Assembly: GCA_023250195.1 (NCBI GenBank) | Contig: JAHFBF010000001.1 | Coordinates: 498,422 to 562,421 of the forward strand | DNA length: 64,000 bases | Direction of reading: 5' to 3' | DNA from: Candidatus Melainabacteria bacterium | Lineage (GTDB): Bacteria > Cyanobacteriota > Vampirovibrionia > 2-02-FULL-35-15 | Shown here: piece after piece, positions 1 through 64,000 of the stretch | How positions within the stretch are numbered: position 1 is the first letter of the stretch | Layout of the letters: each line of letters begins with the position of its first letter | Translations under genes and position numbers: made by a program | Notes under the pieces: model-generated | The model's input: the letters and a program-made list of their open reading frames with translations, nothing else | Database searches by the model: none | What the model was told of the DNA's origin: nothing

Positions 1-624
1 ATGAAATTGAACCGCAAGTAAGTTATCTTTTTTTATTATTGCTGTAAACCTTTCAGTGTCGTATTCTGTTTCCGCACAAATGATATTTTTATCCTCCGGG
101 ACTACATAATATGAGTGAACGAAATAATACTTATTCGTGTCATTGCGAGGAAGGCATAAGCCTGACGAAGCAATCTCATAATGTGAAACGGTTTGAGATC
201 CTTCGCTTTGCTCAGGATGACATTTTGTGGTTTGTGTACCACAAAATGTCACATCATTCCACCCAATATGTGGAACTTTTCTTGCTTTTTTAAACTTAAC
301 TACTTTCCCTTTAAATATTCCTAATCCCTTTTCTTCTGGATTTTCTTCACTATCTTCAAATAAAACCTGCATACCTACACATATTCCTAAAAATGGTTTT
401 GAATTTTTTGCTGATTTTATAATTATTTCCTGCAGGTTGTTCTTTTTAACTGCAGACATTACTGCACCAAATGCCCCTACACCGGGGAATATAACTGCAT
501 CTGATTTTTCTATTACTCCAATATCCTTTGTGATTTCAACATCTGCACCAATATATTTAAATGCTTTGTAAACACTGTGAAGATTACCGGAATCTGCATC
601 AATTAAAGATATATGTTTTTTCAT
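1..624 (-). CDS. hisH: Imidazole glycerol phosphate synthase glutaminase subunit HisH (3' end runs off window)
   Basis: My translation of the minus strand from ATG at 622-624 gives MKKHISLIDADSGNLHSV...FPGVGAFG...PFLGICVGMQVLFE...VPHIGWN...YFVHSYYV...LAVQFH. These are class-I GATase/HisH motifs. The frame stays open to position 1. It is absent from the ORF track because no stop lies in the window. Confidence 0.85.
   Translation of the reverse strand, partial: MKKHISLIDADSGNLHSVYKAFKYIGADVEITKDIGVIEKSDAVIFPGVGAFGAVMSAVKKNNLQEIIIKSAKNSKPFLGICVGMQVLFEDSEENPEEKGLGIFKGKVVKFKKARKVPHIGWNDVTFCGTQTTKCHPEQSEGSQTVSHYEIASSGLCLPRNDTNKYYFVHSYYVVPEDKNIICAETEYDTERFTAIIKKDNLLAVQFH
139..221. repeat. Palindromic MITE-like element (GTCATTGCGAGG family) inside the hisH coding frame
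   Basis: GTCATTGCGAGGAAG...ACGAAGCAATCTCA / TGAGATCCTTCGC...CTCAGGATGAC nested inverted repeats. Same architecture as the copies at 10501, 56613 and 59756. Confidence 0.8.
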
Positions 625-658
625 TTTGTTGAGGCAGGTTTTAAACCTGCCTTTACGA

Positions 659-3175
659 TCATTTCACAACGATGTTTACTATTTTGTCAGGTACGACCAC
701 TACCTTGACAAGCTCCTTCCCATCTATTCGTGCTTTTACTTTTTCCAGACTCAGTGCAATTTTCTCAAGCTCTTTTTGAGACTGTCCTTTCTTTGTAGTT
801 AAAACATCTATCTTTTTCCCGCCCATCTGAATAACAAGTTCTATCTCATCTGTAACCAATGCCTGCTTATCGTATTCAGGCCACTTCTGCTGGTGGATAG
901 AATAAGGACCACCAAGTTTACCCCAGAGCTCTTCAGTAATATGAGGTGCTAATGGTGCTAAAAGCTTTAATAAATTTGTAAAAGAAAAACTCAGTATTGT
1001 ACTTTCTAAATCACTGTAAGATTTTTTATCTAAAATAAATTTATACATTGCATTTACAAGCTCTGTCATTCGCGCAATTGCAGTATTAAAAATATATTTC
1101 TCGGATGAAATATCTTCTGATACAGATTTAATAGTGTAATTTGCAATTCTATATATCTCATGTAGAGGCATCGCGCGCAACGCCTCTACATTGACAAATT
1201 CTTCGTAAATTTTTAATCCTGCATTTTCTTTTAGATTAAAAAATAGCCTCCAGATTCTTTCAATAAATCTATACTGCCCTATTGCACCCTGTGTAGACCA
1301 TTCAATCTCCTGCTCAGGCGGTGCTGCAAACAGAATAAATAATCTTGCCGCATCAGCACCATACTCATCAAAAAAATCTGTAGTGCCTACTACATTTCCT
1401 TTTGACTTTGACATCTTTGTAATTTTTTTTTCTTTTGGGCTGAACATTGTTACCATTCCCTGACTAAGAAGGTTTGTAAAAGGCTCATCAAAATTCAAGA
1501 GTCCAAAATCCCTGAAAGCTTTCGTAAAAAACCTTGAGTACAGAAGATGCAGTATGGCATGCTCTACTCCACCCACATATTGATCTACAGGCAGCCAGTA
1601 ATTTACTTTTTCTTTGTCAAAAGCTGCTTTATCGTTTCCAGCATCAGCATAACGAAGATAGTAATAACTTGAACAGATAAAAGTATCCATTGTATCTGTT
1701 TCACGTCTGGCTTCTCCACTGCATTTAGGACATTTTACACTAAGCCACTCCTTGGCTCGTAACAAAGGAGAACCTCCACTTCCTGTAAACTCAATTCCAG
1801 CTTCAGGAAGCATTACAGGCAAATTCTTTTCATCAACCGGAATTACACCACACTTATCACAATAAACTATTGGAATAGGACAACCCCAGTATCTTTGCCT
1901 GCTTATTAACCAGTCACGCAGACGATAAGTAGTTTTTGTTCTGCAAAAACCTTTTTTATTTCCATACTCAATGATTTTTTTCTTTCCATCGTCACTTTGC
2001 AATCCATTAAAAATATCTGAATTAATTATTAAACCAGGTTCAATATAAGCATTCGACAGCTCTCTTGCCAGTCCATCCGGTGAAATTACCTGTTTAATTT
2101 CCAGGTTGACTTTTTTAGCAAATTCAAAATCCCTACTATCATGTGCCGGCACACCCATTACAGCACCGGTACCATATTCAAGAAGCGTATAATCACTTAT
2201 CCATATTGGTATTTTTTGGTTATTAAATGGATTTACTGCATAGCTTCCAAGCAGTACTCCGGTTTTTTCTTTGTTTTCAGAAAGTCTTTCAATTTCACTT
2301 AAAAGACCAGCTTGTTTTATGTATGCCTGAACTTTTTCTTTGTTTTCACTTGTTGTAAGCTCGGATACAAATGGATGCTCCGGTGCTAAAACAAGAAACG
2401 TAACACCATAAATTGTATCGGGTCTTGTTGTATAAACAGGAATTTTAATATTTGATTTTTCAAAAACACTAAAATTAATTTCAGCACCTTCAGATTTGCC
2501 AATCCAGTTTTTCTGCATTCGCTTTACTCTTTCAGGCCATCCCTCTAATTTTTGAAGATCATTTAACAACTCTTCCGCGTACTGAGTAATCTTTAAAAAC
2601 CACTGACACATCATCTTACGCTCTACAAGAGTGTCATCATGCCTCCAGCATTTCCCATCTTCCACCTGTTCATTTGCTAAAACAGTCTGGCATTTTGGAC
2701 ACCAATTTACCGGTGCATCTTTTTGATAGGCAAGTTCATGTTTGTAAAATTGAAGAAATAACCATTGCGTCCATTTATAATAATCAGGACTACACGAAAC
2801 AACTTCTCTATCCCAGTCATAACTGGTCCCCATTCTCTTTAACTGTTTATTTTTCATGTGATCAATATTTTTTTTAGTCCATTCATATGGTGGTACTTTT
2901 CTTTCAATAGCAGCATTTTCAGCAGGAAGTCCAAAAGCATCAAAACCCATTGGATTTAGTACATTAAATCCAAGCATTCTTTTATGTCTGGATATTACAT
3001 CACTAATGGTATAAACCCTCATGTGACCCATATGGAGATCACCACTGGGATAAGGGAACATTACTAAGGAGTAATACTTGGATTTTTTATCAAAATCAAT
3101 GGCTTTATGAAGAGAGGTTTTTTCCCATTCTTCCTGCCATTTATATTCAATTTCTTTAGGTTTGTAGTCAGTCAT
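659..3175 (-). CDS. leuS: Leucyl-tRNA synthetase
   Basis: HMGH ([11 protein letters not shown]) and KMSKS (KMSKSKGN) class-I signatures with LeuS-type editing domain length. The maximal ORF reaches 3202, but [14 protein letters not shown] at 3175 matches the usual LeuS N-terminus. Confidence 0.96.
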
Positions 3176-3370
3176 ATAAGTTTTAATTATATTATGGAAC
3201 AAAACTATCAGGGTTGACTCTCATTTACTTGGAATGATTATATAGGTGAATTAATCGTGCTCCTACAATTGTTTTGCATAAGAGACAAAAGGGGAATAGT
3301 ATTAGCAAAGGGACATTAGTAGATAGCCCTAAAAACAAATCAATTTTAAAGATATAATACAAAAAGAGAT

Positions 3371-4030
3371 ATGAATCAAAGAAAAATAATCTTCAACTCT
3401 TTTATTTTCTGTATAAGCTTAATTATTTTTTACAGCTTCATCTACAGTGTATATGCCAACGAAGGAACTGAATCTTCCAGCGTAAAGATTGAAAGACACT
3501 TTGTTTTTGATACATTACCTTTAAACCTTGAAGAAATCACTTCTGCTGCAGGCCGAATATTTACCGGCATTTGTACCAATGTAGAAGAAATTGAAAATGA
3601 TCCGGAATCAAAACTGCCGGTAACTAAATATACATTTAAAATTACTGAAGCAATAAAAGGGCTACAGGGAAAAGAAGAAGTAACCTTTAAACAATGGAAG
3701 CCTACCACAAAAGATGCCAGTTACAAGGCAGGGGAAAAATATATTTTATTTTTATATCCTGACAGTGAAAGAGGATTAACAAGTCCAGTAGGATTCTTAC
3801 AGGGACAATTTGAAATTGAAAAGAAAGGACTTATAAGAAGAAGTGAAGTTGTTAGAAATAAATCCAGTAATAGAGGATTAAACAGAAATCTAAGAACACA
3901 AAAGAAAGTAGTTATTAATGAAGATAAGTACATAAATGATTATGTTGAAAGTTGTTCTGAACTTGGAATACCAATGAGATATCAAGAGTTTGTTAAAGCA
4001 GTGAGGTACTTAGAAAAAAGAGGAAAATGA
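3371..4030 (+). CDS. Secreted or membrane-anchored hypothetical protein, translationally coupled to the downstream metalloprotease
   Basis: N-terminal hydrophobic signal/anchor (IIFNSFIFCISLIIFYSFIYSVYA). The stop overlaps the next start (ATGA at 4027-4030). No recognisable catalytic motif. Confidence 0.6.
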   Translation: MNQRKIIFNSFIFCISLIIFYSFIYSVYANEGTESSSVKIERHFVFDTLPLNLEEITSAAGRIFTGICTNVEEIENDPESKLPVTKYTFKITEAIKGLQGKEEVTFKQWKPTTKDASYKAGEKYILFLYPDSERGLTSPVGFLQGQFEIEKKGLIRRSEVVRNKSSNRGLNRNLRTQKKVVINEDKYINDYVESCSELGIPMRYQEFVKAVRYLEKRGK

Positions 4031-5982
4031 AAAAGCTTTATCTATTTTTAGTCTTAGCTTTCTTTATAATAAGCTCTTTAAGTGCTTATGCAGGCGGCCC
4101 TTTAGTTGTAAAGAATGGAATGGCTATAACTTATGGCTCAAGGCCTCTTCTTTACAGGTTTGATCTGGGAACTCTCGGAATGCTTAGCAATGTCGAGGCA
4201 AGAGAGCTTTTTGAAGATCTGTTTTCAGATTGGAAAGCAGTCCCTACAGCATTAGATACTTTTAAACGTGATACTCCTGATTCTCTGGAATTTGATGTGA
4301 CTGCAAGCAATTTTGACTCGATTTTAAATTCAAATAGTCTTCTGGGATATACCCCTGTAGTTTTTGATACTGATGGTTCAGTATTAAATGCTTTCCTCGG
4401 GAATGGTGCAGCAAATTCTGTTCTTGGTTTATCCGGTCCCATCACTGTAAGCTCTGGTCCGCTGGCAAATCAGATTGCTGAATCACAGGCTGTTTTTAAC
4501 GGAAAGTTTATAGACGGTATTAATACTTCTACTAATCCTGAATCTACCACTGATTCTTTCAGGGGTACTATAATTCACGAGTTTGGACACGGGAGAGGGT
4601 TGGATCATTCACAGATAAATGTAGAAGCCATTAAACCAGGCTCAAGTCAGCAGCTTAGAGACACCGTTCCATTAATGTTTCCAGTTGCTGTAAATGACTT
4701 ATTTATAATTAGAAGAGATGATGCTTCTGCAATTTCTTCACTCTATCCAAATCAAAGTACAATAAGTGGTTTTGGAACTATAGAAGGAAAGCTCTTTAGA
4801 CAGGATGGAACAACACCAGTTCTAGGTGCAAATGTAATTGCAAGAAATATAAGTGATCCTACTCTAGAAGCAGTTTCATGTGTATCTGATTTTCTAATAG
4901 AGGGAAATGGTTTTTATAAGCTTTTTACAATTCCACCAGGACAATACACCATTGAAATAGAACCTGTTGATCTTTCATTTACCGGTGGTTCCGGAGTAGG
5001 ACCATATACTGCAAGCAAGACGGATAGATCATTCCAAAACCCTGTGACAAAAGGGTTTTACACAGGTCCAAATAAACCAATAACCTCAGATAAAACTCAG
5101 GCACTAATTGTTAACATAACTGCCGGACAGACAATAAAAGATGTAAATATTATTGCATCACAAACGACCTCTTCATCAAGTACCTCAAGCAGCGGTTCCG
5201 TTGAAATAAATGAAGTTGAACCAAATAATTCAGTTGGTGAATCTCAAATAATTACCCTGCCTATTACAATCTCCGGAAATATTGCAAAAGGAGATCCAGG
5301 AGAATTAGGATTAAATTCAGATGATGGTGAAATGATTATAATAAGTGATCTCTTTCAATTTACCCTCACACAGTCTGATTCAATAAATGCATTACTTACC
5401 TTTCCCGACGGTTCAAGTGATAGCGATCTTGATCTGATTTTATTCAGCTCAACTGGAGCAGAAATAATAGATGCCTCAAGTCAGACTGGAAAAACCGATG
5501 AATTGATCAGCTCTCCACTTCAAGCAGGTACTTATATTTTAGGAGTGGGTGCATTCTCAGGTTCTGCACCATATAAACTTTCAGTAACTAACTCAGGCAG
5601 TACACCACCATCTATAGCCCTCTTAGGTCCTTCCAGTATAGTTCTTAGCGATCTGGGAATGAACAACTTTAAAATTATAGTTGATGCTTCTAACTTCAAG
5701 TCTAAAGCTAACTGTAAAGTTAAAAAATCCAATGGCCAGCTTGTAAAAAACGAGGTTAAATCATTTCTACTGGACTCAGTTAGAACCAGTAAAAATATTA
5801 AATTTAAAGTCCCGCTTGCTAAAGCTATTGATTTTATAAATAACCAGACAGAAGAAACCGTTACAATATCTGTAATCTGTTCAAATGGAGCAAGTGACGA
5901 AATTGATGTTCTACTAACACCAAAAACTCAAGCAAGAGTAAAGAATCAAAAAGCCCGGCATATTTTAAGGATCAGGCAATAG
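4027..5982 (+). CDS. Secreted zinc metalloprotease (metzincin-type HExxHxxGxxH) with a pre-peptidase C-terminal (PPC)-like domain and an extra C-terminal domain
   Basis: Signal peptide (LVLAFFIISSLSAYA). HEFGHGRGLDH zinc motif. Ser/Thr linker SQTTSSSSTSSSGS. PPC-like segment EVEPNNSVGESQ...DLDLILFSSTG...GTYILGV. Confidence 0.8.
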   Translation: MKKLYLFLVLAFFIISSLSAYAGGPLVVKNGMAITYGSRPLLYRFDLGTLGMLSNVEARELFEDLFSDWKAVPTALDTFKRDTPDSLEFDVTASNFDSILNSNSLLGYTPVVFDTDGSVLNAFLGNGAANSVLGLSGPITVSSGPLANQIAESQAVFNGKFIDGINTSTNPESTTDSFRGTIIHEFGHGRGLDHSQINVEAIKPGSSQQLRDTVPLMFPVAVNDLFIIRRDDASAISSLYPNQSTISGFGTIEGKLFRQDGTTPVLGANVIARNISDPTLEAVSCVSDFLIEGNGFYKLFTIPPGQYTIEIEPVDLSFTGGSGVGPYTASKTDRSFQNPVTKGFYTGPNKPITSDKTQALIVNITAGQTIKDVNIIASQTTSSSSTSSSGSVEINEVEPNNSVGESQIITLPITISGNIAKGDPGELGLNSDDGEMIIISDLFQFTLTQSDSINALLTFPDGSSDSDLDLILFSSTGAEIIDASSQTGKTDELISSPLQAGTYILGVGAFSGSAPYKLSVTNSGSTPPSIALLGPSSIVLSDLGMNNFKIIVDASNFKSKANCKVKKSNGQLVKNEVKSFLLDSVRTSKNIKFKVPLAKAIDFINNQTEETVTISVICSNGASDEIDVLLTPKTQARVKNQKARHILRIRQ

Positions 5983-6089
5983 GAGAACGTGAGTTCTGAC
6001 AAAATCCGATTTATAAGTCACGTAATAAGACTCAATGTGTAATTACTCAGCTACTGTAATGATTTATCAATATAAAGTTAGCAAGGAAA

Positions 6090-6204
6090 GATTTTGCCGA
6101 GTAAATCGACAAAATCTGTATAATGCTACAAATGGCATACCAGAAGCACTATGCAAAGCCCGACAAGCGAAGAATGAGCAAGGAGGGCGGTAAGTATTAC
6201 CTCA
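6090..6204 (+). promoter_or_regulatory. Conserved hairpin + TATAAT + ~75-nt leader module upstream of the M16 peptidase (copy A; copy B precedes valS)
   Basis: Hairpin GATTTTGCCGA-GTAAA-TCGACAAAATC (6090-6116) and TATAAT (6119-6124). The leader TACAAATGGCATACC...GCAAAGCCCGACAAGCGAAGAATGAGCAAGGAGGGCGGTAAG is near-identical to the reverse complement of 62742-62820. Confidence 0.5.
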
Positions 6205-7497
6205 ATGTCAACTTCTCCCAAAAACAAACAACCAAAAAAAATACTACTTGATAACGGACTCACAATAGTAGCTGAAGAAATTCCTACTGCTCTATCGTGT
6301 ACACTAAGCATCTGGGTTAATGCCGGTTCAATAGATGAAGATGTAAGTAATAACGGTATTTCACACTTTATTGAACATATTCTATTTAAAGGTACAAAGA
6401 CAAGATCAGCTCTTGATATTGCCGAACAAAGTGAAAATGTCGGAGCAAATTTAAACGCGTTTACAGATAGAGAACACACCTGTTACCATACCAGAATTTT
6501 AAGTGAACATGTTTCTGTAGCTCTTGAGTTATTTTTAGACATGTTGCTTAATCCAAAATTAAATGAAAATGACTTTGAGCTTGAACGGCAGGTGATTCTT
6601 GAAGAAGTTAAAATGTATGAAGATACCCCCGAGGATCTGGCTCAGGATTTTCTTTATGAAATCATCTGGAAAGACCACCCACTTGGCAAGCCAATTACAG
6701 GAACAATAAAATCAATTGCAAGTTTAAAAAAAGAGCTTGTAATGAAATATTTAAATAGTTTATATACTCCAGACAATATAGTTATTTCAGTAGCAGGGAA
6801 ATTTAATCTGGATGAAATCATAAAACAAACAGAAAAATTTACCTCACATGTTAAAAGACAAAAGAAAAAAGATGAGCCACCTCCTTTAATAATTACTCCT
6901 GACATTTTTATCAAAGCAAAAGAAATAGAACAATCCCATTTATGTTTTGCTACTAAAGGAGTTTCAGTATTTGAGGAAGACCGGTATGTTTTAGCTGTAA
7001 TTGACATTGCTGTTGGTGGAGGAATGAGTTCAAGATTATTTCAGGAAATACGAGAAAAAAGAGGATTAGCTTATTCTGTTTCATCTAATTACCAAACAAA
7101 TCGGCTTGGAGGACTATTTAGTGTATATGCTGCTACTACAAATAAAGATTCAAGTTTAGTTACTGACCTAATTTTAAAAGAATTAAAAGCTATTAAAAAG
7201 AACGGCTTAAAGCCTGACGAATTGGAAAGATCAAAAATGCAGCTTAAAACCAGTCTTTTTCTAGAACTTGAATCAACCCAGATTAGAGCATTTAGAAATG
7301 CATTATATTTACTTTACTATAATAAATTTTTTACAATTGATGAAATAAATGATTCAGTCCAATCTATTACAAATGAGAGAGTTATTAAGCTTGCAAATGA
7401 ATTATTTGATTCACAATATTTTGCACTTACTTTACTTGCACCAAAAAGTGGATTACCAAACAGGCAGCAATTAGAAGATGTAATTAAAAAATATTAA
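6205..7497 (+). CDS. M16 family (pitrilysin-like) zinc peptidase
   Basis: Inverted zinc motif HxxEH (GISHFIEHILFKGT), ~430 aa two-domain M16 architecture, LNAFTDREHTCY. Confidence 0.9.
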   Translation: MSTSPKNKQPKKILLDNGLTIVAEEIPTALSCTLSIWVNAGSIDEDVSNNGISHFIEHILFKGTKTRSALDIAEQSENVGANLNAFTDREHTCYHTRILSEHVSVALELFLDMLLNPKLNENDFELERQVILEEVKMYEDTPEDLAQDFLYEIIWKDHPLGKPITGTIKSIASLKKELVMKYLNSLYTPDNIVISVAGKFNLDEIIKQTEKFTSHVKRQKKKDEPPPLIITPDIFIKAKEIEQSHLCFATKGVSVFEEDRYVLAVIDIAVGGGMSSRLFQEIREKRGLAYSVSSNYQTNRLGGLFSVYAATTNKDSSLVTDLILKELKAIKKNGLKPDELERSKMQLKTSLFLELESTQIRAFRNALYLLYYNKFFTIDEINDSVQSITNERVIKLANELFDSQYFALTLLAPKSGLPNRQQLEDVIKKY

Positions 7498-8237
7498 TAA
7501 TGAAGAGTTTTCACTTTCCTGTGGGCAGTCTCTTCAAAACCATCATCCAAAGCAACTTCTGGCATATTTAGTCCTTTTCTTTCTAAAGCAAGCCTTATTA
7601 ATTTATCTGCCAAATGTGGATTTTTGGGTAAAAGCGATCCATGAAGATAGGTTCCAAAAACGTTCTTATATCTGGCACCCTCAAAACCATCTTCCCCATT
7701 ATTTCCACCACCACGAATTACTTTTGCAAAGGGCTTAATAGAATTTCCTAAAAAAGTCTTTCCGCTGTGATTCTCAAAACCTACAATTAAAGACGGGTGC
7801 CCCCCCTCTTTACGTTCGATTTCTTCACATAATACATTTCCTATCATTCTTTTATTTCCAGCAACAGTATAAAGATCCAGAGCCTCAATACCAGGTATTT
7901 CTGCTCCTTCGCCTGCTTTGTAATACTTACCAAGTAATTGATAGCCCCCGCATACAGCTAAAAATACAACTTCATTTTCAATTAAATTAACAAGTTCTTT
8001 CTTTTTTATCTGAAGATCATTTGATACTAAAACTTGTTGTTGGTCCTGTCCACCTCCAATAAAAAAAATATCGAAATCTTTTCCCTGTAAATTTTCACCA
8101 GGACCTATTGTTGTCACATTTAAATTAATTCCCCTGGACTTGCATCTAAAAGACAAAGTTAATACATTCCCTTTATCACCATAAATGTTTAGAAGTTTTG
8201 GGTAAAGATATGCAAGTTCTAAGGTTAGTGGTGACAT
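7494..8237 (-). CDS. gatD: CobB/CobQ-like type-1 glutamine amidotransferase (GatD-like, partner of MurT in lipid II amidation)
   Basis: LYPKLLNIYGDKGN start, nucleophile region FLAVCGGYQLLG, C-terminal GTYLHGSLLPKNPHLAD. No murT is visible in the window. Confidence 0.75.
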   Translation of the reverse strand: MSPLTLELAYLYPKLLNIYGDKGNVLTLSFRCKSRGINLNVTTIGPGENLQGKDFDIFFIGGGQDQQQVLVSNDLQIKKKELVNLIENEVVFLAVCGGYQLLGKYYKAGEGAEIPGIEALDLYTVAGNKRMIGNVLCEEIERKEGGHPSLIVGFENHSGKTFLGNSIKPFAKVIRGGGNNGEDGFEGARYKNVFGTYLHGSLLPKNPHLADKLIRLALERKGLNMPEVALDDGFEETAHRKVKTLHY

Positions 8238-8360
8238 ATAGATAAATAATACAAGGAATGTCCTCTATGCGCTAACTAAAGACTGGTCAACCAGAGAATG
8301 ACATTATCCAATTTCTGACATACTTGTTATATAATTAATTAAAAAAAGAGGTGATTGACA

Positions 8361-8582
8361 ATGTCAGATGCAGTAAAGAAAACCATTAAATTATACAAAG
8401 ACAGCAAAAAAAAGCTTGGTGATTTTACAAAGTGGTCAGATAAGCAGGTAGTATCCATTAGAGATAAAATGAGAAAAATAGCTAAAAAAAATCGTGGGAA
8501 ATGGACGCTTGAGTTTTATGAATCACTGCAGTTAATTAATAAAGAGAGTTTAAAGAGAAAACTAACTCAGAAAACAGCTTAG
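8361..8582 (+). CDS. Small basic hypothetical protein
   Basis: ATG at 8361 preceded by AGAGGTG. Lys-rich 73-aa ORF with no recognised motif. Confidence 0.4.
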   Translation: MSDAVKKTIKLYKDSKKKLGDFTKWSDKQVVSIRDKMRKIAKKNRGKWTLEFYESLQLINKESLKRKLTQKTA

Positions 8583-8632
8583 ATGTGCAGAGCGGTTATT
8601 AGGAAAAGGGAATAAATCGTTTTAATATTTAA

Positions 8633-8720
8633 AGGATTTGTCCGGTTCATCCGGCAAATCCGATCCAACGAAAGGGATTGACCGAAGGAAAGTTCAGCTT
8701 GTCTGAACTTATATAAAAAA
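8633..8720 (+). promoter_or_regulatory. Two-hairpin 5' element, copy 1, ending exactly at the ATG of the 8721 ORF
   Basis: GGATTTG-T-CCGG/TTCAT/CCGG-CAAATCC hairpin, then GTTCAG/CTTGT/CTGAAC hairpin, then TTATATAAAAAAATG. Confidence 0.65.
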
Positions 8721-8927
8721 ATGACATCAAGACGAAAATTTATGGGTTCAGATATCGATCTGGTTTTAAAGGGCGAGTTGGAAATAGATAAGTTCTGTGC
8801 CACAAGAAACGTCAGTCCACGAACTGCTTATATCTGGTGCTTAGAACGTGCCACCACCGAAGAACAACGTGAAAAAGTCAAACGTTGGATGAAGGAATAT
8901 TTTGATAAGGGTGTTGGGTTAATCTAG
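8721..8927 (+). CDS. Small hypothetical protein with a possible helix-turn-helix
   Basis: 68-aa ORF beginning right after element copy 1. The segment FCATRNVSPRTAYIWCLERA looks like a short HTH. Weak assignment. Confidence 0.45.
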   Translation: MTSRRKFMGSDIDLVLKGELEIDKFCATRNVSPRTAYIWCLERATTEEQREKVKRWMKEYFDKGVGLI

Positions 8928-8988
8928 TACAACTTAAGGAAGCTATTCAAACACAGATCTACAGACCTTAGAACGTATTTTCAAATAT

Positions 8989-9075
8989 AGGATTTGTCCA
9001 ATTTACTTGGCAAATCCGATCAATCACAGATACTGACCAATGGAAGCCTCAGCTTGTCTGAGGCATTATAAAAAA
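8989..9075 (+). promoter_or_regulatory. Two-hairpin 5' element, copy 2
   Basis: GGATTTG-T-CCAA/TTTAC/TTGG-CAAATCC and GCCTCAG/CTTGT/CTGAGGC. Both stems keep pairing through compensatory changes relative to copy 1. Ends ATTATAAAAAAATG. Confidence 0.65.
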
Positions 9076-9114
9076 ATGAAGGAATATTTTGATAAGGGTG
9101 TTGGGTTAATGTAG
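9076..9114 (+). pseudogene. 12-codon remnant duplicating the 3' end of the 8721-8927 ORF
   Basis: ATGAAGGAATATTTTGATAAGGGTGTTGGGTTAATGTAG is nearly identical to 8889-8927 (MKEYFDKGVGLI*). Confidence 0.55.
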
Positions 9115-9138
9115 TAGTGTATTGCAATACACCACTAC
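9111..9138. terminator. Perfect-arm hairpin between convergent genes (possible bidirectional terminator)
   Basis: GTAGTAGTGTATTG/CAATACACCACTAC, a 14-bp stem with one mismatch, between the + strand remnant and the stop of the minus-strand 9135 gene. No clear U-tract. Confidence 0.35.
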
Positions 9139-9572
9139 TGATAAGAACCAATGTTACTTATTTGCCAGGTTTTTTCACAGACTACAGGACCATTTGGACA
9201 ATCACACCCTTGTGGTTCATCACTACTTTCAAAGCATCTTGCTATTCTTCCATTAGCACAATGAGGCTTGCCATCCTGACATTGTGCTAATGCCAGACAA
9301 TTAAGTTCAACATTATGGACTTCAAGAAACTTATTGTCTTTCCCAACACACTTAGGCTCTTCTCCATCACATGAAGGAATATATTGTTCAGAATCATTTA
9401 TATCTGATAAACAAACTGCCTTTTCTTCATCATTTTCACAGGTTACTTCATTGTGTTCATCACAATGAGGCGGCATTGAATATTCAAGTCCCTGCATATA
9501 AGCAAAAGACGGATTGGAAGATAATAAAAATCCAATAAATAAAGCCAAAGATAGACTGATAAACCTGCCCAT
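9135..9572 (-). CDS. Secreted cysteine-rich acidic protein, function unknown
   Basis: Signal peptide MGRFISLSLALFIGFLLSSNPSFA. About 16 Cys in roughly 120 mature residues. Confidence 0.6.
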   Translation of the reverse strand: MGRFISLSLALFIGFLLSSNPSFAYMQGLEYSMPPHCDEHNEVTCENDEEKAVCLSDINDSEQYIPSCDGEEPKCVGKDNKFLEVHNVELNCLALAQCQDGKPHCANGRIARCFESSDEPQGCDCPNGPVVCEKTWQISNIGSYQ

Positions 9573-9624
9573 AGTGTTATCAATTCCTCTAACAAAAAAA
9601 GAAATCTTACGAATTCACAAGTAT

Positions 9625-9710
9625 AGACTTTGTCCGATTTCCTCAGCAAAGCCAATCAATCATAAGATCTCTATAAAAAAGTCCAAGCTTGTCCTGGACT
9701 ATATAAAAAA
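9625..9710 (+). repeat. Two-hairpin element, copy 3 (divergent, not followed by an ORF)
   Basis: GACTTTG...CAAAGCC (the A->C change is paired with T->G) and GTCCA-AG/CTTGT/C-C-TGGAC, then TATATAAAAAAGG. The middle section differs from copies 1, 2 and 4. Confidence 0.5.
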
Positions 9711-9753
9711 GGTATCGAACTTTTATACTAAACCTTTAAAAAAGTCTTAATGG

Positions 9754-10479
9754 CTAACCCGTTATTTCAGTTTGTTTTTTAATAATTTCCAGGATTCCAT
9801 TATAAGCAAGCTCAACCATTTGATTAACGACACTTTGGCTAAAGGGCTTCCCTTCAGCAGTCATCTGAAGCTCAATAATCTGTCCTGATTTATTCATAAC
9901 TACATTACAGTCAACCTCTGCTTTTGAATCTTCATTATATGAAAGATCAAGTAAAAGCTCACCATTTACAATACCAACACTAACTGCACTAACCGGTTCT
10001 ATAAGAGGGATTTTTGTAATGAGTTTTTTCTCTTTCAATTTAGAAAGTGCTTTATAAACAGCTACAAATCCTCCACATATACTTGCAACTCTTGTAGAAG
10101 CATCTGCATTTATTACATCTGCATCAATAGAAATTGTTCTTGGTCCAAGTTCGTTTAAATTAAATGCAGCCCTCAGACTTCTTCCAATAAGTCTTTGAAT
10201 CTCACTTGTTCTTCCTGAAGGTTTCCCTTTTGTAACTTCTCTCTGGTTGCGTGGTCTTGTAGAACCCGGTAATAATGAGTATTCTGCAGTAAGCCAGCCT
10301 TTGCCTGTCCCTTCCAGAAAATGAGGCACCTTTTCCTCAATCATTGCAGTAACCAGAACTTTTGTCTGACCAAGTTCAACTAAAACTGACCCATCTGCAT
10401 TTGGTGTAAAATCCGGCTTAAAAATCAGCGGTCTCAGTTCATTATTTTTTCTATTATCTGTCCTTGACATATCAAACAT
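9754..10479 (-). CDS. rph: Ribonuclease PH
   Basis: RTDNRKNNELRP...ADGSVLVELGQTKVL...GRTSEIQRLIGRSLR...DCNVVM are typical RNase PH motifs. 241 aa. Confidence 0.95.
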   Translation of the reverse strand: MFDMSRTDNRKNNELRPLIFKPDFTPNADGSVLVELGQTKVLVTAMIEEKVPHFLEGTGKGWLTAEYSLLPGSTRPRNQREVTKGKPSGRTSEIQRLIGRSLRAAFNLNELGPRTISIDADVINADASTRVASICGGFVAVYKALSKLKEKKLITKIPLIEPVSAVSVGIVNGELLLDLSYNEDSKAEVDCNVVMNKSGQIIELQMTAEGKPFSQSVVNQMVELAYNGILEIIKKQTEITG

Positions 10480-10500
10480 TTATTTTAGCAGTAGAGAGAT

Positions 10501-10595
10501 GTCATTGCGAGCATCATAGGTGCGAAGCAGCCTCAAACTGTTTGCGTAAATTCGATCGAGATTGCCACGCCTTACTTTGTTCGGCTCGCAATGAC
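10501..10595. repeat. Palindromic MITE-like element (GTCATTGCGAG family), intergenic
   Basis: Perfect 12-bp termini GTCATTGCGAGC ... GCTCGCAATGAC, with inner GCGAAGCAGCCTC / GAGATTGCCACGC arms. Confidence 0.8.
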
Positions 10596-11026
10596 AATAC
10601 CTGACAAAAATATTCTAACCGTCAGAAATTTATTGTTCTACGATCAAATCGAGGTTCAGTCCTAAAAAATTATTAGGAAGCTTAACTGTTTGATAACTAT
10701 AGAGTTCTATATTATGGGTATAAGACTCGTAGGGGAGGCCCGGAGTTACCGACATCAGATTCAAAAAGGATAATCGGGAATTACAAAGAGGTAAAAGCCA
10801 TGATTTATAATCCAATATTCGAAGAAGAAAAAGAAAAGAAGCTTCAATTTAAGCAGCTTAAAAAAGAAATTAAAAAACGTGCTCATAAAGAAAGTATGAA
10901 ACAGACAATAGATCGCGTATATAACCTGCTTCAAAAGAAGCCAATACTAACCATTGCAGCATTATTTCATCCTATAACTAACTGGTTTAAATTCTCCAAC
11001 GAGAAAGAGCATATAGTAGAAAAGAC

Positions 11027-14000
11027 CTAGGCTGCCATACTACCATTCAGCACAGCATCATCATGCGACCATGAGTCACCATCTGTTTCTTTAGCAAAAG
11101 TAACACCACTGTTTAAAGTTAATTGACTATTTGCATTTGGATCTGAATAGAGTTGCTGGTTTTTCCTTAAAATACTTCTTCCTAAAATATTCGTATTTGG
11201 AACTTCTTCTTCAGAAGCACCATAAAAATATTGCCCGGTAAATATATCGAACGTTGATGCAACATATTTATTCTCTAATCCAAATAGTGGAATGACTGCA
11301 TAACCTACACCGGCTAAAAGCTGATTTAATCCTGCTTTTAAAGGATTGTACATTCTATCTTTTCCGTCAATTCCTCTGAATATTCTTGGTAAGCCATCAG
11401 GGTTATTCATAACTTCTTTTGCATTAGCAATAATTCCAACTGCTGGAATTATATTTGCAAGAGCAATTGCCCAGCTGCCAACTTTATTAAATCCACCCTC
11501 AGCAACCTCACCAAACTTCTCTACCCTGCCAAATAACCCTGCAGTAATTGCACTGATACCACTCAATGCACCAACTAATGTCATTAAGTGTCCGGGACTT
11601 GGAACGTTTGATGAATACTGACCTGATTTTTCAGACATACGTTTGTCAACGCTAAAAACTAATCTTGGATCTTTGCAGATATCTTTAATCATAAGGATAG
11701 GAGCACTAACAGCACTTACAAGATTTCCAGCTATTTCTCCTAAAAGTGGGCTAAGCTTGCTTTCCTTCATATCTTCTTTTACATCTGAAATAAGTTTTGT
11801 ACTAAGTTTGGTAGCACTTCTAACAAATGGTCTTGGATCGACAAATTCATCTTGTTTTGCCGTACCTTCAAGCTCTTTCTTTGTATGGCTGTTTACCTTT
11901 TGCTGCATTAGAGCTCTTTGTTGTCCTCTACCAAGGAACAATACAAAGTTTCCAAAGCCTAAACCCATATGCTTAACGCCATTTGGAAGAAATGAAGAAA
12001 CAATATTTATAATTTCACCAAAAGTAATGTTATATGCCTTATGTACATTTAGTACACCTCTTAATGCACCACCACATGCTGAAACAGCTCTTACACCATT
12101 TGATAACCAGTACCCAACGTTATATAACTTCTCCCCACCAGCAGAACTCAGTAACCTGATACCGCCGCCAAGAGCCATAATTCCACCGGAGTATTTTAGT
12201 AATCCATTAAACAAAACTGGAAGATTTTTAATAAAGGATTTTCCAAAAAGACTTTTTACTTTTGTTGGCTGGAGAAATAATTTGTGTTCAGTCTGATAAT
12301 CTTTAAGTTTTTCCAGGTTTGCATATCTTATTTCTTCATTTTTAGAGTTTAAGTAAACATATTCTCCATGATTGCTGAGATATACTTCTACTTTCTTTAA
12401 ATTTTTCAGGTCTTCTTCAGTGCATGTAAATACTTTTGGTTTTGAGCCATCAAGCCTGTCAATAACAAACTGCCCATTTGCTGACTTACTTCTATAAACA
12501 GCAAAATTTCCCTTTGCATCTTTACCCCGCCATTCTCTAAATGTTTCAAACTTTGGAGCTTCCTGAGGAAGGAGTAATCCTTCTTTTTCAGCTATTATTG
12601 CCCATTCATATTTTTTAACCAGTACAGTCTGTTCATTTGAGAGTTGCTGTCCACTACATTGAAGCTGATTTAGTCTTTTTGCTTCAGCAAATTTTGTCCA
12701 GTCAAACTCAATATTTTCTCCCGCAAGCAGACCAAAAATCTCTGCTCTTCTTCTAACATAGGCTTCAGGACAAATATTTCTAATTATTTTGTCCTGATAT
12801 TGTAATCTTATCTCTTCTAATAGCTGATTCTGATTAAATTTTTCTTTCTGACCATTACTGTCAAGCTTATAAATTTTGTCACCTGTAGCATCATCAAACC
12901 CTATAACTTTATAGAAGCCTTTACTTTCTGCATCTACACTTTCTAATCCACAGATTCCAAAAGCTTTAACAGATTTATTAAAGATATCCTTATAATGTAC
13001 AAACTCTTTAAGATCATTTGACAGATATCCTCTTCTTTGTTTAATAATTTCCTTATAAATATCTACATCCTGATCCAGGTTGAAAACTATACTTGCCGAA
13101 CCACCTCTCTCAAGAGAGGCAGCCATCATACATACATCAGATTTACTGTCACCAGCCACATGCAAAAATGAATTATCTCCTAGAACCACATCAAAATCAG
13201 GCACACCTAAATGCTTTTCTCTTGCAGGCTGTACTTCTATATAATATTGTCCTTCAGGATCTAGTTTGCTTTTCTTAATAACCAAATTTAAAATTGAACC
13301 GTAAAAGTATGAATTATCATATGCAATATTATTATTTATACTGAAAATTTCATTTGGGTAAAAACAGCTATAATTATTCTCCAGCCAGATTTTAAGCTCA
13401 TTTTCAACCTGTATAAGGACTCCTTCTTTCTGACTCCTATCCTCTATTTTTCCTCCAAATTTTTGTTTAAGCTCTTTACTTATTGCATCAAGATCATAGA
13501 GTGGACATTTATTTTCATCTGGCAAAAAACTTTCAACAATATCAGGCAGAGTTCTTATAGAACTTTTTAAAGATCTAAATTCTTCTTTCAAAAAATTTCT
13601 ATAACCATCAATGCCTTTACTAAATTCGGTTGTTGATTTATTTATAAATTCCTCTGAGAACTTCAGGTTTCTGCTATCGGAACAATCAAACAAATTCCCA
13701 CCTGACTCCATCTTCATGTTTTTTAGCTGTTCCCGGGAGAAACGCTGCGCTATATACTTGCACATACGCCATTCTAAATAGCCTTTTGTCCCTTCTGTTA
13801 CAAATTTTTCTATTCCTTCATTTTTAAAGTTTGTAATATCCATATGCAAACCATTTCCATTAAATGATTTCATATTAAGCTGAGCAACTTTCTGCCTTAC
13901 ATCAGGTCTACTTGCAAGCTGCTCAAATATATTAGAAATTTTTCCTACTGCATCCTTCACAGGTGTTCCATGATTATCGTAAAAGTGAACAGTAGGAGCA

Positions 14001-15517
14001 ATTAAAACTCCCTGTGTAATTTTATTGAAAAATTCCTGCGGCTTTTGAGAAAGTAATTCGTAGTCATCAACAACCTGCTGGTTTAATTTTCCCTTTTCTT
14101 CTTCAGATAAATTTCCATCATTTCTAATTCTTTCTTTAATCTCATCAACACTGGTATCACATCCTATTAACCTTACACATTCATATGCTTTTTCTCTTGC
14201 TTGTAAAAGCTCTTCTGAAGATGCATTTACAGCCTTTAATCTATCAACTTCTCTCCAGAGTTCCTTCCCGTCATCAATACCACAAATCCTCTTCCCATCT
14301 ACTGTTTCCCCTTCTTTTAATGCCTTACTAAAATTCTTCCAGGCTTGCTCTTCACTAACACCTGTCGCTCTATTATCCACATGCCTCTTTTTAAAATCAA
14401 CTATTTGTAAGTAGTTAGGAAGATATGTTTCTCCTAAAATTTTATGCGTGTCTAAAAGGTACTTAGGAACACTCTTCGCCTCAAATACAGAAAATCCTTC
14501 TTTATTTACCAGATGAATATATTCCTGCAGAAATGTTCTCTCTTGACCTTCTTTCTTCCCTTCCGGACCTTCCAGAAATTCAAACAACTCAGCTTCTCTA
14601 AGTAATTTTGATGAAAAGAAAGTAGGTTCATATGGTTTGTGAATTACACTGCTGTTTAAAGCAATTACTGTAGCTGTTTTCGCCCCTGATAACTGATCTT
14701 CTATTGACAGACCAAAACGTTCCTGAAGTGGTCCATGTAAAATACCGGTAGTCACATACCGATCTAATCCTTCTGGAACTAACTGGATAAGTGTAGGAAA
14801 TGGTCCTCGTGCAGTATTAATCCACTCAGATACCCCAAGTTTTCCTCCAAGGGATGAAATCTGCCTACCCCATGACATTCCTTCCATACTCTGAACAAGC
14901 CATGTATCAGATGGATCCCAGTTTTTATTAACCCATGTATTATCCAGGTCATCGATACTTATTGCTTTACCGGATCCTGTTTCTATACTTTTTAGAACAT
15001 AGTTTGACCACCAGTTAACAGCACAATTATGATAATAAAGCTGTTCAAGAGTATTACCAGAAAGAGATGCAAGCATTCCTGACATTTGAACACCAGTATT
15101 TTCATTTAGTCCTTCCCAGGGGTTTTTACCCTGAGCAATGTTACTTCTGGCAAGCTTCATTACCTCGTTTGATTTCTCATATAGGTATAAAGCTCTGGCT
15201 TTTTTTAAATCTTCGTCTCCTGAAATATTTTGTGTTTGTACTTTTAAATCGTTGTATAAATTTACGTATGGAGTATTATCTATTGCCGATGTACCAAATA
15301 AAACTCCAAAAAATGAAACAGCAGAATCAAATAAATTTCTTACAGTGTCTGAAAATCCCTTTGTTGGCTTAGGACTTGACTGTGAGCTGGTATTGGCTTG
15401 AGAAGAAGCTTGAGCAGCTGAAGGCACATATCTACCCTGCAAATCTTCTACCCTTTCTTGAGAAATAGGAATTTGACGAATTCGTTGAGGCCCTACTGGT
15501 AATGGATTTACTGCCAA
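11027..15517 (-). CDS. Giant orphan protein (1496 aa) with a low-complexity N-terminus and a glycine-rich hydrophobic C-terminal region
   Basis: Uninterrupted 4.5-kb ORF with no signal peptide. N-terminal AAQASSQANTSSQSSPKPTK. The C-terminal ~400 aa hold repeated Gly/Ala/Ser-rich hydrophobic helices (GGIMALGGGIRLL, LMTLVGALSGISAITAGLFG, VGSWAIALANIIPAVGIIANA, LLAGVGYAVIPLFGL). I recognise no catalytic family. Confidence 0.85.
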   Translation of the reverse strand: MAVNPLPVGPQRIRQIPISQERVEDLQGRYVPSAAQASSQANTSSQSSPKPTKGFSDTVRNLFDSAVSFFGVLFGTSAIDNTPYVNLYNDLKVQTQNISGDEDLKKARALYLYEKSNEVMKLARSNIAQGKNPWEGLNENTGVQMSGMLASLSGNTLEQLYYHNCAVNWWSNYVLKSIETGSGKAISIDDLDNTWVNKNWDPSDTWLVQSMEGMSWGRQISSLGGKLGVSEWINTARGPFPTLIQLVPEGLDRYVTTGILHGPLQERFGLSIEDQLSGAKTATVIALNSSVIHKPYEPTFFSSKLLREAELFEFLEGPEGKKEGQERTFLQEYIHLVNKEGFSVFEAKSVPKYLLDTHKILGETYLPNYLQIVDFKKRHVDNRATGVSEEQAWKNFSKALKEGETVDGKRICGIDDGKELWREVDRLKAVNASSEELLQAREKAYECVRLIGCDTSVDEIKERIRNDGNLSEEEKGKLNQQVVDDYELLSQKPQEFFNKITQGVLIAPTVHFYDNHGTPVKDAVGKISNIFEQLASRPDVRQKVAQLNMKSFNGNGLHMDITNFKNEGIEKFVTEGTKGYLEWRMCKYIAQRFSREQLKNMKMESGGNLFDCSDSRNLKFSEEFINKSTTEFSKGIDGYRNFLKEEFRSLKSSIRTLPDIVESFLPDENKCPLYDLDAISKELKQKFGGKIEDRSQKEGVLIQVENELKIWLENNYSCFYPNEIFSINNNIAYDNSYFYGSILNLVIKKSKLDPEGQYYIEVQPAREKHLGVPDFDVVLGDNSFLHVAGDSKSDVCMMAASLERGGSASIVFNLDQDVDIYKEIIKQRRGYLSNDLKEFVHYKDIFNKSVKAFGICGLESVDAESKGFYKVIGFDDATGDKIYKLDSNGQKEKFNQNQLLEEIRLQYQDKIIRNICPEAYVRRRAEIFGLLAGENIEFDWTKFAEAKRLNQLQCSGQQLSNEQTVLVKKYEWAIIAEKEGLLLPQEAPKFETFREWRGKDAKGNFAVYRSKSANGQFVIDRLDGSKPKVFTCTEEDLKNLKKVEVYLSNHGEYVYLNSKNEEIRYANLEKLKDYQTEHKLFLQPTKVKSLFGKSFIKNLPVLFNGLLKYSGGIMALGGGIRLLSSAGGEKLYNVGYWLSNGVRAVSACGGALRGVLNVHKAYNITFGEIINIVSSFLPNGVKHMGLGFGNFVLFLGRGQQRALMQQKVNSHTKKELEGTAKQDEFVDPRPFVRSATKLSTKLISDVKEDMKESKLSPLLGEIAGNLVSAVSAPILMIKDICKDPRLVFSVDKRMSEKSGQYSSNVPSPGHLMTLVGALSGISAITAGLFGRVEKFGEVAEGGFNKVGSWAIALANIIPAVGIIANAKEVMNNPDGLPRIFRGIDGKDRMYNPLKAGLNQLLAGVGYAVIPLFGLENKYVASTFDIFTGQYFYGASEEEVPNTNILGRSILRKNQQLYSDPNANSQLTLNSGVTFAKETDGDSWSHDDAVLNGSMAA

Positions 15518-15855
15518 GTCTTATTCTCCTTTGAATAGTCTTGTTTGTTTTATCTATAATGCAAAATGGCTTCTTAAATTAAGGATTGAAAATAATTCGT
15601 AAAACTATATTTATTTTCAAAGCAAATGAATTGTAACACTGGAATTATCACTAATTCATACAATCTTCATACTAACTTTAGATTTGTAGTTCACATTTTT
15701 ATAACGCGAAATAACTGCTATACCAAAGGTTAATAAAAAACTTCACTATTTTTATGCAAACTCCTTACCACATTCAGGTTTGCGTATAGCAAACCTTCAC
15801 TTAGACAGCAATTAAGTGCATTCGAAATAGATTAAGAGCCTTAACCAAAGCTTTC

Positions 15856-16845
15856 TTAACCTTTAAACTTCTTTAAAAATAATTCTGCTGTCAGAATATC
15901 AAAAAGCGCAATACCTAAATTAAACACAAGTATTTTTTTTGGCATATTTTTTCTTTTATATTTTCTTGAAACAACTTCTCCGATTTCTTTGTTTATTTTT
16001 GGACTTATATTTGGAAAATAATGTCTCAATTTACTTTTTAATTCGTATTGTGAAATATCATCTGTATAAATCTCATCTAAATGTTTATAAAGACTGGGTT
16101 CTATTCTAGTCCCATATTCAAGTGGCAAAATCAAAACATCATCTTTTAAATCTTTCTCAAAAATATATGGCGTGATTTTAGGTGGAAACGTCGTGGCAGA
16201 TAGGATTATGTCAGCATTTTTCACTACTTCATGAAAATCCTTTAAAATAATAAACTTTTCTTTTGGATATTTTTTTAAAAATCCTGCTAATTCTTTTTCA
16301 TCATGATTATATAAAACAATTTGAGGATTTTTAAAGATTGATTTGAATGCCAGTACATGCACATAAGCCTGTAATCCAAGTCCAAACATTCCAATGGTTA
16401 GGTGCTTTTTTCTTGGTGCTAAATATTTTGCACAGACAGCACTTACACCTGCTGTACGAATAGCTGTAATCCAGTTTCCTTTTAAGATAGCAATCGGCAG
16501 TCCATTTTCAGGCTCATTTAAAATTACAAGATTATTTAAGTATGATAATCCCTTTTTTAGATTGCTTTTATATGCACTCTGCCATTTTATTCCAAAAATT
16601 TCCAACTGACTCGCTGACTCTTTCTCTCTGCCTACTGATTTCTGCTCTCTGAATACTGAAACAGGCATTGACTCTGCAAAAGCCCCTTCAATATTCAGCT
16701 TTGGACCCATCTTTGGAGGAAGATTAATCAACCCAAGTCCTTTTTTTCTAAATCCTTCTTCAACTACTTTAATTACATCTTTAATTTTAAGAACATTTTT
16801 TATTTTCTCATCATCTAAAACAATTTTTATTTTTTGGTTTTGCAT
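15856..16845 (-). CDS. Ornithine cyclodeaminase / mu-crystallin family NAD-dependent enzyme
   Basis: ITAIRTAGVSAVCAKYLA followed by Rossmann GMFGLGLQA, with family-typical length (329 aa). Confidence 0.75.
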   Translation of the reverse strand: MQNQKIKIVLDDEKIKNVLKIKDVIKVVEEGFRKKGLGLINLPPKMGPKLNIEGAFAESMPVSVFREQKSVGREKESASQLEIFGIKWQSAYKSNLKKGLSYLNNLVILNEPENGLPIAILKGNWITAIRTAGVSAVCAKYLAPRKKHLTIGMFGLGLQAYVHVLAFKSIFKNPQIVLYNHDEKELAGFLKKYPKEKFIILKDFHEVVKNADIILSATTFPPKITPYIFEKDLKDDVLILPLEYGTRIEPSLYKHLDEIYTDDISQYELKSKLRHYFPNISPKINKEIGEVVSRKYKRKNMPKKILVFNLGIALFDILTAELFLKKFKG

Positions 16846-16949
16846 AATTTTTTCTTACGCTTCATCGCTGCTACGCAGACGACTCGCTATTTGGCTATCT
16901 CATCTTACGACACTCAGGATTGTCGTTTTCAGACAATCCTTCGCTTAAT

Positions 16950-18260
16950 CTAAATTATTCCTTCTCCTCCTCCACTAAATCCCGGATACGCTTCCATTCC
17001 ATGTTCTGCTATGTCCAAGCCATCCACTTCTGCTCTTTGGGAAACGCGTACACCAATTGTATATTTTAAAATTAACCACACAACCATTGAAACAACTAAT
17101 GTCCATAAAATTACACAACCAACACCAATGAATTGAGAAATTAATTGTTCTATTCCTCCACCAAAAAACAATCCTGGCTTTGGATATGAAACATTTGGAT
17201 AATCATATTGAATAGGAGCACTAAATAAACCAAGTGCAATTGCACCCCAGATGCCCCCTATACCATGAACTGATATTGCTCCTACAGGATCATCAATATG
17301 AAAAATACTGTCCATAATTAAAATAGAAATTACCACCAGGCATCCGGCAATAAATCCAATAATATTTGATGAAATTAAACTTACATAGGCACAGGATGCC
17401 GTACTGGCAACAAGCCCACCAAGAAGTCCATTTATAACCATTGAAAGATCCGGTTTTTTTAATAACATATAAGAAACAAATAAAGCTCCAAGTCCTCCCA
17501 TAATTGCACTGGCATTTGTACAAAGTGCAATGTGAGAATTAAGTTCTGAAGAAAAACCAAAAGTACAACCCAGATTAAACCCAAACCAGCCAAGCCACAA
17601 AATAAAACCCCCTAAAGTAATCATTGGAATTGAATGTCCTAAAATTGCATTTGGGGAAAGATCCTTATTATATTTTCCTACCCGCGGACCAAGAATTATT
17701 ACCCCGGCAAGCGCTGCCATACCACCAACCGTATGAACCATTAAAGAACCGGCGAAATCCCTTACACCCATCTCATATAAAAAACCTCTTCCCAAAATCC
17801 AGTGCCCTATAACAGGATAAATAAAACATGAAAGAAAAAAAGTGAAAATCAAAAACGAAACAAACTTAATCCTTTCTGCAACTGCCCCTGAAACAATTGT
17901 GGCAGTAGTCCCGGCAAATACTACCTGAAAGAAAAAAATAGCCTGCAGTGGAAGTCTAAAATTATCAAGAGGGAAATAAGATGATTTCTCTCCTAATAAA
18001 AATAAATTTTTAAAACTCGGAATGATGCATTCCACGGAAAACATAAGCGCAAAACCAAGAGACCAAAAAGCCAGCGTCGAAATAAAAAAAACAATAAGAT
18101 TTTTGGAGAGCATACTTACTGCATTTTTTGTTCTGCAAAATCCGGTTTCAAGCATTGCAAAGCCACTGTTCATAAAGAAAACAAGCAACCCCATAATTAA
18201 TATCCAGGCTGTATCAAGGGCTGTTTTTAGATTTTGAATATCGTTCATTTGTTGAAGCAA
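16950..18260 (-). CDS. amtB: Ammonium transporter
   Basis: About 11 TM helices with Amt/MEP motifs (FAGTTATIVSGAVAERIKF, DFAGSLMVHTVGG, DPVGAISVHGIGGIWG). Confidence 0.95.
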   Translation of the reverse strand: MLQQMNDIQNLKTALDTAWILIMGLLVFFMNSGFAMLETGFCRTKNAVSMLSKNLIVFFISTLAFWSLGFALMFSVECIIPSFKNLFLLGEKSSYFPLDNFRLPLQAIFFFQVVFAGTTATIVSGAVAERIKFVSFLIFTFFLSCFIYPVIGHWILGRGFLYEMGVRDFAGSLMVHTVGGMAALAGVIILGPRVGKYNKDLSPNAILGHSIPMITLGGFILWLGWFGFNLGCTFGFSSELNSHIALCTNASAIMGGLGALFVSYMLLKKPDLSMVINGLLGGLVASTASCAYVSLISSNIIGFIAGCLVVISILIMDSIFHIDDPVGAISVHGIGGIWGAIALGLFSAPIQYDYPNVSYPKPGLFFGGGIEQLISQFIGVGCVILWTLVVSMVVWLILKYTIGVRVSQRAEVDGLDIAEHGMEAYPGFSGGGEGII

Positions 18261-18274
18261 TTCATGAATTGCCT

Positions 18275-18622
18275 TTACTTCTTTCCAAGCGCTGCAACAC
18301 CTATTTCATTTGTTCTTATACGAATAGCCTGCTCTACATTTAACACAAATATCTTTCCGTCGCCAAGTTCATTCGTTCTTGCTGCCTCAGTTATTATGTT
18401 TATAACCTTATCCAGATCATCATCATCTACAACAACTTTTATTTCTACCTTATCAAGAAGATCAATTTTATATTCACTTCCTCTATAACGCTCTACAATT
18501 CCTTTCTGGCTACCGCGTCCTTTTACAGCAATGACTGTTATTCCACTGAACCCACCTTCATTTAGTGCATCTTTAATCGCAGCCAGCCTGTTTGGTCTGA
18601 CTATTGCTATGATCATTTTCAT
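18275..18622 (-). CDS. glnB: Nitrogen regulatory protein P-II
   Basis: MKMIIAIVRPNRL...GITVIAVKGRGSQKG...YRGSEY (T-loop)...GDGKIFV. 115 aa, directly upstream of amtB. Confidence 0.95.
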   Translation of the reverse strand: MKMIIAIVRPNRLAAIKDALNEGGFSGITVIAVKGRGSQKGIVERYRGSEYKIDLLDKVEIKVVVDDDDLDKVINIITEAARTNELGDGKIFVLNVEQAIRIRTNEIGVAALGKK

Positions 18623-18639
18623 AATTTATTTACTCCAAT

Positions 18640-20538
18640 TTAATAAGTATAATTAGTTAATTTTACTCCTGAGCGATCTAGATAATCAAGCTCTATCTCT
18701 TCATGCTCACTCCATCCTTTAGAAGAAAGCAAAATATTCAACACCCCTTTACTCGAATCCAGAAAAACAATATCCGATTTAAAATCATTATCTATATCTG
18801 CAGAAAATATTTGTCCGGATAAATTGCTGTCTATTTGAATTTCAGGATTTAAGTTGTTTAAACTACTAGAATAAAATTTAAATTTTTTCTCAAGTAAATT
18901 AATAAAGCCTGGATCGGCAATAGTATCACCATCAAAATCTCCGGTTATTGGTACTAAGCTGTTTTTCGATATTATGTCTCCCAAGTTAATCTCTATTTCT
19001 TTAGAATCAGAAGATCGTTTTATAACAAACATATTCCTTTCAGGATCATAAATTGCAAAGTCATCTATATTATCACCATCATAATCACCAATTTGCGGTA
19101 TTCCTTTAGAGGTAACTTGCTTACTAAGGCTAATCAAATTAATGTTTTCTGGAGAAGATTTACCTAAAAAGCGAATATAGAATGTTTTAGATTTAGGTCT
19201 ATAAACTCCTATATCAGTAATATTATCACTATTGAAATTACCGATAAATGGCTTATCACACTCAAGACCAATAGGCAAAGCAAACTTCAGCCCTAATCTA
19301 CTTGAATCACACTTAAATACATTTGTATCTTTTGTCCACAAACAACAATCATTAACATAATCCCCATCAAAATCAGAAACAAAAGGAAAAGCATTATAGC
19401 TATTGTCCCATTTAAAATATTTTAACTTCTTATCATTTAAATTTTTGCTTATAAAACCACTTTTATTATAAAGCCATAAGACCAACTCATTCCCATAACC
19501 AACTACTGAACCTTTATTTAACTTATTTGTTAGAAGAAATTTCTGCAGAATAAAATTATTAACAGGAAAAGAATTGGTAATTTCAGAAAAGTGAAAAACC
19601 TTTTTCTTAAAAGAATCCTCCTTCAAATCAAAAGTTATAAGAACTTTTGAAGAGGCGTTCCAAAAAGCCAACTCACTTGCACCATCTCCATAATAATCAG
19701 CTTGCAAAGGAATAAAACTATCTTTACCAAGTTCTTTTTGGATCTTAGCTGTAATTTTCGGAGAAATTGGTCTTTGAAGTGTTGTAAGTATGACTTTTAT
19801 GGAATTGTCTTTAAAATTCCATACACACAAATCAGCTTTCCCGTCTCCATCATAATCAGAAGGTATTGGCAGAAATGAACTATCTCCAAGTTGCATTTCA
19901 TTAATTCTATTTTCTCTGGATAATTTAATGGTCCAAATGCCATTGTTTAAATTGTAAACAGCAAAATCACTTATTCCATCACCATCATAGTCCTTAACCA
20001 CAGGAATGTTTATGCCATTTCCAAGCTTAAAATTTATAACTCCTTTAGTTGAACTTAAAATTCCTTGAAAGGTATTAGTTTTTGATCTGTAAGTAACAAA
20101 GTCAAATTTGGTATCACCATCAAAATCTCCTACAATTGGTAAATCTCCAGCCTGCCCAAATTTAAAGTTAAAAACATTCTGCTTGGTCTTTATAATCCAC
20201 TCACCTTGACCTCTATAAATTCCATAGTCTAAAAAACTATCGTCATCAAAATATCCTACAAATGGGAAATCATTAATATCTCCAAAAGTAGACTTTAAAT
20301 AGTTGTTATTTTTAAAAGAGAGAGTTTCAAAAAAACAAGGTTCTAAAAATTTATTAAGCTTGGACATCGATGAAGTATTCCAAAAAATCAGGTCTGACCT
20401 TTTATCATCATCAATATCAAATGAATTATTGAGTTTATAGCTGGGCGAATTCACTGAAAGCAAACTGCTTTTATCATTGAAGCAGCCAAATAAAAAAAGA
20501 CTAAAGAAACAAAATAAAAAAAAGTTTTGAATCTTCAT
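18640..20538 (-). CDS. FG-GAP/VCBS repeat beta-propeller protein, exported (possible lipoprotein)
   Basis: Signal peptide ending LFLFGC. Many repeats of the Ca-binding-like motif D[YF]DGD[GT]xxD (DFDGDTKFD, DYDGDGISD, DYDGDGKAD, DFDGDYVND, DYDGDNIDD, DFDGDTIAD). Confidence 0.85.
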   Translation of the reverse strand: MKIQNFFLFCFFSLFLFGCFNDKSSLLSVNSPSYKLNNSFDIDDDKRSDLIFWNTSSMSKLNKFLEPCFFETLSFKNNNYLKSTFGDINDFPFVGYFDDDSFLDYGIYRGQGEWIIKTKQNVFNFKFGQAGDLPIVGDFDGDTKFDFVTYRSKTNTFQGILSSTKGVINFKLGNGINIPVVKDYDGDGISDFAVYNLNNGIWTIKLSRENRINEMQLGDSSFLPIPSDYDGDGKADLCVWNFKDNSIKVILTTLQRPISPKITAKIQKELGKDSFIPLQADYYGDGASELAFWNASSKVLITFDLKEDSFKKKVFHFSEITNSFPVNNFILQKFLLTNKLNKGSVVGYGNELVLWLYNKSGFISKNLNDKKLKYFKWDNSYNAFPFVSDFDGDYVNDCCLWTKDTNVFKCDSSRLGLKFALPIGLECDKPFIGNFNSDNITDIGVYRPKSKTFYIRFLGKSSPENINLISLSKQVTSKGIPQIGDYDGDNIDDFAIYDPERNMFVIKRSSDSKEIEINLGDIISKNSLVPITGDFDGDTIADPGFINLLEKKFKFYSSSLNNLNPEIQIDSNLSGQIFSADIDNDFKSDIVFLDSSKGVLNILLSSKGWSEHEEIELDYLDRSGVKLTNYTY

Positions 20539-20541
20539 ATT

Positions 20542-21516
20542 CTATTCATTTCTCTGTAATACTGAAATTGCAGAAACACAGTTACCCGGAACATTCCATT
20601 GATAGGAAAAAAGTTCCTGTTTTTTAAAGTTTAAAACATTCCATTTCTTTACACCTGGATCCCATGTAATAAGCTCAGGAATGCCATCTCCATCTATATC
20701 ACCTGAAGCTGGTATATCATTAACACCACCAAACTTTATTTCATTCTGGCTTCCATCTTTTGCATATTTAAAATACCATGTCTGATTAGATTTTCTCCAT
20801 AAAACAAGATCACATTTACCGTCACCATCATAATCATTAGGAACAATTATGTCCCATTCTTTGCCATGCTGGATGTGTTCAGTTTGATTGAAATTAAAAC
20901 TTGTGGTTGATTTAACTATATGCCAGACCCCATCATCAGGTCTCCAAACAATAAGATCTGATTTGCCATCTCCATCATAATCACCCGTAAAAGCAGAGTC
21001 CTGATATGAACCTTCATAAATTATCTTTGGAACTTTTCCTCCAGCCTCGCTGATATTGCTTAAATACCATCCACCTGCATTTGGCCTCCAAATACCTACA
21101 TCATAGCTTTTATCACCATCTATGTTACTTGGAATAGGCAAATCTCCTATACTCCCAACAAACATTTTCTTTGGGACTCCAACTCCACTTGTTAAATATA
21201 GAACCCACTCTCCGGAATCAGGCTGAAAAAATGTAAAATCTGTTTTTCCATCACCATCATAATCAGCAAAAACGGGTTGATAGGAAAGATTATTATCAAA
21301 AAATTGTTTCTCATAAAACTTACGATCTGAGGTTAATTGAAAATATAATTTGTTTGAATTTGAATCCCATACAGCTAAATCAGTTAATTTATCACCATCA
21401 AAATCACAACTGTAATATGACAGTGATGCAAATACTACTAACTTATCTTTCGTAAAATCAGTTAACCACATAGGAATAACAAACAAAAGCATACTCAGTA
21501 TGGCTGGGATCTTCAT
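20542..21516 (-). CDS. FG-GAP/VCBS repeat protein, exported
   Basis: N-terminal hydrophobic segment. Motifs DFDGDKLTD, DYDGDGKTD, DYDGDGKSD, DYDGDGKCD and DIDGDGIPE, each followed by W-containing strands. Confidence 0.85.
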   Translation of the reverse strand: MKIPAILSMLLFVIPMWLTDFTKDKLVVFASLSYYSCDFDGDKLTDLAVWDSNSNKLYFQLTSDRKFYEKQFFDNNLSYQPVFADYDGDGKTDFTFFQPDSGEWVLYLTSGVGVPKKMFVGSIGDLPIPSNIDGDKSYDVGIWRPNAGGWYLSNISEAGGKVPKIIYEGSYQDSAFTGDYDGDGKSDLIVWRPDDGVWHIVKSTTSFNFNQTEHIQHGKEWDIIVPNDYDGDGKCDLVLWRKSNQTWYFKYAKDGSQNEIKFGGVNDIPASGDIDGDGIPELITWDPGVKKWNVLNFKKQELFSYQWNVPGNCVSAISVLQRNE

Positions 21517-23348
21517 GGCACTAAAACCTCCACAGGAGAGGTATCTTTTGCAGGAATTTCCTGTTCTTTTTTAACAGCTGGAGGCTTCTTTCCCTGGAAA
21601 AAACTTGACAGCAAAAGAAGATATACAGCTAAAGCAGCAATACTAATATAAGCAGCCGCCTTTCTCACAGGAGTATGTTCAAATTTAATTTTTATTTGAT
21701 GTTTACCCGGCGGCACACGGAACATAATTAGACCAATCTTTGGTTCCATATTAACTTGAGTTTGGTTTTCATCAATATATACATTCCAACCGGGAAAATA
21801 AAAATTTCTTAGACTGATAAAATGTTCTCCCTGAGAAAAAACCTGAAACTCTCTTTCATGTGAAAGCCACTTTAAAAGAGTTATATCACAGGAAGGATCT
21901 GAAGAATTAATTGTTGGAGAAAAATCACGTCTAAAGTCAATTTGTTTCCAGTTTGGATTATTTGTTAAGTTGGGTCTGTATTCTTCATTTGGCCATAAAA
22001 CGTATAATCCGGCTTTCATAAGACTTTGTTCCGGTACCCATCTCCATTTATACATATTAATAAAATCAACATAAGCCAACCCTGCAAAAAGAAATGCAAT
22101 TGAAGCAAAAATGAACTTATACCCTGATAAATTAATTTTCTCTTTAGCAAGACAACCAACCAGATCAAAAGTGTAAACCATAATTACAGCACCAAATGGA
22201 ACAATAAACGTTGTAAACCTCCACGGGAATTGAATTGTCTGCATTGGTTTAATCATATGCCAAATAAAAAGAGATATTGGCGTCATCATTAAAAATGAAA
22301 TTACAAACATTGAAATTGCAATGTTGACTCTAAATGGTTCCTGAAAATATTGTTTAATCTTTCCTGTATTTAAGGACAAAACAACAATGCAAATTAGTAC
22401 TGCCAAGCCAAAGAGAGCATTACTCATTTCATAATATCTGTGATCAAAGATTGCCCAGGCAAAACCATCATCTCTATGTCTATCTAAATAAGTGTATAAA
22501 AAGTTTTTTGAAAAATCCCAGAGAGGCCCCTGTGTTAAAACTTCATCAGTATGAACAAATTTCTTTTCCAGGCATGCAGGAAATAAATAAAATCCGGCAA
22601 GAGAAGCACCCATTGCAAAGCTCAGAAGAATATTTTTTACAAACTTTTTTGTTCTGTGGAAATATAAATTAAACAAACAATAAGGGACAGCAAGCAGAGT
22701 GAAAACAAATGCAGTCGCCAAATGTGTCAAAGCTATTGCAGCATAACCAACCGAAATAATTAAAAATGATTTAAAATCAAAATCTTTATTTTTATCAAAT
22801 ATATCAATTCCATAATAAGTCAAAAATACAAATGCAACCGCCAGAGTACTGGTAGGCCAATTAGTGTTATAGATAAATATATGAATTGCCGGGGAAAAAA
22901 CCACAAATGCCATTGCAATTGAAGTTGAAAAGGCAGAGCCATGCCTTCTTAAATATAAATAACCAAACACAGAACAAAGAATCATTGGAATAACAAAAGT
23001 CCATTTAATGGCAAGGACTATATTCCTTAAAATCAAATCAAGTAAAATAAAAATATAATAAACAAGCGGAGCATAATAATTAAATATTGGAAGACCGGCA
23101 CCATTTACATCAGCATCAATCCATCTTGGCAGCCATTGCCCCTGCCAGAAGCATCTTTTAAAGTTATATGCATGTTCAATATGAATATGCCAGTCAGCAT
23201 GACTCGGAATCCCCTTACCAAAAATAATCGGAGCTGCTGAAAGAATCGTTAAAAGAGCAACAAAAAATATTCTTTCACTTCTTGATCCCAAGAAATGATA
23301 TGCTGAGCCTTTCTCCTCAGGTTTTTCTTGTATCTCATCAGCTTCCAA
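21513..23348 (-). CDS. Polytopic membrane protein, GT-C-like (YfhO / PTPS-related membrane glycosyltransferase type)
   Basis: At least 12 predicted TM helices. N-terminal loop HADWHIHIEHAYNF...WLPRWIDADVNGAGLPIFNYYAPLVYY. C-terminal soluble module FYFPGWNVYIDENQ...VPPGKHQIKIKF is typical of the YfhO/PTPS-related family. Confidence 0.7.
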   Translation of the reverse strand: MEADEIQEKPEEKGSAYHFLGSRSERIFFVALLTILSAAPIIFGKGIPSHADWHIHIEHAYNFKRCFWQGQWLPRWIDADVNGAGLPIFNYYAPLVYYIFILLDLILRNIVLAIKWTFVIPMILCSVFGYLYLRRHGSAFSTSIAMAFVVFSPAIHIFIYNTNWPTSTLAVAFVFLTYYGIDIFDKNKDFDFKSFLIISVGYAAIALTHLATAFVFTLLAVPYCLFNLYFHRTKKFVKNILLSFAMGASLAGFYLFPACLEKKFVHTDEVLTQGPLWDFSKNFLYTYLDRHRDDGFAWAIFDHRYYEMSNALFGLAVLICIVVLSLNTGKIKQYFQEPFRVNIAISMFVISFLMMTPISLFIWHMIKPMQTIQFPWRFTTFIVPFGAVIMVYTFDLVGCLAKEKINLSGYKFIFASIAFLFAGLAYVDFINMYKWRWVPEQSLMKAGLYVLWPNEEYRPNLTNNPNWKQIDFRRDFSPTINSSDPSCDITLLKWLSHEREFQVFSQGEHFISLRNFYFPGWNVYIDENQTQVNMEPKIGLIMFRVPPGKHQIKIKFEHTPVRKAAAYISIAALAVYLLLLSSFFQGKKPPAVKKEQEIPAKDTSPVEVLVP

Positions 23349-23355
23349 TTTTTTA

Positions 23356-24135
23356 CTACCCCTTTATTCCTGAATCTGTAATATTATACTTATAAAGAAA
23401 CCGTATTTTTAAAACCTCAACTAGCATTTTTACAGAATCTCTAAAAATATTAACCTTTGAGCCCTCAATATGATACCAGTTTATAGGGACTTCTTTAATC
23501 TTGTAACCAAATTTTTTTAAAAGAAACAGATATTCAATATCAAAGGAGAATCCAAAGCATTTTTGATTTTCTGCTAATTTTTTAGCAGCATCCATTCTAA
23601 ATAATTTAAAGCCGCACTGGGTATCTTTCAGAGAAGCAAGACCTAAAATGCTTAAAACTAAATGAAAGACTCTTCCTGTAAGTCTCCTTGTAAATGACAT
23701 GGAAACTTTTGTATCTTTGTCTTTTATTACCCTTGATCCAATTGCAGCATCGTAATCAGATTTTATAGCCTCTAGCAATTTTTGTACTTCATTAATTGGT
23801 GCAGCACCATCTGCATCTGTATATAAAACAATTGAATTTGAAGCCTTTAAAAACCCCAGGTTTACTGCATAACCTTTCCCCCTATTAGGCATATAACCAG
23901 TTAATTGAAAACATTTTTTATTTTTGCTTTCATTTTGAATCCAGCCATTTACCACCCCTGACGTATTGTCAGTACTTCCATCATTTACAATTATTACTTG
24001 GAATAAATCCGGCTTGGAAATTTTACTTATATAACTATCGATATCATTTAAGGCTTTTGTAATTCTGCTTGATTCATTAAATGCAGGAATAATAATAGTA
24101 ATGGAGCTGCTTAATTTATGATTCAAATTTCTCAC
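23356..24135 (-). CDS. GT2 polyprenyl-phosphate glycosyltransferase (DPM1/Alg5/CsbB-like)
   Basis: IIIPAFNES...IVNDGSTDNT...YTDADGA...QCGFKLF. Short (259 aa) soluble GT-A. Confidence 0.85.
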   Translation of the reverse strand: MRNLNHKLSSSITIIIPAFNESSRITKALNDIDSYISKISKPDLFQVIIVNDGSTDNTSGVVNGWIQNESKNKKCFQLTGYMPNRGKGYAVNLGFLKASNSIVLYTDADGAAPINEVQKLLEAIKSDYDAAIGSRVIKDKDTKVSMSFTRRLTGRVFHLVLSILGLASLKDTQCGFKLFRMDAAKKLAENQKCFGFSFDIEYLFLLKKFGYKIKEVPINWYHIEGSKVNIFRDSVKMLVEVLKIRFLYKYNITDSGIKG

Positions 24136-25707
24136 CTAGCTCTTTCCTGGTTTGTCATTAGAAACAATCTTAGAACCAAGAAAAACTTCTTTATATGCAT
24201 ATTGATCACTTGATTGAAGAACTCCACAAACTTCAGTCTCAGGATTGTAAAATATTAAATCTGCCATAAAATCCAGATCTAAATCACCTGCTAATGGAAT
24301 ACCTTCAATTCTATTGTCTAATATATTGTTAACTGGTAACCCAAGATTTGATGAAAAGTAATTAAGTATCATAGAGGAAAAATCTATTCCGCCAAAATCA
24401 CATTTACCATCTCCGTCAAAATCAGCAATCAACGGTTCTCCCCCAAAATCATTATTCAAGAAGGCTTCAGTCATCGTACTAGACAATAAAACTTTTAATG
24501 ACTTTCTGTCTGCACCTAAAGTAAAAGAATCATTAACAAAATCACCATCAAAATCACACTTTAAATTGTCTGATTTGTTTGCCAAGCTTGACGTTACAAA
24601 GCTTTTAAGATACTCAAGTGACCCGCTCAAAGGATTTCTTAATAAAAACTTTCTCAGCAAATAATATTCAACAGGTAAAGAGTTGGAAGATATACTTACT
24701 TTATAGTTTTCATAATTTATATCATTCCCGACAATATTAAACACATGGAGTAATTTGTTCTCATTTTCCCAAAAAGTAATTTCAGATTTGCCATCACCAT
24801 TGTAATCTGAAGAAACCGGGAAGCATTTAATTCCTTTAAGCCTTGCTTCTACTTCAGAACATAGTTTTTCTGAGAGTTTTTTGCTAAACTTCGAAAAATT
24901 TATCTTACAATTATTATTTCTATAATTCCATACTGCTAAATCAGCTTTTCCATCACCATCATAATCACTTGGTATTGGCAAATAATCAGATCCACCAAGA
25001 TTAAAATCTCTCGTTAAACCATCTTTGGAAGATCTTACTATCCATATACCACCTATTTGTCTGTAAGAAGAAAGATCAGCCCATCCATCTCCGTCATAAT
25101 CCATTGGCACAGGAATATCACCCGTTATACCCAAATGAATTTCAAGAAGCTTATTTCCATTAGACAGGTAACCATAAAACCCACTATTTCTTGGTCTGTA
25201 AATAACAAAATCACATTTTTTATCACCGTCATAATCACTAGGAACAGGTAAATCTCCTGATTCCCCAAATCTATGCCCAAAACCAACCATAGATAATCCA
25301 TCAATTAAATACCATTCATTCCCATCCCGAAGAAATTTATAAACCCCATAGTCAGAATTACCGTCACCATTAAAATCTCCATAAATAGGGATATTTCCAA
25401 CTTCTCCTACTTGTGAAATCTGATAGTTTATATTTTGTGGACTAATCGCCTCAAAGAAACAACTTTTAGGTAGCTTATTTTTATCTCCAAATAAATTAGA
25501 AAAGTTCCAAACTATGAAGTCAGATTTACCATCACCATTTATATCTATTAAACTATTGATCTTGTTGCTTAGTTTATTGTCCCCAATAGATAACAAAGGA
25601 GACTGAGAACAACCATTTTGAAGAAAAACAAAAATCAAAAATATTGAGCAAAATATTCCAATCCTATATTTACTACTTATTTTTAACTTTTTAAAACAAA
25701 TAACCAT
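24136..25707 (-). CDS. FG-GAP/VCBS repeat protein, exported (possible lipoprotein)
   Basis: Signal peptide followed by Cys (FLQNGCSQ). Motifs DINGDGKSD, DFNGDGNSD, DYDGDKKCD, DYDGDGWAD, DYDGDGKAD, DYNGDGKSE, DFDGDGKCD. Confidence 0.85.
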   Translation of the reverse strand: MVICFKKLKISSKYRIGIFCSIFLIFVFLQNGCSQSPLLSIGDNKLSNKINSLIDINGDGKSDFIVWNFSNLFGDKNKLPKSCFFEAISPQNINYQISQVGEVGNIPIYGDFNGDGNSDYGVYKFLRDGNEWYLIDGLSMVGFGHRFGESGDLPVPSDYDGDKKCDFVIYRPRNSGFYGYLSNGNKLLEIHLGITGDIPVPMDYDGDGWADLSSYRQIGGIWIVRSSKDGLTRDFNLGGSDYLPIPSDYDGDGKADLAVWNYRNNNCKINFSKFSKKLSEKLCSEVEARLKGIKCFPVSSDYNGDGKSEITFWENENKLLHVFNIVGNDINYENYKVSISSNSLPVEYYLLRKFLLRNPLSGSLEYLKSFVTSSLANKSDNLKCDFDGDFVNDSFTLGADRKSLKVLLSSTMTEAFLNNDFGGEPLIADFDGDGKCDFGGIDFSSMILNYFSSNLGLPVNNILDNRIEGIPLAGDLDLDFMADLIFYNPETEVCGVLQSSDQYAYKEVFLGSKIVSNDKPGKS

Positions 25708-25867
25708 ATAGTATTAACTACATAAAGACTAAAAATATACAATAGGAGAACATCGTTAGTAACATCAAACATTCTAACGTAAAAATTAAAACAGGAGTTT
25801 ACTCATCTTTATAAAAAGACTTTTGTAATAATGGACAGTCAAGTATTTAGTTTCGGAGGATTTTAAT

Positions 25868-28800
25868 ATGTTGCAAATCATATTTGCACTGCTTATTTGT
25901 TTTACTTTAGGTTTCTTCCTTTGGTTTACTGGTCAAGTAATTATCAAACAACTTAAGGTGTATGAAGAAAATAAAATGCTTAATTTTTTATTAAGCATTT
26001 CTATAGGAATTTCTCTATATTTAATCACAACAAATTTATTTGGTTGTATTTTAAAAGATTTTAATATTGGGGGGATAACTTCAACAATATTAATCTCAGC
26101 AATTTTGATTTGGAAAAGAAATGATCTAAAAGAAGTTTGTATGAATTTAAAAAAATATACAAACAAGGATAACTTATTGATCTTTTTCAAAGGAAGTACT
26201 GATAAATATTTTTGGATTTTACTTGCAACCATCAATTTAATATATGGATTAACTGCCTTCACCTCTACAAAGCTAGATCACTCTGGACAGGGAAACACAC
26301 ATATATTCAATATTAATCAGTTAATTAATAATATTTACCCTCCAAAACTTTCATCATTACCAAATATTGATCTTAAATATCACTATGGTGCAGATATTCT
26401 TTCAGCACTAATTTCCAAATTAAGCAGGGTCCATCCGGAGATTTCTCTTGATCTTCTTACAATTTTATTCTTAAATCTCAGTTTTTTAACAATCTATTCT
26501 TTGTCAGTTAAATTTTTAAATACCAACCGAGTAAACAAATATTTAATCCCATTCATAGCTTTCCTCGGATGGGGACCTGTAACATCTTTATTCAAAAAAA
26601 ATTCAGTTGATGAAGTAATCCCAGGAAAACTCTTGGAAAAAATACAATATTTAACCCAATCAAGACTTTTAGATTCAGCAAACTGGTCAGGAACAGTGTT
26701 TCATTGGTTTTTTTCACCCTCAATCGGCTTTGGCACATTCTTCTTTTTGATAGCTCTATATTTAATTTATAGATTTATTGAAAAACCAGAACAAAGTATA
26801 GGTTTCATTTGTCTTTTAGGGATTTTTCTAAGTAGCTTTGTAATTATTGACTTTTCAAAGTTAATAATATTACTTGGCGGAACAATTACTTATATTGCTC
26901 TAACTTATAATCCAATTCCTTTAGATGATTCAAAAAACAAAATAACAACTTTTGAAAGCAAAGTCTTTTTAAGAAATTTCGGCATTATTCTCCTCATAGT
27001 ATTTATTTTCGGGTTTATTCATGGTAATTATTTAATATTAAATAATGTTTATGTTTCACTTTTTGAGTTTTATAAATTTGGCAAATCAAATATTGACAAC
27101 AAATTCAGTCCCTTATCCTGCAACACTATTCTTTTAGCTGTTTTTATATTCGGCTTTTATAAGGCTTACAAAGAGAAGCAAAATTGGGTAAGGTTTTTAA
27201 TCCCTTATTTTGCATTTACTATGATTATTCCTTATTTCATAACAATACCTAATGCTGGTTCTGGAAGAATCTTTATGGCAGGGAACATTCTTGGCGCTTT
27301 TTCTTTTCCACTCGTTATTGATTTCATAAAAAACAGACTTAAAATTACAGATAAAAAATTAACCATATTTTACATCTTTGTTTTTACCATCTTTGTTTTT
27401 AGTACCATAATGTTTTTCTTTTTTGGCGATAAAGATAAGCCTAATTTTACTTATAATGGACAAACTTTAAAATATACAGGGATCCAGCAGCTTCAAATGA
27501 CTGCAGTTGCTGATAATTCTGAAAAAATCCCATTTTCAGCATATTTAAAATCCAAGGGCTCAAGAAATCAAAAAATTCTAATAGAGCGAGAGTATGCTCA
27601 AAATATTTCAAACTATTCAGGATTAGGAACTTTTGTACCATCACAAAATATTGTTGACGACATTATAAAAAAGACTTTCACTGAAAATCTTGAATCTGGC
27701 TATACGAAGTCTTTTTCTCTTGATAAAAAATTCTTTGTTGACAATAAAATTAATTGGATTTATTTAACTCCTAAAATGTTTAGATTTTTCTTACCACCTC
27801 AAGCAAAAATGAGACTTCTAAATGTCTATTTAAATAAGGGTGTGATTTCTACTCAATCTAACAAAAAATCCCCGGGAGAGTTAATAGAATTACTTCAAAT
27901 TAATCCTTCTTCTCTTTCTGAAGGTTGTTGGGGTAAAACTGTCAACAATCAAGATTCTACATATATTAAACAAATTGCTGATTGTCCGTATTTTGGTATT
28001 TATAACGCAATGTCAAATGACTTTGACGGAGACAAGATATCCGATATTGCATTTTATGATCAGTTAGGCAAAAAATGGCACATAGTCTATGGTAAGAATC
28101 AAGAAGAATCTGAAATAGATCTTGCAAGTAATCTATTATCAAATTTTACTGCCTCTGATTTATTCATACCAATCCCTTCAGATTATGACGGAGATGGAAA
28201 AACCGACATAGCACTTTTTAATAAATCCTTATCAACTTGGAATGTACTGTATTCATCAAATTCTATGGTGGATAATAAGAGAGGATGCATAGGAACAGAT
28301 GAAATCGTTTTGCCATGTGACCTTGATGGTGATTCAAAGACAGATATTTCATGTTATGGATTTGATAGCAATAATTGGCCTGCTCTATTAAGCAGCTCTA
28401 ACTGGGGTTATAAAAGTCTGAGCCCAAATGATAAGCCAACTTTATTAGATATAAACATTACTTCAGATATAGATGGAGATAAAAAATCTGACTATATTTC
28501 TTTTAACCCTGTACAAGCAACTTTCTATATATATCTATCAACTAAAAATTATAATCCTCCTGCAATAATTAAATCTGGTGAAATAACATCTAGAGTAATA
28601 ATAGAAGACTTTGATGGAGATAAAAATTTCGATATTTCTACATGGACACCAGAAACAGGTAATTGGGAAATAATCCTTGCAAAAGACATCCTGGCTAACT
28701 ATAGACCTGATAATAGTATTCAACTTGTAGGCTGTGGAATTACAAACACTATAAATCCAGATCTTAATCCCCTAAAGTGTTCCAGTTATACCGTTATGAT

Positions 28801-28975
28801 TGGTAGTAATTCTGATATCCCTATGCCAGGAGATTACAATGGCGATGGTAAAGCAGAAATCGCGATTTATCATCCTGATAAGGCAGAGCTTGAAATTGTT
28901 TATGGTCAAAACAATAAGAAAATTGATCTCTCGAAATATAGAGGACTAATTCCTGCAAGCTTTATTGGAATCTAA
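25868..28975 (+). CDS. Fusion protein: N-terminal polytopic (GT-C-like) membrane domain + C-terminal FG-GAP/VCBS propeller
   Basis: The first ~520 aa are multi-TM (about 13 hydrophobic helices). The C-terminal ~330 aa carry DFDGDKISD, DYDGDGKTD, DLDGDSKTD, DIDGDKKSD, DFDGDKNFD and DYNGDGKAE. Confidence 0.8.
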   Translation: MLQIIFALLICFTLGFFLWFTGQVIIKQLKVYEENKMLNFLLSISIGISLYLITTNLFGCILKDFNIGGITSTILISAILIWKRNDLKEVCMNLKKYTNKDNLLIFFKGSTDKYFWILLATINLIYGLTAFTSTKLDHSGQGNTHIFNINQLINNIYPPKLSSLPNIDLKYHYGADILSALISKLSRVHPEISLDLLTILFLNLSFLTIYSLSVKFLNTNRVNKYLIPFIAFLGWGPVTSLFKKNSVDEVIPGKLLEKIQYLTQSRLLDSANWSGTVFHWFFSPSIGFGTFFFLIALYLIYRFIEKPEQSIGFICLLGIFLSSFVIIDFSKLIILLGGTITYIALTYNPIPLDDSKNKITTFESKVFLRNFGIILLIVFIFGFIHGNYLILNNVYVSLFEFYKFGKSNIDNKFSPLSCNTILLAVFIFGFYKAYKEKQNWVRFLIPYFAFTMIIPYFITIPNAGSGRIFMAGNILGAFSFPLVIDFIKNRLKITDKKLTIFYIFVFTIFVFSTIMFFFFGDKDKPNFTYNGQTLKYTGIQQLQMTAVADNSEKIPFSAYLKSKGSRNQKILIEREYAQNISNYSGLGTFVPSQNIVDDIIKKTFTENLESGYTKSFSLDKKFFVDNKINWIYLTPKMFRFFLPPQAKMRLLNVYLNKGVISTQSNKKSPGELIELLQINPSSLSEGCWGKTVNNQDSTYIKQIADCPYFGIYNAMSNDFDGDKISDIAFYDQLGKKWHIVYGKNQEESEIDLASNLLSNFTASDLFIPIPSDYDGDGKTDIALFNKSLSTWNVLYSSNSMVDNKRGCIGTDEIVLPCDLDGDSKTDISCYGFDSNNWPALLSSSNWGYKSLSPNDKPTLLDINITSDIDGDKKSDYISFNPVQATFYIYLSTKNYNPPAIIKSGEITSRVIIEDFDGDKNFDISTWTPETGNWEIILAKDILANYRPDNSIQLVGCGITNTINPDLNPLKCSSYTVMIGSNSDIPMPGDYNGDGKAEIAIYHPDKAELEIVYGQNNKKIDLSKYRGLIPASFIGI

Positions 28976-28982
28976 TTATCAA

Positions 28983-30668
28983 ATGCAAGAAAAAAGTGTT
29001 ATTCTAAACTTAGTAGTTTCTTACATTAAAAAATATGGTCTTATTTCAGCTATTTTCCTTTTAGCACCATATTATGTTTTAACTCCACTATTCAAATTCC
29101 AAACATGGCATAGTGCTCATGACTCAACTGGAACTATAGTAGCTGCTTGGAGTATAGTAAAAACTCTTCGAGAAGATTTACATTTCCCGGTTGTATGGTT
29201 TCCTGACGACTTTGTTTTTAATGGCAGTCCATTTTGGGGATTTTATCAACCGCTTTCATATTTAATCGTTTATATAATGTCTCTTATCACTTCAAACTTT
29301 GATAAAAATTATATTTTTTCTGCACTTAAAGCCGCTGTATATTTATCATTTTTAATCTCTGAATTAGGAATGTTCCTATTAATAAGAACAATACTTAAAC
29401 AATCTTCAATTAAAAATATTATAGGAGTGTTTGGAGGACTGTTATATCTTTTGTCCCCTTACAGATTTATTGATCTATATTCCCGTAGTGCATATTCGGA
29501 ATTATGGGTATTCGCCTGGATACCTTTTTATTTTCTAGGATTTTATCAATTACTTTTTCATAAAGAGCCAAAAGCTTCAATACTAATTTCACTTTCAGTC
29601 ATTTTTCTATTTGCAAGTCACTTTATGCCATCTTTGTTTTTTGTAATATTTATGAACTTGGGATTCCTTATTTTTTTAATCTTAAAAAGAAATTTATTTG
29701 CCTTTATAAATGAGAATCCTAAACTTATTCTTTACTGGGCAGTTTCTCATTTCATTGGATTCCTTTTCTCCTGTTTTTATCTCATACCTGCAATGCTTAA
29801 TATAAAGTATGTAGTCGGTGACATTACTGGTTTTGAAAGAATAAATTTAGCTCATGTACTAGAACATGTAAGTTGGTGTTTTGGCATGTTGGATTTAACT
29901 AACTTTAATGGTCCATGGCAAGTGGGTCAAATTTTTTTATTGGGTGTAATTGCTTTCAATTTTTACCTTTTAAGTAACAAAAATCAAAAATTTAGAGAGC
30001 TGTTGGTTTTTTTAAATATCTTAATAATGATTAATTTTTTATTTTTAATGAGCAAGACTTTATGGGGTATTTTACCTAAACCATTGTACGCACTACAATT
30101 TTCTTGGCGCTTGTTTTTAGTTTACTCATTTATTGCTTCTCTTATAATTTCATTATTCGTATATGAGATAAAACTGAAAGTTCATTTTCTAATCATACTT
30201 CTTGCAATGCATTTTTACACAGGTTATCGCTTTCTCTATTATGGACAAGGTGATGTAGTAGCTCAATATTTTAATGTTGAGTCTTGGATAAATGACATTT
30301 ACAAAAAAAGCTTCGTAACTAGCATAGGTGGAATAGCTTACTCGTTATTACCAAAGACTCATTCACCAACTTTATTTAATTATGTAAATCAAACTCAGTT
30401 AGGAAATAATGAAAAATACTCAAACACATCTCTTTTAGATTTAAAGCCTGGAGTTAATATCAATTATTTCAATCGTAAAGGGAATACTTACAAATATGAG
30501 TTTCTAAGTGAAAGACCCTTTTTTATTATTTTTAAACAGTATTTTTATCCTTCATGGAAATTATATATTGATTCAAAGGAGTCTAAAAATATTTATCTTA
30601 CCAATTATGGTTTTATAGGATTTGAGGTTGCTCAAGGCAGGCATTCTGTCACAATAAAAACTAACTGA
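28983..30668 (+). CDS. Polytopic membrane protein, GT-C-like (YfhO/PTPS-related type), paralog of 21513-23348
   Basis: WHSAHDSTG...FPVVWFPDDFVFNGSPFWGFYQPLSYL loop, many TM helices, and a C-terminal YFYPSWKLYIDSKE...VAQGRHSVTIK module. ATG at 28983 is preferred over the TTG at 28965. Confidence 0.7.
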   Translation: MQEKSVILNLVVSYIKKYGLISAIFLLAPYYVLTPLFKFQTWHSAHDSTGTIVAAWSIVKTLREDLHFPVVWFPDDFVFNGSPFWGFYQPLSYLIVYIMSLITSNFDKNYIFSALKAAVYLSFLISELGMFLLIRTILKQSSIKNIIGVFGGLLYLLSPYRFIDLYSRSAYSELWVFAWIPFYFLGFYQLLFHKEPKASILISLSVIFLFASHFMPSLFFVIFMNLGFLIFLILKRNLFAFINENPKLILYWAVSHFIGFLFSCFYLIPAMLNIKYVVGDITGFERINLAHVLEHVSWCFGMLDLTNFNGPWQVGQIFLLGVIAFNFYLLSNKNQKFRELLVFLNILIMINFLFLMSKTLWGILPKPLYALQFSWRLFLVYSFIASLIISLFVYEIKLKVHFLIILLAMHFYTGYRFLYYGQGDVVAQYFNVESWINDIYKKSFVTSIGGIAYSLLPKTHSPTLFNYVNQTQLGNNEKYSNTSLLDLKPGVNINYFNRKGNTYKYEFLSERPFFIIFKQYFYPSWKLYIDSKESKNIYLTNYGFIGFEVAQGRHSVTIKTN

Positions 30669-30681
30669 CATAATTAATAAT

Positions 30682-31668
30682 ATGACTCAAAGTTACTCAA
30701 AAGAATCTGTTAAGCCTTCAATTAAATTAGAAACTGTTAGTTGTTGCTTATGTAACTCTACAGAATCCAGCATTATTTCTGAAGGTACAGACTATGAATA
30801 TGAAAGTATTCCCGGAACATTTACTTTCCACAAGTGCAAGAAATGTAATCATTTATATTTAAATCCAAGACCAACCTTATCTTCCGCATCATTGTTATAT
30901 CCTGAAGATTATAAATATCCTCCAATTCCAGAACCTAAAAATAATTTGTTAGGTAAAGTTCATTTCCTAACTAAAATTATAAATAAGATAACGTTAAACA
31001 GAATTGGAAAAATTTTAAACTCGGTTCCAAATAATGGAACTGTCTTGGAAGTTGGGTTTGGAGAAGGAGAAACACTGGCACTTATTAAAAAAGCCAGAAA
31101 AGATTGCTGTGTAATAGGAGTTGATATTAAAATTGATAATAAAGTTAAAGCTTTTTTAGAGAAACAAGGCATTACAGCCAAAGAGAGCCCTTTTGAAGAT
31201 TTTGTTTCTCATCCAGATACTATTGATTTAATAATAATGACTCAAGTAATAGAACATTTCTGGAATTTACAGGATTGTATAAAGAAAGTCAGGGAAATAC
31301 TTAAGCCGGGAGGAATAGTAGTTGTAGCAACTCCCAATGGAGCTGGTTATGATAGAAAGTTATGGGCTGATGGGTGCTGGGGAGGATTTTATTGGCCTAG
31401 GCATTTGAATATTTTTACACCAGAATCACTAACAAAATTATTCAACGATAACAAACTGGAAAAAGTAAAAATTCAATTCCTCCTTTCTCCAGTTGGCTGG
31501 GGACAATCAATTCGCAATAAACTAAAAAGTAATGGGCATAAAAATCTTGCAAAAATAATTAATCCATTTAGCCCTGTACTTCTTTCAATTTTCACCATAA
31601 TGGAAATTTGTGCATTAATTCTTGGCTTACAGACTTCCAACATGCAAGCAATATTTCAAAAAAAATAA
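30682..31668 (+). CDS. Class I SAM-dependent methyltransferase with an N-terminal Cys4 zinc ribbon and a C-terminal hydrophobic tail
   Basis: CCLCNS...HKCKKCNH, then SAM motif I VLEVGFGEGE, then VVATPN. The C-terminal LLSIFTIMEICALILGL is hydrophobic. Confidence 0.8.
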   Translation: MTQSYSKESVKPSIKLETVSCCLCNSTESSIISEGTDYEYESIPGTFTFHKCKKCNHLYLNPRPTLSSASLLYPEDYKYPPIPEPKNNLLGKVHFLTKIINKITLNRIGKILNSVPNNGTVLEVGFGEGETLALIKKARKDCCVIGVDIKIDNKVKAFLEKQGITAKESPFEDFVSHPDTIDLIIMTQVIEHFWNLQDCIKKVREILKPGGIVVVATPNGAGYDRKLWADGCWGGFYWPRHLNIFTPESLTKLFNDNKLEKVKIQFLLSPVGWGQSIRNKLKSNGHKNLAKIINPFSPVLLSIFTIMEICALILGLQTSNMQAIFQKK

Positions 31669-31689
31669 CATTACTTACTGAACTCAGCT

Positions 31690-33042
31690 TTACGATACAG
31701 CAAAACAACTTTCTACTTCTATCGTAAATAAAAGATAAATTTGCACAATAATCCCAACAAACATAGCTTTAATCAATATATTGGATAAAATAGATTTTTG
31801 CTCTATAGAATTAATATACAAAACAGCCCAGCAAACCCATGTCCAGCAAATATAACGATATTCCATATTACGATGTGGAAGTGTAGGAAAAATCGGAATA
31901 GATACTATCTGGAAGAGATGAATAATAAGAAGCATTAAAAATGAAAGTTTTGAGATATTCGATTTAAAAGCAAATTTTAAAGCGATTAAATAAGCAATCA
32001 AATGGGTAAAAAATATAATCCAAGTAAACATAACATTTGGAACATTAAATAAATACTCACCAATTACAGAAGTAACAAATGAAACTGAGAAATAATCATA
32101 TCTCTTGGTTGATGGATGAACTGTGTACCACCAGGGATGTAGCCAGGGCTCATCCCATTCATGAGTATAATCAACTTTATTTATTTGCCAACTAGGAATT
32201 CTAAGTACTAGACCAACAAGATTTTTTACTTGTACTACATCAAATTTTGTAGTATCCATCTCCCCATTAAAACTAGTTGATAGTAATCTTCCTGTATTTT
32301 TATAATTGTGAAAATATAAATAAGGTGATAAGAGAACTAAAGAAAGAATCAGTATACTTATAATTCGAGTTTGAACAAGATTAGGCAGTTTTAATTTTAG
32401 TAAATTTTTTAGACAAATTAAAGCAACCGCAGCAATTGGAAATAAAACTGTATACTTTGTATAAAGCCCTAGAGTAGACACACTAAGTAAGGCAAGAGCT
32501 AAAGAGTTATTCCATTTGGTATACAGTCTGTAACTGAGCACTACAATGGCTGTAGATAATAAAGTTGTTAAAGAATCATTTGAATAAGTGCTAAAAACAA
32601 AAATAAATTTTGGCGTAGTACAAATAAACATTAATACCAGTGCTTGTAGTATTTGATTCTGAGACACTTGAGAAAGAATCCATGCAATAATTAACAACTC
32701 TATTAATCCATATAGTACTGATACGCCCCTGCCATAGTTAACATGCGTTATTTTATCTTTCTCTACTTCTGACTTTAAATCAGGTACATCAATAAAACTA
32801 TTAATTAAATAGTAAAGTGGGGGTTGCCAGGTTTCATATCCAGCGTATGGGTGTGGCAACTTATTCATTTGTGCAATATATCTCGTATATTCAAAATGAG
32901 CTCCCATATCATGAGCTCTACAATAATGTGGAGTACGTAAACAATAACCAGTTATAACCAAAAGCCAAAGGAGTATAACTGGTATCAGAAATTTGTTTTT
33001 AAAAAGATTATTGAAGAAATTTGTCATTTGAAAAAATAACAT
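31690..33042 (-). CDS. Polytopic membrane protein, GT-C-like (PMT/ArnT-type)
   Basis: About 11 TM helices. The first loop AHDMGAHFEYTRYI...YETWQPPLYYL resembles the Asp-containing loop and PPLYY motif of the GT39/GT83 families. Confidence 0.65.
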   Translation of the reverse strand: MLFFQMTNFFNNLFKNKFLIPVILLWLLVITGYCLRTPHYCRAHDMGAHFEYTRYIAQMNKLPHPYAGYETWQPPLYYLINSFIDVPDLKSEVEKDKITHVNYGRGVSVLYGLIELLIIAWILSQVSQNQILQALVLMFICTTPKFIFVFSTYSNDSLTTLLSTAIVVLSYRLYTKWNNSLALALLSVSTLGLYTKYTVLFPIAAVALICLKNLLKLKLPNLVQTRIISILILSLVLLSPYLYFHNYKNTGRLLSTSFNGEMDTTKFDVVQVKNLVGLVLRIPSWQINKVDYTHEWDEPWLHPWWYTVHPSTKRYDYFSVSFVTSVIGEYLFNVPNVMFTWIIFFTHLIAYLIALKFAFKSNISKLSFLMLLIIHLFQIVSIPIFPTLPHRNMEYRYICWTWVCWAVLYINSIEQKSILSNILIKAMFVGIIVQIYLLFTIEVESCFAVS

Positions 33043-33147
33043 TTACATCACAAAAATTATAGCTTAGGCACCTGTTCTTTTACTAAGAATAAGCCAACCT
33101 GTTATAAACTTATCAGTGATAAAAATAATTAACCTGGATTTATAATA

Positions 33148-34029
33148 ATGAAAAAAAAGATTTCCTCCGAATGCTGGCTCTGTAATTCAAAAGAATTGGA
33201 AATTGCAAAACTTTCTAATTTAGATGAAACAAAGCAGGAAAGCTCATTTGTAATCAGTGGAAGAGACTACGGAATTACAGGAGAAATGCATCACTGTCAA
33301 AATTGTGATTTTTTGCAGTGGTCTGATATGAACGATGTTTTGCCTTTTTATGAAAATACAATGGAAGATCCTACATATGAATCACTGCGCAAAGGACGGT
33401 CACTGCAAGCAAGAAAAGTTGTAGAAAAAATAATTAAATACAAAAAACAAGGGAAGTTATTAGATGTTGGTGCAGGGAGTGGCATACTTGTTGAACAAGC
33501 TATCAAAACAGGATATAAAGCTGAAGGAATTGAGCCATCCAGATGGTTTCAAGAAAAAGCAACTGAATTAGGGCTTCCTGTTTATTTAGGAAGTCTCCCT
33601 CATTCCAACCTTAGAGGTCCTTATGAAATAGTCACTCTTATTGATGTAATAGAACATGTTTCCAATCCTATTGAACTACTACTAGAAATAAAAAAAATAA
33701 CTACTACAAACAGTATCATTGTAATAATTACACCAGATCGTGGTTCAATACCAGCAAAGCTTCTTGGCTGGAAATGGTGGAATTACAAACCTGGTCACAT
33801 TGGTTACTTTAATAATAAAACTATAGAATTTGCCACTCAAAAAGCAGGCTTAAAGCAGATAAAATTATGTTATAGACCAGCGTTATATTACCCATTAGGA
33901 TTTATCGCAGAAAGAGTAAAATTATACCTGCCAAAATTTTTGCAATTCCCTATACCACAGTTTTTTCAAAATCTGATCCTGCCACTTGATTTGAAAGATT
34001 CATTAATGGGAATATATACTCTTAAATAA
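33148..34029 (+). CDS. Class I SAM-dependent methyltransferase with an N-terminal zinc ribbon
   Basis: CWLCNS...HHCQNCDF, then LLDVGAGSGIL (motif I), then LIDVIEHV. Confidence 0.8.
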   Translation: MKKKISSECWLCNSKELEIAKLSNLDETKQESSFVISGRDYGITGEMHHCQNCDFLQWSDMNDVLPFYENTMEDPTYESLRKGRSLQARKVVEKIIKYKKQGKLLDVGAGSGILVEQAIKTGYKAEGIEPSRWFQEKATELGLPVYLGSLPHSNLRGPYEIVTLIDVIEHVSNPIELLLEIKKITTTNSIIVIITPDRGSIPAKLLGWKWWNYKPGHIGYFNNKTIEFATQKAGLKQIKLCYRPALYYPLGFIAERVKLYLPKFLQFPIPQFFQNLILPLDLKDSLMGIYTLK

Positions 34030-34058
34030 ATCTTACTTTAATTATTTGTACGACCAGG

Positions 34059-34778
34059 TTAAATGTTTTTCAAGAAAAATTTGTATTCAATTATATAAAA
34101 GAGTGCAATAAAAAAATCTTTCCAGCTTCCACCTTTTTTTCCTTCTTCAAAAGAACGTCCACTATAACTTATAGGAACTTCTTTAATTTTCACACCCCTT
34201 TTTAACAGCTTATTTGTAACTTCAGAGCAAAACTCAAATCCACGACACTTTAAATTTAGACTTTTTATAAGTTCCGATTTAAAAGCTTTATATGCTGTAA
34301 ACTGGTCTGTTATTTTTATTCCATACAGAATACTTATTAAAACATTGAGCACTGTACTTCCCATTTTATTTAAGAATTTCATTTTCTTTATAGAACCAAT
34401 AAATCGTGATCCATACACTACATCAGCTTCACCCGCTAATATAGGCGCAATAATACTACTATAATCTTTTGGATCATATTCAAGATCACCATCTTGTATG
34501 ATTACGATATCTCCCTTGGCTTTTTTAATTCCCATACGAACAGCAGTTCCTTTACCACAATTTAAAATCAAATCATGTATTGTAATTTTATCTGCAAATT
34601 CTTTAAGAATTTCAGCTGTATGATCTATAGAACCATCATCTATAACTATTATTTCTTTTTTAACTCCTTCCGGTAAAGGAGCTGCAATTATTCGTTCTAA
34701 TATCTGCTTGAGGTGCATTCCCTCGTTATAAACAGGCATTATAACTGACAATAAAGTATTATTTTTGTTTTCTGGCAT
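34059..34778 (-). CDS. GT2 polyprenyl-phosphate glycosyltransferase (DPM1-like)
   Basis: LSVIMPVYNEG...VIDDGSIDHT...IQDGDLEYDP...YGSRF. 239 aa. Confidence 0.85.
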   Translation of the reverse strand: MPENKNNTLLSVIMPVYNEGMHLKQILERIIAAPLPEGVKKEIIVIDDGSIDHTAEILKEFADKITIHDLILNCGKGTAVRMGIKKAKGDIVIIQDGDLEYDPKDYSSIIAPILAGEADVVYGSRFIGSIKKMKFLNKMGSTVLNVLISILYGIKITDQFTAYKAFKSELIKSLNLKCRGFEFCSEVTNKLLKRGVKIKEVPISYSGRSFEEGKKGGSWKDFFIALFYIIEYKFFLKNI

Positions 34779-35032
34779 TAATTTTTGTCAAAAGTCTTTA
34801 ATATACTCCTAAATATTCAAAGTACTATTATATTAAAACTTTAGACTCAAATTGAATACAAACTTTAGTCAATTGTCACCTTTTTATATTAATTACATTT
34901 TCTCTATCTTAATAGAAGAACAAACTGAAAAATTGGGGAACCATTTATAATCGAAATGATAAAAAATTGCAATGATACAATTGCCTTATAAATGAATAAC
35001 AAAATTATTAGTGTACAAACTTATCTAGAAAT

Positions 35033-36634
35033 ATGAATAATATGATTTATGTGCTTGGTTCAGGTCCTGCAGGAGTTTCCTGTGCTTACTCTTTAGTTCA
35101 GCAAGGGTTAGAAGTAACAATGTTAGATAGTGGCATAGAACTTGAATCAGGTAAAAAAAGAATTCTAGAAACACTTAGCAATAGTAACCCTGAAGATTGG
35201 AATAAAAATCTTTTAGATAAAATAAAGAACAATCCCGGAGTAACTAGTAGTGGGCTTGATGAAAAGTGGTCTTATGGATCCGATTTCCCATATCGTGATG
35301 TAGACAAATACATTCCAATGGAAACCAACAATGTTGTTATCAGGCAAAGCTTAGCAAAGGGCGGCTTAAGCAATGTTTGGGGCGCTGCTGTATTGCCTTA
35401 TATTGATAATGATATTGTAGATTGGCCTATTTCAATTAGCGATCTAACTTCACACTATGAAGCTGTTTTTTCTTTTATGAACCTAGCTGCTGTATCTGAT
35501 GACCTTGAATCAATATTTCCTTTATATAGTAAAAATTACTCCGCGCTCAACCAATCCAGACAAGCAATGCTTTTCAAAAAAGACCTTGAATCAAACAAAA
35601 GTAAATTAAAAGCCAATGGTTTTATTTTTGGCAACTCAAGGCTTGCAGTGCAAGCAACTCCCTTCAAAAAAAAACCAGGATGTGTTTATTGTGGCTTATG
35701 TTTATATGGTTGTCCTTATGGACTAATCTACAATTCGTCAGATACATTAAATGAATTGCTTTACAAAGAAAATTTTCATTATATAAATAATGTCATTGTT
35801 GAAAGATTAAAAGAATCAAATGGCATAGTAAGTATTTCTGGGAAATCAAGAATAAGTGGTGAGAAATTAGATTTTAGTGGTTCAAGGGTTTATTTGGCTT
35901 GTGGCACAGTTTCTTCTACTAAGATATTACTCGAATCTATGGAGGCTTACGAACAAGAAGTTAAAATGAAGGATAGTCAATTGTTTTTAGTTCCAATGAT
36001 CCGGTACAAAAAAGCTCCAGATACTACTAGTGAGAACTTATATACATTACCCCAGCTATTCATTGAATTATTTGACCAAAATATTACAAGAAAAACTATT
36101 AATCTTCAGATATATACCTACAACGATCTTTACTTAAACATAATTAAAAACAGTTTCATTGGTCTGACTTATCCTCTTTTCAAACCATTGATCAATGAAT
36201 TCTTAGATCGATTAATAATAACTATGGGGTTTTTACACTCAGATGACTCATCAACAATTTTATTGAAATTAAAAAAACCTAGAAATAATGCATCGAGTAC
36301 TCTAGCCTTTAAATCACAAATTAACAAAAATACAAAGAGAATTTTTAAGCAGGTGCTTAAAAAAATTTCTCAGAATAGAAGTATGTTTAAGGCAATACCT
36401 GTCTCCATCGCTTCAAAAATAAAAATGCCGGGTCAGGGCTATCATATAGGAGGAACCTTTCCAATGAAAAGAAAACCTTCAAGTTTTGAAACTGACGTTT
36501 TAGGTCGTCCTTGCGGCTTTAATAGAGTCCATGTTGTAGATTCTGCTGTTTTCCCAAGTGTTCCTGCAACTACAACTACTTTAACGATAATGGCTAATGC
36601 ACATAGAATAGCTTCCGCATTCCACGAATTATAA
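35033..36634 (+). CDS. FAD-dependent GMC-type oxidoreductase with an internal CxxCGxCxxGCP motif (paralog 1)
   Basis: N-terminal dinucleotide fold VLGSGPAGVSCA...EVTMLDSG. CVYCGLCLYGCP at 35681-35716. GMC-like C-terminus VHVVDSAVFPSVPATTTTLTIMANAHRIA. Confidence 0.7.
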   Translation: MNNMIYVLGSGPAGVSCAYSLVQQGLEVTMLDSGIELESGKKRILETLSNSNPEDWNKNLLDKIKNNPGVTSSGLDEKWSYGSDFPYRDVDKYIPMETNNVVIRQSLAKGGLSNVWGAAVLPYIDNDIVDWPISISDLTSHYEAVFSFMNLAAVSDDLESIFPLYSKNYSALNQSRQAMLFKKDLESNKSKLKANGFIFGNSRLAVQATPFKKKPGCVYCGLCLYGCPYGLIYNSSDTLNELLYKENFHYINNVIVERLKESNGIVSISGKSRISGEKLDFSGSRVYLACGTVSSTKILLESMEAYEQEVKMKDSQLFLVPMIRYKKAPDTTSENLYTLPQLFIELFDQNITRKTINLQIYTYNDLYLNIIKNSFIGLTYPLFKPLINEFLDRLIITMGFLHSDDSSTILLKLKKPRNNASSTLAFKSQINKNTKRIFKQVLKKISQNRSMFKAIPVSIASKIKMPGQGYHIGGTFPMKRKPSSFETDVLGRPCGFNRVHVVDSAVFPSVPATTTTLTIMANAHRIASAFHEL

Positions 36635-36673
36635 ATTACAGACAAAATAATATATTAGTTTTTCTAACCAATT

Positions 36674-38203
36674 TCAGCGATGAAACCATTTAGACAATAC
36701 CATTGATAATGGTTTGAACCACGATTCAATTTTTTCATATTCTTGCAGATTATGACCTCGTAGCTCATCATAATATCCCGTAATTGAAAAACTAATTCCA
36801 AAAAGTATACTACAAATTGCTGTTACAATCGAAAAGTATTTTAAAAACATTCTATATTTAGAATTTAGATCTAATACTGAATCAAAATAAAACCAGATTA
36901 TACAAGAACCTAAAATTAGTAATGTAGCAAAATCTGCAACATATCTCATCGTTGCACCGAATAACAGAGAAACTATAATTATCGATGAAACTGCTGTCAG
37001 CATTAAGATTGAGAACTCATAAATCGGGAAAATTATTTTATGTAAATTCTTGGAGCCTAAGCTAATTCGTTTAAAATAAAAAAGTGCTCCAATGATAATT
37101 AACAGAGTAAATGGAATGCCAGTAAAGACGCCAACAACCTTTTCAAGCCTGTAAGGAGCAGGAACTGGAATTGGAAATTCTGGTGGAGTTGGTAAAGAAG
37201 GATTAGAGTGAAATAAATATACAGAAGATGGGAATAAATGGAAATATGGGAAATGTATATTTATAGTGGGCTTTTGCATTAAATAAAAATAAAGACCTGG
37301 ACCAATTCTTCTAAAATCTAATTTCTTTGCATGCCTATAGTCTTCAGCAGCAAGTTGATAAGAAGAACCAAACTCAAATGGATTATCAAAGCGGGAGTAA
37401 TTATATGCAACTATTAGAACTAAGCATAGTGCAAATGGTGTTAATAAAGCTAAACAAGTTTTAATTCTTGCTTTTAAGCCTGCTTTTTGTTGAATTGATT
37501 TTAGATAAACTAACAATACAATAGTTCCAACAACTATAGCTCCAACAACTATAAAGTGTGGACGAGCACCTGAAGCTAATCCTAAAAATAGACTTCCTAA
37601 TATAATTAGACTTATAGAGAGATTTGAGTTAGAAAAAGCTCTGGAAAAAAGATACAAAGCACCTGTTAGAAAAAATAACCCACATGAAATAGCTACATCA
37701 TATACTGCAATAAAACGTAATAAGAAAGGTGCAACATTTGCAAAACCCAATACTACAATACTAAGAAGAATCTTCCATTCTTTGACCTCTTGAAAGTATT
37801 TTCTTTGTAAAAACAATAGAAAAGCTACAGACCATAAAAATCCTCCAAAGCTAAAAAAGAATATTGCAAAGCCATCAGGCATGTTATTTCCTGTAATAAG
37901 TTTGTATGGTAGTAGCAACGTTAGTACAGGAGTAATACCAAAATATAGATAATATTTACCTTTATACAGCGAGGCATCATGAAGTCTATAAGGGCCATTT
38001 TGATTTGGATCATAAGGATCACTTAGTGCTAGTAGTTGTGGGCTAGGTTCAATAAGTAGATGAGGCTTACCTGCAAGGAAAGCATCAGTGAGCAAAGCAT
38101 AATAAGAAGGATGATTTACATACAGTTGAAAATCACCTCTCCCAACAGTAGCTGTCCAAACATAAAACATTAAAATTATTAGTAAGCAAAGTTTAAGTTT
38201 CAT
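36674..38203 (-). CDS. Polytopic membrane protein, probable GT-C-like glycosyltransferase
   Basis: About 12 TM helices. The first extracytoplasmic loop is LSDPYDPNQNGPYRLHDASLYKGKYYLYFGITP. No soluble domain, and the family assignment is uncertain. Confidence 0.55.
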   Translation of the reverse strand: MKLKLCLLIILMFYVWTATVGRGDFQLYVNHPSYYALLTDAFLAGKPHLLIEPSPQLLALSDPYDPNQNGPYRLHDASLYKGKYYLYFGITPVLTLLLPYKLITGNNMPDGFAIFFFSFGGFLWSVAFLLFLQRKYFQEVKEWKILLSIVVLGFANVAPFLLRFIAVYDVAISCGLFFLTGALYLFSRAFSNSNLSISLIILGSLFLGLASGARPHFIVVGAIVVGTIVLLVYLKSIQQKAGLKARIKTCLALLTPFALCLVLIVAYNYSRFDNPFEFGSSYQLAAEDYRHAKKLDFRRIGPGLYFYLMQKPTINIHFPYFHLFPSSVYLFHSNPSLPTPPEFPIPVPAPYRLEKVVGVFTGIPFTLLIIIGALFYFKRISLGSKNLHKIIFPIYEFSILMLTAVSSIIIVSLLFGATMRYVADFATLLILGSCIIWFYFDSVLDLNSKYRMFLKYFSIVTAICSILFGISFSITGYYDELRGHNLQEYEKIESWFKPLSMVLSKWFHR

Positions 38204-38207
38204 AAAC

Positions 38208-39164
38208 TCATTTTTTAGCTACAACTTCTTTATTTAACATTTCTCTAATAGATCTTTTCACAGCTTCTTTTGAGTTATATTTTGATTTCCATCCAAGTTT
38301 GTGAATTTTTTCTAAGTTAAACCTTACAATTGGTACATCACCTTTCCAACCTCTTTTACCACCAGTATATTCAAATATTACATTTTCTAAATTCATTTCT
38401 TTAATTACTATGCTTGCTATTTCATTAACTGTAATATAGTCATCTGTTGCAACATTATAAATATTTACTATCTCATTTGTTTTTTTCGCTACAAACAGGA
38501 TTGCATCAATAACATCATTAACATGAATATATGATTTACTTTGAGTACCATCGCCAAGTATGGTTAGCTGTTTGGGCTCTTTTTTTAATTTGTTTATAAA
38601 ATCAAATCCTACTCCATGTGTTTGATTCTTTCCTATTACATTTGCAAAACGAAAAATCCATGATTGCATATCAAACATATTACAAAAAGCACTAATTATA
38701 GCTTCAGAACCCAGCTTGCAGGCTCCATACATAGAAGATGGCATTAGAGGTCCAAAGTCTTCAGGTGTTTCAGTTAAACCTACATCACCATATACACCGC
38801 TGCCAGAAGAATATACAATTTTCTTTATTCTATTTAATCTCATCGCTTCAAGTAAATTATATGTAGCAATTATACTTAAACGCAGATCCAGATCTGTCTC
38901 AATCATTGCTTTTGAAATATCTGGATTTGCAGCAAAATGAAAAATAAAATTATGGTCTTTAATTGATTCTTTTATAAGAGAGAGATCTAACAAATCACCT
39001 TTTATTAATTTAAATCTTTTATTATTTAAATATTTCTCTATATATGACAGTTTCCCTGAACAGAAGTTATCAAATACTGTAACCTCGTTAATATCATCTT
39101 CAAGCAGTTTATCTACTATTGTTGAACCAATAAAACCTGCTCCACCTGTAATAAGATATCTCAT
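38208..39164 (-). CDS. NAD-dependent sugar epimerase/dehydratase (extended SDR)
   Basis: ITGGAGFIGS Rossmann motif and YGACK catalytic YxxxK. 318 aa. Confidence 0.85.
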   Translation of the reverse strand: MRYLITGGAGFIGSTIVDKLLEDDINEVTVFDNFCSGKLSYIEKYLNNKRFKLIKGDLLDLSLIKESIKDHNFIFHFAANPDISKAMIETDLDLRLSIIATYNLLEAMRLNRIKKIVYSSGSGVYGDVGLTETPEDFGPLMPSSMYGACKLGSEAIISAFCNMFDMQSWIFRFANVIGKNQTHGVGFDFINKLKKEPKQLTILGDGTQSKSYIHVNDVIDAILFVAKKTNEIVNIYNVATDDYITVNEIASIVIKEMNLENVIFEYTGGKRGWKGDVPIVRFNLEKIHKLGWKSKYNSKEAVKRSIREMLNKEVVAKK

Positions 39165-39165
39165 A

Positions 39166-39777
39166 TTATTTTACAACACAGCTAAATAAATTTAGTCCAA
39201 ATTTATGATACTCCATACGAATTTTACTAGGCTTAAATCCTGCTTTTACTAATAAAGGCCACAAATCTTTTTTATCATAATACATCTTATGATCATCCAT
39301 TTCTTCTTTAGGGCTTAGTCCAAACCTAAAAGCTGAAATCTCAAGAAAGTACTTCCCTAACCATGTTGGCACATTAATAATTAATACTCCATCTTCTTTT
39401 AAAAGTTGGTAAGAGTCTTTCAAAGCAGCCAAAGGATTATCAAAGTGTTCTAAAACAGAGTTCATTAAAATTAAATTGAATGCATTTGGCACAGTTTTTT
39501 TTAATGCTGATTCAACAGATTCTTCAATGAAATTTAGATTTTCAATTTTTTTTAATCTGTCTGAAATTGAAACATCAATACCCGTACCACTTTCTATATA
39601 CGGAATAAGTGAGAAAAGAAGCCTAGCATCATATCCACATCCAATATCAAGACAAAAAATTGGCTTTTTAATTTGATTTATTATAGCTTTAATTTTTATC
39701 AATGATAAATAACCACCAAGCTTGTCTACAATGCTTAATTTATGTTCTTCTCCATATGATTTTTTTCTATTTGTCAT
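39166..39777 (-). CDS. Class I SAM-dependent methyltransferase
   Basis: CLDIGCGYD (motif I), LILMNSVLEHF, GVLIINVP. Confidence 0.8.
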   Translation of the reverse strand: MTNRKKSYGEEHKLSIVDKLGGYLSLIKIKAIINQIKKPIFCLDIGCGYDARLLFSLIPYIESGTGIDVSISDRLKKIENLNFIEESVESALKKTVPNAFNLILMNSVLEHFDNPLAALKDSYQLLKEDGVLIINVPTWLGKYFLEISAFRFGLSPKEEMDDHKMYYDKKDLWPLLVKAGFKPSKIRMEYHKFGLNLFSCVVK

Positions 39778-40958
39778 TAAGTTTTATCCTCATTAATTTT
39801 TCTAGTTTTACTCATTGAGAATGATTGATAGACTAAATTAAAAAGAAATATTTGGATTCCACAAATTATTAAGAACAGTCCAAAAATAACATACCATGGA
39901 ATAATAGTTAATTTATAACTTTGCATACACCATTTAATGACTAAGGTTGAACATAGTATGAGTCCAAATAACAAAGATAGTAGGCTTAATATCATTCCAT
40001 TTGTATATGTAAAATAATTATATAAAAGATTTATTCCCTTATTTTTGATGTATCTATTTAGATCAGAAAATAATCTCACCAGAACACCCATTTGGGCAGC
40101 TGAAAGCCCTAATACAGAAAATGTAAGTCCAAGTAACATAAAATTAGTACTAAATGTAATTGCTCCTAATGTAATTGGTCCACCAATCTGCATGAAAATA
40201 AGAAAAAGACCTAACATTAAGAATAATAATCCTGGTTTAATTATCATTTGATCAGGTACATGCAACAACATAACTTTTAAATTTATCCATCCGGCGTACC
40301 AAGGAGAAAACCATCCTAATCTTAAATGATGACTTTTGCGTCCTTCTCTATCTTTATAAAAATTAATTGGGACTTCAGTACATTTAAGTTTAAGTAAACT
40401 TGCTTTAACTACCATTTCAGAAGCATATTCCCAGGATGAACTTTTAAGATCAATTTTTTTTAATGCATCATATGTCATTGCCCTTAAACCACAATGAATA
40501 TCAGAATAACTTGTACCTAAAAGAGAATTTAATATCTGTGTAGTTAAAGGGTTACCAAAATATCTGTGCAGAGCCGGCATAGCACCTTCTTCTATAAAAC
40601 CTTTCATCCTTGTCCCCATAACATATTCATATCCTTCATCCAGTTTACTTATAAATTTATTTATTTCTCTAAAATCATATGTACAATCTGCATCTCCCAT
40701 AACAATATATTTCCCTTTTATATGAGGAATCGAGTCAATATAAGCCTGCCCTAATCCATGTTTCGGCACATCAATGACTCTTGCACCCAGACTAGAAGCA
40801 ATTTGTGGAGTATTGTCAGCAGAACTATCCATGATAATTACTTCTCCAGAAGCTTCTGCAATTGACAACCCTTCAATTGCATTCTTAACCGTTTCAGCAA
40901 TTGTTTTTTCTTCATTAAGAGCTGGTATTACTATACTTACTTTTACGTTATTATTCAT
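39777..40958 (-). CDS. GT2 glycosyltransferase with a C-terminal multi-TM domain (ArnC/GtrB-like, extended)
   Basis: VSIVIPALNEE...IMDSSADNT...GDADCTYD...HCGLR, followed by about 4-5 TM helices. Confidence 0.85.
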   Translation of the reverse strand: MNNNVKVSIVIPALNEEKTIAETVKNAIEGLSIAEASGEVIIMDSSADNTPQIASSLGARVIDVPKHGLGQAYIDSIPHIKGKYIVMGDADCTYDFREINKFISKLDEGYEYVMGTRMKGFIEEGAMPALHRYFGNPLTTQILNSLLGTSYSDIHCGLRAMTYDALKKIDLKSSSWEYASEMVVKASLLKLKCTEVPINFYKDREGRKSHHLRLGWFSPWYAGWINLKVMLLHVPDQMIIKPGLLFLMLGLFLIFMQIGGPITLGAITFSTNFMLLGLTFSVLGLSAAQMGVLVRLFSDLNRYIKNKGINLLYNYFTYTNGMILSLLSLLFGLILCSTLVIKWCMQSYKLTIIPWYVIFGLFLIICGIQIFLFNLVYQSFSMSKTRKINEDKT

Positions 40959-40966
40959 TTTTGATA

Positions 40967-41623
40967 CTAAGCAATCTTTTTAAATCTCCCAATAAGAAAC
41001 AAGGGGATTCCCCATGGCAATCGATATATTTTTTCACAGATCATGTCTTTTGGAATTTCATTAAAAACATCATATATATTCCTTACATGACCTTCTCCAC
41101 TGGTATTTGTTATCCTCCTTGCAAATTTATATAGAAAATTTTCTGTTGGTCCTGAAATTATCCAAACCCCCTTATTAGGAGTAACAGAATTAAATAACTC
41201 ATAGACTTCTGGCAGATCTATTACATGCTCTAGTACATCCAAAGCCACAATAACATCAAAATTAGATTTGATTTTACTTTCATTTATATTTTTTACCACT
41301 TCTACTGAAGTAAGATTTAATTCTTTTTTCATAAGCCTGGTTATTTCAGGATCTAGATCTAGAGCAACTACTTTATCGTAATGACTTGCTAAATAGGGTA
41401 ACATCGCACCAAGTCCTGCTCCAAAGTCTAAAGCTGTCCTGCCATGTATACCTGATAAAAGCTTTTGTGCAGTCTCAACACGGCTCCAGCCTAAATATGA
41501 AGCTGGTGGAAATTTATTATAGTAGACAGGAAAGGCGGTTTCTTCTAATCTTTTTCTACCAAAGGTAGATACGAGTAAATCCTCAACATTTTGAAATTTA
41601 TTTTTGTAGTCTTTGAAATTCAT
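40967..41623 (-). CDS. Class I SAM-dependent methyltransferase
   Basis: ALDFGAGLGAM (motif I), VVALDLD, IVALDVLEHV. Confidence 0.75.
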   Translation of the reverse strand: MNFKDYKNKFQNVEDLLVSTFGRKRLEETAFPVYYNKFPPASYLGWSRVETAQKLLSGIHGRTALDFGAGLGAMLPYLASHYDKVVALDLDPEITRLMKKELNLTSVEVVKNINESKIKSNFDVIVALDVLEHVIDLPEVYELFNSVTPNKGVWIISGPTENFLYKFARRITNTSGEGHVRNIYDVFNEIPKDMICEKIYRLPWGIPLFLIGRFKKIA

Positions 41624-41626
41624 ATG

Positions 41627-42463
41627 TCAATAATCGACTCTTCTTAACTTACCACTATCTTGTTTCATTTTGAAACTTGTTTTTTGTATCTTATCTATTT
41701 CATCCACATGCAATAACTTGCCAGACAGTTTTTTTGAATCTTCACTTAATAAATAAGAAGCTGCTTTTTCATGTTTAATGTTCGATGTTCCACCACTAGC
41801 CTGAATCATTTTTAATTCATCAAGGTTTTTCTTATTCTTTATTTTAATAGACTTTTGCATAGCTTCTTTTGTCATTTCTGTCCATGTAGCTCCTGGAGCC
41901 AAAGCAAACACTTGAACATTTTTACCTTTTAATTCTTCTGCAAGTGTTTCAGTCAACCTTAAAATAGCAGTTTTACTACATGAATAGGCACTAAATAATG
42001 GTCTTGCATAAGCAGCACCTCCACCAGAAAGATTTATAATCCTTCCGGATTTTTGTTTTAACATATAAGGAATTACTAAGTGGGATATATAAAAAACTCC
42101 CAGCAGGTTTATTTGAATTGTTTTTTCCCACTCTTTTACATTATTCTGCCAGAGTCTACCAACTGGACCTTGAATTGCTGCGTTATTTACAAGCAAATCA
42201 ATTCTTTTAAAACTTTCAATTGTTTTTTTAACTAAGGATTTACACTGTTTATAACTTGCTACATTAACTTTAAGTGCTAAACACTTAACTCCATATGATT
42301 CAATTTCCCTTTTTGCTTTTTTAACCTCAAGTAAATTTCTTGAACAAATTACAATGTTAAATCCTTTTTTAGCTAATATATTGGCGATTCTAAAACCAAT
42401 CCCCTTGGAACCACCTGTAACAATTGCAGTTTTTAGATTTGTTTTTTTTAGTCCGTTTGACAA
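41627..42463 (-). CDS. Short-chain dehydrogenase/reductase (classical SDR)
   Basis: AIVTGGSKGIGFRIA, NNAAI, YSCSKTA (YxxxK). Confidence 0.85.
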   Translation of the reverse strand: MSNGLKKTNLKTAIVTGGSKGIGFRIANILAKKGFNIVICSRNLLEVKKAKREIESYGVKCLALKVNVASYKQCKSLVKKTIESFKRIDLLVNNAAIQGPVGRLWQNNVKEWEKTIQINLLGVFYISHLVIPYMLKQKSGRIINLSGGGAAYARPLFSAYSCSKTAILRLTETLAEELKGKNVQVFALAPGATWTEMTKEAMQKSIKIKNKKNLDELKMIQASGGTSNIKHEKAASYLLSEDSKKLSGKLLHVDEIDKIQKTSFKMKQDSGKLRRVDY

Positions 42464-42466
42464 GGT

Positions 42467-43525
42467 TTACTTCTTACCACTTAGGGCTAACTTTAATTCT
42501 CTTTGAAGAGATTGTCTTCTGTTAAAAATGTTCATCATTACTTTTGATCCATCAAAATCAAATTTGAATCTCATTCTTCTTAACCCAGCATCAGCCATTG
42601 TACGGGTTAAATCAGACTGATATACCTTAGGACAGTAAAAAAGCATAAAGCCCCCTCCACCAGCTCCAAGAATCTTGCCTCCCAAAGCACCATTAGCAAT
42701 TCCAAGCTCATAGAGATCATCTATAGAAGAATTAGAAATCTTATTAGAGAGTTTTTTCTTTGTTCTCCAGTGTACATCCATAAGTTTTCCAAAATCATCC
42801 AAATTTCCTTTTGTAATTGCATCTACTGTTTTATAACCAATTTCTTTTATAGAATGAAGGCTGTCAACAACTATTTTATGTGTACTTGATTTTTTATCCT
42901 CTGCTGCTTTGCTCTGCTCTTTTAAAATTTCAGCAGTTGATCTTGTGGTATGCGTATAATAAACCAATAACGAGCTCTCTAACTCATCAATTACATCTTC
43001 AGAAATATCAGGTCTTTCAACCTTTACCTGTCCATCTCTGTCAATATTCAAAATAGTAAAACCACCAAAAGAAGCATTATACTGATCTTGTTTCCCAACC
43101 GGGTGTTTAAGTACATTCATTTCAATAAAACAAGCTTCCTCCGCTAACTCTTGTCTTGAAACATTTGCATTCTTATAACAATGGAGTCCATTTAAAAGCC
43201 CTACTAAATAACACCCTGAAGAACCAAGTCCTGTACCAGACGGGATATCCGCCATAGATTGGATTTCAATTGAGTCTTGTATCTTCATCAACTTTAAAGC
43301 TTCACGAGCTAAATCATGTTGAATTTCATCTACTTTAGAAACTTCTTCATACTTTGAATATTTAATCCTTATCAAGTCATCAACAATTGGAGTATTTAAA
43401 TTTATGTACATGTACTTGTCTATGGTTACTGAAAATACAAAACCACCAAAATCACTGTAATAAGAAGGCAAATCTGTACCTCCTCCTCCAAGAGTTATTC
43501 TAAAAGGCGTTCTAGTTATAATCAT
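42467..43525 (-). CDS. hddA: GHMP-family sugar kinase, D-glycero-D-manno-heptose 7-phosphate kinase-like
   Basis: MIITRTPFRITLGGGGTDLPSYY start and the GHMP ATP motif IPSGTGLGSSG. The sugar specificity is inferred from context. Confidence 0.75.
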   Translation of the reverse strand: MIITRTPFRITLGGGGTDLPSYYSDFGGFVFSVTIDKYMYINLNTPIVDDLIRIKYSKYEEVSKVDEIQHDLAREALKLMKIQDSIEIQSMADIPSGTGLGSSGCYLVGLLNGLHCYKNANVSRQELAEEACFIEMNVLKHPVGKQDQYNASFGGFTILNIDRDGQVKVERPDISEDVIDELESSLLVYYTHTTRSTAEILKEQSKAAEDKKSSTHKIVVDSLHSIKEIGYKTVDAITKGNLDDFGKLMDVHWRTKKKLSNKISNSSIDDLYELGIANGALGGKILGAGGGGFMLFYCPKVYQSDLTRTMADAGLRRMRFKFDFDGSKVMMNIFNRRQSLQRELKLALSGKK

Positions 43526-44246
43526 TTTTACCTCTCTTTTGCAAAACTTCTTCAGCTGTACTTAGTGCATCTTTTGTATCTATTGCCAGGACAAAACTAT
43601 CTGTTAAGTATCCTTTTAATTTATACCCATTTTTAAGTAGTTTAGGAAAAATGTCTTTCCCAAAATCAGAAGGCGGTTTATCTGGTATCATATCAAGAAT
43701 TTTATGCTCCAAAACATAAATTCCGGCATTTACATACCCCTTTATTCCATTTCCTTTACTTTTCCCTTCTATAAAAGAATTTAAATTATTATCCTTATCC
43801 ATTTCAATCACACCACCGGCGATTCCTGAATTTAATGATTTTTCAGGATCAAATAAAGCTATAGTTGCGATTAGTTTAGTACCATTATGAAAATCCAGCA
43901 TTTGATTTAAATTTATATCAGTATAATTATCCCCATAAATAACAAAAAACTGATCCTTTTTTAAGAAATTACCAACCTCTTTATTTTTAAGAGCACCACT
44001 TGTACCAAGTAATTCACTTTCAAATGAATACTGGATTTTTACATTCCATTTACTACCATCTCCACAATAATCTTTAATAACATCCCATTTATAGTGAAGA
44101 GTTATACAAACATCCTCAATACCATGTTTTTTCAGAAGTAAAATATTATGCTCTAAAACTGGTTTTCCATTAATCTTATACATTGGCTTTGGAATATCAA
44201 GCCCAAGTCTTGAACCTAATCCAGCTGCAAGAATAATAGCTTTCAT
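43512..44246 (-). CDS. hddC: Sugar-1-phosphate nucleotidyltransferase, heptose-1-phosphate guanylyltransferase-like
   Basis: MKAIILAAGLGSRL...KPM signature of the NTP-transferase family. Overlaps the hddA-like kinase gene. Specificity inferred from context. Confidence 0.7.
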   Translation of the reverse strand: MKAIILAAGLGSRLGLDIPKPMYKINGKPVLEHNILLLKKHGIEDVCITLHYKWDVIKDYCGDGSKWNVKIQYSFESELLGTSGALKNKEVGNFLKKDQFFVIYGDNYTDINLNQMLDFHNGTKLIATIALFDPEKSLNSGIAGGVIEMDKDNNLNSFIEGKSKGNGIKGYVNAGIYVLEHKILDMIPDKPPSDFGKDIFPKLLKNGYKLKGYLTDSFVLAIDTKDALSTAEEVLQKRGKNDYN

Positions 44247-45373
44247 TTTTTTACCAGGTTAGTGGCTTTTCTAAGCACATTTTGTTTTTTCATTACTTCT
44301 TCAATTTCCTGATATCTGTCTTTTAAATCAGGTTGTTCATAAACCCATTTTATATAATCTCGGAATATATCTTCTAACGAGTGTTCATTTTTCCAACTAA
44401 GTTTTTTAAGTTTCTCACTTATAGAAACTGTATGCCTGGTATCACCATATCGATAGTAACCCGGAATTAGCGGCTCAATCTTTTTGTTTAAAACACTAAT
44501 TAAAATTTTCGTGTATTCTAAAAGATCTGTCCCTTTTTCACCACCTACATTAAAAGCTTCATAGTCAGCTTGAGAACTCTCAAATGCAAGAACATTCGCT
44601 CTTGCTACATCAAGGACATGAACATAATCTCTAAGTTGCTTTCCATCTTCATAAATAACCGGCGGTTTATTATTTATAAGCCTAAGAGTAAATATTCTAC
44701 AAACACCAGAATATGCATTAAAGAATGAATTTCTTGGACCCTGAACAATAGAATACCTCATCGAAACAGTTGGAATTGAATATCTTTTACCCAACTTGAC
44801 TGCTAATCTTTCCAATGCTTCTTTTGATATCCCATAAGCTGTAAAAGGATTGGTTACTGCTTCATCTATCAGAACAGACTTCATATACTCTTTACATCCA
44901 GCAACAGGACAATATATTTCCCAATCAGAACTTTCTAATTGTTTGATAATTCTACTGTCAGGATATTGAACGCCATGAGTTTTGCAATTATATTTTCCTT
45001 CACCATAAATTGACTGAGAGGAAGCTAAAACGATTTTCTTTATATCCAATTTTTTTTCAACTATAATTTCAAATATAAGTGCCGTACTAAAAGTATTCAC
45101 CCTGATAAAATTGCTAAAGTCAGTCATATAATCCTGGTAAGCAGCTAAATGAAATATTCCTTCAACACCTTCCATTGCTTTTTCTAAAACTGCCTTATCA
45201 GATACATCTCCCTGGATAAACTCTACTTCAGAAGATAAATATTTAGGTTTTCCATAAGGGTGGACTCTTGGTTGGAGCAAATCCAAGACTTTAACTTTGT
45301 ATCCTTTTTTAAGCAAAAGATCTACAGTATGAGATCCTATAAACCCTGCGCCACCTGTAACTAATACTTTCAT
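44243..45373 (-). CDS. NAD-dependent nucleotide-sugar epimerase/dehydratase (extended SDR)
   Basis: VLVTGGAGFIGSH and YGISK. ATG at 45373 (MKVLVTGG) is preferred, because the longer TTG start at 45394 lies inside the upstream hairpin element. Confidence 0.85.
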   Translation of the reverse strand: MKVLVTGGAGFIGSHTVDLLLKKGYKVKVLDLLQPRVHPYGKPKYLSSEVEFIQGDVSDKAVLEKAMEGVEGIFHLAAYQDYMTDFSNFIRVNTFSTALIFEIIVEKKLDIKKIVLASSQSIYGEGKYNCKTHGVQYPDSRIIKQLESSDWEIYCPVAGCKEYMKSVLIDEAVTNPFTAYGISKEALERLAVKLGKRYSIPTVSMRYSIVQGPRNSFFNAYSGVCRIFTLRLINNKPPVIYEDGKQLRDYVHVLDVARANVLAFESSQADYEAFNVGGEKGTDLLEYTKILISVLNKKIEPLIPGYYRYGDTRHTVSISEKLKKLSWKNEHSLEDIFRDYIKWVYEQPDLKDRYQEIEEVMKKQNVLRKATNLVKK

Positions 45374-45460
45374 CTTTTTTATAGGTTCAGACAAGCTGAA
45401 CCTTCCTTCTGTTATTTCCTTTCGCAGGATCGGATTTGCCGGATAAACCGGACAAATCCT
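45374..45460 (-). promoter_or_regulatory. Two-hairpin 5' element, copy 4, ending at the ATG of the epimerase/dehydratase gene
   Basis: The reverse complement reads AGGATTTGTCCGGTTTATCCGGCAAATCCGATCCTGCGAAAGG...GGTTCAGCTTGTCTGAACCTATAAAAAAGATG. Very close to copy 1. Confidence 0.65.
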
Positions 45461-45545
45461 ATAGTTGAGATTCGATATGTCATAGTGTTTGTTATTCTAA
45501 AGTATTATATACTGTTTTGAATAATAAGAAAAGAATCTAAGAAAT

Positions 45546-46541
45546 ATGAAAAATAATGTTTTGATTATAGGTGCTGGCAAAATAGGATCAATCAGAGCTA
45601 AAGTTGCTAAAAAGTTATCATCAAAGTCCAATTTATATATTTTTGACACTGACTTAGACAAAGCAAAAGTTCTTGCACAGGAAGTAAATGGAAAAATCGT
45701 TTACTCACTCAATGAAGGACTAAAAAATAAAAATATTCAGATAGTTATCGTTTCTGTTATTAATAAGAATACAAAAGATGTCTGCATCTCTGCTTTAAGA
45801 AACAAAAAGCATGTGCTTTGCGAAAAACCTATGGGAACTGGCTTTAAAGAAGCTCTTCAAATTTATAAAGCAGTAGAAAAATTTAAAGTGAAATTTAAAT
45901 GTGGTTTTAACCATCGTTATCACCCGGCAATACAAGAGGCTTACAAACTATGCTCACAAAAAAAAATTGGTAAAATTCTATATGTAAAAGGATCTTATGG
46001 GCATGGAGGCAGAAAAGGTTATGACAAAGAATGGCGTGCTAAAAAGTCTTTAAGTGGTGGTGGTGAATTATTAGATCAAGGCTCTCATTTATTGGATCTT
46101 TGTCATTGGTTCTTTAAATTTGAAAAAATCAAAGACGTTTATTGTATTGCAAAAACAATGTTTTGGAACATGGAGGTTGATGACAATGCGTTTGTACTTA
46201 TTGAAACGAAATCTGGTAAAGTAGCACAAATTCATGCTACCTGGACACAATGGAAAAATCTTTTTAGATTTGAAATCTATGGTACAAAAGGAGCAATAGA
46301 AATTAATGGCCTTGGGAAATCCTATGGAAGAGAAACATTAAAACTTTTTATAAGGAAAAATCCGGGACAGCCGCCACAAATTATTGAAAAGTCATTTACA
46401 GGTCGTGATAAATCATGGGAGCTTGAGTGGCTGGATTTTATAAATAATATAAACTCAAATATTACCTACAAGAGACTAATGTCAAATCATAAAGAATCTC
46501 TAGAAGTAATGAGAACAATTACCAAATTATATAGTCAATAA
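45546..46541 (+). CDS. Gfo/Idh/MocA family NAD(P)-dependent oxidoreductase
   Basis: VLIIGAGKIGS Rossmann motif, the conserved CEKP motif (VLCEKPMG), and C-terminal alpha/beta domain length. Confidence 0.85.
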   Translation: MKNNVLIIGAGKIGSIRAKVAKKLSSKSNLYIFDTDLDKAKVLAQEVNGKIVYSLNEGLKNKNIQIVIVSVINKNTKDVCISALRNKKHVLCEKPMGTGFKEALQIYKAVEKFKVKFKCGFNHRYHPAIQEAYKLCSQKKIGKILYVKGSYGHGGRKGYDKEWRAKKSLSGGGELLDQGSHLLDLCHWFFKFEKIKDVYCIAKTMFWNMEVDDNAFVLIETKSGKVAQIHATWTQWKNLFRFEIYGTKGAIEINGLGKSYGRETLKLFIRKNPGQPPQIIEKSFTGRDKSWELEWLDFINNINSNITYKRLMSNHKESLEVMRTITKLYSQ

Positions 46542-46547
46542 ACACAT

Positions 46548-47264
46548 ATGCATTACCTTTCGATTGTAATACCCGCTTATAATGAAGAAAAAAAAATTGC
46601 AAAGGATATAACAGCTGCGTATAAATATTTTAAAGAATATTCAATTGATGGAGAAGTAATAATTATAGATGATGGCAGCACTGATCAAACTTATAATATT
46701 GCTTCAGGTTTTTCAAAACAGTTCCCATCCTTAAAAGTAATTACCTACAATAAAAATAGAGGGAAAGGCTATGCAACGAAAACCGGCATATTAGGTGCAA
46801 CAGGCGAATATATTTTACTTGCTGATTCCGGATTATGCGTACCTTTTAAATGTGCAACCATAGGTTTAGAGCTCTTAAAACCTGGAGTTGATATTGCTAT
46901 AGGCTCAAGAAAAACATCTGATGAAAGAGTTAAGATCTTAGTTAAGCAGCCATTCTATAGAAGATTTGGCTCACAAATATTTAAACTTTTAATTCAGCTG
47001 TTTAAAGTTATTCCAAAAGGTATTGATGATTCTCAATGCGGTTTTAAGTTGTTTAAAAAAGAAGCAGCTCATAACATTTTTAAAAAAATGTTTACTAATA
47101 AATTTATGTGGGATATTGAAATGTTAAGAAGGGCAAAAAACGAGAATTATACAATAGTGGTTTTTCCAGTAGAATGGTCCAATGACTCAGATACTAGATT
47201 TAATCCATTTATTGGTTCTTTTGAAAACTTATTTCAGGTAATAAACATAATTCTTAGAACATAG
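46548..47264 (+). CDS. GT2 polyprenyl-phosphate glycosyltransferase (DPM1/Alg5-like)
   Basis: LSIVIPAYNEE...IIDDGSTDQT...LADSGLC...QCGFKLF. 238 aa. Confidence 0.85.
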   Translation: MHYLSIVIPAYNEEKKIAKDITAAYKYFKEYSIDGEVIIIDDGSTDQTYNIASGFSKQFPSLKVITYNKNRGKGYATKTGILGATGEYILLADSGLCVPFKCATIGLELLKPGVDIAIGSRKTSDERVKILVKQPFYRRFGSQIFKLLIQLFKVIPKGIDDSQCGFKLFKKEAAHNIFKKMFTNKFMWDIEMLRRAKNENYTIVVFPVEWSNDSDTRFNPFIGSFENLFQVINIILRT

Positions 47265-47306
47265 TATTCTTGGGGTATATTAAAAGTATTGAAAGAGGTA
47301 AAACTC

Positions 47307-47924
47307 ATGAACTACATAAAAACATATCTGGAACAAACTTCAAAAATTGCACTTATGCTTGATCAGGACAAAATTCTTCAGGCAGTTAACCTCTTAAAAA
47401 CTGTCAGGCAGGACAAAGGCAGGCTTTTCTTTCTTGGCGTAGGCGGCAGTGCAGGAAATGCTTCACATGCAGTTAATGATTTTAGAAAAATCGCTGGAAT
47501 CGAATCTTATGCTCCTACTGACAATGTTTCAGAACTTACCGCTAGAGTTAATGATGATGGATGGGATTCCGTTTTTTCCAGCTGGTTAAAGGTCAGCAAT
47601 CTAAACTCAAAAGATGTTTTAGTCATTTTTTCAGTCGGCGGCGGAAGTATAGAAAAGAACATAAGCACAAATCTGGTTAAAGCTCTAAATCATGCAAAAA
47701 CAGTAGGAGCAAAAACCCTAGGTATAGTCAGCAGAAATGGCGGTTATACAAAAGAGGTTGCTGACTGCTGCATATTAATTCCCACACTAAGCCCGGAAAC
47801 AGTAACACCACATGCAGAAGAATTCCAGGCAATCGTATGGCACTTATTGGTTTCACATCCTGAAATTCAAAAAAATCAGATGAAGTGGGAAAGCACAGCC
47901 CAAACAGCCACAAGCAAAAAATAA
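47307..47924 (+). CDS. gmhA: SIS-domain sedoheptulose 7-phosphate isomerase
   Basis: GRLFFLGVGGSAGNASHAVNDF SIS motif. ATG at 47307 is preceded by AGAGG. Adjacent to gmhB. Confidence 0.75.
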   Translation: MNYIKTYLEQTSKIALMLDQDKILQAVNLLKTVRQDKGRLFFLGVGGSAGNASHAVNDFRKIAGIESYAPTDNVSELTARVNDDGWDSVFSSWLKVSNLNSKDVLVIFSVGGGSIEKNISTNLVKALNHAKTVGAKTLGIVSRNGGYTKEVADCCILIPTLSPETVTPHAEEFQAIVWHLLVSHPEIQKNQMKWESTAQTATSKK

Positions 47925-48496
47925 TGGATAAAGCAATCTTTTTGGATCGTGATGGTGTTATAAATTATCCGGTTTTAAATCCAAAAACAAATGAGTACGA
48001 AGCCCCTGCAAATAAAGACGACTTTAAATTATTTCCTGGAGTAATGGAAGCTCTAAAAGAGTTACAAAAGTCAGATTACAAACTATTCCTGGTTTCAAAT
48101 CAACCTGATTATGCAAAAGGGAAAACCGCTCTTGAGAACCTTCATCTGGTTCATAATAAAATGGATTCTATATTAAAAGAAAATAACATTGTTTTTACAG
48201 AATATTATTATTGCTATCATCATCCTAAAGGAATCATTCCTGAGTATTCATTTGAATGTAAGTGCAGAAAACCTGGGAATTTATTCTTAACTCAGGCACA
48301 AATAAAATACAAACTGGATTTTTTAAAATCCTGGATGGTTGGTGACAGTGATGTAGATATCTTTTGTGGTCAGTCAGCCGGTGTAAGAACAATATTGGTC
48401 AAAACAAAGGAATCTGCCCATAGAATAGGGGAAAGTACCCCTGAGCATATAGTTAACAATTTACAAGAAGCTGTTGAAGTGATAAAAAGGGAGTAA
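47924..48496 (+). CDS. gmhB: HAD-IIIA D,D-heptose 1,7-bisphosphate phosphatase
   Basis: AIFLDRDGVIN (DxDxT-type motif I), VSNQ, zinc-site Cys pattern CYHHP...CKCRKP, GDSDVD. Start at the TAATG overlap with gmhA. Confidence 0.85.
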   Translation: MDKAIFLDRDGVINYPVLNPKTNEYEAPANKDDFKLFPGVMEALKELQKSDYKLFLVSNQPDYAKGKTALENLHLVHNKMDSILKENNIVFTEYYYCYHHPKGIIPEYSFECKCRKPGNLFLTQAQIKYKLDFLKSWMVGDSDVDIFCGQSAGVRTILVKTKESAHRIGESTPEHIVNNLQEAVEVIKRE

Positions 48497-48513
48497 GTAT
48501 AAAGGAGATATTT

Positions 48514-49257
48514 ATGTTAAATATAAAAGATCTAAAAATTAAAATCTTTGCAGATGGAGCTGATATTAAAGCAATGGTTGAGGCCTATAAGCAGGGAATC
48601 GTAAAAGGCTTTACAACAAATCCTACTTTAATGAAAAAAAATGGACTTACAGACTATGAATCTTTTGCAAAAGAAGTCTTAAAGAATATTTCTGACAGAC
48701 CAATTTCATTTGAAGTTTTTTCAGATGAGTTTAATGAAATGGAATTACAGGCAAAAGAGATAGCTTCCTGGGGAAAAAATATAAACGTAAAAATTCCTAT
48801 TACAAACACTAAAGGACAATCCTCAATCCCACTTATTAAAAAGCTTTCAAGCGATGAATTATCACTTAACATCACAGCAATTTTAACTGTAGAACAAGTT
48901 AAAGAAGTACAAAAGGTTTTAAATCCCAATACTTATAATATTGTTTCTGTCTTTGCTGGAAGAATTGCAGACACAGGTAGAGATCCAATGCCTTGCATGA
49001 TTGAATGTGCAAAAATATTAAAACCTCTGCCAAATACAGATCTTCTATGGGCAAGCTCAAGAGAGCTTTTGAATATATTTCAAGCGGAGCAAACCGGCTG
49101 TCAAATTATTACTGTAACACCTGATATTTTAAAAAAATTGTCCGGCGTAGGAAAAGATCTTACTGAACTTTCACTTGATACAGTAAAAATGTTTTACAAT
49201 GACGCTTGTCAAGCTGGATTTAAAATCAACACAGACAAAGTAGGAAGCAAAAAATAA
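48514..49257 (+). CDS. tal: Transaldolase / fructose-6-phosphate aldolase family (short form)
   Basis: FADGADI...GFTTNPTL...NVKIPIT...VFAGRIADTG are family motifs. Confidence 0.8.
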   Translation: MLNIKDLKIKIFADGADIKAMVEAYKQGIVKGFTTNPTLMKKNGLTDYESFAKEVLKNISDRPISFEVFSDEFNEMELQAKEIASWGKNINVKIPITNTKGQSSIPLIKKLSSDELSLNITAILTVEQVKEVQKVLNPNTYNIVSVFAGRIADTGRDPMPCMIECAKILKPLPNTDLLWASSRELLNIFQAEQTGCQIITVTPDILKKLSGVGKDLTELSLDTVKMFYNDACQAGFKINTDKVGSKK

Positions 49258-49270
49258 CTTTTAAAGCATT

Positions 49271-50827
49271 ATGATTTATGTAGTCGGTTCAGGACCTGCA
49301 GGTATATCTTGTGCTCATGCACTCTTGTGCAAAGGACTTGAAGTTACTATGCTGGATTCAGGTATAGAACTTGAGAGTGAGCGTGCAAAGATTCTAGAGA
49401 AATTTGTTAACTCTAAACCAGAAAGTTGGGACTTAGATTCAATTCATACAATTAAAGGAAATACTGTTGCGAGTACCAGCGGTAGTTTTTTTAAAGGTGT
49501 TTATGGCTCTGATTTTCCGTACAGAGAAGTAACTGCATACATCCCTCATGAAGCCAAGAACGTTCAACCAAGAATCTCCCTGGCAAAAGGCGGATTAAGC
49601 AATATATGGGGTGCTGCTGTTCTGCCATATATTGATGAAGATCTTGCCGATTGGCCTTTATCAGTAAAAGAGCTTACTTCTCATTATGAATCTGTGCTTT
49701 CATTTATGGATCTTGCTGCTGTTAATGATGACCTGGTTAATAAATTTCCTCTCTACAGCAAAACTTATAAGCCTTTAAATCCTTCTAATCAGACTATAGA
49801 TCTAATGAAAGATCTTGAATCAAGTAAAAGTATTTTAAACTCCAAAGGTTTTTTATTTGGTCATTCACGTCTTGCTGTAAATTCTAATTGCGTTTACTGT
49901 GGACTTTGTCATTATGGCTGTCCTATAGGTGCTATTTATAATTCTTCCAGCACATTAGAAGAACTTAAAAAAAACAAAAGCTTTCATTATATAAAAGATG
50001 TAATTGTACAAAAGGTTTCAGAGTTAAATAATAAAGTCAATATATCAGCAATTACAAGAACAAAAAATGAACCTATTACCTTTACAGGCGAAAGAGTCTA
50101 TTTAGCCTGTGGAGTAATCTCAACAACAAAAATTTTACTTGAATCACTTGAAGCTTATGATAAAGAGTTAACAATAAAAGACAGTCAGTGGTTTTTAATT
50201 CCTTTAATCAGATACAAAAAGTCCCCTGGTATTGTAAATGAAAATTTATACACACTGTCACAATTGTTTGTTGAATTATTCGATTTAAACTTAAGTAAGA
50301 ATACTATTAATCTTCAGCTCTATATGTACAATGATCTTTTTCTAAATGCAATAAAAAATATTTTAGGTTTCACGTATCCCTTATTTAAATTTCCTGTTAA
50401 CGAACTATTGGATAGACTTATGTTGATTATGGGTTACTTACATTCTGATTCCTCTTCTGCTTTTTCCGTAAAACTTGAAAAGAACACTTCTAAGCTCATA
50501 ATGGAAGCAAAAATCAATAAGAACGTAAACAAAACTATAAATGGTGTCTACAAAAAGATATTTGAGAATAGAAACTTATTTAAAGCAATTCCAATACCAG
50601 GTATTACAAAGATTCCAAACCCTGGCTATGGTTCACATTCAGGTGGTAGTTTTCCTATGAGATTAAAGCCAAAAGATTTTGAGACAGATTCTTTAGGAAG
50701 ACCTTCTGGGTTTTTCAAGGTCCACGTTGTTGATTCCACAGTTTTTCCAAGCATTCCTGCTACTACCATTACATTAACTGTTATGGCAAACGCTTATAGG
50801 ATAGGTTCTGCATATAATGAAATATGA
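49271..50827 (+). CDS. FAD-dependent GMC-type oxidoreductase with an internal CxxCGxCxxGCP motif (paralog 2)
   Basis: Colinear with 35033-36634 at well over half identical residues by eye. VVGSGPAGISCA; CVYCGLCHYGCP at 49888-49923; VHVVDSTVFPSIPATTITLTVMANAYRIG. Confidence 0.7.
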   Translation: MIYVVGSGPAGISCAHALLCKGLEVTMLDSGIELESERAKILEKFVNSKPESWDLDSIHTIKGNTVASTSGSFFKGVYGSDFPYREVTAYIPHEAKNVQPRISLAKGGLSNIWGAAVLPYIDEDLADWPLSVKELTSHYESVLSFMDLAAVNDDLVNKFPLYSKTYKPLNPSNQTIDLMKDLESSKSILNSKGFLFGHSRLAVNSNCVYCGLCHYGCPIGAIYNSSSTLEELKKNKSFHYIKDVIVQKVSELNNKVNISAITRTKNEPITFTGERVYLACGVISTTKILLESLEAYDKELTIKDSQWFLIPLIRYKKSPGIVNENLYTLSQLFVELFDLNLSKNTINLQLYMYNDLFLNAIKNILGFTYPLFKFPVNELLDRLMLIMGYLHSDSSSAFSVKLEKNTSKLIMEAKINKNVNKTINGVYKKIFENRNLFKAIPIPGITKIPNPGYGSHSGGSFPMRLKPKDFETDSLGRPSGFFKVHVVDSTVFPSIPATTITLTVMANAYRIGSAYNEI

Positions 50828-50854
50828 GAATGGGTTTATCATTATAATAGAATC

Positions 50855-51739
50855 ATGAATCAAGAAGAAAAAAAATGCATTATCTCCGGTACAGGTGGCT
50901 TTGTCGGTTCACACATTAAAAACTTTTTTCTTCAAAATGGTTGGAAAGTTTATGAATTAAAACACTCTATTCAAAACGGAAATACAAGCAACAAATATTT
51001 AATACCTTTCTCCTTAGAGGGTAAAATTGACAGTAAAATCTTTCAGAATATAGAAATTCTTATTCACTGTGCTTATGATTTCAAGCAAAGCAATTGGGAA
51101 GATATTTTTAATGTCAATGTTAATGGCAGTATAAATCTCCTTAAAGCAGCAAAATCAGCAGGTGTACAAAAAATTATTTTTATATCTACAATTGCTGCAT
51201 TTGAAAACTGTAAATCCATGTATGGAAGAGCAAAGCTTGAAATTGAAAAAGAGGCTTTAAAATTAGGAGTTACTGTTATCCGACCAGGACTTATTTACAG
51301 CCAAAATGCAGGTGGAATGTTCGGTGCACTAAATAAAGTAATTTCACTTCTTCCGATAATTCCAGTTATAGGAAGCGGAAATAATGTAATGTTTTTAATT
51401 CATATAGATGATTTATGTAAGCTGGTATATAAGCTTTCTACAGGTGAAATTAAAAGTCCCTCAAGTCCAATAATAGCTGCATATGAAAAAGGTAAAACCT
51501 TCAGAAATATTTTAGATATTTTATTAAGCTCCAAAAGCAAAAAAGCATTTTACATGTCTATTCCATATAATTTAGTACTTGCAATGCTAAAAGTACTTGA
51601 AGGTTTAGGATTAAGAATTCGCTTTAGAAGTGACAACCTTATAAGTATGATGAATTATGACCCAAACCCGCATTTTGATCTTGAGGTATCAAAAAGTATT
51701 CAGCTCAGAGATTTTAATATTCAAAGCCTAAATTCCTAA
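50855..51739 (+). CDS. NAD-dependent epimerase/dehydratase family protein (SDR)
   Basis: ISGTGGFVGSH Rossmann motif and YGRAK (YxxxK). 294 aa. Confidence 0.8.
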   Translation: MNQEEKKCIISGTGGFVGSHIKNFFLQNGWKVYELKHSIQNGNTSNKYLIPFSLEGKIDSKIFQNIEILIHCAYDFKQSNWEDIFNVNVNGSINLLKAAKSAGVQKIIFISTIAAFENCKSMYGRAKLEIEKEALKLGVTVIRPGLIYSQNAGGMFGALNKVISLLPIIPVIGSGNNVMFLIHIDDLCKLVYKLSTGEIKSPSSPIIAAYEKGKTFRNILDILLSSKSKKAFYMSIPYNLVLAMLKVLEGLGLRIRFRSDNLISMMNYDPNPHFDLEVSKSIQLRDFNIQSLNS

Positions 51740-51768
51740 GTCAATACTTACAAATATGATGGGGGTGT

Positions 51769-51878
51769 AAATTTTTCGAGGATAGTTGTCATTCCCGCGA
51801 AAGCGGGAATCCAGAAAAGTAACGATTTCGATAATTTACTGGATTCCTGGTCAAGCCAGGAATGACATCCTCGAATTT
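51769..51878. mobile_element. Non-autonomous palindromic element (GTCATTCCCGCGAAAGCGGGAATCC type) with terminal inverted repeats and flanking direct repeat
   Basis: TIRs AAATTTTTCGAGGAT / ATCCTCGAATTT. Core GTCATTCCCGCGAAAGCGGGAATCCAG ... CTGGATTCCTGGTCAAGCCAGGAATGAC. Flanks CTTACAAATATGAT (51747-51760) and CTTACAAAcccaaaTATGAT (51879-51898). No coding capacity. Confidence 0.6.
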
Positions 51879-52016
51879 CTTACAAACCCAAATATGATAT
51901 ATTATATTTTCTGGGCTTGGAAGTAAACGCAGATAAGCGAAAAGCGTTGCGAAGAGCAATACTTTGAGTGCCGGGAGGAAGAGAAAACATTTAAGCCTAA
52001 ATGTTTTCAAAAATAA

Positions 52017-53357
52017 ATGAATATAACAGTTATCGGTCTTGGTTACGTAGGATTAGTTACTGCAGCATGTTTAGCTGAACTTGGACATGAAGTCTTAGGA
52101 ATTGATATTGACCTTGAGAAAATCAAACTCCTGAAAGATGGACAGATGCCAATTTATGAACCTGGCTTAAGAGAACTTGTTTCAAAAAATGAATCGGAAG
52201 GCAGATTAATTTTTACAAATGCTTTTAGTTCTGAAGTTGATAAATCTGATCTTATCTTTTTAGCAGTTGGTACTCCATCAAAAGAAAATGGCGTTCCTGA
52301 TGTAAGTGCAATTTACAAAGCAATTGATTCATTGATTCCATTTATCAAGAAATATAAAATCTTTATTGTAAAATCTACCGTTCCAGTTGGCACAAACTTT
52401 GAAATAAAAAAATATTTACAATCTAAGTTAAATTCTGAATTTGAAGTTGTTTCAAATCCTGAGTTTTTAAAAGAGGGGGCCGCTGTCCAGGATTTCATGA
52501 AACCAGACAGAATTGTAGTTGGCACAGATAATATAAAAGCTTCTGAAATAATGAAAGAGCTTTATTCTCACTTTACAAGAAACGGTCACCCAATATTGAT
52601 CATGGATTTAGTATCAGCTGAAACAGTAAAATATGCAAGCAACTTAATGCTGGCTTTGAAAGTCTCATTTATAAACGAACTCGCTCTGCTCTGCGATTCA
52701 ATAGGAGCAGATATAAGGAGAGTAAGAGAAGGGGTAATAAGTGATCCGCGTATAGGTTCCAATTTTTTATATCCTTCAATTGGGTTTGGCGGCTCATGCC
52801 TGCCAAAAGATGTTCAGGCAGTTGCTCATCTATGTAAAGAAAAATCTATAAATCTTTTAATACCTGAAGCTGTTCTTTATGCAAATGAAAATCAATCAAG
52901 CTGGTTTATAAATAAAATAGCAGGCTGGTTTAAAAGTGGATTAAAAAACAAAACTCTTGCTGTATGGGGCACCAGCTTCAAGGCCGGTACAGATGACATT
53001 AGAGAATCTCCAGCAATAAGGATAATTGAAGGCTTAGCAAAGTTATGTACCAGGCTAAAATTATATGATCCTATTGCCTTAAAAAATACAAAAAAACACT
53101 TCGAAGATTTTCAATTTAAAGACAAAATTGAATATGCAAAAAATGAAATAGATTCAATTAACGGAGCAGATGGGCTTGTAGTCTGTACAGAATGGCTTCA
53201 GTTTAGAAGTCCAAACTTTGAAAAACTTTCATCCTCTTTGAAGGACAAAGTAATTTTCGATGGCAGAAATTTATATGATCCTGAAAAATTAAAGTTATAT
53301 GGACTAAGTCATGTTGGTGTGGGAATCCCTGCTAATAAGGTAAAAGCCGGGGTTTGA
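52017..53357 (+). CDS. ugd: UDP-glucose 6-dehydrogenase
   Basis: MNITVIGLGYVGLVTAACLA, catalytic GFGGSCLPKD, and C-terminal UDP-binding domain (GTSFKAGTDDIRESP). Confidence 0.93.
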   Translation: MNITVIGLGYVGLVTAACLAELGHEVLGIDIDLEKIKLLKDGQMPIYEPGLRELVSKNESEGRLIFTNAFSSEVDKSDLIFLAVGTPSKENGVPDVSAIYKAIDSLIPFIKKYKIFIVKSTVPVGTNFEIKKYLQSKLNSEFEVVSNPEFLKEGAAVQDFMKPDRIVVGTDNIKASEIMKELYSHFTRNGHPILIMDLVSAETVKYASNLMLALKVSFINELALLCDSIGADIRRVREGVISDPRIGSNFLYPSIGFGGSCLPKDVQAVAHLCKEKSINLLIPEAVLYANENQSSWFINKIAGWFKSGLKNKTLAVWGTSFKAGTDDIRESPAIRIIEGLAKLCTRLKLYDPIALKNTKKHFEDFQFKDKIEYAKNEIDSINGADGLVVCTEWLQFRSPNFEKLSSSLKDKVIFDGRNLYDPEKLKLYGLSHVGVGIPANKVKAGV

Positions 53358-53417
53358 CCTGTCATTGCTTCAGGTCTTTGACCCTTGGCAACGATATTCT
53401 GTTGTACAATACTAGCC

Positions 53418-54080
53418 ATGAACCACACCGCACGTACAACATTTCATGATGAGTTGGTTAAACTTCAATTACTTGTTTTGGATCTCGGACAAAAAGTTAA
53501 AGCAAACGGTGAACTCCTGCTTCAATTTCTACAAAACAAAGAAATGGTTAATGCCCTCTTCTTGCAAATCAAGGAAAAAGATAAAGAAATTGATAATGCC
53601 AGGTGGCAGGTACATGATTTTGGAGATCAGTTAATTGTCCTACAACAGCCTGTAGCAAAGGATTTCAGGCAAATAATAACTTCTATCCAAATTACTGATA
53701 ATTTAGAAAGAATTGGAGATCATTTTAAGAAGACTGCTCGTTTACTTGAAAAAGTTTCTTTAGGTGAAAATGAAATTCCTGAAGAAATTATTGAAATGGC
53801 AAAATCAGGATTAAAAATGCTCTCTGAATCAATTACTGCATATTCAGAAATCTTTGAAGGAAAGATTAACAAGATTGCTCTTCTTGATGAACCTGTAGAT
53901 CTTCTTTACAAACAAACTATTAAAAAAATTGTTCTGCTTATTAAAAAAGCCCCTGAAGAACAAATTGATAGCTTATCGAAACTGCTCTTCGTAGCTCAAA
54001 GTTTTGAAAGAGCTGCAGACCATGCTGCAAAAATAGGACAGCTTGTAAACTATGCAATTACAGGCGAAAGAAAGAAATAG
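53418..54080 (+). CDS. phoU: Phosphate signalling regulator PhoU
   Basis: Two PhoU repeats: PVAKDFRQIITSIQITDNLERIGDH and FVAQSFERAADHAAKIG. ATG at 53418 is preferred over the upstream TTG. Confidence 0.85.
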   Translation: MNHTARTTFHDELVKLQLLVLDLGQKVKANGELLLQFLQNKEMVNALFLQIKEKDKEIDNARWQVHDFGDQLIVLQQPVAKDFRQIITSIQITDNLERIGDHFKKTARLLEKVSLGENEIPEEIIEMAKSGLKMLSESITAYSEIFEGKINKIALLDEPVDLLYKQTIKKIVLLIKKAPEEQIDSLSKLLFVAQSFERAADHAAKIGQLVNYAITGERKK

Positions 54081-54084
54081 TAAA

Positions 54085-54543
54085 CTAGCGACTTGCTAAA
54101 ATCTTTTTTACTTCTTTAACCGGATGCTTTAAAACCTTACTTGTATCAAATTTGTGAATTATTCTATGTATTAAGAAATAGGTTGAAAACTTTCTGTTTG
54201 GATTAAAAAATTGATCACATAAAAAGTGGGCTAATAATGAAAGTGTAACTCCTACTCGCCATGGGGTTAGTGAAGGATCCATTGTCAGAAAAAAATATAA
54301 AAGCATAAGCTCATAAGAATGTAGTGGCACATATAATTTCCCACTTACTTTCTCATGATGAGCAGCATTAACTTTTTTCCAATCCCATTTTTTACCATGT
54401 GCATAGAGGTAATCAATAATATGATCAAGATCAATTAAAGTCCCTACTAAAAAGCTTGCAATGGCCGGTCCAAGTTCACCATAACTACCATATATGAACA
54501 TTCCTATTACAGCAGATACTGCTATGTGTCCTGAGGTTCTCAT
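54085..54543 (-). CDS. Membrane-bound metal-dependent hydrolase (YdjM/DUF457-like)
   Basis: A small protein with about 4 TM helices, conserved His residues and the DLDH motif (GTLIDLDHIIDY). Confidence 0.6.
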   Translation of the reverse strand: MRTSGHIAVSAVIGMFIYGSYGELGPAIASFLVGTLIDLDHIIDYLYAHGKKWDWKKVNAAHHEKVSGKLYVPLHSYELMLLYFFLTMDPSLTPWRVGVTLSLLAHFLCDQFFNPNRKFSTYFLIHRIIHKFDTSKVLKHPVKEVKKILASR

Positions 54544-54691
54544 TTTATATCGCTCCGTGTTTTCAAGAAAACACTCCGCTCTTAGCAGACTATCCCTTCC
54601 ACCCGACTAGATTTGCTTTGTTAAATTCATACCCATCACACTTAAATTAGAAACCAAATATGTTAAATTCTTATTAAGAAGGAAGTAAAAA

Positions 54692-55159
54692 ATGCCAATT
54701 GGACATGGATACGATATACACAAGCTTGTTCCTGGAAGAAAATTAATTCTTGGAGGTGTAGAGATTCCTTACAATAAAGGTTTGCTTGGACATACAGATG
54801 CAGATGTTCTTGTTCATGCAATTATTGATGCCCTTTTAGGAGCTGCTGGACTTGGAGATATAGGGAAACACTTCCCGGATAATGATCCAAAATGGAAAGA
54901 TGCCAATAGTTTAGATTTATTAGAGTTGGCTTACCAATCTTTTAAAAACCAAAGCCATAAAATCATAAATATTGATTCTACAATTGTTGCAGAAGAGCCA
55001 AAGATTTCTCCATACATCAGTAATATGAAAGAAGTTCTTTCCCGTGCCATGGAAATAAAAGAAAATCAAATAAATATAAAAGCAAAAACAAACGAAGGTC
55101 TTGATTCAATCGGACAAAAAAATGCAATCTGTGCCTGGGCTGTAGCCTTAATTGATTAA
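54692..55159 (+). CDS. ispF: 2-C-methyl-D-erythritol 2,4-cyclodiphosphate synthase
   Basis: IGHGYDIHKL...GHTDADVLVHAIIDALLGA...GDIGKHFP are canonical IspF motifs. Confidence 0.95.
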   Translation: MPIGHGYDIHKLVPGRKLILGGVEIPYNKGLLGHTDADVLVHAIIDALLGAAGLGDIGKHFPDNDPKWKDANSLDLLELAYQSFKNQSHKIINIDSTIVAEEPKISPYISNMKEVLSRAMEIKENQINIKAKTNEGLDSIGQKNAICAWAVALID

Positions 55160-55333
55160 CAATAAATCGAAGAAGAATTCAACTCAACATAATAATTTCC
55201 GACAAAGAATCTACTAAATATTTACAATGATATCCCTATTATTTACAAAAAGGTTTTGCTAACCCTAAATCATAATATTTACAGTGAGCATAATATTTTT
55301 AAGTCGTAAATTGAATCTAAAGGAGTTTTTAAA

Positions 55334-56212
55334 ATGAGAAAAATAAATATTGTTGTTGCTTTATTAATTATGTTAACTGTAAGTTTTAATCTTATAAGTC
55401 TGAGAGTCTTAAGCCAGACATCATCAGATTCAGTTTTAGATACTTATACAATTTCATTAACAAATAAAGATGGGAAAACAAGTCTTAATAGTCCTACAAC
55501 TGCATTAAACATAACAGTTTTACCAGGTGGACAAAACGTCGCAGGAATTGAAAGCAGTGTCTCGCTTAAAGCTACTGGTGTAATAACTGTACTAACAAAT
55601 GTAGATGCTACAAAAAATCTAATTACAGTTGTGTGGAGTGGTGGGATTTCAGATGGAAAAGCAACTGTAACAGGTATGCTTAAACAAGGCACTACAATTG
55701 CTCCTGATTTTACAGTCGTTAAAGTAGAAAAAGACGGTGGAGCTAATATTACAAATGATTTAAATATAACTGTAAATCTTAGTTCTTCTACAACAGGATC
55801 ATCATCTAGCAGCTCCGGCGGTACTACAACCTCAAGCAGCTCCGGCGGTACTACAGCCTCAAGCAGCTCCGGTGGATCTATAAATCCAAGTATTACCTTA
55901 ACTGTACCTGAAGAATTTGTAGTAAAGAAGACAGGTTTCAACACTTTTAAAGTCAAAGTAATCGGAACAAACTTTACTTCTACATCAAAATGCACAATTG
56001 AGGTTTCTGACGATACCCTACTAAGGGTAAGACCTTTAAAGTTTTTATTAAACAAAAGCAGAAATACAAAAACACTTTTAGCCAGAGTTCCGACTTTAGC
56101 AGCAAAAGATTTAATTAACAATGAGGCATCTGACATTGTTACTGTAGATGTATCATGTACAAATGATGCAAGTGATTCACAAGATATAATACTTTCATCT
56201 GGCAGTCCGTAG
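55334..56212 (+). CDS. Secreted protein with a Ser/Gly/Thr-rich repeat linker and a C-terminal domain shared with the 4027-5982 metalloprotease
   Basis: Signal peptide MRKINIVVALLIMLTVSFNLISL. SSSSSGGTTTSSSSGGTTASSSSGGS linker. The C-terminal ~100 aa align without gaps to the protease C-terminus. Chosen over the antisense ORF 55444-56136. Confidence 0.65.
   Translation: MRKINIVVALLIMLTVSFNLISLRVLSQTSSDSVLDTYTISLTNKDGKTSLNSPTTALNITVLPGGQNVAGIESSVSLKATGVITVLTNVDATKNLITVVWSGGISDGKATVTGMLKQGTTIAPDFTVVKVEKDGGANITNDLNITVNLSSSTTGSSSSSSGGTTTSSSSGGTTASSSSGGSINPSITLTVPEEFVVKKTGFNTFKVKVIGTNFTSTSKCTIEVSDDTLLRVRPLKFLLNKSRNTKTLLARVPTLAAKDLINNEASDIVTVDVSCTNDASDSQDIILSSGSP
55805..55876 (+). repeat. 27-nt in-frame tandem repeat (~2.7 copies) encoding SSSSGGTT(T/A)
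   Basis: TC(T/A)AGCAGCTCCGGCGGTACTACA(A/G)CC is repeated head to tail. Confidence 0.8.
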
Positions 56213-56216
56213 TTTA

Positions 56217-57917
56217 TTACTCTATCTGCTTTGCACCTAAAAGTTCGCTAACTGCATTTGTAAAATCATCGCTTGAACGTGCAGTATGAATATTAGCTTT
56301 TAGTTCAACCTTAGCCTCAGGTAATTTACTGGTTTCAACAAACAATTCGCGCTTTGTTTGCCTTGGAACCACTTTAAATCTGATTAATTTTGGATCAAGC
56401 CCAGAAGCTATGTTCACAGCTTTTAAAATCATTTCTTTTTTCTTGGCATCCTGATCTAATCTTGGTAAGAACATATCTTTTGATAACCCTACTTCAACAA
56501 TTTCTTTTGTTAATTGCAGTAAATAACTTTCAGACTGGGCAAGTAGAGTTTTTGTAGGATTGCTTTCAATAAGACCAACTATTCTTTGCCATAATATATC
56601 TAAATCTGAGTTGTCATTGCGAGGAGGCTCTGAAAGAGCCGACGAAACAATCTCCTTACTCTCGTGTAAAGATTGTGAGATTGCTTCGTCGCTCACCGCC
56701 ACGCCTTCGGCTCGCGGCTTCGGCTCCTCGCAATGACGTGCAGCCTTAGGTTGCTCTTTTATATTTTCTCCAACTCTTCCTGTCTCAAGTTTTTCAATTC
56801 TTATCTTAAGTTCAGAAACAGATACTAAAAAATCTTCATCAAGCATACTCATAATATCAGCCATAAACTGCAACTCCTGACTAAGAGCAAAACGTAATTT
56901 AGACTGTGTATCATGAAGTCTGTCTATAATTTTAAGTATATGTTCCTGACTAACTTTATCCAATATATTTAAATCACCTGACAATTCAAGTTTAAGTTTG
57001 TTTTTATAGCCAGGATCAATTTTTGCTTTTGCAAGATCAATTATCAATTCGAGCAGATCCTTGAACAATTCACTTATATCCTTCCCGCTCTTTATCAGCT
57101 CTTCCGCTAAATCAATAGATTCCTTTCTGTTAAAACTTAACACCGATTCAATTAGTTTAAATAAGCTTGTTCTATGTACAATTCCAAACAATTCAAAGAC
57201 TTCACTTGAAGAAATTGGTTTGTTTTCTACTTGTAGAACACTAATTTGATCCAGAAGAGAGACTGCATCCCGTAAACAGCCATTTGATCTTTTTGCAATA
57301 AAACTAATTACAGTTTCATCAATATTTATTTTTTCTTTATTTGTAATTTCCTTCACTCTTTTTTCAAGTTTTTCCTGGGAAATCGGCTTAAAATCTAATT
57401 TCTGGCATCTGCTTATAATAGTTGGTATTATTTTATATTCCTCTGTAGTAGCCAGAATAAATATTACATTTTTCGGTGGTTCTTCCAGAGTTTTTAAAAG
57501 AGCATTAAATGCATGATCAGTCAGCATATGGACTTCATCAATTATATAAATCTTAAAGCGCGATCCATATGTGCCAAGATTAACTCTGTTAATTAAATCT
57601 TCAGCATCTTCTACTTTTCTGTGACTTGCTGCATCTATTTCTATAACATCCAGAGAATTGCCATTAGTTATAGACTGGCAGCTCACACATTGTCCACATG
57701 GTTCCACAGTAATCCCTGATTCACAATTTAAAGACTTTGCAAGTATTCTTGCAGTAGAAGTTTTTCCGGTACCACGCGGACCACAAAAAAGATAAGCATG
57801 AACAATTTTATTATAAGCAATTGCATTTGAAAGCGTTCTAGTAACTACATCCTGACCTACAAGCTCAGAGAGTTTTTGAGGACGATATTTTAAGTATAGT
57901 GGCTGGTATTGTTTCAT
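56217..57917 (-). CDS. dnaX: DNA polymerase III subunit gamma/tau
   Basis: YRPQKLSELVGQ, Walker A GPRGTGKTS, zinc module CESGITVEPCGQCVSC, DEVHML, SRCQ. ATG at 57917 (MKQYQPLYLKYRPQ) is preferred over the GTG at 57935. Confidence 0.95.
   Translation of the reverse strand: MKQYQPLYLKYRPQKLSELVGQDVVTRTLSNAIAYNKIVHAYLFCGPRGTGKTSTARILAKSLNCESGITVEPCGQCVSCQSITNGNSLDVIEIDAASHRKVEDAEDLINRVNLGTYGSRFKIYIIDEVHMLTDHAFNALLKTLEEPPKNVIFILATTEEYKIIPTIISRCQKLDFKPISQEKLEKRVKEITNKEKINIDETVISFIAKRSNGCLRDAVSLLDQISVLQVENKPISSSEVFELFGIVHRTSLFKLIESVLSFNRKESIDLAEELIKSGKDISELFKDLLELIIDLAKAKIDPGYKNKLKLELSGDLNILDKVSQEHILKIIDRLHDTQSKLRFALSQELQFMADIMSMLDEDFLVSVSELKIRIEKLETGRVGENIKEQPKAARHCEEPKPRAEGVAVSDEAISQSLHESKEIVSSALSEPPRNDNSDLDILWQRIVGLIESNPTKTLLAQSESYLLQLTKEIVEVGLSKDMFLPRLDQDAKKKEMILKAVNIASGLDPKLIRFKVVPRQTKRELFVETSKLPEAKVELKANIHTARSSDDFTNAVSELLGAKQIE
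56613..56737. repeat. Palindromic MITE-like element (GTCATTGCGAGG family) inside the dnaX coding frame
   Basis: GTCATTGCGAGGAGGC...CGACGAAACAATCTC // GAGATTGCTTCGTCG...GGCTCCTCGCAATGAC. It is translated as RHCEEPKPRAEGVAVSDEAISQSLHESKEIVSSALSEPPRNDN. Confidence 0.8.
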
Positions 57918-57951
57918 GGTTGCCAATGTAGGCACGTAGCATGCTACGTAC

Positions 57952-58554
57952 CTACACTATTACCTCTATCCCGTTAAATTTATTCATAGCTTCCCCCACA
58001 TCTTTTGTAACTATCGTTTCAAGCGCTGATATAGAAAGCTCTGTAACTTTTTTTACCAGATTTTCTTCTTCTTTTGCAAACTTTTTTAGCACATAATCTG
58101 CTCTTATATCACCACCCGGATCAGGACCCACCCCTATTCTCAGTCTGGTAAATTCCTGCTCCCCTCCAAGCATTTGAATTATTGATTCTACACCATGATG
58201 ACCACCTGCACCACTATTAAAATTAATCCTGACTTTTCCAAGATTTAATGCAACATCATCATGTACTACAATTAAATTTTTTGGTTCAATCTTGAACCAG
58301 TTTAATAATTTTACTACTGCATCTCCAGAATGGTTCATAAAAGTTGTAGGCCATGCCAGTATAATCTCATAAGTCTTGCTTTCAATTTCAATTTTTTCTT
58401 TCCCATACCAGGAGGATTGTTTTTTTTCTTCTTTTCCTAAAATCTTATATTTCTCTCCAAAAGCATCCAGTACGGCAAATCCCACATTATGGCGAGTGTT
58501 CTCATATTCATTGCCAGGATTTCCTAAAGCTACAATTATCTTTTTGGCTGCCAT
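57952..58554 (-). CDS. pth: Peptidyl-tRNA hydrolase
   Basis: IVALGNPGNEYENTRHNVGF, HDD, GGHHG(V)ESI motifs. Confidence 0.95.
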   Translation of the reverse strand: MAAKKIIVALGNPGNEYENTRHNVGFAVLDAFGEKYKILGKEEKKQSSWYGKEKIEIESKTYEIILAWPTTFMNHSGDAVVKLLNWFKIEPKNLIVVHDDVALNLGKVRINFNSGAGGHHGVESIIQMLGGEQEFTRLRIGVGPDPGGDIRADYVLKKFAKEEENLVKKVTELSISALETIVTKDVGEAMNKFNGIEVIV

Positions 58555-58559
58555 ACTTC

Positions 58560-59747
58560 TTAATTCCTAACACTGGGCGCGATAAATTGCGCCCCTACAG
58601 GTGATTCCACAATATTTCTTCTGACAGCATTATCAATATCCAGGATTTCTTCTAACGATTTAGGTTTAGTCGGTGTATGTTCTTCTAAAGCCTTTGAAAT
58701 AATTTTTGCAATATCTATAAACAAAATCTTTTCTTTTAAAAATAAATCTACAGCTACTTCATTTGCAGCATTTAAAACTATTGGATAACTTTCTCCTTTT
58801 TCTGCTACATCATAAGCCAATTTTAGACATGGAAATCTTTCAAAATCAGGTTTTTCAAATTCAAGTTTTCCGACAGACAATAAATCACAGAACAAATTAA
58901 AAGGCAGTTCTTTTCTCTCTGGATAAAAAAGTGAGTACTGGATAGGAAGTTTCATATCAGTAGCACCAAGCTGTGCAATTATATTCCCATCTACAAATTC
59001 AACTGCACTATGCATAATACTCTGCGGATGAATAAATACATCTATCTTATTTACTGACACATCAAATAATGTCATTGCTTCAATAATTTCAAGTCCTTTA
59101 TTCATTAAGGTTGCAGAGTCAACCGTAATCTTCTGTCCCATTACCCATGTAGGGTGTTTTAGTGCCTGTTCTTTTGTAGCTGCTTGAATCCGGGATTTGC
59201 TCCAGCTTCTAAAAGGACCACCTGATGCAGTTAAAATTATTCTTTTTATTTTTTCTTTCGGTGAATCATTTATACACTGGTGAATTGCTACATGCTCACT
59301 GTCAAGAGGAATAACTTCACCTCTGTTTTTTACTAAAAGATCTTTAATTAAACTCCCTGCAATAACCAATGTTTCTTTATTTGCAAATGCAACTCTTTTT
59401 CCGTGACTCAGTGCAGAAATAGTGGGTTTTAATCCCATTGAACCTACAAGACTGTTTACTACAATGTCACATGAACACGATGAAATAAACTCAAGACCTA
59501 TATCACCCCAGAATATTTCTATTACCGGGTTTTTTAAAATCGATTTTAATTCCTGTGCTAAAAAAGCATCTTTAACTGAAACAAATCGGGGATTATGTTC
59601 TTTTATCTGCTCAGCAAGAAGTGGAGCATTTTTACCTGCCGCTAAACCAACAACTTCAAAATCATCTTTAAATGCTGATAAAACATCCAGCGTTTGTCTT
59701 CCTATTGAACCGGTGGAGCCAAGTACAGTAACCTTTTTACGTTTCAA
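58560..59747 (-). CDS. dxr: 1-deoxy-D-xylulose 5-phosphate reductoisomerase
   Basis: VTVLGSTGSIGRQTLDV, LANKE(T)LV, DSEH(V)AI, HP(T)W(V)MG, NAANE motifs. Apparent TTG start. Confidence 0.95.
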   Translation of the reverse strand: MKRKKVTVLGSTGSIGRQTLDVLSAFKDDFEVVGLAAGKNAPLLAEQIKEHNPRFVSVKDAFLAQELKSILKNPVIEIFWGDIGLEFISSCSCDIVVNSLVGSMGLKPTISALSHGKRVAFANKETLVIAGSLIKDLLVKNRGEVIPLDSEHVAIHQCINDSPKEKIKRIILTASGGPFRSWSKSRIQAATKEQALKHPTWVMGQKITVDSATLMNKGLEIIEAMTLFDVSVNKIDVFIHPQSIMHSAVEFVDGNIIAQLGATDMKLPIQYSLFYPERKELPFNLFCDLLSVGKLEFEKPDFERFPCLKLAYDVAEKGESYPIVLNAANEVAVDLFLKEKILFIDIAKIISKALEEHTPTKPKSLEEILDIDNAVRRNIVESPVGAQFIAPSVRN

Positions 59748-59755
59748 CGCAACAC

Positions 59756-59848
59756 GTCATTGCGAGGGCTTCAGCCCGAAGCAATCTCCCTAACTTATTC
59801 ACGTTTGTGAGATTGTTTCGTCGGGACTTTGTCCCTCCTTGCAATGAC
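59756..59848. repeat. Palindromic MITE-like element (GTCATTGCGAGG family), intergenic between valS and dxr
   Basis: GTCATTGCGAGGGCTTCAGCCCGAAGCAATCTC ... GAGATTGTTTCGTCGGGACTTTGTCCCTCCTTGCAATGAC. It ends 9 nt upstream of the dxr start codon. Confidence 0.8.
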
Positions 59849-59885
59849 GTGAATTCATTATTATTGTTTTTCGACCACATATATT

Positions 59886-62741
59886 TTACTTTAATAATTC
59901 TATCTGCTCATCGATAGTTTTTATCTGATTCTCTAATTCATTAACTCTTGTCTTAACTTCATCTATTTTATCCTGAGCAGCGTTATTAATAAAGTTTGCA
60001 TTGTTAAGCTTTGTTTTTTGATTTTTCATTTCTTTTTCAAAGGAATCTTTCTTTTTATTTAAACTGCTTAACATATTGTCAAGATTATCATCCTTTGATA
60101 GCACAATTAACCCTCGCGTACCTTTAACTTTAGAATTTCCATTACTCACATTTATATCAGGATTTAATACCTCAAGTGGTGTCTCTGGAACCCAAAAAAT
60201 TAATGACGGTTTTGTAAGTTCTAATTTTTCTAAAACAACAACTTTACTTTTTGTTTGGCTCTCAATATAAATTTTTAGTGCCTCAATGACTCCCTTTGCA
60301 AGTCTACTTCCAGGCAGTAAGTTAACTGTTATTTCATTTGACCAAGGCAGATTAGCTTCTTGTCTTTTATTTCTAATCACTGTATTGATCTCTTTAATAA
60401 ATGAATAAGATTGTGCATAACTTGTAAATTCCCCTACAGACAAGTTACTGCTGTTTGGGTATTTTGCTTGTGATATAAACTTAATTTTATCCAATGCTGA
60501 TTTAGGTAATCGTTGCCATATTTCTTCAGTTATAAAAGGCATTATAGGCTGAAAAGCTCTGATTAATCCTTCGAGAACATAAAACAATATTGCCTGAGTA
60601 TTTTCTTTTATTTCAGGAATATTTAACTGTTCTTTTGCATCTTCCACATACCCATCACAAAACTGAAACCAGATAAATCTAAATAATCTCTGCGTTACAA
60701 ATGAATAATTGTGATTCTTGAAATATTCATTAATATTTGACAACATCCAGCAATATTCATGAAGTATCCATTTGTCTGGAATTGTAAGTTTGTTTTGATC
60801 AAGTCTTTCGAGAATTTGTTCAAAGTCAAGATTTGCTTCAAATGTTTTATTCTCTAATTTTTCTATTACAAATCTGTTTACATTCCAGATTTTATTTGCA
60901 AATCTTTTTCCCTTTTCAAGAATATCAGATTCCCACTTCCCATCTTTATCTTTTCTCCCCGGGAAACGCACATCCTGATTACCTGTTACACCTACGCTAA
61001 AATACCAGAATCTATTTGCATCTGCTCCATATTTTTCTATCATCTCAAGCGGATCAATTGCATTTCCTTTTGATTTTGACATTCGCTTTCCATCAGGAGT
61101 TTGAATAACAGGATGAATTAAAACTTCTTTAAATGGAACATCCTTTTTAAATTCTAAGCTCATAAAAACCATTCGTGAAACCCAAAGATTTATTATTTCT
61201 CTAGCTGTTGCTAAAACGGTTGTTGGATAAAAATCTTTTACAAGGTTAGCATCATCTCTACATTCTAAGGTTGCAAATGGCCAAAGAGCTGAACTAAACC
61301 ATGTATCTAGGACATCAGGGTCTTGAACTAACTCTGGAGAACTGCATTTATCACATTTTGCAGGAATAGTTTCTTTAATAGGTCCATAATACTCTCTTCT
61401 TTCGAGTTGAACTACACCATGAGAATTACACTTTTTACAATGCCAAGCTGGGATTTGATGCCCCCACCAGAGTTGCCTGCTTATACACCAGTCTTTGATA
61501 TTTCTTAGCCAATTTTTATAATGCTCAGCATATCTATCTGGAATAAATTTTACGCGTCCGTCTTCAACTGCCTCAATTGCAGATATTGAAAGTGAATGCT
61601 TTTTATCATTCATTTTTACATACCACTGCTCTGAAAGATATGGCTCTATGACCGTTCCACAGCGATCGTGTTTACTACATGCCTGATCATATTCAATCAC
61701 TTGTTTTAATAAGCCAAGCTCTTCAAGTTTTTGAACAGTAAGTTCTCTTGCTTTAAAGCGATCAAGATCTTGAATATCTGACGGTATTCCAATATTTTCT
61801 TTATCTATAATCTTTCCATTTGGCGACATGATTTCAGGATATGTACCTAATTCTTTATGTCTTTCAAAGATTTCATAATCCACCAGATCATGTGCTGGTG
61901 TAACCTTTAGACAGCCTGTTCCAAAATCAAGCTCTATTGCTTCATCACCAATAATTGGGATTTGCTTATTGATGAAAGGTAGAAAAACTTTTGTACCAAT
62001 TAATTTTTTATATCTGCCGTCATTTGGATTTACTGCCACTGCAATATCTCCAAACATTGTCTCAGGACGTGTTGTAGCTACTGTAAGGCCACCTTTTGAA
62101 AAATCTTTTAAGTCAAAGGGATATAAGATGTGAAAAAGCTTTCCTTTAATTTGCTCGGTTTCAACTTCCAGATCGCTGATGCTAGTTAAACACTTTGGAC
62201 ACCAGTTAACAATTCTTTTTCCACGATAGATTAAATCTTTTTTATAAAGATCTATAAAACCTTTTTTAACTGCAAATGAATAGTTATCCTCCATTGTAAA
62301 AACAAGATGATCATAATCAAGCATGCAACCAAGTTTTTTCATCTGGTTGATAATTTCATTTCCATGTTTTTCTTTCCAAACCCAGACACGCTTTAAAAAT
62401 TCTTCTCTTCCTAAATCTTCTTTTCTTTTCTTCTCATTTTTTGAAATCTCTCTTTCCACCAAAACTTGAGTAGCAATTCCAGCATGGTCTGTACCACCCT
62501 GCCAGAGAACATTTTTACCGTTCATTTTGTTATATCTGATTAAAACATCCTGAATAGTATCTCCAAATGCATGCCCCATATGAAGACTGCCCGTTACATT
62601 CGGTGGAGGAAGTGCAATTGAAAAGTTATTGTCCTTGTTAATAGGATCAGGTCTTGATGCAAAAAGCTTTTCATCCAGCCATATTTTCAGCCACTTTTCT
62701 TCAACTTCTTTTGGATTATATGTTTTAGACAATTCTGTCAT
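59886..62741 (-). CDS. valS: Valyl-tRNA synthetase
   Basis: PPPNVTGSLHMGHAF (HIGH), KMSKSKGN (KMSKS), and a C-terminal coiled coil. 951 aa. Confidence 0.97.
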   Translation of the reverse strand: MTELSKTYNPKEVEEKWLKIWLDEKLFASRPDPINKDNNFSIALPPPNVTGSLHMGHAFGDTIQDVLIRYNKMNGKNVLWQGGTDHAGIATQVLVEREISKNEKKRKEDLGREEFLKRVWVWKEKHGNEIINQMKKLGCMLDYDHLVFTMEDNYSFAVKKGFIDLYKKDLIYRGKRIVNWCPKCLTSISDLEVETEQIKGKLFHILYPFDLKDFSKGGLTVATTRPETMFGDIAVAVNPNDGRYKKLIGTKVFLPFINKQIPIIGDEAIELDFGTGCLKVTPAHDLVDYEIFERHKELGTYPEIMSPNGKIIDKENIGIPSDIQDLDRFKARELTVQKLEELGLLKQVIEYDQACSKHDRCGTVIEPYLSEQWYVKMNDKKHSLSISAIEAVEDGRVKFIPDRYAEHYKNWLRNIKDWCISRQLWWGHQIPAWHCKKCNSHGVVQLERREYYGPIKETIPAKCDKCSSPELVQDPDVLDTWFSSALWPFATLECRDDANLVKDFYPTTVLATAREIINLWVSRMVFMSLEFKKDVPFKEVLIHPVIQTPDGKRMSKSKGNAIDPLEMIEKYGADANRFWYFSVGVTGNQDVRFPGRKDKDGKWESDILEKGKRFANKIWNVNRFVIEKLENKTFEANLDFEQILERLDQNKLTIPDKWILHEYCWMLSNINEYFKNHNYSFVTQRLFRFIWFQFCDGYVEDAKEQLNIPEIKENTQAILFYVLEGLIRAFQPIMPFITEEIWQRLPKSALDKIKFISQAKYPNSSNLSVGEFTSYAQSYSFIKEINTVIRNKRQEANLPWSNEITVNLLPGSRLAKGVIEALKIYIESQTKSKVVVLEKLELTKPSLIFWVPETPLEVLNPDINVSNGNSKVKGTRGLIVLSKDDNLDNMLSSLNKKKDSFEKEMKNQKTKLNNANFINNAAQDKIDEVKTRVNELENQIKTIDEQIELLK

Positions 62742-62862
62742 ATCGTTTCTACCTACCGCCTTCCTTGCTCATTCTTCGCTTGTCAGGCTTTGCAATGTAC
62801 TCACGGTCTGCCACTTGTAATATTATACAAATTTTGATCTGCCTTCGGCAGATCAAAATTTT
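62742..62862 (-). promoter_or_regulatory. Conserved hairpin + TATAAT + leader module upstream of valS (copy B)
   Basis: The reverse complement reads AATTTTGATCTGCCGAAGGCAGATCAAAATT-TG-TATAAT-ATTACAAGTGGCAGACC...GCAAAGCCTGACAAGCGAAGAATGAGCAAGGAAGGCGGTAGG...ATG. It matches 6090-6204. Confidence 0.5.
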
Positions 62863-63000
62863 ACCGTATGAATAGTCTACCCGGAAATGTTATATAAGCT
62901 AAGCAGTAACAATTTAATCTTAACTACTCTTTTTATTGAGAATGGAGTACTTGCAAATACAAAAAAACTATGGTGAAATTAAATACTAAATTATATTCAA

Positions 63001-63621
63001 ATGATAATCACAAGAGCACAATCAGCCGGCATAAGAGAATTTGTACACTACCTCGGAGGAAATCCTGAATTAGTAGAAGAAGCGGTGGAAGACCTGGGGA
63101 GTCCAGAAATTATAGGTCGCGCGCCGGGTCCAACTATATGCTATCTTTCTCCACAAGAACAAAGAGCACTTACCATAATCCAAAGCAACTTAACTGGACC
63201 TGACTGCAGTATGCCTGTAACACAAGCCTGTAAAGTACTTGAAGAAGTGGTTTGCAGAGATATGGGACCTGAAGAACTAGCAAAATATTTACAAAACCTA
63301 GATCAATCTTTTGCTAGAAATTATGTTCCATTCAAGAAGGTTCTGCTTTCCAGTATCAGAAATAATCTTGCCCCTGTATTTGTTACATTTTTTGGATTGT
63401 TTTTTACTTCTTTATTTGCATTTACACAACACAAAGGCAATGAAGCAAATGAAAGACCAAGTTTTCATAAGCCTTATCCAGGAACTCAAGTTAAACCACC
63501 TTCCAATACATATCCCTTTTTTAGCGACCCTAATCTAACCCAGTATCCAGAACTAAGAGATTACAGGCCAGATACTCATGTATCTAGTCAAGAAAAGTTT
63601 CCAGACAAAAAGAAAAAATAA
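63001..63621 (+). CDS. Hypothetical protein with one predicted TM helix and a Pro-rich C-terminal tail
   Basis: 206-aa ORF. Hydrophobic segment LAPVFVTFFGLFFTSLFAF. No recognised motif. Confidence 0.4.
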   Translation: MIITRAQSAGIREFVHYLGGNPELVEEAVEDLGSPEIIGRAPGPTICYLSPQEQRALTIIQSNLTGPDCSMPVTQACKVLEEVVCRDMGPEELAKYLQNLDQSFARNYVPFKKVLLSSIRNNLAPVFVTFFGLFFTSLFAFTQHKGNEANERPSFHKPYPGTQVKPPSNTYPFFSDPNLTQYPELRDYRPDTHVSSQEKFPDKKKK

Positions 63622-63673
63622 AATACCTCTATTTTGTTCAATATGATAATATTTTTCTTGCTGAGGAAAAGAA

Positions 63674-64000
63674 ATGCCGGAAGATAAAGATCCAATAATA
63701 GTTTTAATGACTGCAAAAGATATTACAGAAGCAGAAAAAATTGCAGGTGAGCTTGTTAAAGATGGTTTAGCTGCATGCATAAACATAGTAAATAAAGTCC
63801 GCTCTATTTACCGCTGGCAGGGTGAAATTTGCAGGGATACTGAAGCTCTTTGTATCATAAAAACAGTTAAGGGAAACTTTGAAGCTTTAAAAGATAAAAT
63901 CAAGTCTCTTCATAGCTATACTACACCAGAAATTATTGGTTTGCCTATAGAAGTCACCTCTGAAAAATATCTAAAATGGCTCGTTAAAGAAACTAAAGCT
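63674..64000 (+). CDS. cutA: Divalent-cation tolerance protein CutA (3' end runs off window)
   Basis: My translation from ATG 63674 is MPEDKDPIIVLMTAKDITEAEKIAGELVKDGLAACINIVNKVRSIYRWQGEICRDTEALCIIKT...HSYTTPEIIGLPIEVTSEKYLKWL. This is the CutA1 pattern (AAC.NI, S.Y.W.G, KT, H.Y..PEI, YL.W). Confidence 0.85.
   Translation, partial: MPEDKDPIIVLMTAKDITEAEKIAGELVKDGLAACINIVNKVRSIYRWQGEICRDTEALCIIKTVKGNFEALKDKIKSLHSYTTPEIIGLPIEVTSEKYLKWLVKETKA

Follow-up and report, generated by a model that had tools for sequence, protein, structure and literature searches.

The window analysed here (the whole 64,000-nucleotide stretch of Melainabacteria DNA) carries on its plus strand an open reading frame of 1035 residues, closed by a TAA stop, that encodes a three-domain membrane protein. 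A polytopic membrane domain is separated from a C-terminal FG-GAP/VCBS beta-propeller by a 185-residue alpha/beta domain, which was absent from an earlier sequence-only reading of this DNA, and the surrounding island contains genes for five GT-C-like proteins and three free propellers (Table 1).

Table 1. Features of the fusion gene and its neighbours, with positions in the window
Feature	Position	Residues	Strand	Basis
Shine-Dalgarno-like GGAGG	25855..25859		+	8 nt 5' of ATG; read from sequence
Whole ORF, three-domain membrane protein	25868..28975	1-1035	+	ORF call; identical contigs in two runs; 34 other full-length homologues
Polytopic membrane domain, GT-C fold, 14 predicted helices	25868..27427	1-520	+	AF2 DSSP, hydropathy, Foldseek
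Predicted helices 1-7		2-26, 37-62, 65-82, 113-132, 190-217, 224-242, 284-305	+	AF2 DSSP
Predicted helices 8-14		311-327, 329-347, 358-385, 415-435, 439-456, 464-487, 498-519	+	AF2 DSSP
Conserved extracytoplasmic loop, candidate active-site loop	26264..26452	133-195	+	Family and distant-relative conservation
Extracytoplasmic alpha/beta middle domain	27428..27982	521-705	+	AF2 secondary structure
FG-GAP/VCBS beta-propeller, 24 strands	27983..28972	706-1035	+	Pfam, AF2, Foldseek
Ca-loop motif 1, DFDGDKISD	28019..28045	718-726	+	Motif scan
Ca-loop motif 2, DYDGDGKTD	28181..28207	772-780	+	Motif scan
Ca-loop motif 3, DLDGDSKTD	28319..28345	818-826	+	Motif scan
Ca-loop motif 4, DIDGDKKSD	28466..28492	867-875	+	Motif scan
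Ca-loop motif 5, DFDGDKNFD	28607..28633	914-922	+	Motif scan
Ca-loop motif 6, DYNGDGKAE	28832..28858	989-997	+	Motif scan
Stand-alone FG-GAP protein, 632 aa, lipobox-like LFGC, variable neighbour	18640..20538		-	Pfam; in L003 only
Free exported FG-GAP propeller, 324 aa, conserved neighbour	20542..21516		-	Pfam; closest paralogue of fused propeller
PTPS_related (PF10131) GT-C-like membrane protein, 611 aa, conserved neighbour	21513..23348		-	Pfam 50.8 bits; synteny in 7 genomes
Small GT2, polyprenyl-phosphate sugar synthase-like, conserved neighbour	23356..24135		-	PDB sequence and NCBIfam
Stand-alone FG-GAP protein, 523 aa, 8 strict motifs, variable neighbour	24136..25707		-	Pfam; in L003, missing in L001 and L002
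Second PTPS_related-like membrane protein, downstream gene	28965..30668		+	Pfam 25.3 bits, just below 26.4 cut-off

The fusion gene is real and is conserved in uncultured groundwater Melainabacteria. Contigs of two independent groundwater-metagenome runs (25x and 17x) span positions 25700-29100 with no differences, gaps or joints, and the identical protein is encoded on three contigs. A further 34 full-length Melainabacteria homologues (1009-1051 aa, 37-54% identity, 99-100% coverage) each keep the same length in one unbroken frame, and the 185-residue linker domain is conserved in its own right. That a frameshift, misassembly or chimeric contig has run two genes together, one for a membrane protein and one for a propeller, can thus be set aside for practical purposes, and the claim of a single polypeptide holds. 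The same architecture was sought elsewhere with an exhaustive profile search using residues 1-705, since a full-alignment scan of genome contigs, for which the patterns chosen were propeller motifs, is poor at finding it (79 of the returned loci had the propeller alone and one, L003, was full-length). Of 1.84 billion cluster representatives, about 16 recovered by the exhaustive search are full-length. Six distant relatives of approximately 900-1020 aa have the membrane-plus-FG-GAP layout, and one of these is a Deltaproteobacteria MAG protein whose gene sits among methyltransferase, YdjC, GT2 and epimerase genes.

The first 520 residues had been read as about 13 hydrophobic helices, which is close: Kyte-Doolittle hydropathy gives 12-13 hydrophobic segments within residues 2-518 and none past residue 520, and the AlphaFold2 (AF2) models contain 14 membrane-length helices, within the GT-C superfamily range of 8 to 14 or more (pLDDT 85 and pTM 0.78 at full length; pLDDT 80 for residues 1-705). 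When the model of residues 1-705 is compared with the PDB using Foldseek, the best 24 matches are all GT-C enzymes (STT3, PglB, AglB, DPY19, AftA, ArnT, EmbB, AftD and Pmt1/2), 17 of them with E < 3e-3 and led by STT3 (8age_A, 2.1e-5) and PglB (5ogl_A, 2.5e-5); a search with the whole protein returns the same families. These matches of a predicted model support the proposed GT-C fold, although the TM-scores are modest (0.26-0.45) with large rmsd, which counts against it. By sequence the membrane domain could be placed in no GT family and has no Pfam or NCBIfam match above threshold, PDB sequence and profile searches with it returned nothing (at E<=10 for the profile), and in a Pfam scan of 35 family members at E<=5 the only match to the domain was DUF2298 in a single member (0.018). 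As judged by these profiles, it is a small sequence family outside the Pfam and NCBIfam models. Neither WWD nor WW[DE]xG occurs in any of the 35 members, and an assignment as an oligosaccharyltransferase was dropped on the absence of the WWDxG motif.

Conserved features of this domain point to a candidate active site. The loop following the fourth predicted helix contains two short helices (residues 145-153 and 174-186) and a signature that is invariant or nearly so in the family, comprising H145, P158-P159, P165, Y171-H172-Y173-G174, D176 and D195. In 78 distant relatives H145, P158, P159, P165, Y171, H172, Y173, G174 and D195 are 86-100% conserved and D176 is 67% conserved; within the family D176 is present in 34 of the 35 members, inside a conserved 57-residue stretch (residues 133-189), and the invariant D195 lies at the start of the next helix. 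We propose H145, Y171-H172-Y173-G174, D176 and D195, together with D328, as candidate catalytic residues. In canonical GT-C enzymes the long catalytic loop, with juxtamembrane helices and a conserved catalytic Asp/Glu, comes after the first helix; the position of the loop here, a putative equivalent, counts against the GT-C reading.

The middle domain has three invariant residues (Q540, P644 and E674) and a weak fold match to the PglB C-terminal domain (3aag, Foldseek E 1.3, probability 0.41). The C-terminal domain is well supported as an FG-GAP propeller. The fusion protein matches FG-GAP_3 at 48.1 bits (cut-off 26.9, E 1.9e-12) and FG-GAP at 37 (cut-off 22.1), an FG-GAP profile match is present in all 35 family members, and each member retains four to six of the calcium-loop motifs. 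All six motifs quoted earlier are found exactly as written; they conform to Dx[DN]GDxxx[DE] and are predicted from sequence to bind calcium. In FG-GAP propellers, calcium-binding loops of the form Dx[DN]xDxxxD sit between strands one and two of a blade. The strict form D.[DN]GD...[DE] occurs 25 times in a six-frame translation of the whole window, confined to the fusion gene and the three stand-alone genes (6+6+5+8), all of which are FG-GAP proteins by Pfam as had been proposed. Residues 716-1033 of the fusion align with the full length of the 324-residue free propeller (27% identity, E 2e-26). Foldseek matches of the propeller include ITFG2 (9van_B, 5.4e-6, the best), the PVL lectin (2bwm, 4.2e-5), TcB (6h6e_F) and six-bladed designer propellers, and the last have the highest target-normalised TM-scores (0.51-0.57). 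With 24 predicted strands and six motifs the model appears to have six four-stranded blades, not the seven of integrin alpha and PVL, where blade number, like active-site geometry, is judged from secondary structure and hit lists rather than from coordinates.

Several lines of evidence make it most likely that the propeller and the middle domain are extracytoplasmic. Helix parity places the C-terminal domain on the same side of the membrane as the three large conserved loops, and the opposite side has short K/R-rich loops at residues 83-112 (mean 5.2 K+R) and 488-497 (mean 3.3). The first helix has no charge ahead of it and K27/K30 behind it. Each of the three stand-alone propellers has an N-terminal hydrophobic signal or anchor, and the propeller homologues of other phyla are parts of secreted proteins. 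A cytoplasmic propeller gains some room from the presence of K and R in the long loops of the proposed outer side and from a positive-inside count that runs in the expected direction but with a bias of only about two-fold once the long-loop flanks are counted. However, in that orientation the K/R-rich loops would lie outside while the conserved GT-C-type loops would face the cytoplasm, it conflicts with the export signals or anchors on all of the paralogous and homologous propellers, and calcium-binding FG-GAP loops are typical of extracytoplasmic proteins; we regard it as very improbable.

The gene neighborhood links the membrane enzymes and the propellers in a second way. In all seven genomes examined the fusion gene adjoins a PTPS_related gene, the gene directly after that one encodes a free propeller of approximately 300-324 residues, and a DPMS/ArnC-like GT2 gene is adjacent, so the association of the two gene classes is borne out at this locus type. 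The PTPS_related and free propeller genes share 1-4 nt in the window (ATGA) and at three loci, whereas in L086 and L087 a gap of 71 nt separates them. The best PDB sequence matches of the GT2 are DPMS (5mlz, 2e-13) and ArnC (9hwj), and its NCBIfam matches, all below cut-off, are Dol-P hexose transferase, AglJ, PpgS and ArnC, from which it likely makes a lipid-linked donor. Downstream, the second PTPS_related-like gene overlaps the fusion stop, or starts 7 nt past it if ATG 28983 is used; its product is 22% identical to that of the upstream PTPS_related gene, and its position is conserved in L003 only. No flippase was identified, a point against the mechanism proposed below.

The two PTPS_related/YfhO-like neighbors share with the fusion a fold class, an island and a pairing with FG-GAP propellers; PF10131 belongs to Pfam's GT-C clan, and two relatives of the upstream protein also match YfhO (PF09586). 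Their membrane domains nevertheless show no detectable sequence kinship with the fused one, with hhalign probabilities of at most 1% against both neighbors, no phmmer matches between the neighboring proteins and the distant relatives of the fusion, and no PF10131 match in the fusion membrane domain of the 35 members scanned. The fusion is thus something other than the split pair joined into one gene, and the Rosetta-stone argument that covalent fusion ties the two gene classes together stands at the level of fold class only. Nor does a link between GT-C proteins and propellers generalize beyond this locus type: none of 75 relatives of the upstream PTPS_related protein carries a propeller, and among 77 propeller loci from other phyla only 7 have a polytopic neighbor within 2.5 kb, with fusion in none. 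In those phyla the homologous modules are attached instead to secreted peptidases of the S8 and M10 types or to further propellers, and the module is promiscuous.

Among known systems, mycobacterial EmbA/B/C and AftD and Citrobacter youngae ORF12, the founder of GT136, share with the fusion a polytopic GT-C domain with a beta-rich extracytoplasmic domain past the last helix, and a place in a glycan-biosynthesis locus with an adjoining polyprenyl-phosphate sugar synthase gene; ORF12 also resembles the fusion in having a membrane domain known by fold alone, without sequence similarity to existing GT families (PMC11127046). In contrast, the accessory region here is a predicted six-bladed calcium-loop FG-GAP propeller with an alpha/beta linker rather than an Ig-like CBM, and the fusion, known from sequence and model, has 14 helices with its conserved loop past helix 4. 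Structurally the GT66 enzymes STT3, PglB and AglB come closest (E 2e-5 to 1e-3, 600-758 aligned columns), and like the fusion they place an extracytoplasmic alpha/beta domain C-terminal to the membrane domain, whereas the fusion has no detected sequence similarity to them, TM-scores of about 0.3 and an additional propeller. The propeller itself has the Pfam FG-GAP/FG-GAP_3 matches, calcium-loop motifs and fold of the integrin alpha head, ITFG2, Psathyrella velutina lectin (PVL) and Tc toxin TcB, and differs from them in being covalently joined to a GT-C membrane enzyme. Three-component systems of the GtrA/B/C type (polyprenyl-phosphate GT2, flippase and GT-C; PMC11127046) have a similar clustering and co-conservation of DPMS/ArnC-like GT2 and GT-C-like genes, but the five GT-C-like genes and the propeller proteins of the island are foreign to the classical arrangement.

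The fusion is probably a membrane sugar-transferring enzyme with an outward-facing propeller that holds the cell-surface glycan or protein being decorated. More specifically we favor, with moderate confidence, a GT-C enzyme that depends on polyprenyl-phosphate sugars and uses its propeller to bind or position the acceptor, where the fold rests on modelling and the use of a polyprenyl-phosphate-linked donor is suggested by the adjacent DPMS/ArnC/AglJ-like GT2 genes. The protein would reside in the inner membrane with its loops, alpha/beta domain and six-bladed propeller all outside the cytoplasmic membrane. The GT2 would place a sugar on polyprenyl phosphate at the cytoplasmic face, the lipid-linked sugar would be flipped across the membrane, and the GT-C domain would pass it to an envelope glycan or glycoprotein, with the candidate residues of the conserved loop and D328 serving transfer. 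The tethered propeller may bind or position the acceptor in the manner of the carbohydrate-binding modules of EmbA/B/C, AftD and GT136 ORF12, and the free propeller encoded directly after the PTPS_related gene could do likewise in trans.

For the propeller, acceptor binding is one option among several, because related modules attach to many unrelated secreted proteins, and this same variety fits a generic docking role. The enzyme could be a GT-C transferase with a propeller that docks to other proteins or to the cell wall. Such a module might assemble a multi-enzyme periplasmic glycosylation complex from the five GT-C-like proteins and three free propellers of the island, tether the enzyme to outer layers, or recognize a protein substrate as the TPR domains of TMTC do. 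Protein-protein contacts, as in integrins and ITFG2, are a commoner function of FG-GAP propellers than sugar binding, integrin-type FG-GAP domains being classic protein-binding modules, and ITFG2, which gave the best fold match, belongs to the KICSTOR complex as one of its subunits. However, PVL, a fungal propeller of FG-GAP type that scores nearly as well, is a lectin, and in the GT-C enzymes known to have periplasmic acceptor-binding domains (EmbC, AftD and GT136 ORF12) the beta-rich accessory domains bind glycan acceptors (PMC11127046); a docking module is the less probable reading of the propeller.

A larger departure would be that the GT-C-like fold does not serve a usual glycosyltransferase, and that the protein is a polymerase- or ligase-type enzyme, a transporter of lipid-linked intermediates or a non-catalytic propeller scaffold. 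The lack of a known GT family by sequence, the missing canonical first-loop Asp right after helix 1, the absent oligosaccharyltransferase motif and the low TM-scores would all be accommodated. Yet all of the significant structural matches are GT-C transferases, the polar and acidic residues on the extracytoplasmic loops are invariant and most of them stay strongly conserved in distant relatives, and polyprenyl-phosphate GT2-like genes are conserved next door, and we consider this improbable. The GT-C transferase with an acceptor-binding propeller may itself be part of something broader, in that it could represent a new CAZy-level GT-C family in which calcium-dependent FG-GAP propellers, whether fused or encoded by separate but coupled genes, are subunits dedicated to acceptor recognition within a periplasmic glycosylation machine of several enzymes, one that builds a methylated, heptose-containing, Melainabacteria-specific envelope glycan; we offer this extension tentatively and with some doubt.

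GT-C enzymes build most extracytoplasmic glycoconjugates, and how they recognize acceptors is a current question, to which the answers so far are the CBMs of Emb and AftD, the MIR domains of PMT and the TPRs of TMTC. Literature searches found no paper on fusions of GT-C domains with FG-GAP or other propellers, or on Melainabacteria envelope glycosyltransferases. The family would add an unreported solution to acceptor recognition, the integrin-type calcium propeller, and it adds a membrane domain that is invisible to curated profiles, as a consequence of which the fusion genes are now labelled only as VCBS repeat-containing or hypothetical. Because fused and split versions occur in one locus, it offers a natural experiment on propellers as GT-C partners. 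In Melainabacteria, the non-photosynthetic sister lineage of Cyanobacteria, the locus would mark a large conserved envelope-glycan island, and if the new-family reading is true FG-GAP propellers would join the accessory subunits of GT-C enzymes as a new class.

The gene joining a GT-C-like membrane domain to an FG-GAP propeller (see table) is preceded by a GGAGG 8 nt upstream of its ATG, and hydropathy shows 12–13 hydrophobic segments in its product within aa 2–518 and none after. All six calcium-loop motifs quoted in the sequence-only reading are present verbatim, starting at aa 718, 772, 818, 867, 914, and 989, and the protein matches Pfam FG-GAP_3 (48.1 bits, cut-off 26.9) and FG-GAP (37 bits, cut-off 22.1). 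Translating the entire window in all six frames gives 25 occurrences of the strict pattern D.[DN]GD...[DE], and because every one of them falls in the fusion gene or in one of the three stand-alone FG-GAP genes, chance is a very poor explanation of the motif. These three genes do appear to encode exported proteins sharing the motifs, as had been proposed, each having an N-terminal signal or anchor segment, with a lipobox-like LFGC in one. The 324-residue product of one (20542–21516) aligns over its full length to aa 716–1033 of the fusion protein (27% identity, E 2e-26), and is a stand-alone paralogue of the propeller in the fusion.

The fusion sequence is present in four groundwater-metagenome runs, and in each of two of these a single contig (15.3 kb at 25x and 20.4 kb at 17x) spans 25700–29100 with zero differences, gaps, or joints. 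There are 34 other full-length homologues in the protein database, 1009–1051 residues long, 37–54% identical with query coverage of 99–100%, and where named called 'VCBS repeat-containing protein [Candidatus Melainabacteria bacterium]'; conservation in their alignment extends through all three parts, membrane, linker, and propeller. The intact contigs, the full-length homologues, and conservation along the whole length show that the single polypeptide supposed at first sight is genuine and under selection. A frameshift or misassembly joining two genes was ruled out, since the two run assemblies are identical over the gene and the 34 homologues are uninterrupted in length, and we regard an artefactual fusion as extremely improbable. 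In groundwater run X4, a 3x contig swaps 239 bases for 173 others at 28671–28911, within the last propeller blade, and probably stems from a related but divergent strain sharing the aquifer.

An AlphaFold2 model of the full-length protein, built from the 35-sequence family alignment (pLDDT 85, pTM 0.78), places 14 membrane-length helices in aa 1–520, an alpha/beta domain absent from the sequence-only reading in aa 521–705, and 24 beta-strands in aa 706–1035, with every calcium loop lying between strands one and two of its blade. The strand number and loop placement indicate six four-stranded blades. Among propeller matches in Foldseek, the highest target-normalised TM-scores are to six-bladed designer propellers (0.51–0.57), with the seven-bladed PVL and ITFG2 at 0.42–0.48.

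The membrane domain has no match in Pfam or NCBIfam, or in a profile search of PDB sequences, and a scan of all 35 family members at E<=5 gave nothing consistent for it. Its GT-C-like character is nonetheless borne out by a second AlphaFold2 model, of aa 1–705 (pLDDT 80), for which the top 24 Foldseek matches in the PDB are all GT-C glycosyltransferases, 17 with E < 3e-3; they include STT3, PglB, AglB, DPY19, AftA, ArnT, EmbB, AftD, and Pmt1/2, and the whole protein recovers the same families. The modelled domain is thus assigned to the GT-C fold class, and because the TM-scores to GT-C structures are modest (0.26–0.45) our claim stops at the fold class, short of any subfamily. WWDxG is the hallmark of OST, but is missing in all 35 family members, among which D195, D328, and N387 never vary and D176 occurs in 34. 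A conserved 57-residue loop holds two short helices, like the first extracytoplasmic loop of GT-C enzymes; because it comes after the fourth predicted helix, it is at most a candidate equivalent of that loop.

The propeller had been expected to be extracytoplasmic, and the predicted topology agrees. By the 14-helix count the C-terminal domains share a side with three large conserved loops (aa 133–189, 243–283, and 386–414) and the invariant D328, and the opposite side carries short K/R-rich loops at aa 83–112 and 488–497 (means of 5.2 and 3.3 K+R in the 35 sequences), a charge bias that by itself is only about two-fold. No charged residue precedes helix 1 and K27/K30 follow it, a pattern that favours an N-out, C-out arrangement. 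Export signals are present on all the paralogous propellers, and at 77 loci in other phyla the propeller homologues are C-terminal in proteins with 0–4 predicted hydrophobic segments, most often a single N-terminal one, none of these proteins being polytopic. GT-C enzymes have their conserved loops and C-terminal domains outside the cytoplasm. The shared side, the helix 1 charges, the exported paralogues and homologues, and the GT-C precedent together place the propeller outside the cytoplasm, which we consider very likely; a reversed topology, with the propeller in the cytoplasm, seems highly improbable. In the propeller-only loci L004–L082, from Acidobacteriota and other phyla, homologous six-motif FG-GAP modules are C-terminal on secreted proteins (e.g. 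L013:7787-10831, L072:8462-10870, and L016:1290-4376), with S8 subtilase, M10 matrixin, DUF5122, SBBP or LVIVD propellers, or a pectinesterase-like domain as N-terminal partners, and this C-terminal extracytoplasmic unit has been reused widely.

Features of the fusion gene's surroundings (window positions; start only where no end is given)
Feature	Position	Strand	Remark
1496-aa ORF	11027-15517	-	
OCD + Amt	15856-18622	-	nitrogen-related
FG-GAP	18640-20538	-	minus-strand operon
FG-GAP	20542-21516	-	minus-strand operon
PTPS_related	21513-23348	-	minus-strand operon; island GT-C-like protein
GT2	23356-24135	-	minus-strand operon; DPMS/ArnC/AglJ-like
FG-GAP	24136-25707	-	minus-strand operon
Fusion ORF	25868-28975	+	1035 aa; island GT-C-like protein
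PTPS_related-like	28965-30668		island GT-C-like protein
Methyltransferase	30682-31668		membrane-anchored
Membrane protein	31690-33042		island GT-C-like protein
GT2	34059		DPMS/ArnC/AglJ-like
Membrane protein	36674-38203		island GT-C-like protein
GT2	39777-40958	-	DPMS/ArnC/AglJ-like; 393 aa
GHMP kinase	42467		GDP-heptose-type
NTP-transferase	43512		GDP-heptose-type
GT2	46548		DPMS/ArnC/AglJ-like
SIS	47289		GDP-heptose-type
HAD	47885		GDP-heptose-type
GMC-like flavoprotein	49271-50827	+	518 aa

The fusion gene is divergent from a five-gene minus-strand operon that is tightly packed, with gaps of 0–7 nt or a 4-nt overlap, the stop of PTPS_related (a PF10131 GT-C-like membrane protein) overlapping the propeller start as ATGA. 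Six other Melainabacteria genomes have the same layout of fusion gene, PTPS_related with a free propeller gene of ~300–324 residues immediately after it, and an adjacent small GT2; three (L001–L003) were found from the fusion protein and three (L085–L087) independently from the PTPS_related protein, with L086 and L087 having a 71 nt PTPS_related-propeller spacing and no overlap. This tight, recurrent neighbourhood links the two gene classes, whose products may act together physically, as had been proposed. The argument from the fusion itself holds less fully: similarity of the fused membrane domain to the neighbouring membrane proteins is not detectable, so that, without sequence homology to the PTPS_related enzymes, Rosetta-stone logic is limited to the fold class. 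A PTPS_related-propeller fusion was found in none of 75 relatives, and the promiscuity of the propeller module elsewhere is a further caveat. In each of the seven Melainabacteria genomes compared, the island is flanked by OCD and Amt; six of them also carry P-II (GlnB) on the stretch from Amt to the island, and the one lacking it is L086. The 1496-residue ORF has three C-terminal hydrophobic segments and no Pfam match, and counterparts of 1394–1480 residues are found at the corresponding place beside OCD in L001, L002, and L085–L087.

The small GT2s match DPMS 5mlz best among PDB sequences (2e-13), followed by ArnC 9hwj, and their NCBIfam matches (Dol-P hexose transferase, AglJ, PpgS, and ArnC) are all under curated cut-offs; they are most similar to polyprenyl-phosphate sugar synthases, which supply donors used by GT-C enzymes. 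The island (18640–50827), large and putatively devoted to extracytoplasmic glycosylation, contains five GT-C-like polytopic proteins and four such GT2s, together with four methyltransferases, epimerases, two GMC-like oxidoreductases, and GDP-heptose-type genes, a content that suggests a methylated heptose-containing glycan. The GT2 at 39777 has 4–5 predicted C-terminal membrane helices (aa 238–375) and aligns to ArnC over aa 5–294, whereas the other three are soluble and ~240–260 residues long. P0238 (776 aa), a distant PTPS_related relative, has a fused methyltransferase domain, mirroring the adjacency of the PTPS_related-like and membrane-anchored methyltransferase genes in the window, a possible second Rosetta-stone pair.

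We think it reasonably probable that the modelled fusion protein is a polyprenyl-phosphate-sugar-dependent GT-C transferase working on the extracytoplasmic side of the cytoplasmic membrane. By analogy, the role of the tethered propeller would be to bind or position the acceptor, and the free propeller whose gene immediately follows that of the neighbouring PTPS_related enzyme would do so in trans. PVL, an FG-GAP-type lectin, is among the best fold matches of the propeller, and the analogues of the proposed role are CBMs that bind acceptor polysaccharide in EmbC, AftD, and GT136 ORF12 (PMC11127046). Alternatively, the propeller could be a protein-docking or complex-assembly module, as ITFG2 is its top fold match and the same module occurs on secreted S8 and M10 peptidases and on other propellers in Acidobacteriota and other phyla; this is a serious but rather unlikely reading. 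That the membrane domain, for all its GT-C matches, is not a conventional transferase is less likely still.

An exhaustive profile search with aa 1–705 shows the family to be small, with ~16 full-length representatives among 1.84 billion cluster representatives. It also returned ~110 distant matches, mostly ~620-residue proteins without Pfam domains from Nitrospirota, Planctomycetota, Pseudomonadota, and Thermodesulfobacteriota MAGs, and the family belongs to a wider uncharacterised superfamily. The distant relatives share the loop after helix 4, with H145, P158, P159, P165, Y171, H172, Y173, G174, and D195 86–100% conserved and D176 67% (numbering offset +1). That a GT-C enzyme should bear an accessory domain outside the cytoplasm, in a locus with a polyprenyl-phosphate GT2, is a well-known general theme; this particular architecture has no counterpart among curated families or solved structures, or in the literature searched, and current annotations read 'VCBS repeat-containing' or 'hypothetical'. 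A ~524-residue flavoprotein near a Deltaproteobacteria relative (L083:1000-2574) is similar to the GMC-like flavoprotein at 49271, which has an internal 4Fe-4S ferredoxin-type motif at about aa 198–260 (weak NCBIfam matches). The architecture recurs elsewhere, not only in the 34 full-length homologues but in six distant relatives of ~900–1020 residues that also end in an FG-GAP domain. One of these is from the Deltaproteobacteria MAG, so the architecture predates Melainabacteria, and its placement among methyltransferase, YdjC, GT2, epimerase, and flavoprotein genes ties the architecture to glycan genes there too.

Follow-up and report, generated by a model that had tools for sequence, protein, structure and literature searches.

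The DprE1/DprE2 pair is a leading tuberculosis drug target. To our knowledge, epimerisation of a carrier-attached sugar is known only for this pair and for one SDR of enterobacterial O antigens. The authors who described ORF13, an SDR epimerase of Citrobacter youngae O2, knew of no epimerases in such systems besides this one and DprE1/E2 (PMC11127046). Two GMC enzymes from outside this field are also pertinent. The alpha subunit of the Burkholderia cepacia FAD-glucose dehydrogenase BcGDH has a crystallographic 3Fe-4S site, with ligands as assigned in PMC6719666, and Cys213 of the same loop is a disulfide partner and not a cluster ligand. In the acetol dehydrogenase AceDH, Cys187, Cys190, Cys193 and Cys197 hold a 4Fe-4S core ~11 Å from the FAD, according to a preprint (bioRxiv 10.64898/2026.06.11.731722).

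The window analyzed here, a 64,000-nucleotide stretch of a Candidatus Melainabacteria genome, contains a glycan island with two flavoprotein genes, paralog 1 (P0002) and paralog 2 (P0001), whose features are collected in Table 1. The initial annotation had recognized them as paralogous GMC-type ORFs, and both the gene boundaries and the relationship held: the products of 533 and 518 aa are 60% identical across their full length and are the only two copies of the family in the genome. Both carry the N-terminal FAD beta-alpha-beta motif GSGPAG (residues 6–11 in P0001) and a C-terminal region of the GMC type. Pfam scored this region above the cut-off in P0002 (PF05199, GMC_oxred_C, 30.3 bits vs 24.6); the GMC_oxred_N/C scores of P0001, 20.4 and 19.7, lie under the cut-offs.

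Table 1 Features of the Melainabacteria window (positions in the 64,000-nucleotide stretch).
Feature	Coordinates	Strand	Basis
Soluble GT2, 239 aa, polyprenyl-phosphate glycosyltransferase type, divergent from paralog 1	34059–34778	-	PF00535
Paralog 1 (P0002), same family as P0001, no SDR of its own	35033–36634	+	533 aa ORF
Cys loop CVYCGLCLYGCP of paralog 1	35681–35716	+	Motif scan
GT-C-fold glycosyltransferase, uncatalogued family, 509 aa, polytopic, convergent on paralog 1	36674–38203	-	AF2 and PDB fold search
GT2 with four C-terminal transmembrane segments, 393 aa, ortholog of the pair-associated GT2 in other phyla	39777–40958	-	Homology, transmembrane segments
GHMP kinase and nucleotidyltransferase, completing NDP-heptose route	42467–44246	-	
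Gfo/Idh/MocA oxidoreductase, gene 1 of a seven-gene plus-strand run	45546–46541	+	
GT2, 238 aa, paralog 2 operon	46548–47264	+	PF00535
SIS isomerase (GmhA-like), HAD phosphatase (GmhB-like) and transaldolase, immediately preceding paralog 2	47289–49257	+	
Paralog 2 (P0001), cytoplasmic GMC-fold FAD dehydrogenase with Fe-S loop	49271–50827	+	518 aa ORF, AF2, Foldseek
Cys loop CVYCGLCHYGCP of P0001 (C207, C210, C213, C217), predicted [4Fe-4S] site	49889–49924	+	Motif scan, conservation, profile alignment
Extended SDR P0003, putative reductase partner, 294 aa	50855–51739	+	PF01370, catalytic motifs, conserved adjacency

In a Foldseek search with the AF2 model of P0001 (pLDDT 94.9), the best match was the alpha subunit of FAD-glucose dehydrogenase (8grj_B/6a2u_B; E 5e-24, TM 0.73, probability 1.00), followed by the large subunit of fructose dehydrogenase. 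The family profile likewise matched 6a2u (E 1.8e-17), along with many other PDB structures of GMC enzymes. When the profile is aligned with 6a2u, the active-site His of BcGDH falls on His456, a residue shared by 140 of 144 representatives (of 50%-identity clusters); where classical GMC enzymes have their second catalytic residue, His or Asn, P0001 has Thr499. No transmembrane segments were predicted in P0001. Because its Rossmann fold begins at residue 2 and the family has an NAD-dependent SDR as a coupled or fused partner, the flavoprotein is assigned to the cytoplasm. P0001 and P0002 are read as cytoplasmic FAD dehydrogenases of the GMC fold. The family comprises more than 900 cluster representatives; no curated model or characterized member was found for it, and a literature search for a characterized member or for a link between GMC enzymes and polyprenyl carriers returned none.

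The Cys loops of the two paralogs share the motif CVYCGLC[HL]YGCP, and a scan of all six-frame ORFs of the window (≥100 aa) for the pattern CxxCxxCxxxCP returned these two homologous sites and no others. The initial annotation had located the loop correctly in paralog 1 and one base too early in paralog 2 (49888–49923 instead of 49889–49924). The Fe-S ligation proposed there agrees with the conservation of all four Cys among homologs: C207, C210, C213 and C217 are present in 143, 139, 143 and 144 of the same 144 representatives, with Gly216 in 144 and Pro218 in 134. A motif conserved to this degree is not accidental. Two further points needed correction. The AF2 model and the profile alignment place the motif in a loop of the FAD domain, with no inserted ferredoxin domain, and an Fe-S site has precedent among GMC enzymes, since homology to the 3Fe-4S loop of BcGDH and the AceDH spacing show that such a site is already known in this fold.

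C207, C213 and C217 align with Cys212, Cys218 and Cys222 of 6a2u, and C210 with Asn215. With this fourth Cys the loop regains the AceDH spacing CxxCGxCxxGC, as judged by comparison of motif spacing and not by sequence alignment. From these correspondences the cluster of P0001 is predicted to be of the [4Fe-4S] type. The four Cys might instead form a zinc site or disulfides that stabilize the loop alone, with no electron-transfer cluster, as the disulfide-bonded Cys213 of the BcGDH loop (PMC6719666) could suggest. We regard this as highly improbable, given that three of the Cys fall exactly on ligands of the crystallographic 3Fe-4S cluster, that the identical spacing binds 4Fe-4S in AceDH, that the Cys residues, Gly216 and Pro218 are near-invariant, and that disulfides are unlikely in a cytoplasmic protein. 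A complex prediction of the flavoprotein with FAD, 4Fe-4S and the SDR returned a score of 0.00 and weighs neither way.

The gene for P0003 starts 27 nt past the stop codon of P0001. The protein is an extended SDR (PF01370, E 2.5e-16 vs 0.004 for adh_short) with GxxGxxG and YxxxK motifs, and G12, G15 and G18 as well as the catalytic S111, Y123 and K127 are invariant across 30 orthologs. DprE2 was absent from its PDB and NCBIfam hits. The pairing with paralog 2, already pointed out in the initial annotation, extends well beyond this genome: by a tblastn-based count, the flavoprotein gene is followed immediately and in the same orientation by an SDR ortholog in 63 of 78 loci. This count replaces a strict ORF-based one (47/77), which is too low because of over-extended ORF starts in high-GC loci. 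Moreover, natural in-frame flavoprotein::SDR fusions exist (P0166, P0225, P0230 and L022). Another protein, P0279, is a single fusion of more than 907 aa with a signal-anchored N-terminal domain; this domain has no Pfam match and was uninformative as a substrate clue. The Melainabacteria genome has one SDR ortholog in total, and none adjoins paralog 1. The SDR is missing from 15 of the 78 loci, and two of those examined (L086 and L087) showed no glycan context. A DegT aminotransferase is present in 3 of 15 SDR-less loci, L001 and L044 being DegT-variant loci, vs 0 of 66 SDR-bearing ones (Fisher p = 0.005), and this confinement favors a keto-sugar intermediate.

The pair is found in at least 10 bacterial phyla, in CPR, and in DPANN and methanogen-related archaea. 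Of the 53 loci with complete flanks, 43 encode a polyprenyl-phosphate-type (AglJ/PpgS/ArnC-like) GT2 within 5 kb. NCBIfam places these conserved partners nearest to AglJ, Dol-P hexose transferase, PpgS and ArnC, but with scores under the equivalog cut-offs. Orthologs of the GT2 with transmembrane segments occur in 54–55 of 82 loci, mostly straight after the SDR. Unbiased clustering of the neighbors in these 82 loci returned the SDR, the GT2 and polytopic membrane proteins as recurrent, as well as a conserved 635-aa protein without a Pfam match; no conserved small subunit or cytochrome was found near the flavoprotein, either in this clustering or in the window operon. The operon order in L002 and L003 is GT2–flavoprotein–SDR–PMT_2, with the pair between GT2 and GT-C, and in the Woesearchaeote locus L088 a PMT–GT2–GtrA set is divergent from the flavoprotein.

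The substrate of the flavoprotein might be polyprenol or another lipid alcohol, in the manner of cholesterol oxidase/3beta-HSD or DHRSX-type enzymes, or a finished glycan or glycoside, in the manner of glucoside 3-dehydrogenase, rather than a carrier-bound monosaccharide. The GMC relatives found by Foldseek do include cholesterol oxidase as well as C-glycoside and pyranose oxidases, P0003 has weak 3Beta_HSD and NSDHL-like matches, and glycan genes are missing around two loci. However, the conserved neighbors are sugar-transfer enzymes, no transport or hydrolase genes of the kind that hint at catabolism were found near the pair, and DegT as an alternative partner indicates a keto sugar, which together make such a substrate improbable.

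The window itself also contains GT2 genes and a gene for a GT-C-fold protein. For four GT2s of the window, the top NCBIfam types are again AglJ, Dol-P hexose transferase, PpgS and ArnC, none reaching the equivalog cut-off. The soluble GT2 divergent from paralog 1 matched AglJ (7.9e-37) as well as ArnC, Dol-P hexose transferase and PpgS, none of them above cut-off; the GT2 of the paralog 2 operon had PgfS, AglJ, ArnC and PpgS among its matches, each under its cut-off; and the GT2 with C-terminal transmembrane segments is AglJ-like at 2e-35 and 37% identical to a Hydrococcus GT2_TM_C protein. The 450-, 509- and 1496-aa ORFs of the window had no Pfam match. The 509-aa protein convergent on paralog 1 has ~10 hydrophobic segments, and its AF2 model (pLDDT 92) found almost exclusively GT-C enzymes among the top 50 PDB matches (AglB, ArnT, PglB, STT3, Emb, Aft, ALG and PMT; best E 6.6e-5, TM 0.4–0.5). 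A homolog of this protein, P0352, is fused to a GtrA domain. The seven genes of the plus-strand run are separated by gaps of at most 27 nt, and a promoter/terminator scan of positions 45300–52100 gave no excess above shuffled sequences. The transaldolase encoded upstream of paralog 2 scored 342 bits against TIGR02134, over the cut-off.

The heptose genes raise an alternative in which the chemistry of the flavoprotein and the SDR is unchanged but its substrate is a soluble sugar nucleotide, for instance the NDP-heptose of the flanking genes, modified before GT2 transfer to the carrier. The pair directly follows the GmhA-like, GmhB-like and transaldolase genes and lies near the kinase and nucleotidyltransferase genes, the flavoprotein has no membrane segment, and in Campylobacter NDP-heptose is known to be remodeled at C4, C3 and C5 while still nucleotide-bound. 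The gene set recurs in the Myxococcales MAG locus L031, where it is linked to the GT2 with transmembrane segments, the flavoprotein and the SDR. However, L031 is the single case among 82 other loci, as opposed to ~80% for the polyprenyl-phosphate-type GT2, and a general tie of the pair to heptose genes was rejected on this count. Furthermore, epimerization of nucleotide sugars is normally performed by one SDR with bound NAD, which suffices without a flavoprotein and an external electron outlet, and the position of the pair between GT2 and GT-C in L002 and L003 also speaks against a soluble substrate. We consider the nucleotide-level alternative unlikely, even though sequence alone does not prove a lipid-linked over a nucleotide-linked substrate.

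We infer, with confidence and doubt about evenly balanced, that the flavoprotein and the SDR epimerize a polyprenyl-phosphate-linked sugar by oxidation followed by reduction, as an analog and not a homolog of DprE1/DprE2. In such a pathway, a polyprenyl-phosphate-type GT2 would place the sugar on the lipid carrier, and the flavoprotein would convert a secondary hydroxyl of the carrier-bound sugar into a ketone, with His456 as the active-site base. The two electrons would pass from FAD through the surface [4Fe-4S] cluster (Cys207/210/213/217) to an external acceptor, possibly a quinone or a ferredoxin-like carrier. P0003 would then reduce the ketone with NAD(P)H on the other face to give the epimer; in a minority of genomes, the DegT aminotransferase would take its place, yielding an amino sugar. 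Finally, the remodeled polyprenyl-phosphate sugar would be flipped and would serve the island's GT-C enzymes as a donor. As to the acceptor, the genome encodes COX1, NuoH and one UbiA-family protein and has no match to MenA (TIGR00751) or cytochrome bd, so that a quinone is possible but unproven. The sugar in the Melainabacteria window may be a heptose.

Generalizing, we tentatively propose, at somewhat less than even confidence, that a widespread [4Fe-4S]-FAD GMC dehydrogenase and an extended SDR form a non-homologous counterpart of DprE1/DprE2 that epimerizes polyprenyl-phosphate sugars at the cytoplasmic membrane face for use as GT-C donors, with a switch to amination where DegT replaces the SDR, and that the Melainabacterium paralogs serve two GT2/GT-C branches, one with a lipid-linked heptose. 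The Fe-S site in GMC enzymes is already known; the SDR/GT2/GT-C context is the uncharacterized part. If the proposal is correct, another pair with this activity, unrelated to DprE1/DprE2 and much more widely distributed, would explain the diversification of donors for GT-C enzymes in many uncultured lineages and add to the tools of glycoengineering, and the Fe-S GMC dehydrogenases, so far periplasmic catabolic or biosensor enzymes, would gain a biosynthetic cytoplasmic branch.

Among described enzymes, the closest in sequence and fold are the alpha subunit of BcGDH (PDB 6a2u, 8grj; PMC6719666) and the large subunit of Gluconobacter fructose dehydrogenase (7w2j), which share with P0001 the GMC fold, the place of the Fe-S loop with three Cys on the 3Fe-4S ligands, and the aligned catalytic His. 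Yet identity is only ~17%, P0001 has a fourth Cys at the position of Asn215 that completes CxxCxxCxxxCP, and its locus encodes neither a Tat hitchhiker small subunit nor a (multihaem) cytochrome c subunit. Whereas BcGDH and fructose dehydrogenase oxidize sugars in the periplasm, the P0001 family is cytoplasmic, coupled or fused to an SDR, and found in a glycan-biosynthesis context. AceDH (GmcA/GmcB of Methylacidiphilum fumariolicum, [Cu-4Fe-4S]; bioRxiv 10.64898/2026.06.11.731722), compared by motif spacing, likewise carries four Cys, spaced C-x2-C-G-x-C-x2-G-C, in a GMC alpha subunit, but the last Cys is followed by Thr and not by the Pro of the P0001 family. In addition, AceDH is periplasmic, oxidizes acetol and needs a Tat-signal beta subunit that supplies a Cu ligand, a partner with no conserved equivalent in the P0001 family.

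At the level of the pathway, ORF13 of the three-component pentofuranose system of C. youngae O2 (PMC11127046) is similar in being a carrier-level epimerase amid GT2 (or PPPRS), flippase and GT-C enzymes of side-chain glycosylation; unlike P0001/P0003, it is GalE-like and acts alone, with no flavoprotein. Of the parts of a three-component extracytoplasmic glycosylation system, the GT-C fold is represented by the model of the 509-aa window protein, and PMT_2/PMT genes adjoin in L002, L003 and L088. A GtrA-type flippase (PF04138) had no match in the 98.9%-complete Melainabacteria genome but is present in the archaeal L088. The DprE1/DprE2 system (Mycobacterium and Gram-negative Araf homologs; PMC11127046) resembles the present one in its logic: adjacent genes for a flavoprotein oxidase and a reductase using NAD(P)H lie next to those for a polyprenyl-phosphate-sugar synthase and GT-C transferases. 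However, DprE1 has a VAO/ALO fold without Fe-S, compared with the GMC fold and predicted Fe-S site of P0001, and no DprE1-type ALO domain was found in the Melainabacteria genome; DprE2 is a classical SDR and P0003 an extended one; and the lipid-linked sugar is made by a UbiA-type phosphoribosyltransferase there and would be made by a GT2 here. Of the parallel drawn in the initial annotation, the oxidize-then-reduce scheme fits the conserved polyprenyl-phosphate GT2/GT-C neighborhood, and the two systems are unrelated by fold. Thus, in the lack of homology to either DprE1 or DprE2, the likeness between the two pairs is one of function only.

The paralogous flavoproteins with a ferredoxin-like Cys motif noted in the initial annotation are confirmed, and their interpretation is partly supported: the family is a new, uncharacterised variant of Fe-S-containing GMC dehydrogenases tied to lipid-carrier glycosylation, with an inferred function. 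Both ORFs are real. Their products, P0001 and P0002, are 60% identical end to end, and each starts with the FAD dinucleotide-binding motif MIYV-GSGPAG. The Cys motif of P0002 lies exactly where it had been placed and that of P0001 one base away; the six-frame ORFs of the window contain no further copies. The next ORF after P0001 encodes, as proposed, an SDR, P0003, which belongs to the extended type. Matches of both flavoproteins to the Pfam GMC_oxred_N/C and Fer4 models were weak, with only the GMC_oxred_C match of P0002 passing the cut-off, and no NCBIfam or Pfam model describing the family was matched.

Coordinates of the flavoprotein and SDR genes, the Cys motifs and the DegT genes of other loci
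Feature	Coordinates	Strand	Details
Flavoprotein P0001	49271-50827	+	ORF, 518 aa
Flavoprotein P0002	35033-36634	+	ORF, 533 aa
CVYCGLC[HL]YGCP motif	35681-35716		P0002
CVYCGLC[HL]YGCP motif	49889-49924		P0001
Extended SDR P0003	50855-51739	+	PF01370, E 2.5e-16; 27 nt downstream of P0001
DegT aminotransferase, SDR-less locus	L001:5938-7197		cyanobacterium
DegT aminotransferase, SDR-less locus	L044:3336-4565		Myxococcota MAG
DegT aminotransferase, SDR-less locus	L069:13822-15057		Chthoniobacter MAG

The AF2 model of P0001 (pLDDT 94.9) best matched the alpha subunit of the FAD-glucose dehydrogenase from Burkholderia cepacia (BcGDH; PDB 8grj_B and 6a2u_B; E 5e-24, TM 0.73) and the large subunit of Gluconobacter fructose dehydrogenase, which are also the best sequence matches (profile E 1.8e-17); pyranose oxidases and C-glycoside oxidases followed. 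In BcGDH, Cys212, Cys218 and Cys222 are the ligands of a 3Fe-4S cluster, which is held in a surface loop (Glu197-Asn229) and relays electrons from FAD (PMC6719666). Aligned by profile, P0001 has C207, C213 and C217 exactly at these ligand positions and C210 at Asn215; judged by this alignment, the Cys motif thus forms a loop within the FAD domain and not an inserted ferredoxin domain. The GMC alpha subunit of acetol dehydrogenase (AceDH) binds a 4Fe-4S core, ~11 Å from FAD, plus an extra Cu through its CDQCGFCFQGCT motif (Cys187/190/193/197; 2026 preprint), which agrees with the flavoprotein motif in spacing and in both Gly residues. Given the BcGDH ligand alignment and the AceDH spacing, members of the family very probably carry a [4Fe-4S] cluster. 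An Fe-S site, which the initial annotation took to be untypical of GMC oxidoreductases, has precedents in BcGDH and AceDH, but these are confined to dehydrogenases of the periplasm with two or three subunits. Its coupling or fusion to an NAD-dependent SDR puts the flavoprotein in the cytoplasm. No conserved Tat hitchhiker subunit or cytochrome gene was found near it.

A word-indexed search returned >1,480 homologs, whose names go no further than "choline dehydrogenase-like flavoprotein", "GMC family oxidoreductase" or "4Fe-4S ferredoxin-type domain-containing protein"; among representatives of 50%-identity clusters, exhaustive HMMER recovered 3,098 matches with E <= 1e-3, of which 909 reach E <= 1e-30. 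Conservation was counted over 144 full-length representatives: 143, 139, 143 and 144 for the four Cys in order, 144 for Gly216, 134 for Pro218 and 140 for His456. The loci come from bacteria (Anaerolineae, Verrucomicrobiota, Acidobacteriota, Myxococcota, Dormibacterota, Gemmatimonadota, Ignavibacteria, CPR and the actinomycetotal Dactylosporangium and Catelliglobosispora) and archaea (Woesearchaeota, Micrarchaeota, Methanosarcinales). Within the window's class, the flavoproteins were found in only 3 of 61 sampled genomes, all from the window's own taxonomic family; they are therefore a patchy accessory trait there. This 2.2-Mb genome alone among these carriers has two copies, P0001 and P0002, and no more, and its island seems to be an accessory trait that may have been transferred. 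A distant relative (P0279, 997 aa, Parvularculaceae MAG, 35% identical) bears an N-terminally fused, signal-anchored 475-aa domain with no Pfam match.

Gene neighbourhoods were compared at 80 loci in species-representative genomes, together with several metagenomic ones. By tblastn, 63 of the 78 loci with enough downstream DNA have an SDR ortholog (~38-44% identity to P0003) directly downstream of the flavoprotein gene and on its strand, and in-frame flavoprotein::SDR fusions occur (P0166, 829 aa; P0225; P0230; locus L022). GxxGxxG, Ser111, Tyr123 and Lys127 are invariant in the SDRs. An orthologous DegT aminotransferase was found only at SDR-less loci (3/15 vs 0/66, p = 0.005). This alternation, although from a small sample, is consistent with an intermediate keto sugar that undergoes either reduction or transamination. 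The three DegT proteins are ~46% identical to each other, and their loci, which also contain a gene for a GT2 with C-terminal TM segments (GT2-TM), may represent an amino-sugar-making variant of the module.

Of the 53 fully flanked loci, 43 contain, no more than 5 kb away, a GT2 of the AglJ/Dol-P-hexose transferase/PpgS/ArnC type, which often has four C-terminal TM segments. At two metagenomic loci (L002, L003) the genes form an operon, GT2-flavoprotein-SDR-PMT_2 (GT-C), and in a woesearchaeote PMT-GT2-GtrA-methyltransferase genes diverge from the flavoprotein; glycan context is absent at a few loci (L086, L087). In the best-supported model, GT2 would place a sugar on polyprenyl phosphate, the Fe-S flavoprotein would yield a keto sugar, with electrons leaving outward via the cluster, the SDR would reduce the ketone to the epimer, and GT-C enzymes would use the new donor. 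The main rival is that the pair acts on a nucleotide sugar instead.

In the window, P0001 is encoded by gene six of a seven-gene plus-strand run (gaps <= 27 nt): Gfo/Idh/MocA, GT2, GmhA-like SIS, GmhB-like HAD, transaldolase, flavoprotein and SDR. A divergent minus-strand operon encodes a GHMP kinase, a nucleotidyltransferase, epimerase/dehydratases, methyltransferases and a GT2 with a TM tail (39777-40958). The same gene set recurs over ~12 kb in a Myxococcales MAG (L031:344-12389), which encodes an epimerase, nucleotidyltransferase, GHMP kinase, SIS (57% identical to that of the window), HAD, transaldolase, GT2-TM, a ~12-TM protein, the flavoprotein and the SDR, all on one strand except the 12-TM ORF. 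With heptose-type genes, GT2-TM, flavoprotein and SDR together in L031, a lipid-linked heptose is a reasonable, though speculative, substrate in the window. As general companions of the pair, heptose genes were rejected (1 of 82 other loci).

The neighbours on the two sides of P0002 are a divergent AglJ-like GT2 and a 509-aa membrane protein (36674-38203) whose model (pLDDT 92) matches almost only GT-C structures in the PDB (AglB, ArnT, PglB, STT3, Emb, Aft, ALG9/12, PMT; best E 6.6e-5, TM 0.4-0.5). No separate SDR accompanies P0002, and the genome has only one SDR ortholog; P0002 may share P0003 or hand a keto sugar to another enzyme. The family of the membrane protein (that of P0280) has ~190 'hypothetical' homologs and no Pfam model; a GtrA_DPMS_TM domain is part of one of its members (P0352, 769 aa). 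An Atlas structural search paired this family with a 635-aa Acidobacteriota cluster, which may be the conserved 635-aa neighbour of other loci.

Elsewhere in the window, a 1,496-aa ORF (11027-15517, minus strand) without a Pfam match has two hydrophobic segments near its C-terminus, and at 18640-28975 several FG-GAP repeat proteins alternate with polytopic membrane proteins of the PTPS_related type (PF10131) and a GT2, including a 1,035-aa ORF joining ~10 TM segments to FG-GAP repeats. Outside it, the genome's sole UbiA-family gene (G000:C1:270516-271687) adjoins a weak extended-SDR match. COX1 and NuoH are present in the genome; MenA (TIGR00751), cytochrome bd and GtrA gave no match.

The literature searched showed no published link between a GMC enzyme and polyprenyl-sugar pathways, and the carrier-level epimerases known to the authors of PMC11127046 are DprE1/DprE2 or a lone SDR. 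The initial annotation had likened the pair to mycobacterial DprE1/DprE2. The oxidise-then-reduce idea fits the downstream SDRs, the fusions and the nearby GT2 and GT-C genes. Kinship does not hold: the flavoprotein has a GMC fold, whereas DprE1 has a VAO/ALO fold, and a search of the genome gave no ALO domain; P0003 belongs to the extended SDRs, with PDB relatives such as GalE, MoeE5, NSDHL and NDUFA9-like proteins and not DprE2, a classical SDR. In the proposed model the two pairs would work alike, yet every test of membership in DprE1/DprE2 failed.

Follow-up and report, generated by a model that had tools for sequence, protein, structure and literature searches.

A palindromic repeat, probably of the CGTC-tagged REP type and of ancestral origin, in the predicted DnaX linker of a Melainabacteria bacterium

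Here we describe a 125-bp palindromic element (positions 56613..56737, no strand assigned) located within the dnaX gene of a Candidatus Melainabacteria bacterium, in a stretch of 64,000 nucleotides of its genome (the window). With a probability of about 0.77, it belongs to the CGTC-tagged REP type of non-autonomous palindromic repeats, and its insertion into the DnaX linker was ancestral and has been tolerated since. In-frame insertion of palindromes is already known; the phenomenon is not new, and the dnaX case is a clear new example of it.

A first-pass annotation of this DNA gave the coordinates and sequence of the element correctly and described it as a set of near-perfect nested inverted repeats. 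The arms do have this quality: the outer pair (56613-56626 and 56724-56737) is complementary at 14/14 positions (15/16 over the 16-mers of that annotation) and the inner pair (56640-56654 and 56677-56691) at 14/15. The 13-nt and 32-nt stretches separating outer from inner arms are, however, mutually unrelated, and the element is therefore more than a plain nested palindrome. It consists of two REP-like modules joined as a dimer, their tags facing outward. Module 1 (56613..56654, + strand) consists of box A (GTCATTGCGAGGAG, 56613-56626, +), a variable hairpin (GCTCTGAAAGAGC, 56627-56639, +), which is identical in the orthologous copy of the related locus L202, and box B (CGACGAAACAATCTC, 56640-56654, +). 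Module 2 (56677..56737, - strand) comprises GTCATTGCGAGGAG, a 32-nt GC-rich variable segment (56692-56723) and CGACGAAGCAATCTC. The modules flank a locus-specific central spacer of 22 nt (56655..56676, no strand assigned), whose homologue is present in the orthologous dnaX copies. Both ends read GTCATT, preceded by C on the coding strand and by T at the opposite end.

The GC content of the element is 56%, compared with 33% in the rest of dnaX. Allowing up to three mismatches, the outer 14-mer occurs nine times in the window against 2.0 expected, a number reached in 0/100 shuffles, and the inner 15-mer occurs six times against 0.66 expected. The folds computed for the element are very stable, both as RNA (-71.9 kcal/mol, z = -7.2) and as DNA (-36.9 kcal/mol, z = -6.7).

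The module layout of the family can be written as (C/T)GTC-ATTGCGAGG-(variable hairpin)-CGACGAAGCAAT-CYN. Each module, ~30-60 nt long, contains a (C/T)GTC tag, the stem ATTGC/GCAAT, the purine-rich boxes GAGGAG and CGACGAA, a free hairpin and a C-rich tail. The stem has 5 bp, the boxes inside the module are non-Watson-Crick, and the nested hairpin (4-45 nt) is free in both sequence and length; among the matches listed, the modules had 331 distinct middles and 107 distinct hairpin stems. Covariation between ATTGC/GCAAT and the ATCCT/AGGAT stem of a sister subfamily preserves pairing. Single modules were of no unusual stability under nearest-neighbour energy models (z -0.8 to +1.7), and it is therefore covariation (the two stem types and the 107 hairpin stems), rather than energy, that argues for folding at the level of the module.

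An exact-pattern search found the same module in many phyla (at least 120 loci) and in viral contigs (at least 120 loci), these counts being lower bounds that refer to the matches listed. Within this sample of listed matches from many phyla, the base preceding GTC is C in 56/85 dimers and T in 21/85, the tail after GCAAT is CCA in 43/85, and complementary middles in the two arms were found in none of the 85; of 135 listed modules, 89 have an inverted partner on their downstream side and eight on their upstream side. Melainabacteria-like copies have CTC as their tail. Modules also commonly stand alone, and in phage contigs the single module is the unit. The orientation of modules with respect to transcription showed no overall bias at the viral (21 vs 19) or bacterial (6 vs 6) loci. 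Certain phage operons carry one module per intergenic gap. Boxes of the same 12-15 nt are present in Melainabacteria, Alphaproteobacteria, Patescibacteria and tailed phages.

Four copies of the family reside in the window: those of hisH and dnaX are in frame and two are intergenic. The hisH copy (139..221, no strand assigned; the gene lies on the - strand and is cut by the left edge of the window) is a heterodimer read as CHPEQSEGSQTVSHYEIASSGLCLPRND, with a first arm GTCATTGCGAGG..GACGAAGCAATC and a second arm of the ATCCT/AGGAT sister subfamily, GTCATCCTGAGC..CGAAGGATC. One intergenic copy (10501..10595, no strand assigned), also a heterodimer and with a second arm of the CGTGGCAATC type, precedes the start of an ORF (9754..10479, - strand) by 22 nt. 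The other (59756..59848, no strand assigned), between the stop of ileS (59886) and the start of dxr (59747), has orthologues in L202 (8076-8173) and L206 (3171-3262), and its hairpin has undergone compensatory changes (GGGAC/GTCCC vs GAGTC/GACTC). Syntenic relatives carry 7-8 element loci per 14-22 kb. The first-pass annotation had recognized the same family in frame twice, with dnaX as the second case, and the repeat counts above chance agree with a real family. It had spoken of two independent genes; the dnaX copy is not a recent independent hit, being common to relatives.

The host gene, dnaX (56217..57935, - strand), encodes a tau-like subunit of DNA polymerase III with 572 aa from a GTG start or 566 aa from the ATG at 57917. 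An exact database look-up returned no record for the 572-aa product, since it is the 566-aa form that the database holds. The element reads open within the 572-aa ORF and its predicted translation, AARHCEEPKPRAEGVAVSDEAISQSLHESKEIVSSALSEPPRNDNSD, matches the peptide quoted in the first-pass annotation exactly; it would contribute 42 aa, residues ~400-441, to DnaX. That annotation had placed the insert behind the ATPase and collar domains, in a variable, linker-like region, and several lines of evidence bear this out, putting it past the ATPase, lid and collar. The Pfam domain III ends near residue 317, ahead of the element, and similarity to E. coli tau/gamma (PDB) stops at about residue 309. 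In the AF2 model, the last collar helix spans residues 367-378, a confident C-terminal domain spans residues 436-520, and the peptide encoded by the element is coil with pLDDT 28-41. Across 45 orthologues the linker is hypervariable. According to the model, collar and C-terminal domain are connected by a predicted disordered linker, and the element peptide sits within it.

Orthologous copies occupy the same dnaX site in Melainabacteria-like relatives whose DnaX proteins are 68-83% identical. Both junctions (CAC directly followed by GTCATTGCGAGG, and GCAATGAC directly followed by AAT..GATTTAGAT) and a homologous spacer were found in L201, L202, L204, L206, L208, L210 and L211, while the dnaX of L209 has no element. 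In the present genome the element is nearly intact; in L204, L208, L210 and L211 it is decayed or half lost and dnaX is intact. Judged from these sequences, the insertion is most probably old rather than recent and has been inherited vertically. The relatives sharing the dnaX copy do carry the family elsewhere, and so the comparison did not yield what the first-pass annotation had named as evidence against its reading, namely a segment conserved in relatives otherwise free of the repeat.

The boxes of the orthologous copies are 0.88-1.0 identical, compared with 0.51-0.66 at four-fold sites (binomial p 2e-8 to 3e-3). The left module is read in the HCEE frame in the window, L201 and L204, and in the VIAR frame in L206 and L208. 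Since the boxes are conserved above four-fold sites in two different frames, this conservation operates at the DNA level, and a need for the encoded peptide does not fit a reading frame that differs among relatives. The hairpins, by contrast with the boxes, are completely different between orthologous dnaX copies, and one of them, CCCCCACGCTTTGCTCGGGG, is present both in the dnaX element of L204 and in the ileS element of L202. Judging by the sequences, exchange among copies would be the most economical account of conserved boxes combined with swapped hairpins.

In ~100 kb from three related genomes, 6/19 element loci lie in coding sequence and 13/19 are intergenic, against 92% coding DNA (p ~8e-11), a census in which orthologous copies are not independent and which gives ~3/12 when counted by unique sites. 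This depletion gives good support to survival only at permissive sites. All three coding hosts (the dnaX linker, a hisH loop that exceeds its counterpart in solved HisH structures by ~27 aa, and an ileS loop) offer insert-tolerant sites, and the proposal of the first-pass annotation that copies persist in permissive loops is well founded. Its other suggestion, selection for stop-free frames, fares less well. The box sequence by itself leaves four of six frames open, the other two meeting TGA in GCAATGAC, and the observed copies have 2.9 open frames vs 2.3 after mononucleotide shuffling of their variable parts; such selection is weakly supported at best.

The ileS gene provides both filled and empty sites: in L202 and L206 it carries an element, and in the window, L208 and L209 the site is clean and empty. 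The filled sites have gained GTC...GAC and one further base (87 and 117 nt in all); the 125 bp of the dnaX element are not a multiple of three. No target-site duplication was found at the filled and empty ileS sites or at the copies of the window.

We propose that two inverted modules, with tags outward round a 22-nt spacer, would have formed the 125-bp element, and that a copy entered dnaX in an ancestor of the Melainabacteria-like clade, at the unstructured linker between collar and C-terminal domain. A frame-keeping length, together with four of six frames being stop-free through the boxes, would explain how dnaX stayed intact. The element would then have been read as ~42 extra linker residues and inherited vertically, decaying in some relatives. 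Its boxes may owe their conservation to exchange with the rest of the family, whether through gene conversion at the level of modules or through re-transposition. Most likely, we infer, the dnaX copy is a tolerated passenger without a role in DnaX function.

Boxes conserved within a gene could instead mean that the structure is functional there. The hairpin in the dnaX mRNA might be a cis-element at which ribosomes pause or shift past the collar, setting the ratio of tau to a short gamma-like product and being conserved for that reason. In E. coli, gamma is made just after domain III, and a stem-loop follows the slippery site in dnaX. The element lies directly past domain III, at the corresponding site, its hairpin is very stable (-71.9 kcal/mol), its boxes are conserved well above neutrality in the orthologues, and both alternative frames stop 3-34 codons from its start; in addition, an unexplained overrepresentation of REPs inside genes for replication and repair has been reported (PMC3733652). 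We nevertheless consider this very unlikely. In five orthologues there is neither an X_XXY_YYZ heptamer at the required 5-9 nt nor an A/T run, and the sequence upstream of the element is wholly unconserved. Moreover, four relatives (L204, L208, L210 and L211) keep an intact dnaX with a decayed or halved element, L209 has none, and the same element also occurs in ileS, hisH and intergenic DNA. The unrelated hairpins of orthologous modules, which recur at other loci, could also point away from any single ancestral insertion, towards a hot spot that was hit independently in different relatives, or a resident copy that new transposition replaced repeatedly. Traces of further subfamilies are seen in other DnaX linkers (e.g. 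CHPEQSEGS of the ATCCT type in P0025), and the ileS copy is patchy, being present in L202 and L206 but absent from the window and L208. This scenario is unlikely in view of the junctions, which are identical on both sides among the dnaX copies, and of the non-palindromic spacer (ACAA..CTACACAAGGAAAGTAA), which is homologous in L201, L202, L204 and the window; furthermore, L206 and L208 have one hairpin, GGATGAAATCC, in common, decayed to different degrees.

Its size (80-125 bp), its terminal inverted repeats and its dispersal in multiple copies would also suit an ordinary MITE, i.e. a deletion derivative of an IS with a DDE transposase, moved in trans via those repeats. An origin of this kind is highly improbable given the lack of target-site duplications at the ileS site and the window copies, and of a recurrent neighbour gene at 120 loci; single modules, moreover, are common and form the unit in phage contigs, and what is conserved is an internally structured, REP-like module with tag and tail. 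Finally, tau linkers are variable by nature, and one might imagine a native linker that is palindromic by coincidence, or else an assembly artefact. The counts and the fold, however, lie far beyond shuffled controls and the same sequence recurs in independent assemblies and in other genes, which leaves this explanation with a negligible chance of being correct.

Under the preferred reading, a tolerated ancestral REP-type insertion, in-frame "selfish palindromes", so far seen in Rickettsia and a few Proteobacteria, extend to a non-photosynthetic sister lineage of the Cyanobacteria and to a clamp-loader subunit. The orthologue series is clean and shows that such inserts can persist for a long time and be conserved as DNA, not as peptide. 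For annotation, the 42 residues of DnaX and the similar segments of HisH and IleS should be regarded as repeat-derived and not as domain features. To our knowledge, no mobilising enzyme or transposase has been assigned to this family, and the replacement of hairpins and the phage-borne copies offer handles for finding one. More tentatively, and with considerable doubt, the boxes may be recognition sites of a widespread machinery acting on ssDNA or RNA, encoded by hosts or phages, which moves and replaces modules as "hairpin cassettes". If so, this would explain the boxes shared across phyla and phages, the retention of boxes with swapped hairpins and the modules of phage operons, and the dnaX and ileS copies would be natural records of cassette exchange within essential genes.

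Rfam 15 had 0 matches at gathering score in the window and, at E <= 10, only chance-level miRNA-like matches to the element (E >= 0.2). Five element-encoded peptides had no match in Pfam or NCBIfam at E <= 10. When a 47-aa peptide was searched with phmmer through 1.84 billion representative proteins, one weak match appeared (E = 1.4e-4); so short and variable a peptide does not allow a census by this route. Full-text literature searches for the box strings returned unrelated primers only. All-against-all BLASTP of 3,470 ORFs from 120 loci recovered only common housekeeping clusters and no recurrent neighbour gene.

The Rickettsia palindromic elements (RPEs), which Ogata et al. reportedly described in 2000, are ~100-bp palindromes lying in frame in essential genes and translated with them. 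NCBIfam holds RPE domain models, and RPE-1 is unrelated in sequence to the present element. Like RPEs, the copies in dnaX, hisH and ileS occupy tolerant surface or linker sites, are common to orthologues and decay over time. Unlike them, they reside in free-living or groundwater Melainabacteria-like bacteria and not in obligate intracellular Alphaproteobacteria, and they have a different core: the R. conorii CGTC-1 and CGTC-4 peptides (i.e. RPE-6 and RPE-4) read VIPAKAGI, VIPWLDHGI etc. The stem-loop that stimulates frameshifting in E. coli dnaX, after A AAA AAG, is likewise a stable mRNA hairpin just past the collar domain, but the present element is a dispersed repeat and lacks both a slippery site and a conserved signal upstream.

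In-frame bacterial MITEs (enterobacterial RU/ERIC and Coxiella QMITEs; PMC2759123, PMC5896051, reviewed in PMC10969869) are also small, non-autonomous and able to add peptide segments; their terminal repeats derive from an IS and their target sites are duplicated, and neither feature was seen here. REPINs (Bertels and Rainey 2011; Nunvar 2010) resemble the element in being inverted doublets of REP-like units that form a long hairpin, in their vertical inheritance and long persistence, and in the absence of target duplications. Their tag is, however, GTAG instead of CGTC/TGTC, and they depend on a single-copy RAYT gene (Y1 HUH transposase) flanked by REPs. A tblastn search with E. coli RayT as the only query (E < 1) found no match in the window and ~330 loci, and none is reported in the literature for CGTC repeats (PMC3733652).

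The closest relatives are the CGTC-tagged REPs (Di Nocera, De Gregorio and Rocco 2013, BMC Genomics 14:522; PMC3733652), a superfamily which, according to that paper, includes Rickettsia RPE-4 and RPE-6 (equated with CGTC-4 and CGTC-1) and occurs in five phyla, with none in Cyanobacteria. As described there, these REPs are mainly intergenic, have in-frame intragenic copies, in tRNA synthetase and replication genes among others, and lack an associated transposase; tag variants are TGTC and CCTC, the first stem pairs are A-T and T-A, the tail consensus is CCA, and CGTC-1 to CGTC-4 have stems of 8-9 bp and loops of 4-5 nt. The present element differs from these four in its 5-bp stem ATTGC/GCAAT, its purine-rich boxes and its nested hairpin of 4-45 nt. 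Its core would accordingly be a variant outside CGTC-1 to CGTC-4 or an unlisted form; it may also belong to one of the four, e.g. to the Bradyrhizobium forms, whose loops are unusual. Its peptides (VIAR/HCEE/SLRG ... PRND/LAMT) do not figure among the intragenic REPs that the paper lists, and its module is present in the Melainabacteria-like clade as well as in many other phyla and in contigs of phages. The features shared are an unpaired CGTC or TGTC tag, a stem starting with AT and a C-rich, CCA-like tail; a predominance of tag-outward inverted dimers with spacers of 20-100 nt, heterodimers being common; and a mostly intergenic, occasionally in-frame location with no associated transposase gene. 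In both groups the encoded peptides begin with VI../.H../S. and finish with ..ND/..MT, because both have GTCATT...AATGAC ends.

The 125-bp palindromic repeat at 56613-56737 lies in frame within dnaX (572-aa ORF, 56217..57935, minus strand), with the sequence and coordinates described in the first-pass annotation, and its predicted reading is ...AARHCEEPKPRAEGVAVSDEAISQSLHESKEIVSSALSEPPRNDNSD.... The outer arms (GTCATTGCGAGGAG / CTCCTCGCAATGAC) are complementary at 14 of 14 positions and the inner arms (CGACGAAACAATCTC / GAGATTGCTTCGTCG) at 14 of 15. A chance palindrome was ruled out by counts in the window: the outer 14-mer, allowing up to three mismatches, occurs nine times against 2.0 expected, a number reached in none of 100 shuffles, and the inner 15-mer occurs six times (0.66 expected). 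The GC content of the element is 56%, compared with 33% for the remainder of dnaX, and the 141-nt region containing it is predicted to fold at -71.9 kcal/mol as RNA (z = -7.2) and at -36.9 kcal/mol as DNA (z = -6.7). Rather than a plain nested palindrome, the element is one module present twice, in inverted orientation, around a 22-nt spacer. Each module runs from GTCATTGCGAGGAG through a variable segment to CGACGAAGCAATCTC, and the variable segments of the two modules (13 nt and 32 nt) bear no relation to each other. Since single modules are not unusually stable according to energy models, folding at the module level rests on covariation.

The window contains four family loci: the dnaX copy, an intergenic copy (10501-10595), a copy between ileS and dxr (59756-59848), and a copy in frame in hisH (139-221; minus strand, the gene leaving the window), whose predicted reading is CHPEQSEGSQTVSHYEIASSGLCLPRND. 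Of the two arms of the hisH copy, a heterodimer, one is of a sister type (GTCATCCTGAGC...CGAAGGATC) with ATCCT/AGGAT in place of the short stem ATTGC/GCAAT, the compensatory changes keeping the module's own stem. Compared with solved structures of HisH, the loop bearing it is extended by approximately 27 aa. Abutting this copy at 219-250 is an additional 13-bp inverted repeat (GACATTTTGTGGT / ACCACAAAATGTC), which has a terminal GAC in common with it (predicted read-through TFCGTQTTK) and may represent a third, nested palindromic unit.

The host protein is DnaX (tau), whose close homologues are named DNA polymerase III subunit gamma/tau of Candidatus Melainabacteria. Pfam places DNA_pol3_delta2, AAA, the ATPase lid and domain III up to about residue 317, and similarity to the E. 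coli tau/gamma chains is confined to residues 9-309. In an AlphaFold2 model built from 45 orthologues (numbered on the 566-aa form, from a later ATG), the last collar helix (367-378) precedes a coil (382-435, pLDDT 28-41) and a confident C-terminal domain (436-520, pLDDT about 90). The element-encoded residues 394-435 are all predicted to lie in this low-confidence coil, reaching the boundary of the C-terminal domain, and in an alignment of 45 DnaX orthologues the linker is hypervariable in both length and sequence. The Pfam limits, the model and the alignment thus bear out the earlier proposal that the element follows the ATPase and collar domains in a variable linker. The ORF adjoining dnaX (55334-56212, plus strand) would encode 292 aa, with a hydrophobic segment at the N terminus and repeats rich in Ser, Gly and Thr (SSSSSSGGTTTSSSSGGTTASSSSGG); a 230-aa ORF covers the same DNA on the opposite strand.

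Element-derived peptides occur at the same place in several of the aligned orthologues, and the DNA of nine of these was compared. Seven stretches from Melainabacteria-like relatives (L201, L202, L204, L206, L208, L210 and L211), with DnaX 68-83% identical to that of the window, have in common the junction of GCAATGAC with AAT..GATTTAGAT and, where the left end survives, that of CAC with GTCATTGCGAGG. The non-palindromic spacer is homologous in L201, L202, L204 and the window, while the left hairpin GGATGAAATCC is common to L206 and L208, where it has decayed to different extents. In L209 (DnaX 69% identical), dnaX lacks any trace of the element. The copies are most simply explained by a single insertion in an ancestor that was then inherited vertically and decayed in part. 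Independent insertions at a hot spot in the dnaX of different relatives would be a less parsimonious account, given the spacer and junctions that these copies have in common. That the element regulates dnaX, for example through tau/gamma frameshifting, is unlikely: in five dnaX orthologues the hairpin is preceded by neither a slippery heptamer nor a homopolymer run, the upstream linker is not conserved among DnaX orthologues, and the element has decayed in several relatives. In a more distant DnaX (P0025), the peptide TTCHPEQSEGS in the same linker is that of the ATCCT/AGGAT sister module, as in the hisH of the window, which suggests a separate insertion into this linker. A half element also lies between pth and dnaX in L202 (9968-10003), where the dnaX ATG (10001) is formed by the last three bases of the box GGCGAAGCAATG.

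Identity between the window and its relatives is 0.51-0.66 at four-fold degenerate sites of dnaX and 0.88-1.0 in the element boxes (binomial p from 2e-8 to 3e-3). The peptide is not what is conserved, since the left module is read in different frames (RHCEE in the window, L201 and L204; HVIAR in L206 and L208); box conservation is at the DNA level. The hairpins between the boxes are completely different among orthologous copies, and the dnaX copy of L204 has one hairpin, CCCCCACGCTTTGCTCGGGG, in common with the ileS copy of L202. We infer exchange between family copies, by module-level gene conversion or re-transposition, which would keep the boxes uniform and exchange the hairpins, with the spacer free to drift; replacement of modules by new copies is indistinguishable from gene conversion.

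In L202 (6653-6768) and L206 (1745-1830) a dimer is inserted in frame in ileS directly after the conserved LGWP motif (VIAS...LLAMT, 39 and 29 aa), at a site that is clean and empty in L208, L209 and the window (ileS at 59886-62741, minus strand). Comparison of the filled and empty sites defined the inserted unit as GTC...GAC plus one base (117 and 87 nt) and revealed no target duplication; with no parent IS either, a classical MITE is not supported. In the window, L202 and L206 together (99 kb), only six of 19 element loci are in coding sequence, compared with 92% of the DNA (p about 8e-11 against random placement), in a small census of partly orthologous loci; about three of 12 are coding when orthologous sites are counted once. 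This fits survival only where the insert is tolerated, as the first-pass annotation had proposed for permissive loops. The selection for stop-free frames that it also suggested has at most weak support. Four of the six box frames are open by sequence and the other two hit TGA in GCAATGAC, and in 80 non-redundant dimers drawn from many phyla the number of open frames is 2.89, compared with 2.33 +/- 0.10 when the variable parts are shuffled by mononucleotide, a modest excess that this crude null could also yield. The syntenic regions of L202 and L206 contain one element locus per 2-3 kb, compared with 4 in 64 kb of the window; the family has either expanded in those relatives or been largely purged from the window.

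The pattern CATTGCGAGG-N(4-34)-CGAAGCAATC was found in at least 120 stretches of species-representative genomes (chance expectation for the module pattern, about 30 matches in 596 Gb), a cross-phylum sample biased by the exact pattern. The matches listed include Alphaproteobacteria (e.g. Bradyrhizobium), Bacteroidota, Patescibacteria, Chloroflexota, Planctomycetota, Omnitrophota, Zixibacteria, Helicobacter rodentium and others, and among them an inverted partner lies downstream of 89 of 135 modules and upstream of 8. The module middles form hairpins with no fixed sequence (331 different middles, 107 different stems), GAA and GCA being the commonest loops and GGA and GTA also frequent; of middles 12 nt or longer, 50% have a perfect stem of 4 bp or more, compared with 17% in shuffles. 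The base preceding GTC is C in 56 and T in 21 of 85 dimers, and the tail after GCAAT is CCA in 43. The bases flanking GT...AC in the 85 dimers (L082-L199) are complementary more often than by chance (at least one pair in 56, at least two in 25), so that either the palindrome may be extended by locus-specific bases or palindromic targets may be favoured at insertion. Two IMG/VR viral contigs (L216:3339-12745 and L265:2323-10278) encode tailed-phage structural modules (portal, major head, terminase, tail fibre; PHROGs) and carry single family modules in almost every short intergenic gap, with a uniform orientation within each contig; in L216, AGRGMCTAAAGAAG stands between each module and the next start codon. 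Taken together, the viral loci show no bias between sense and antisense (21 vs 19). Rfam, Pfam and NCBIfam gave no match for the element or module, no gene recurs next to 120 family loci, and no relative of E. coli RayT was found in the window or in about 330 loci.

The finding is real and its original interpretation essentially right. In-frame tolerance of REP/RPE-type palindromic repeats at linker or loop positions is already known; the lineage and the host gene are new in the present case. Three features go beyond this: the insertion is old, its boxes are conserved whatever the frame and its hairpins replaced wholesale, and tailed phages carry the same module.

The family shows the defining marks of the CGTC-tagged REPs described by Di Nocera et al. 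2013 (PMC3733652): a CGTC/TGTC tag, a stem starting with AT, a CCA tail, mostly inverted dimers and frequent heterodimers. R. conorii RPE-6 and RPE-4 are identified there as CGTC-1 and CGTC-4, respectively. The same paper reports CGTC repeats in five phyla, with no family in Cyanobacteria and no association with transposase genes, and many in-frame intragenic copies, including those in dnaE, uvrA/B/C and Erythrobacter litoralis ileS. The latter, a CGTC-1 dimer at residues 467-488 of 965, is comparable in relative position to the ileS dimer of L202 and L206. The peptides of the present module are absent from its list of intragenic copies. The four CGTC families are described there with 8-9-bp stems and 4-5-nt loops, a description from which the present module departs in its 5-bp stem, conserved purine-rich boxes and nested variable hairpin.
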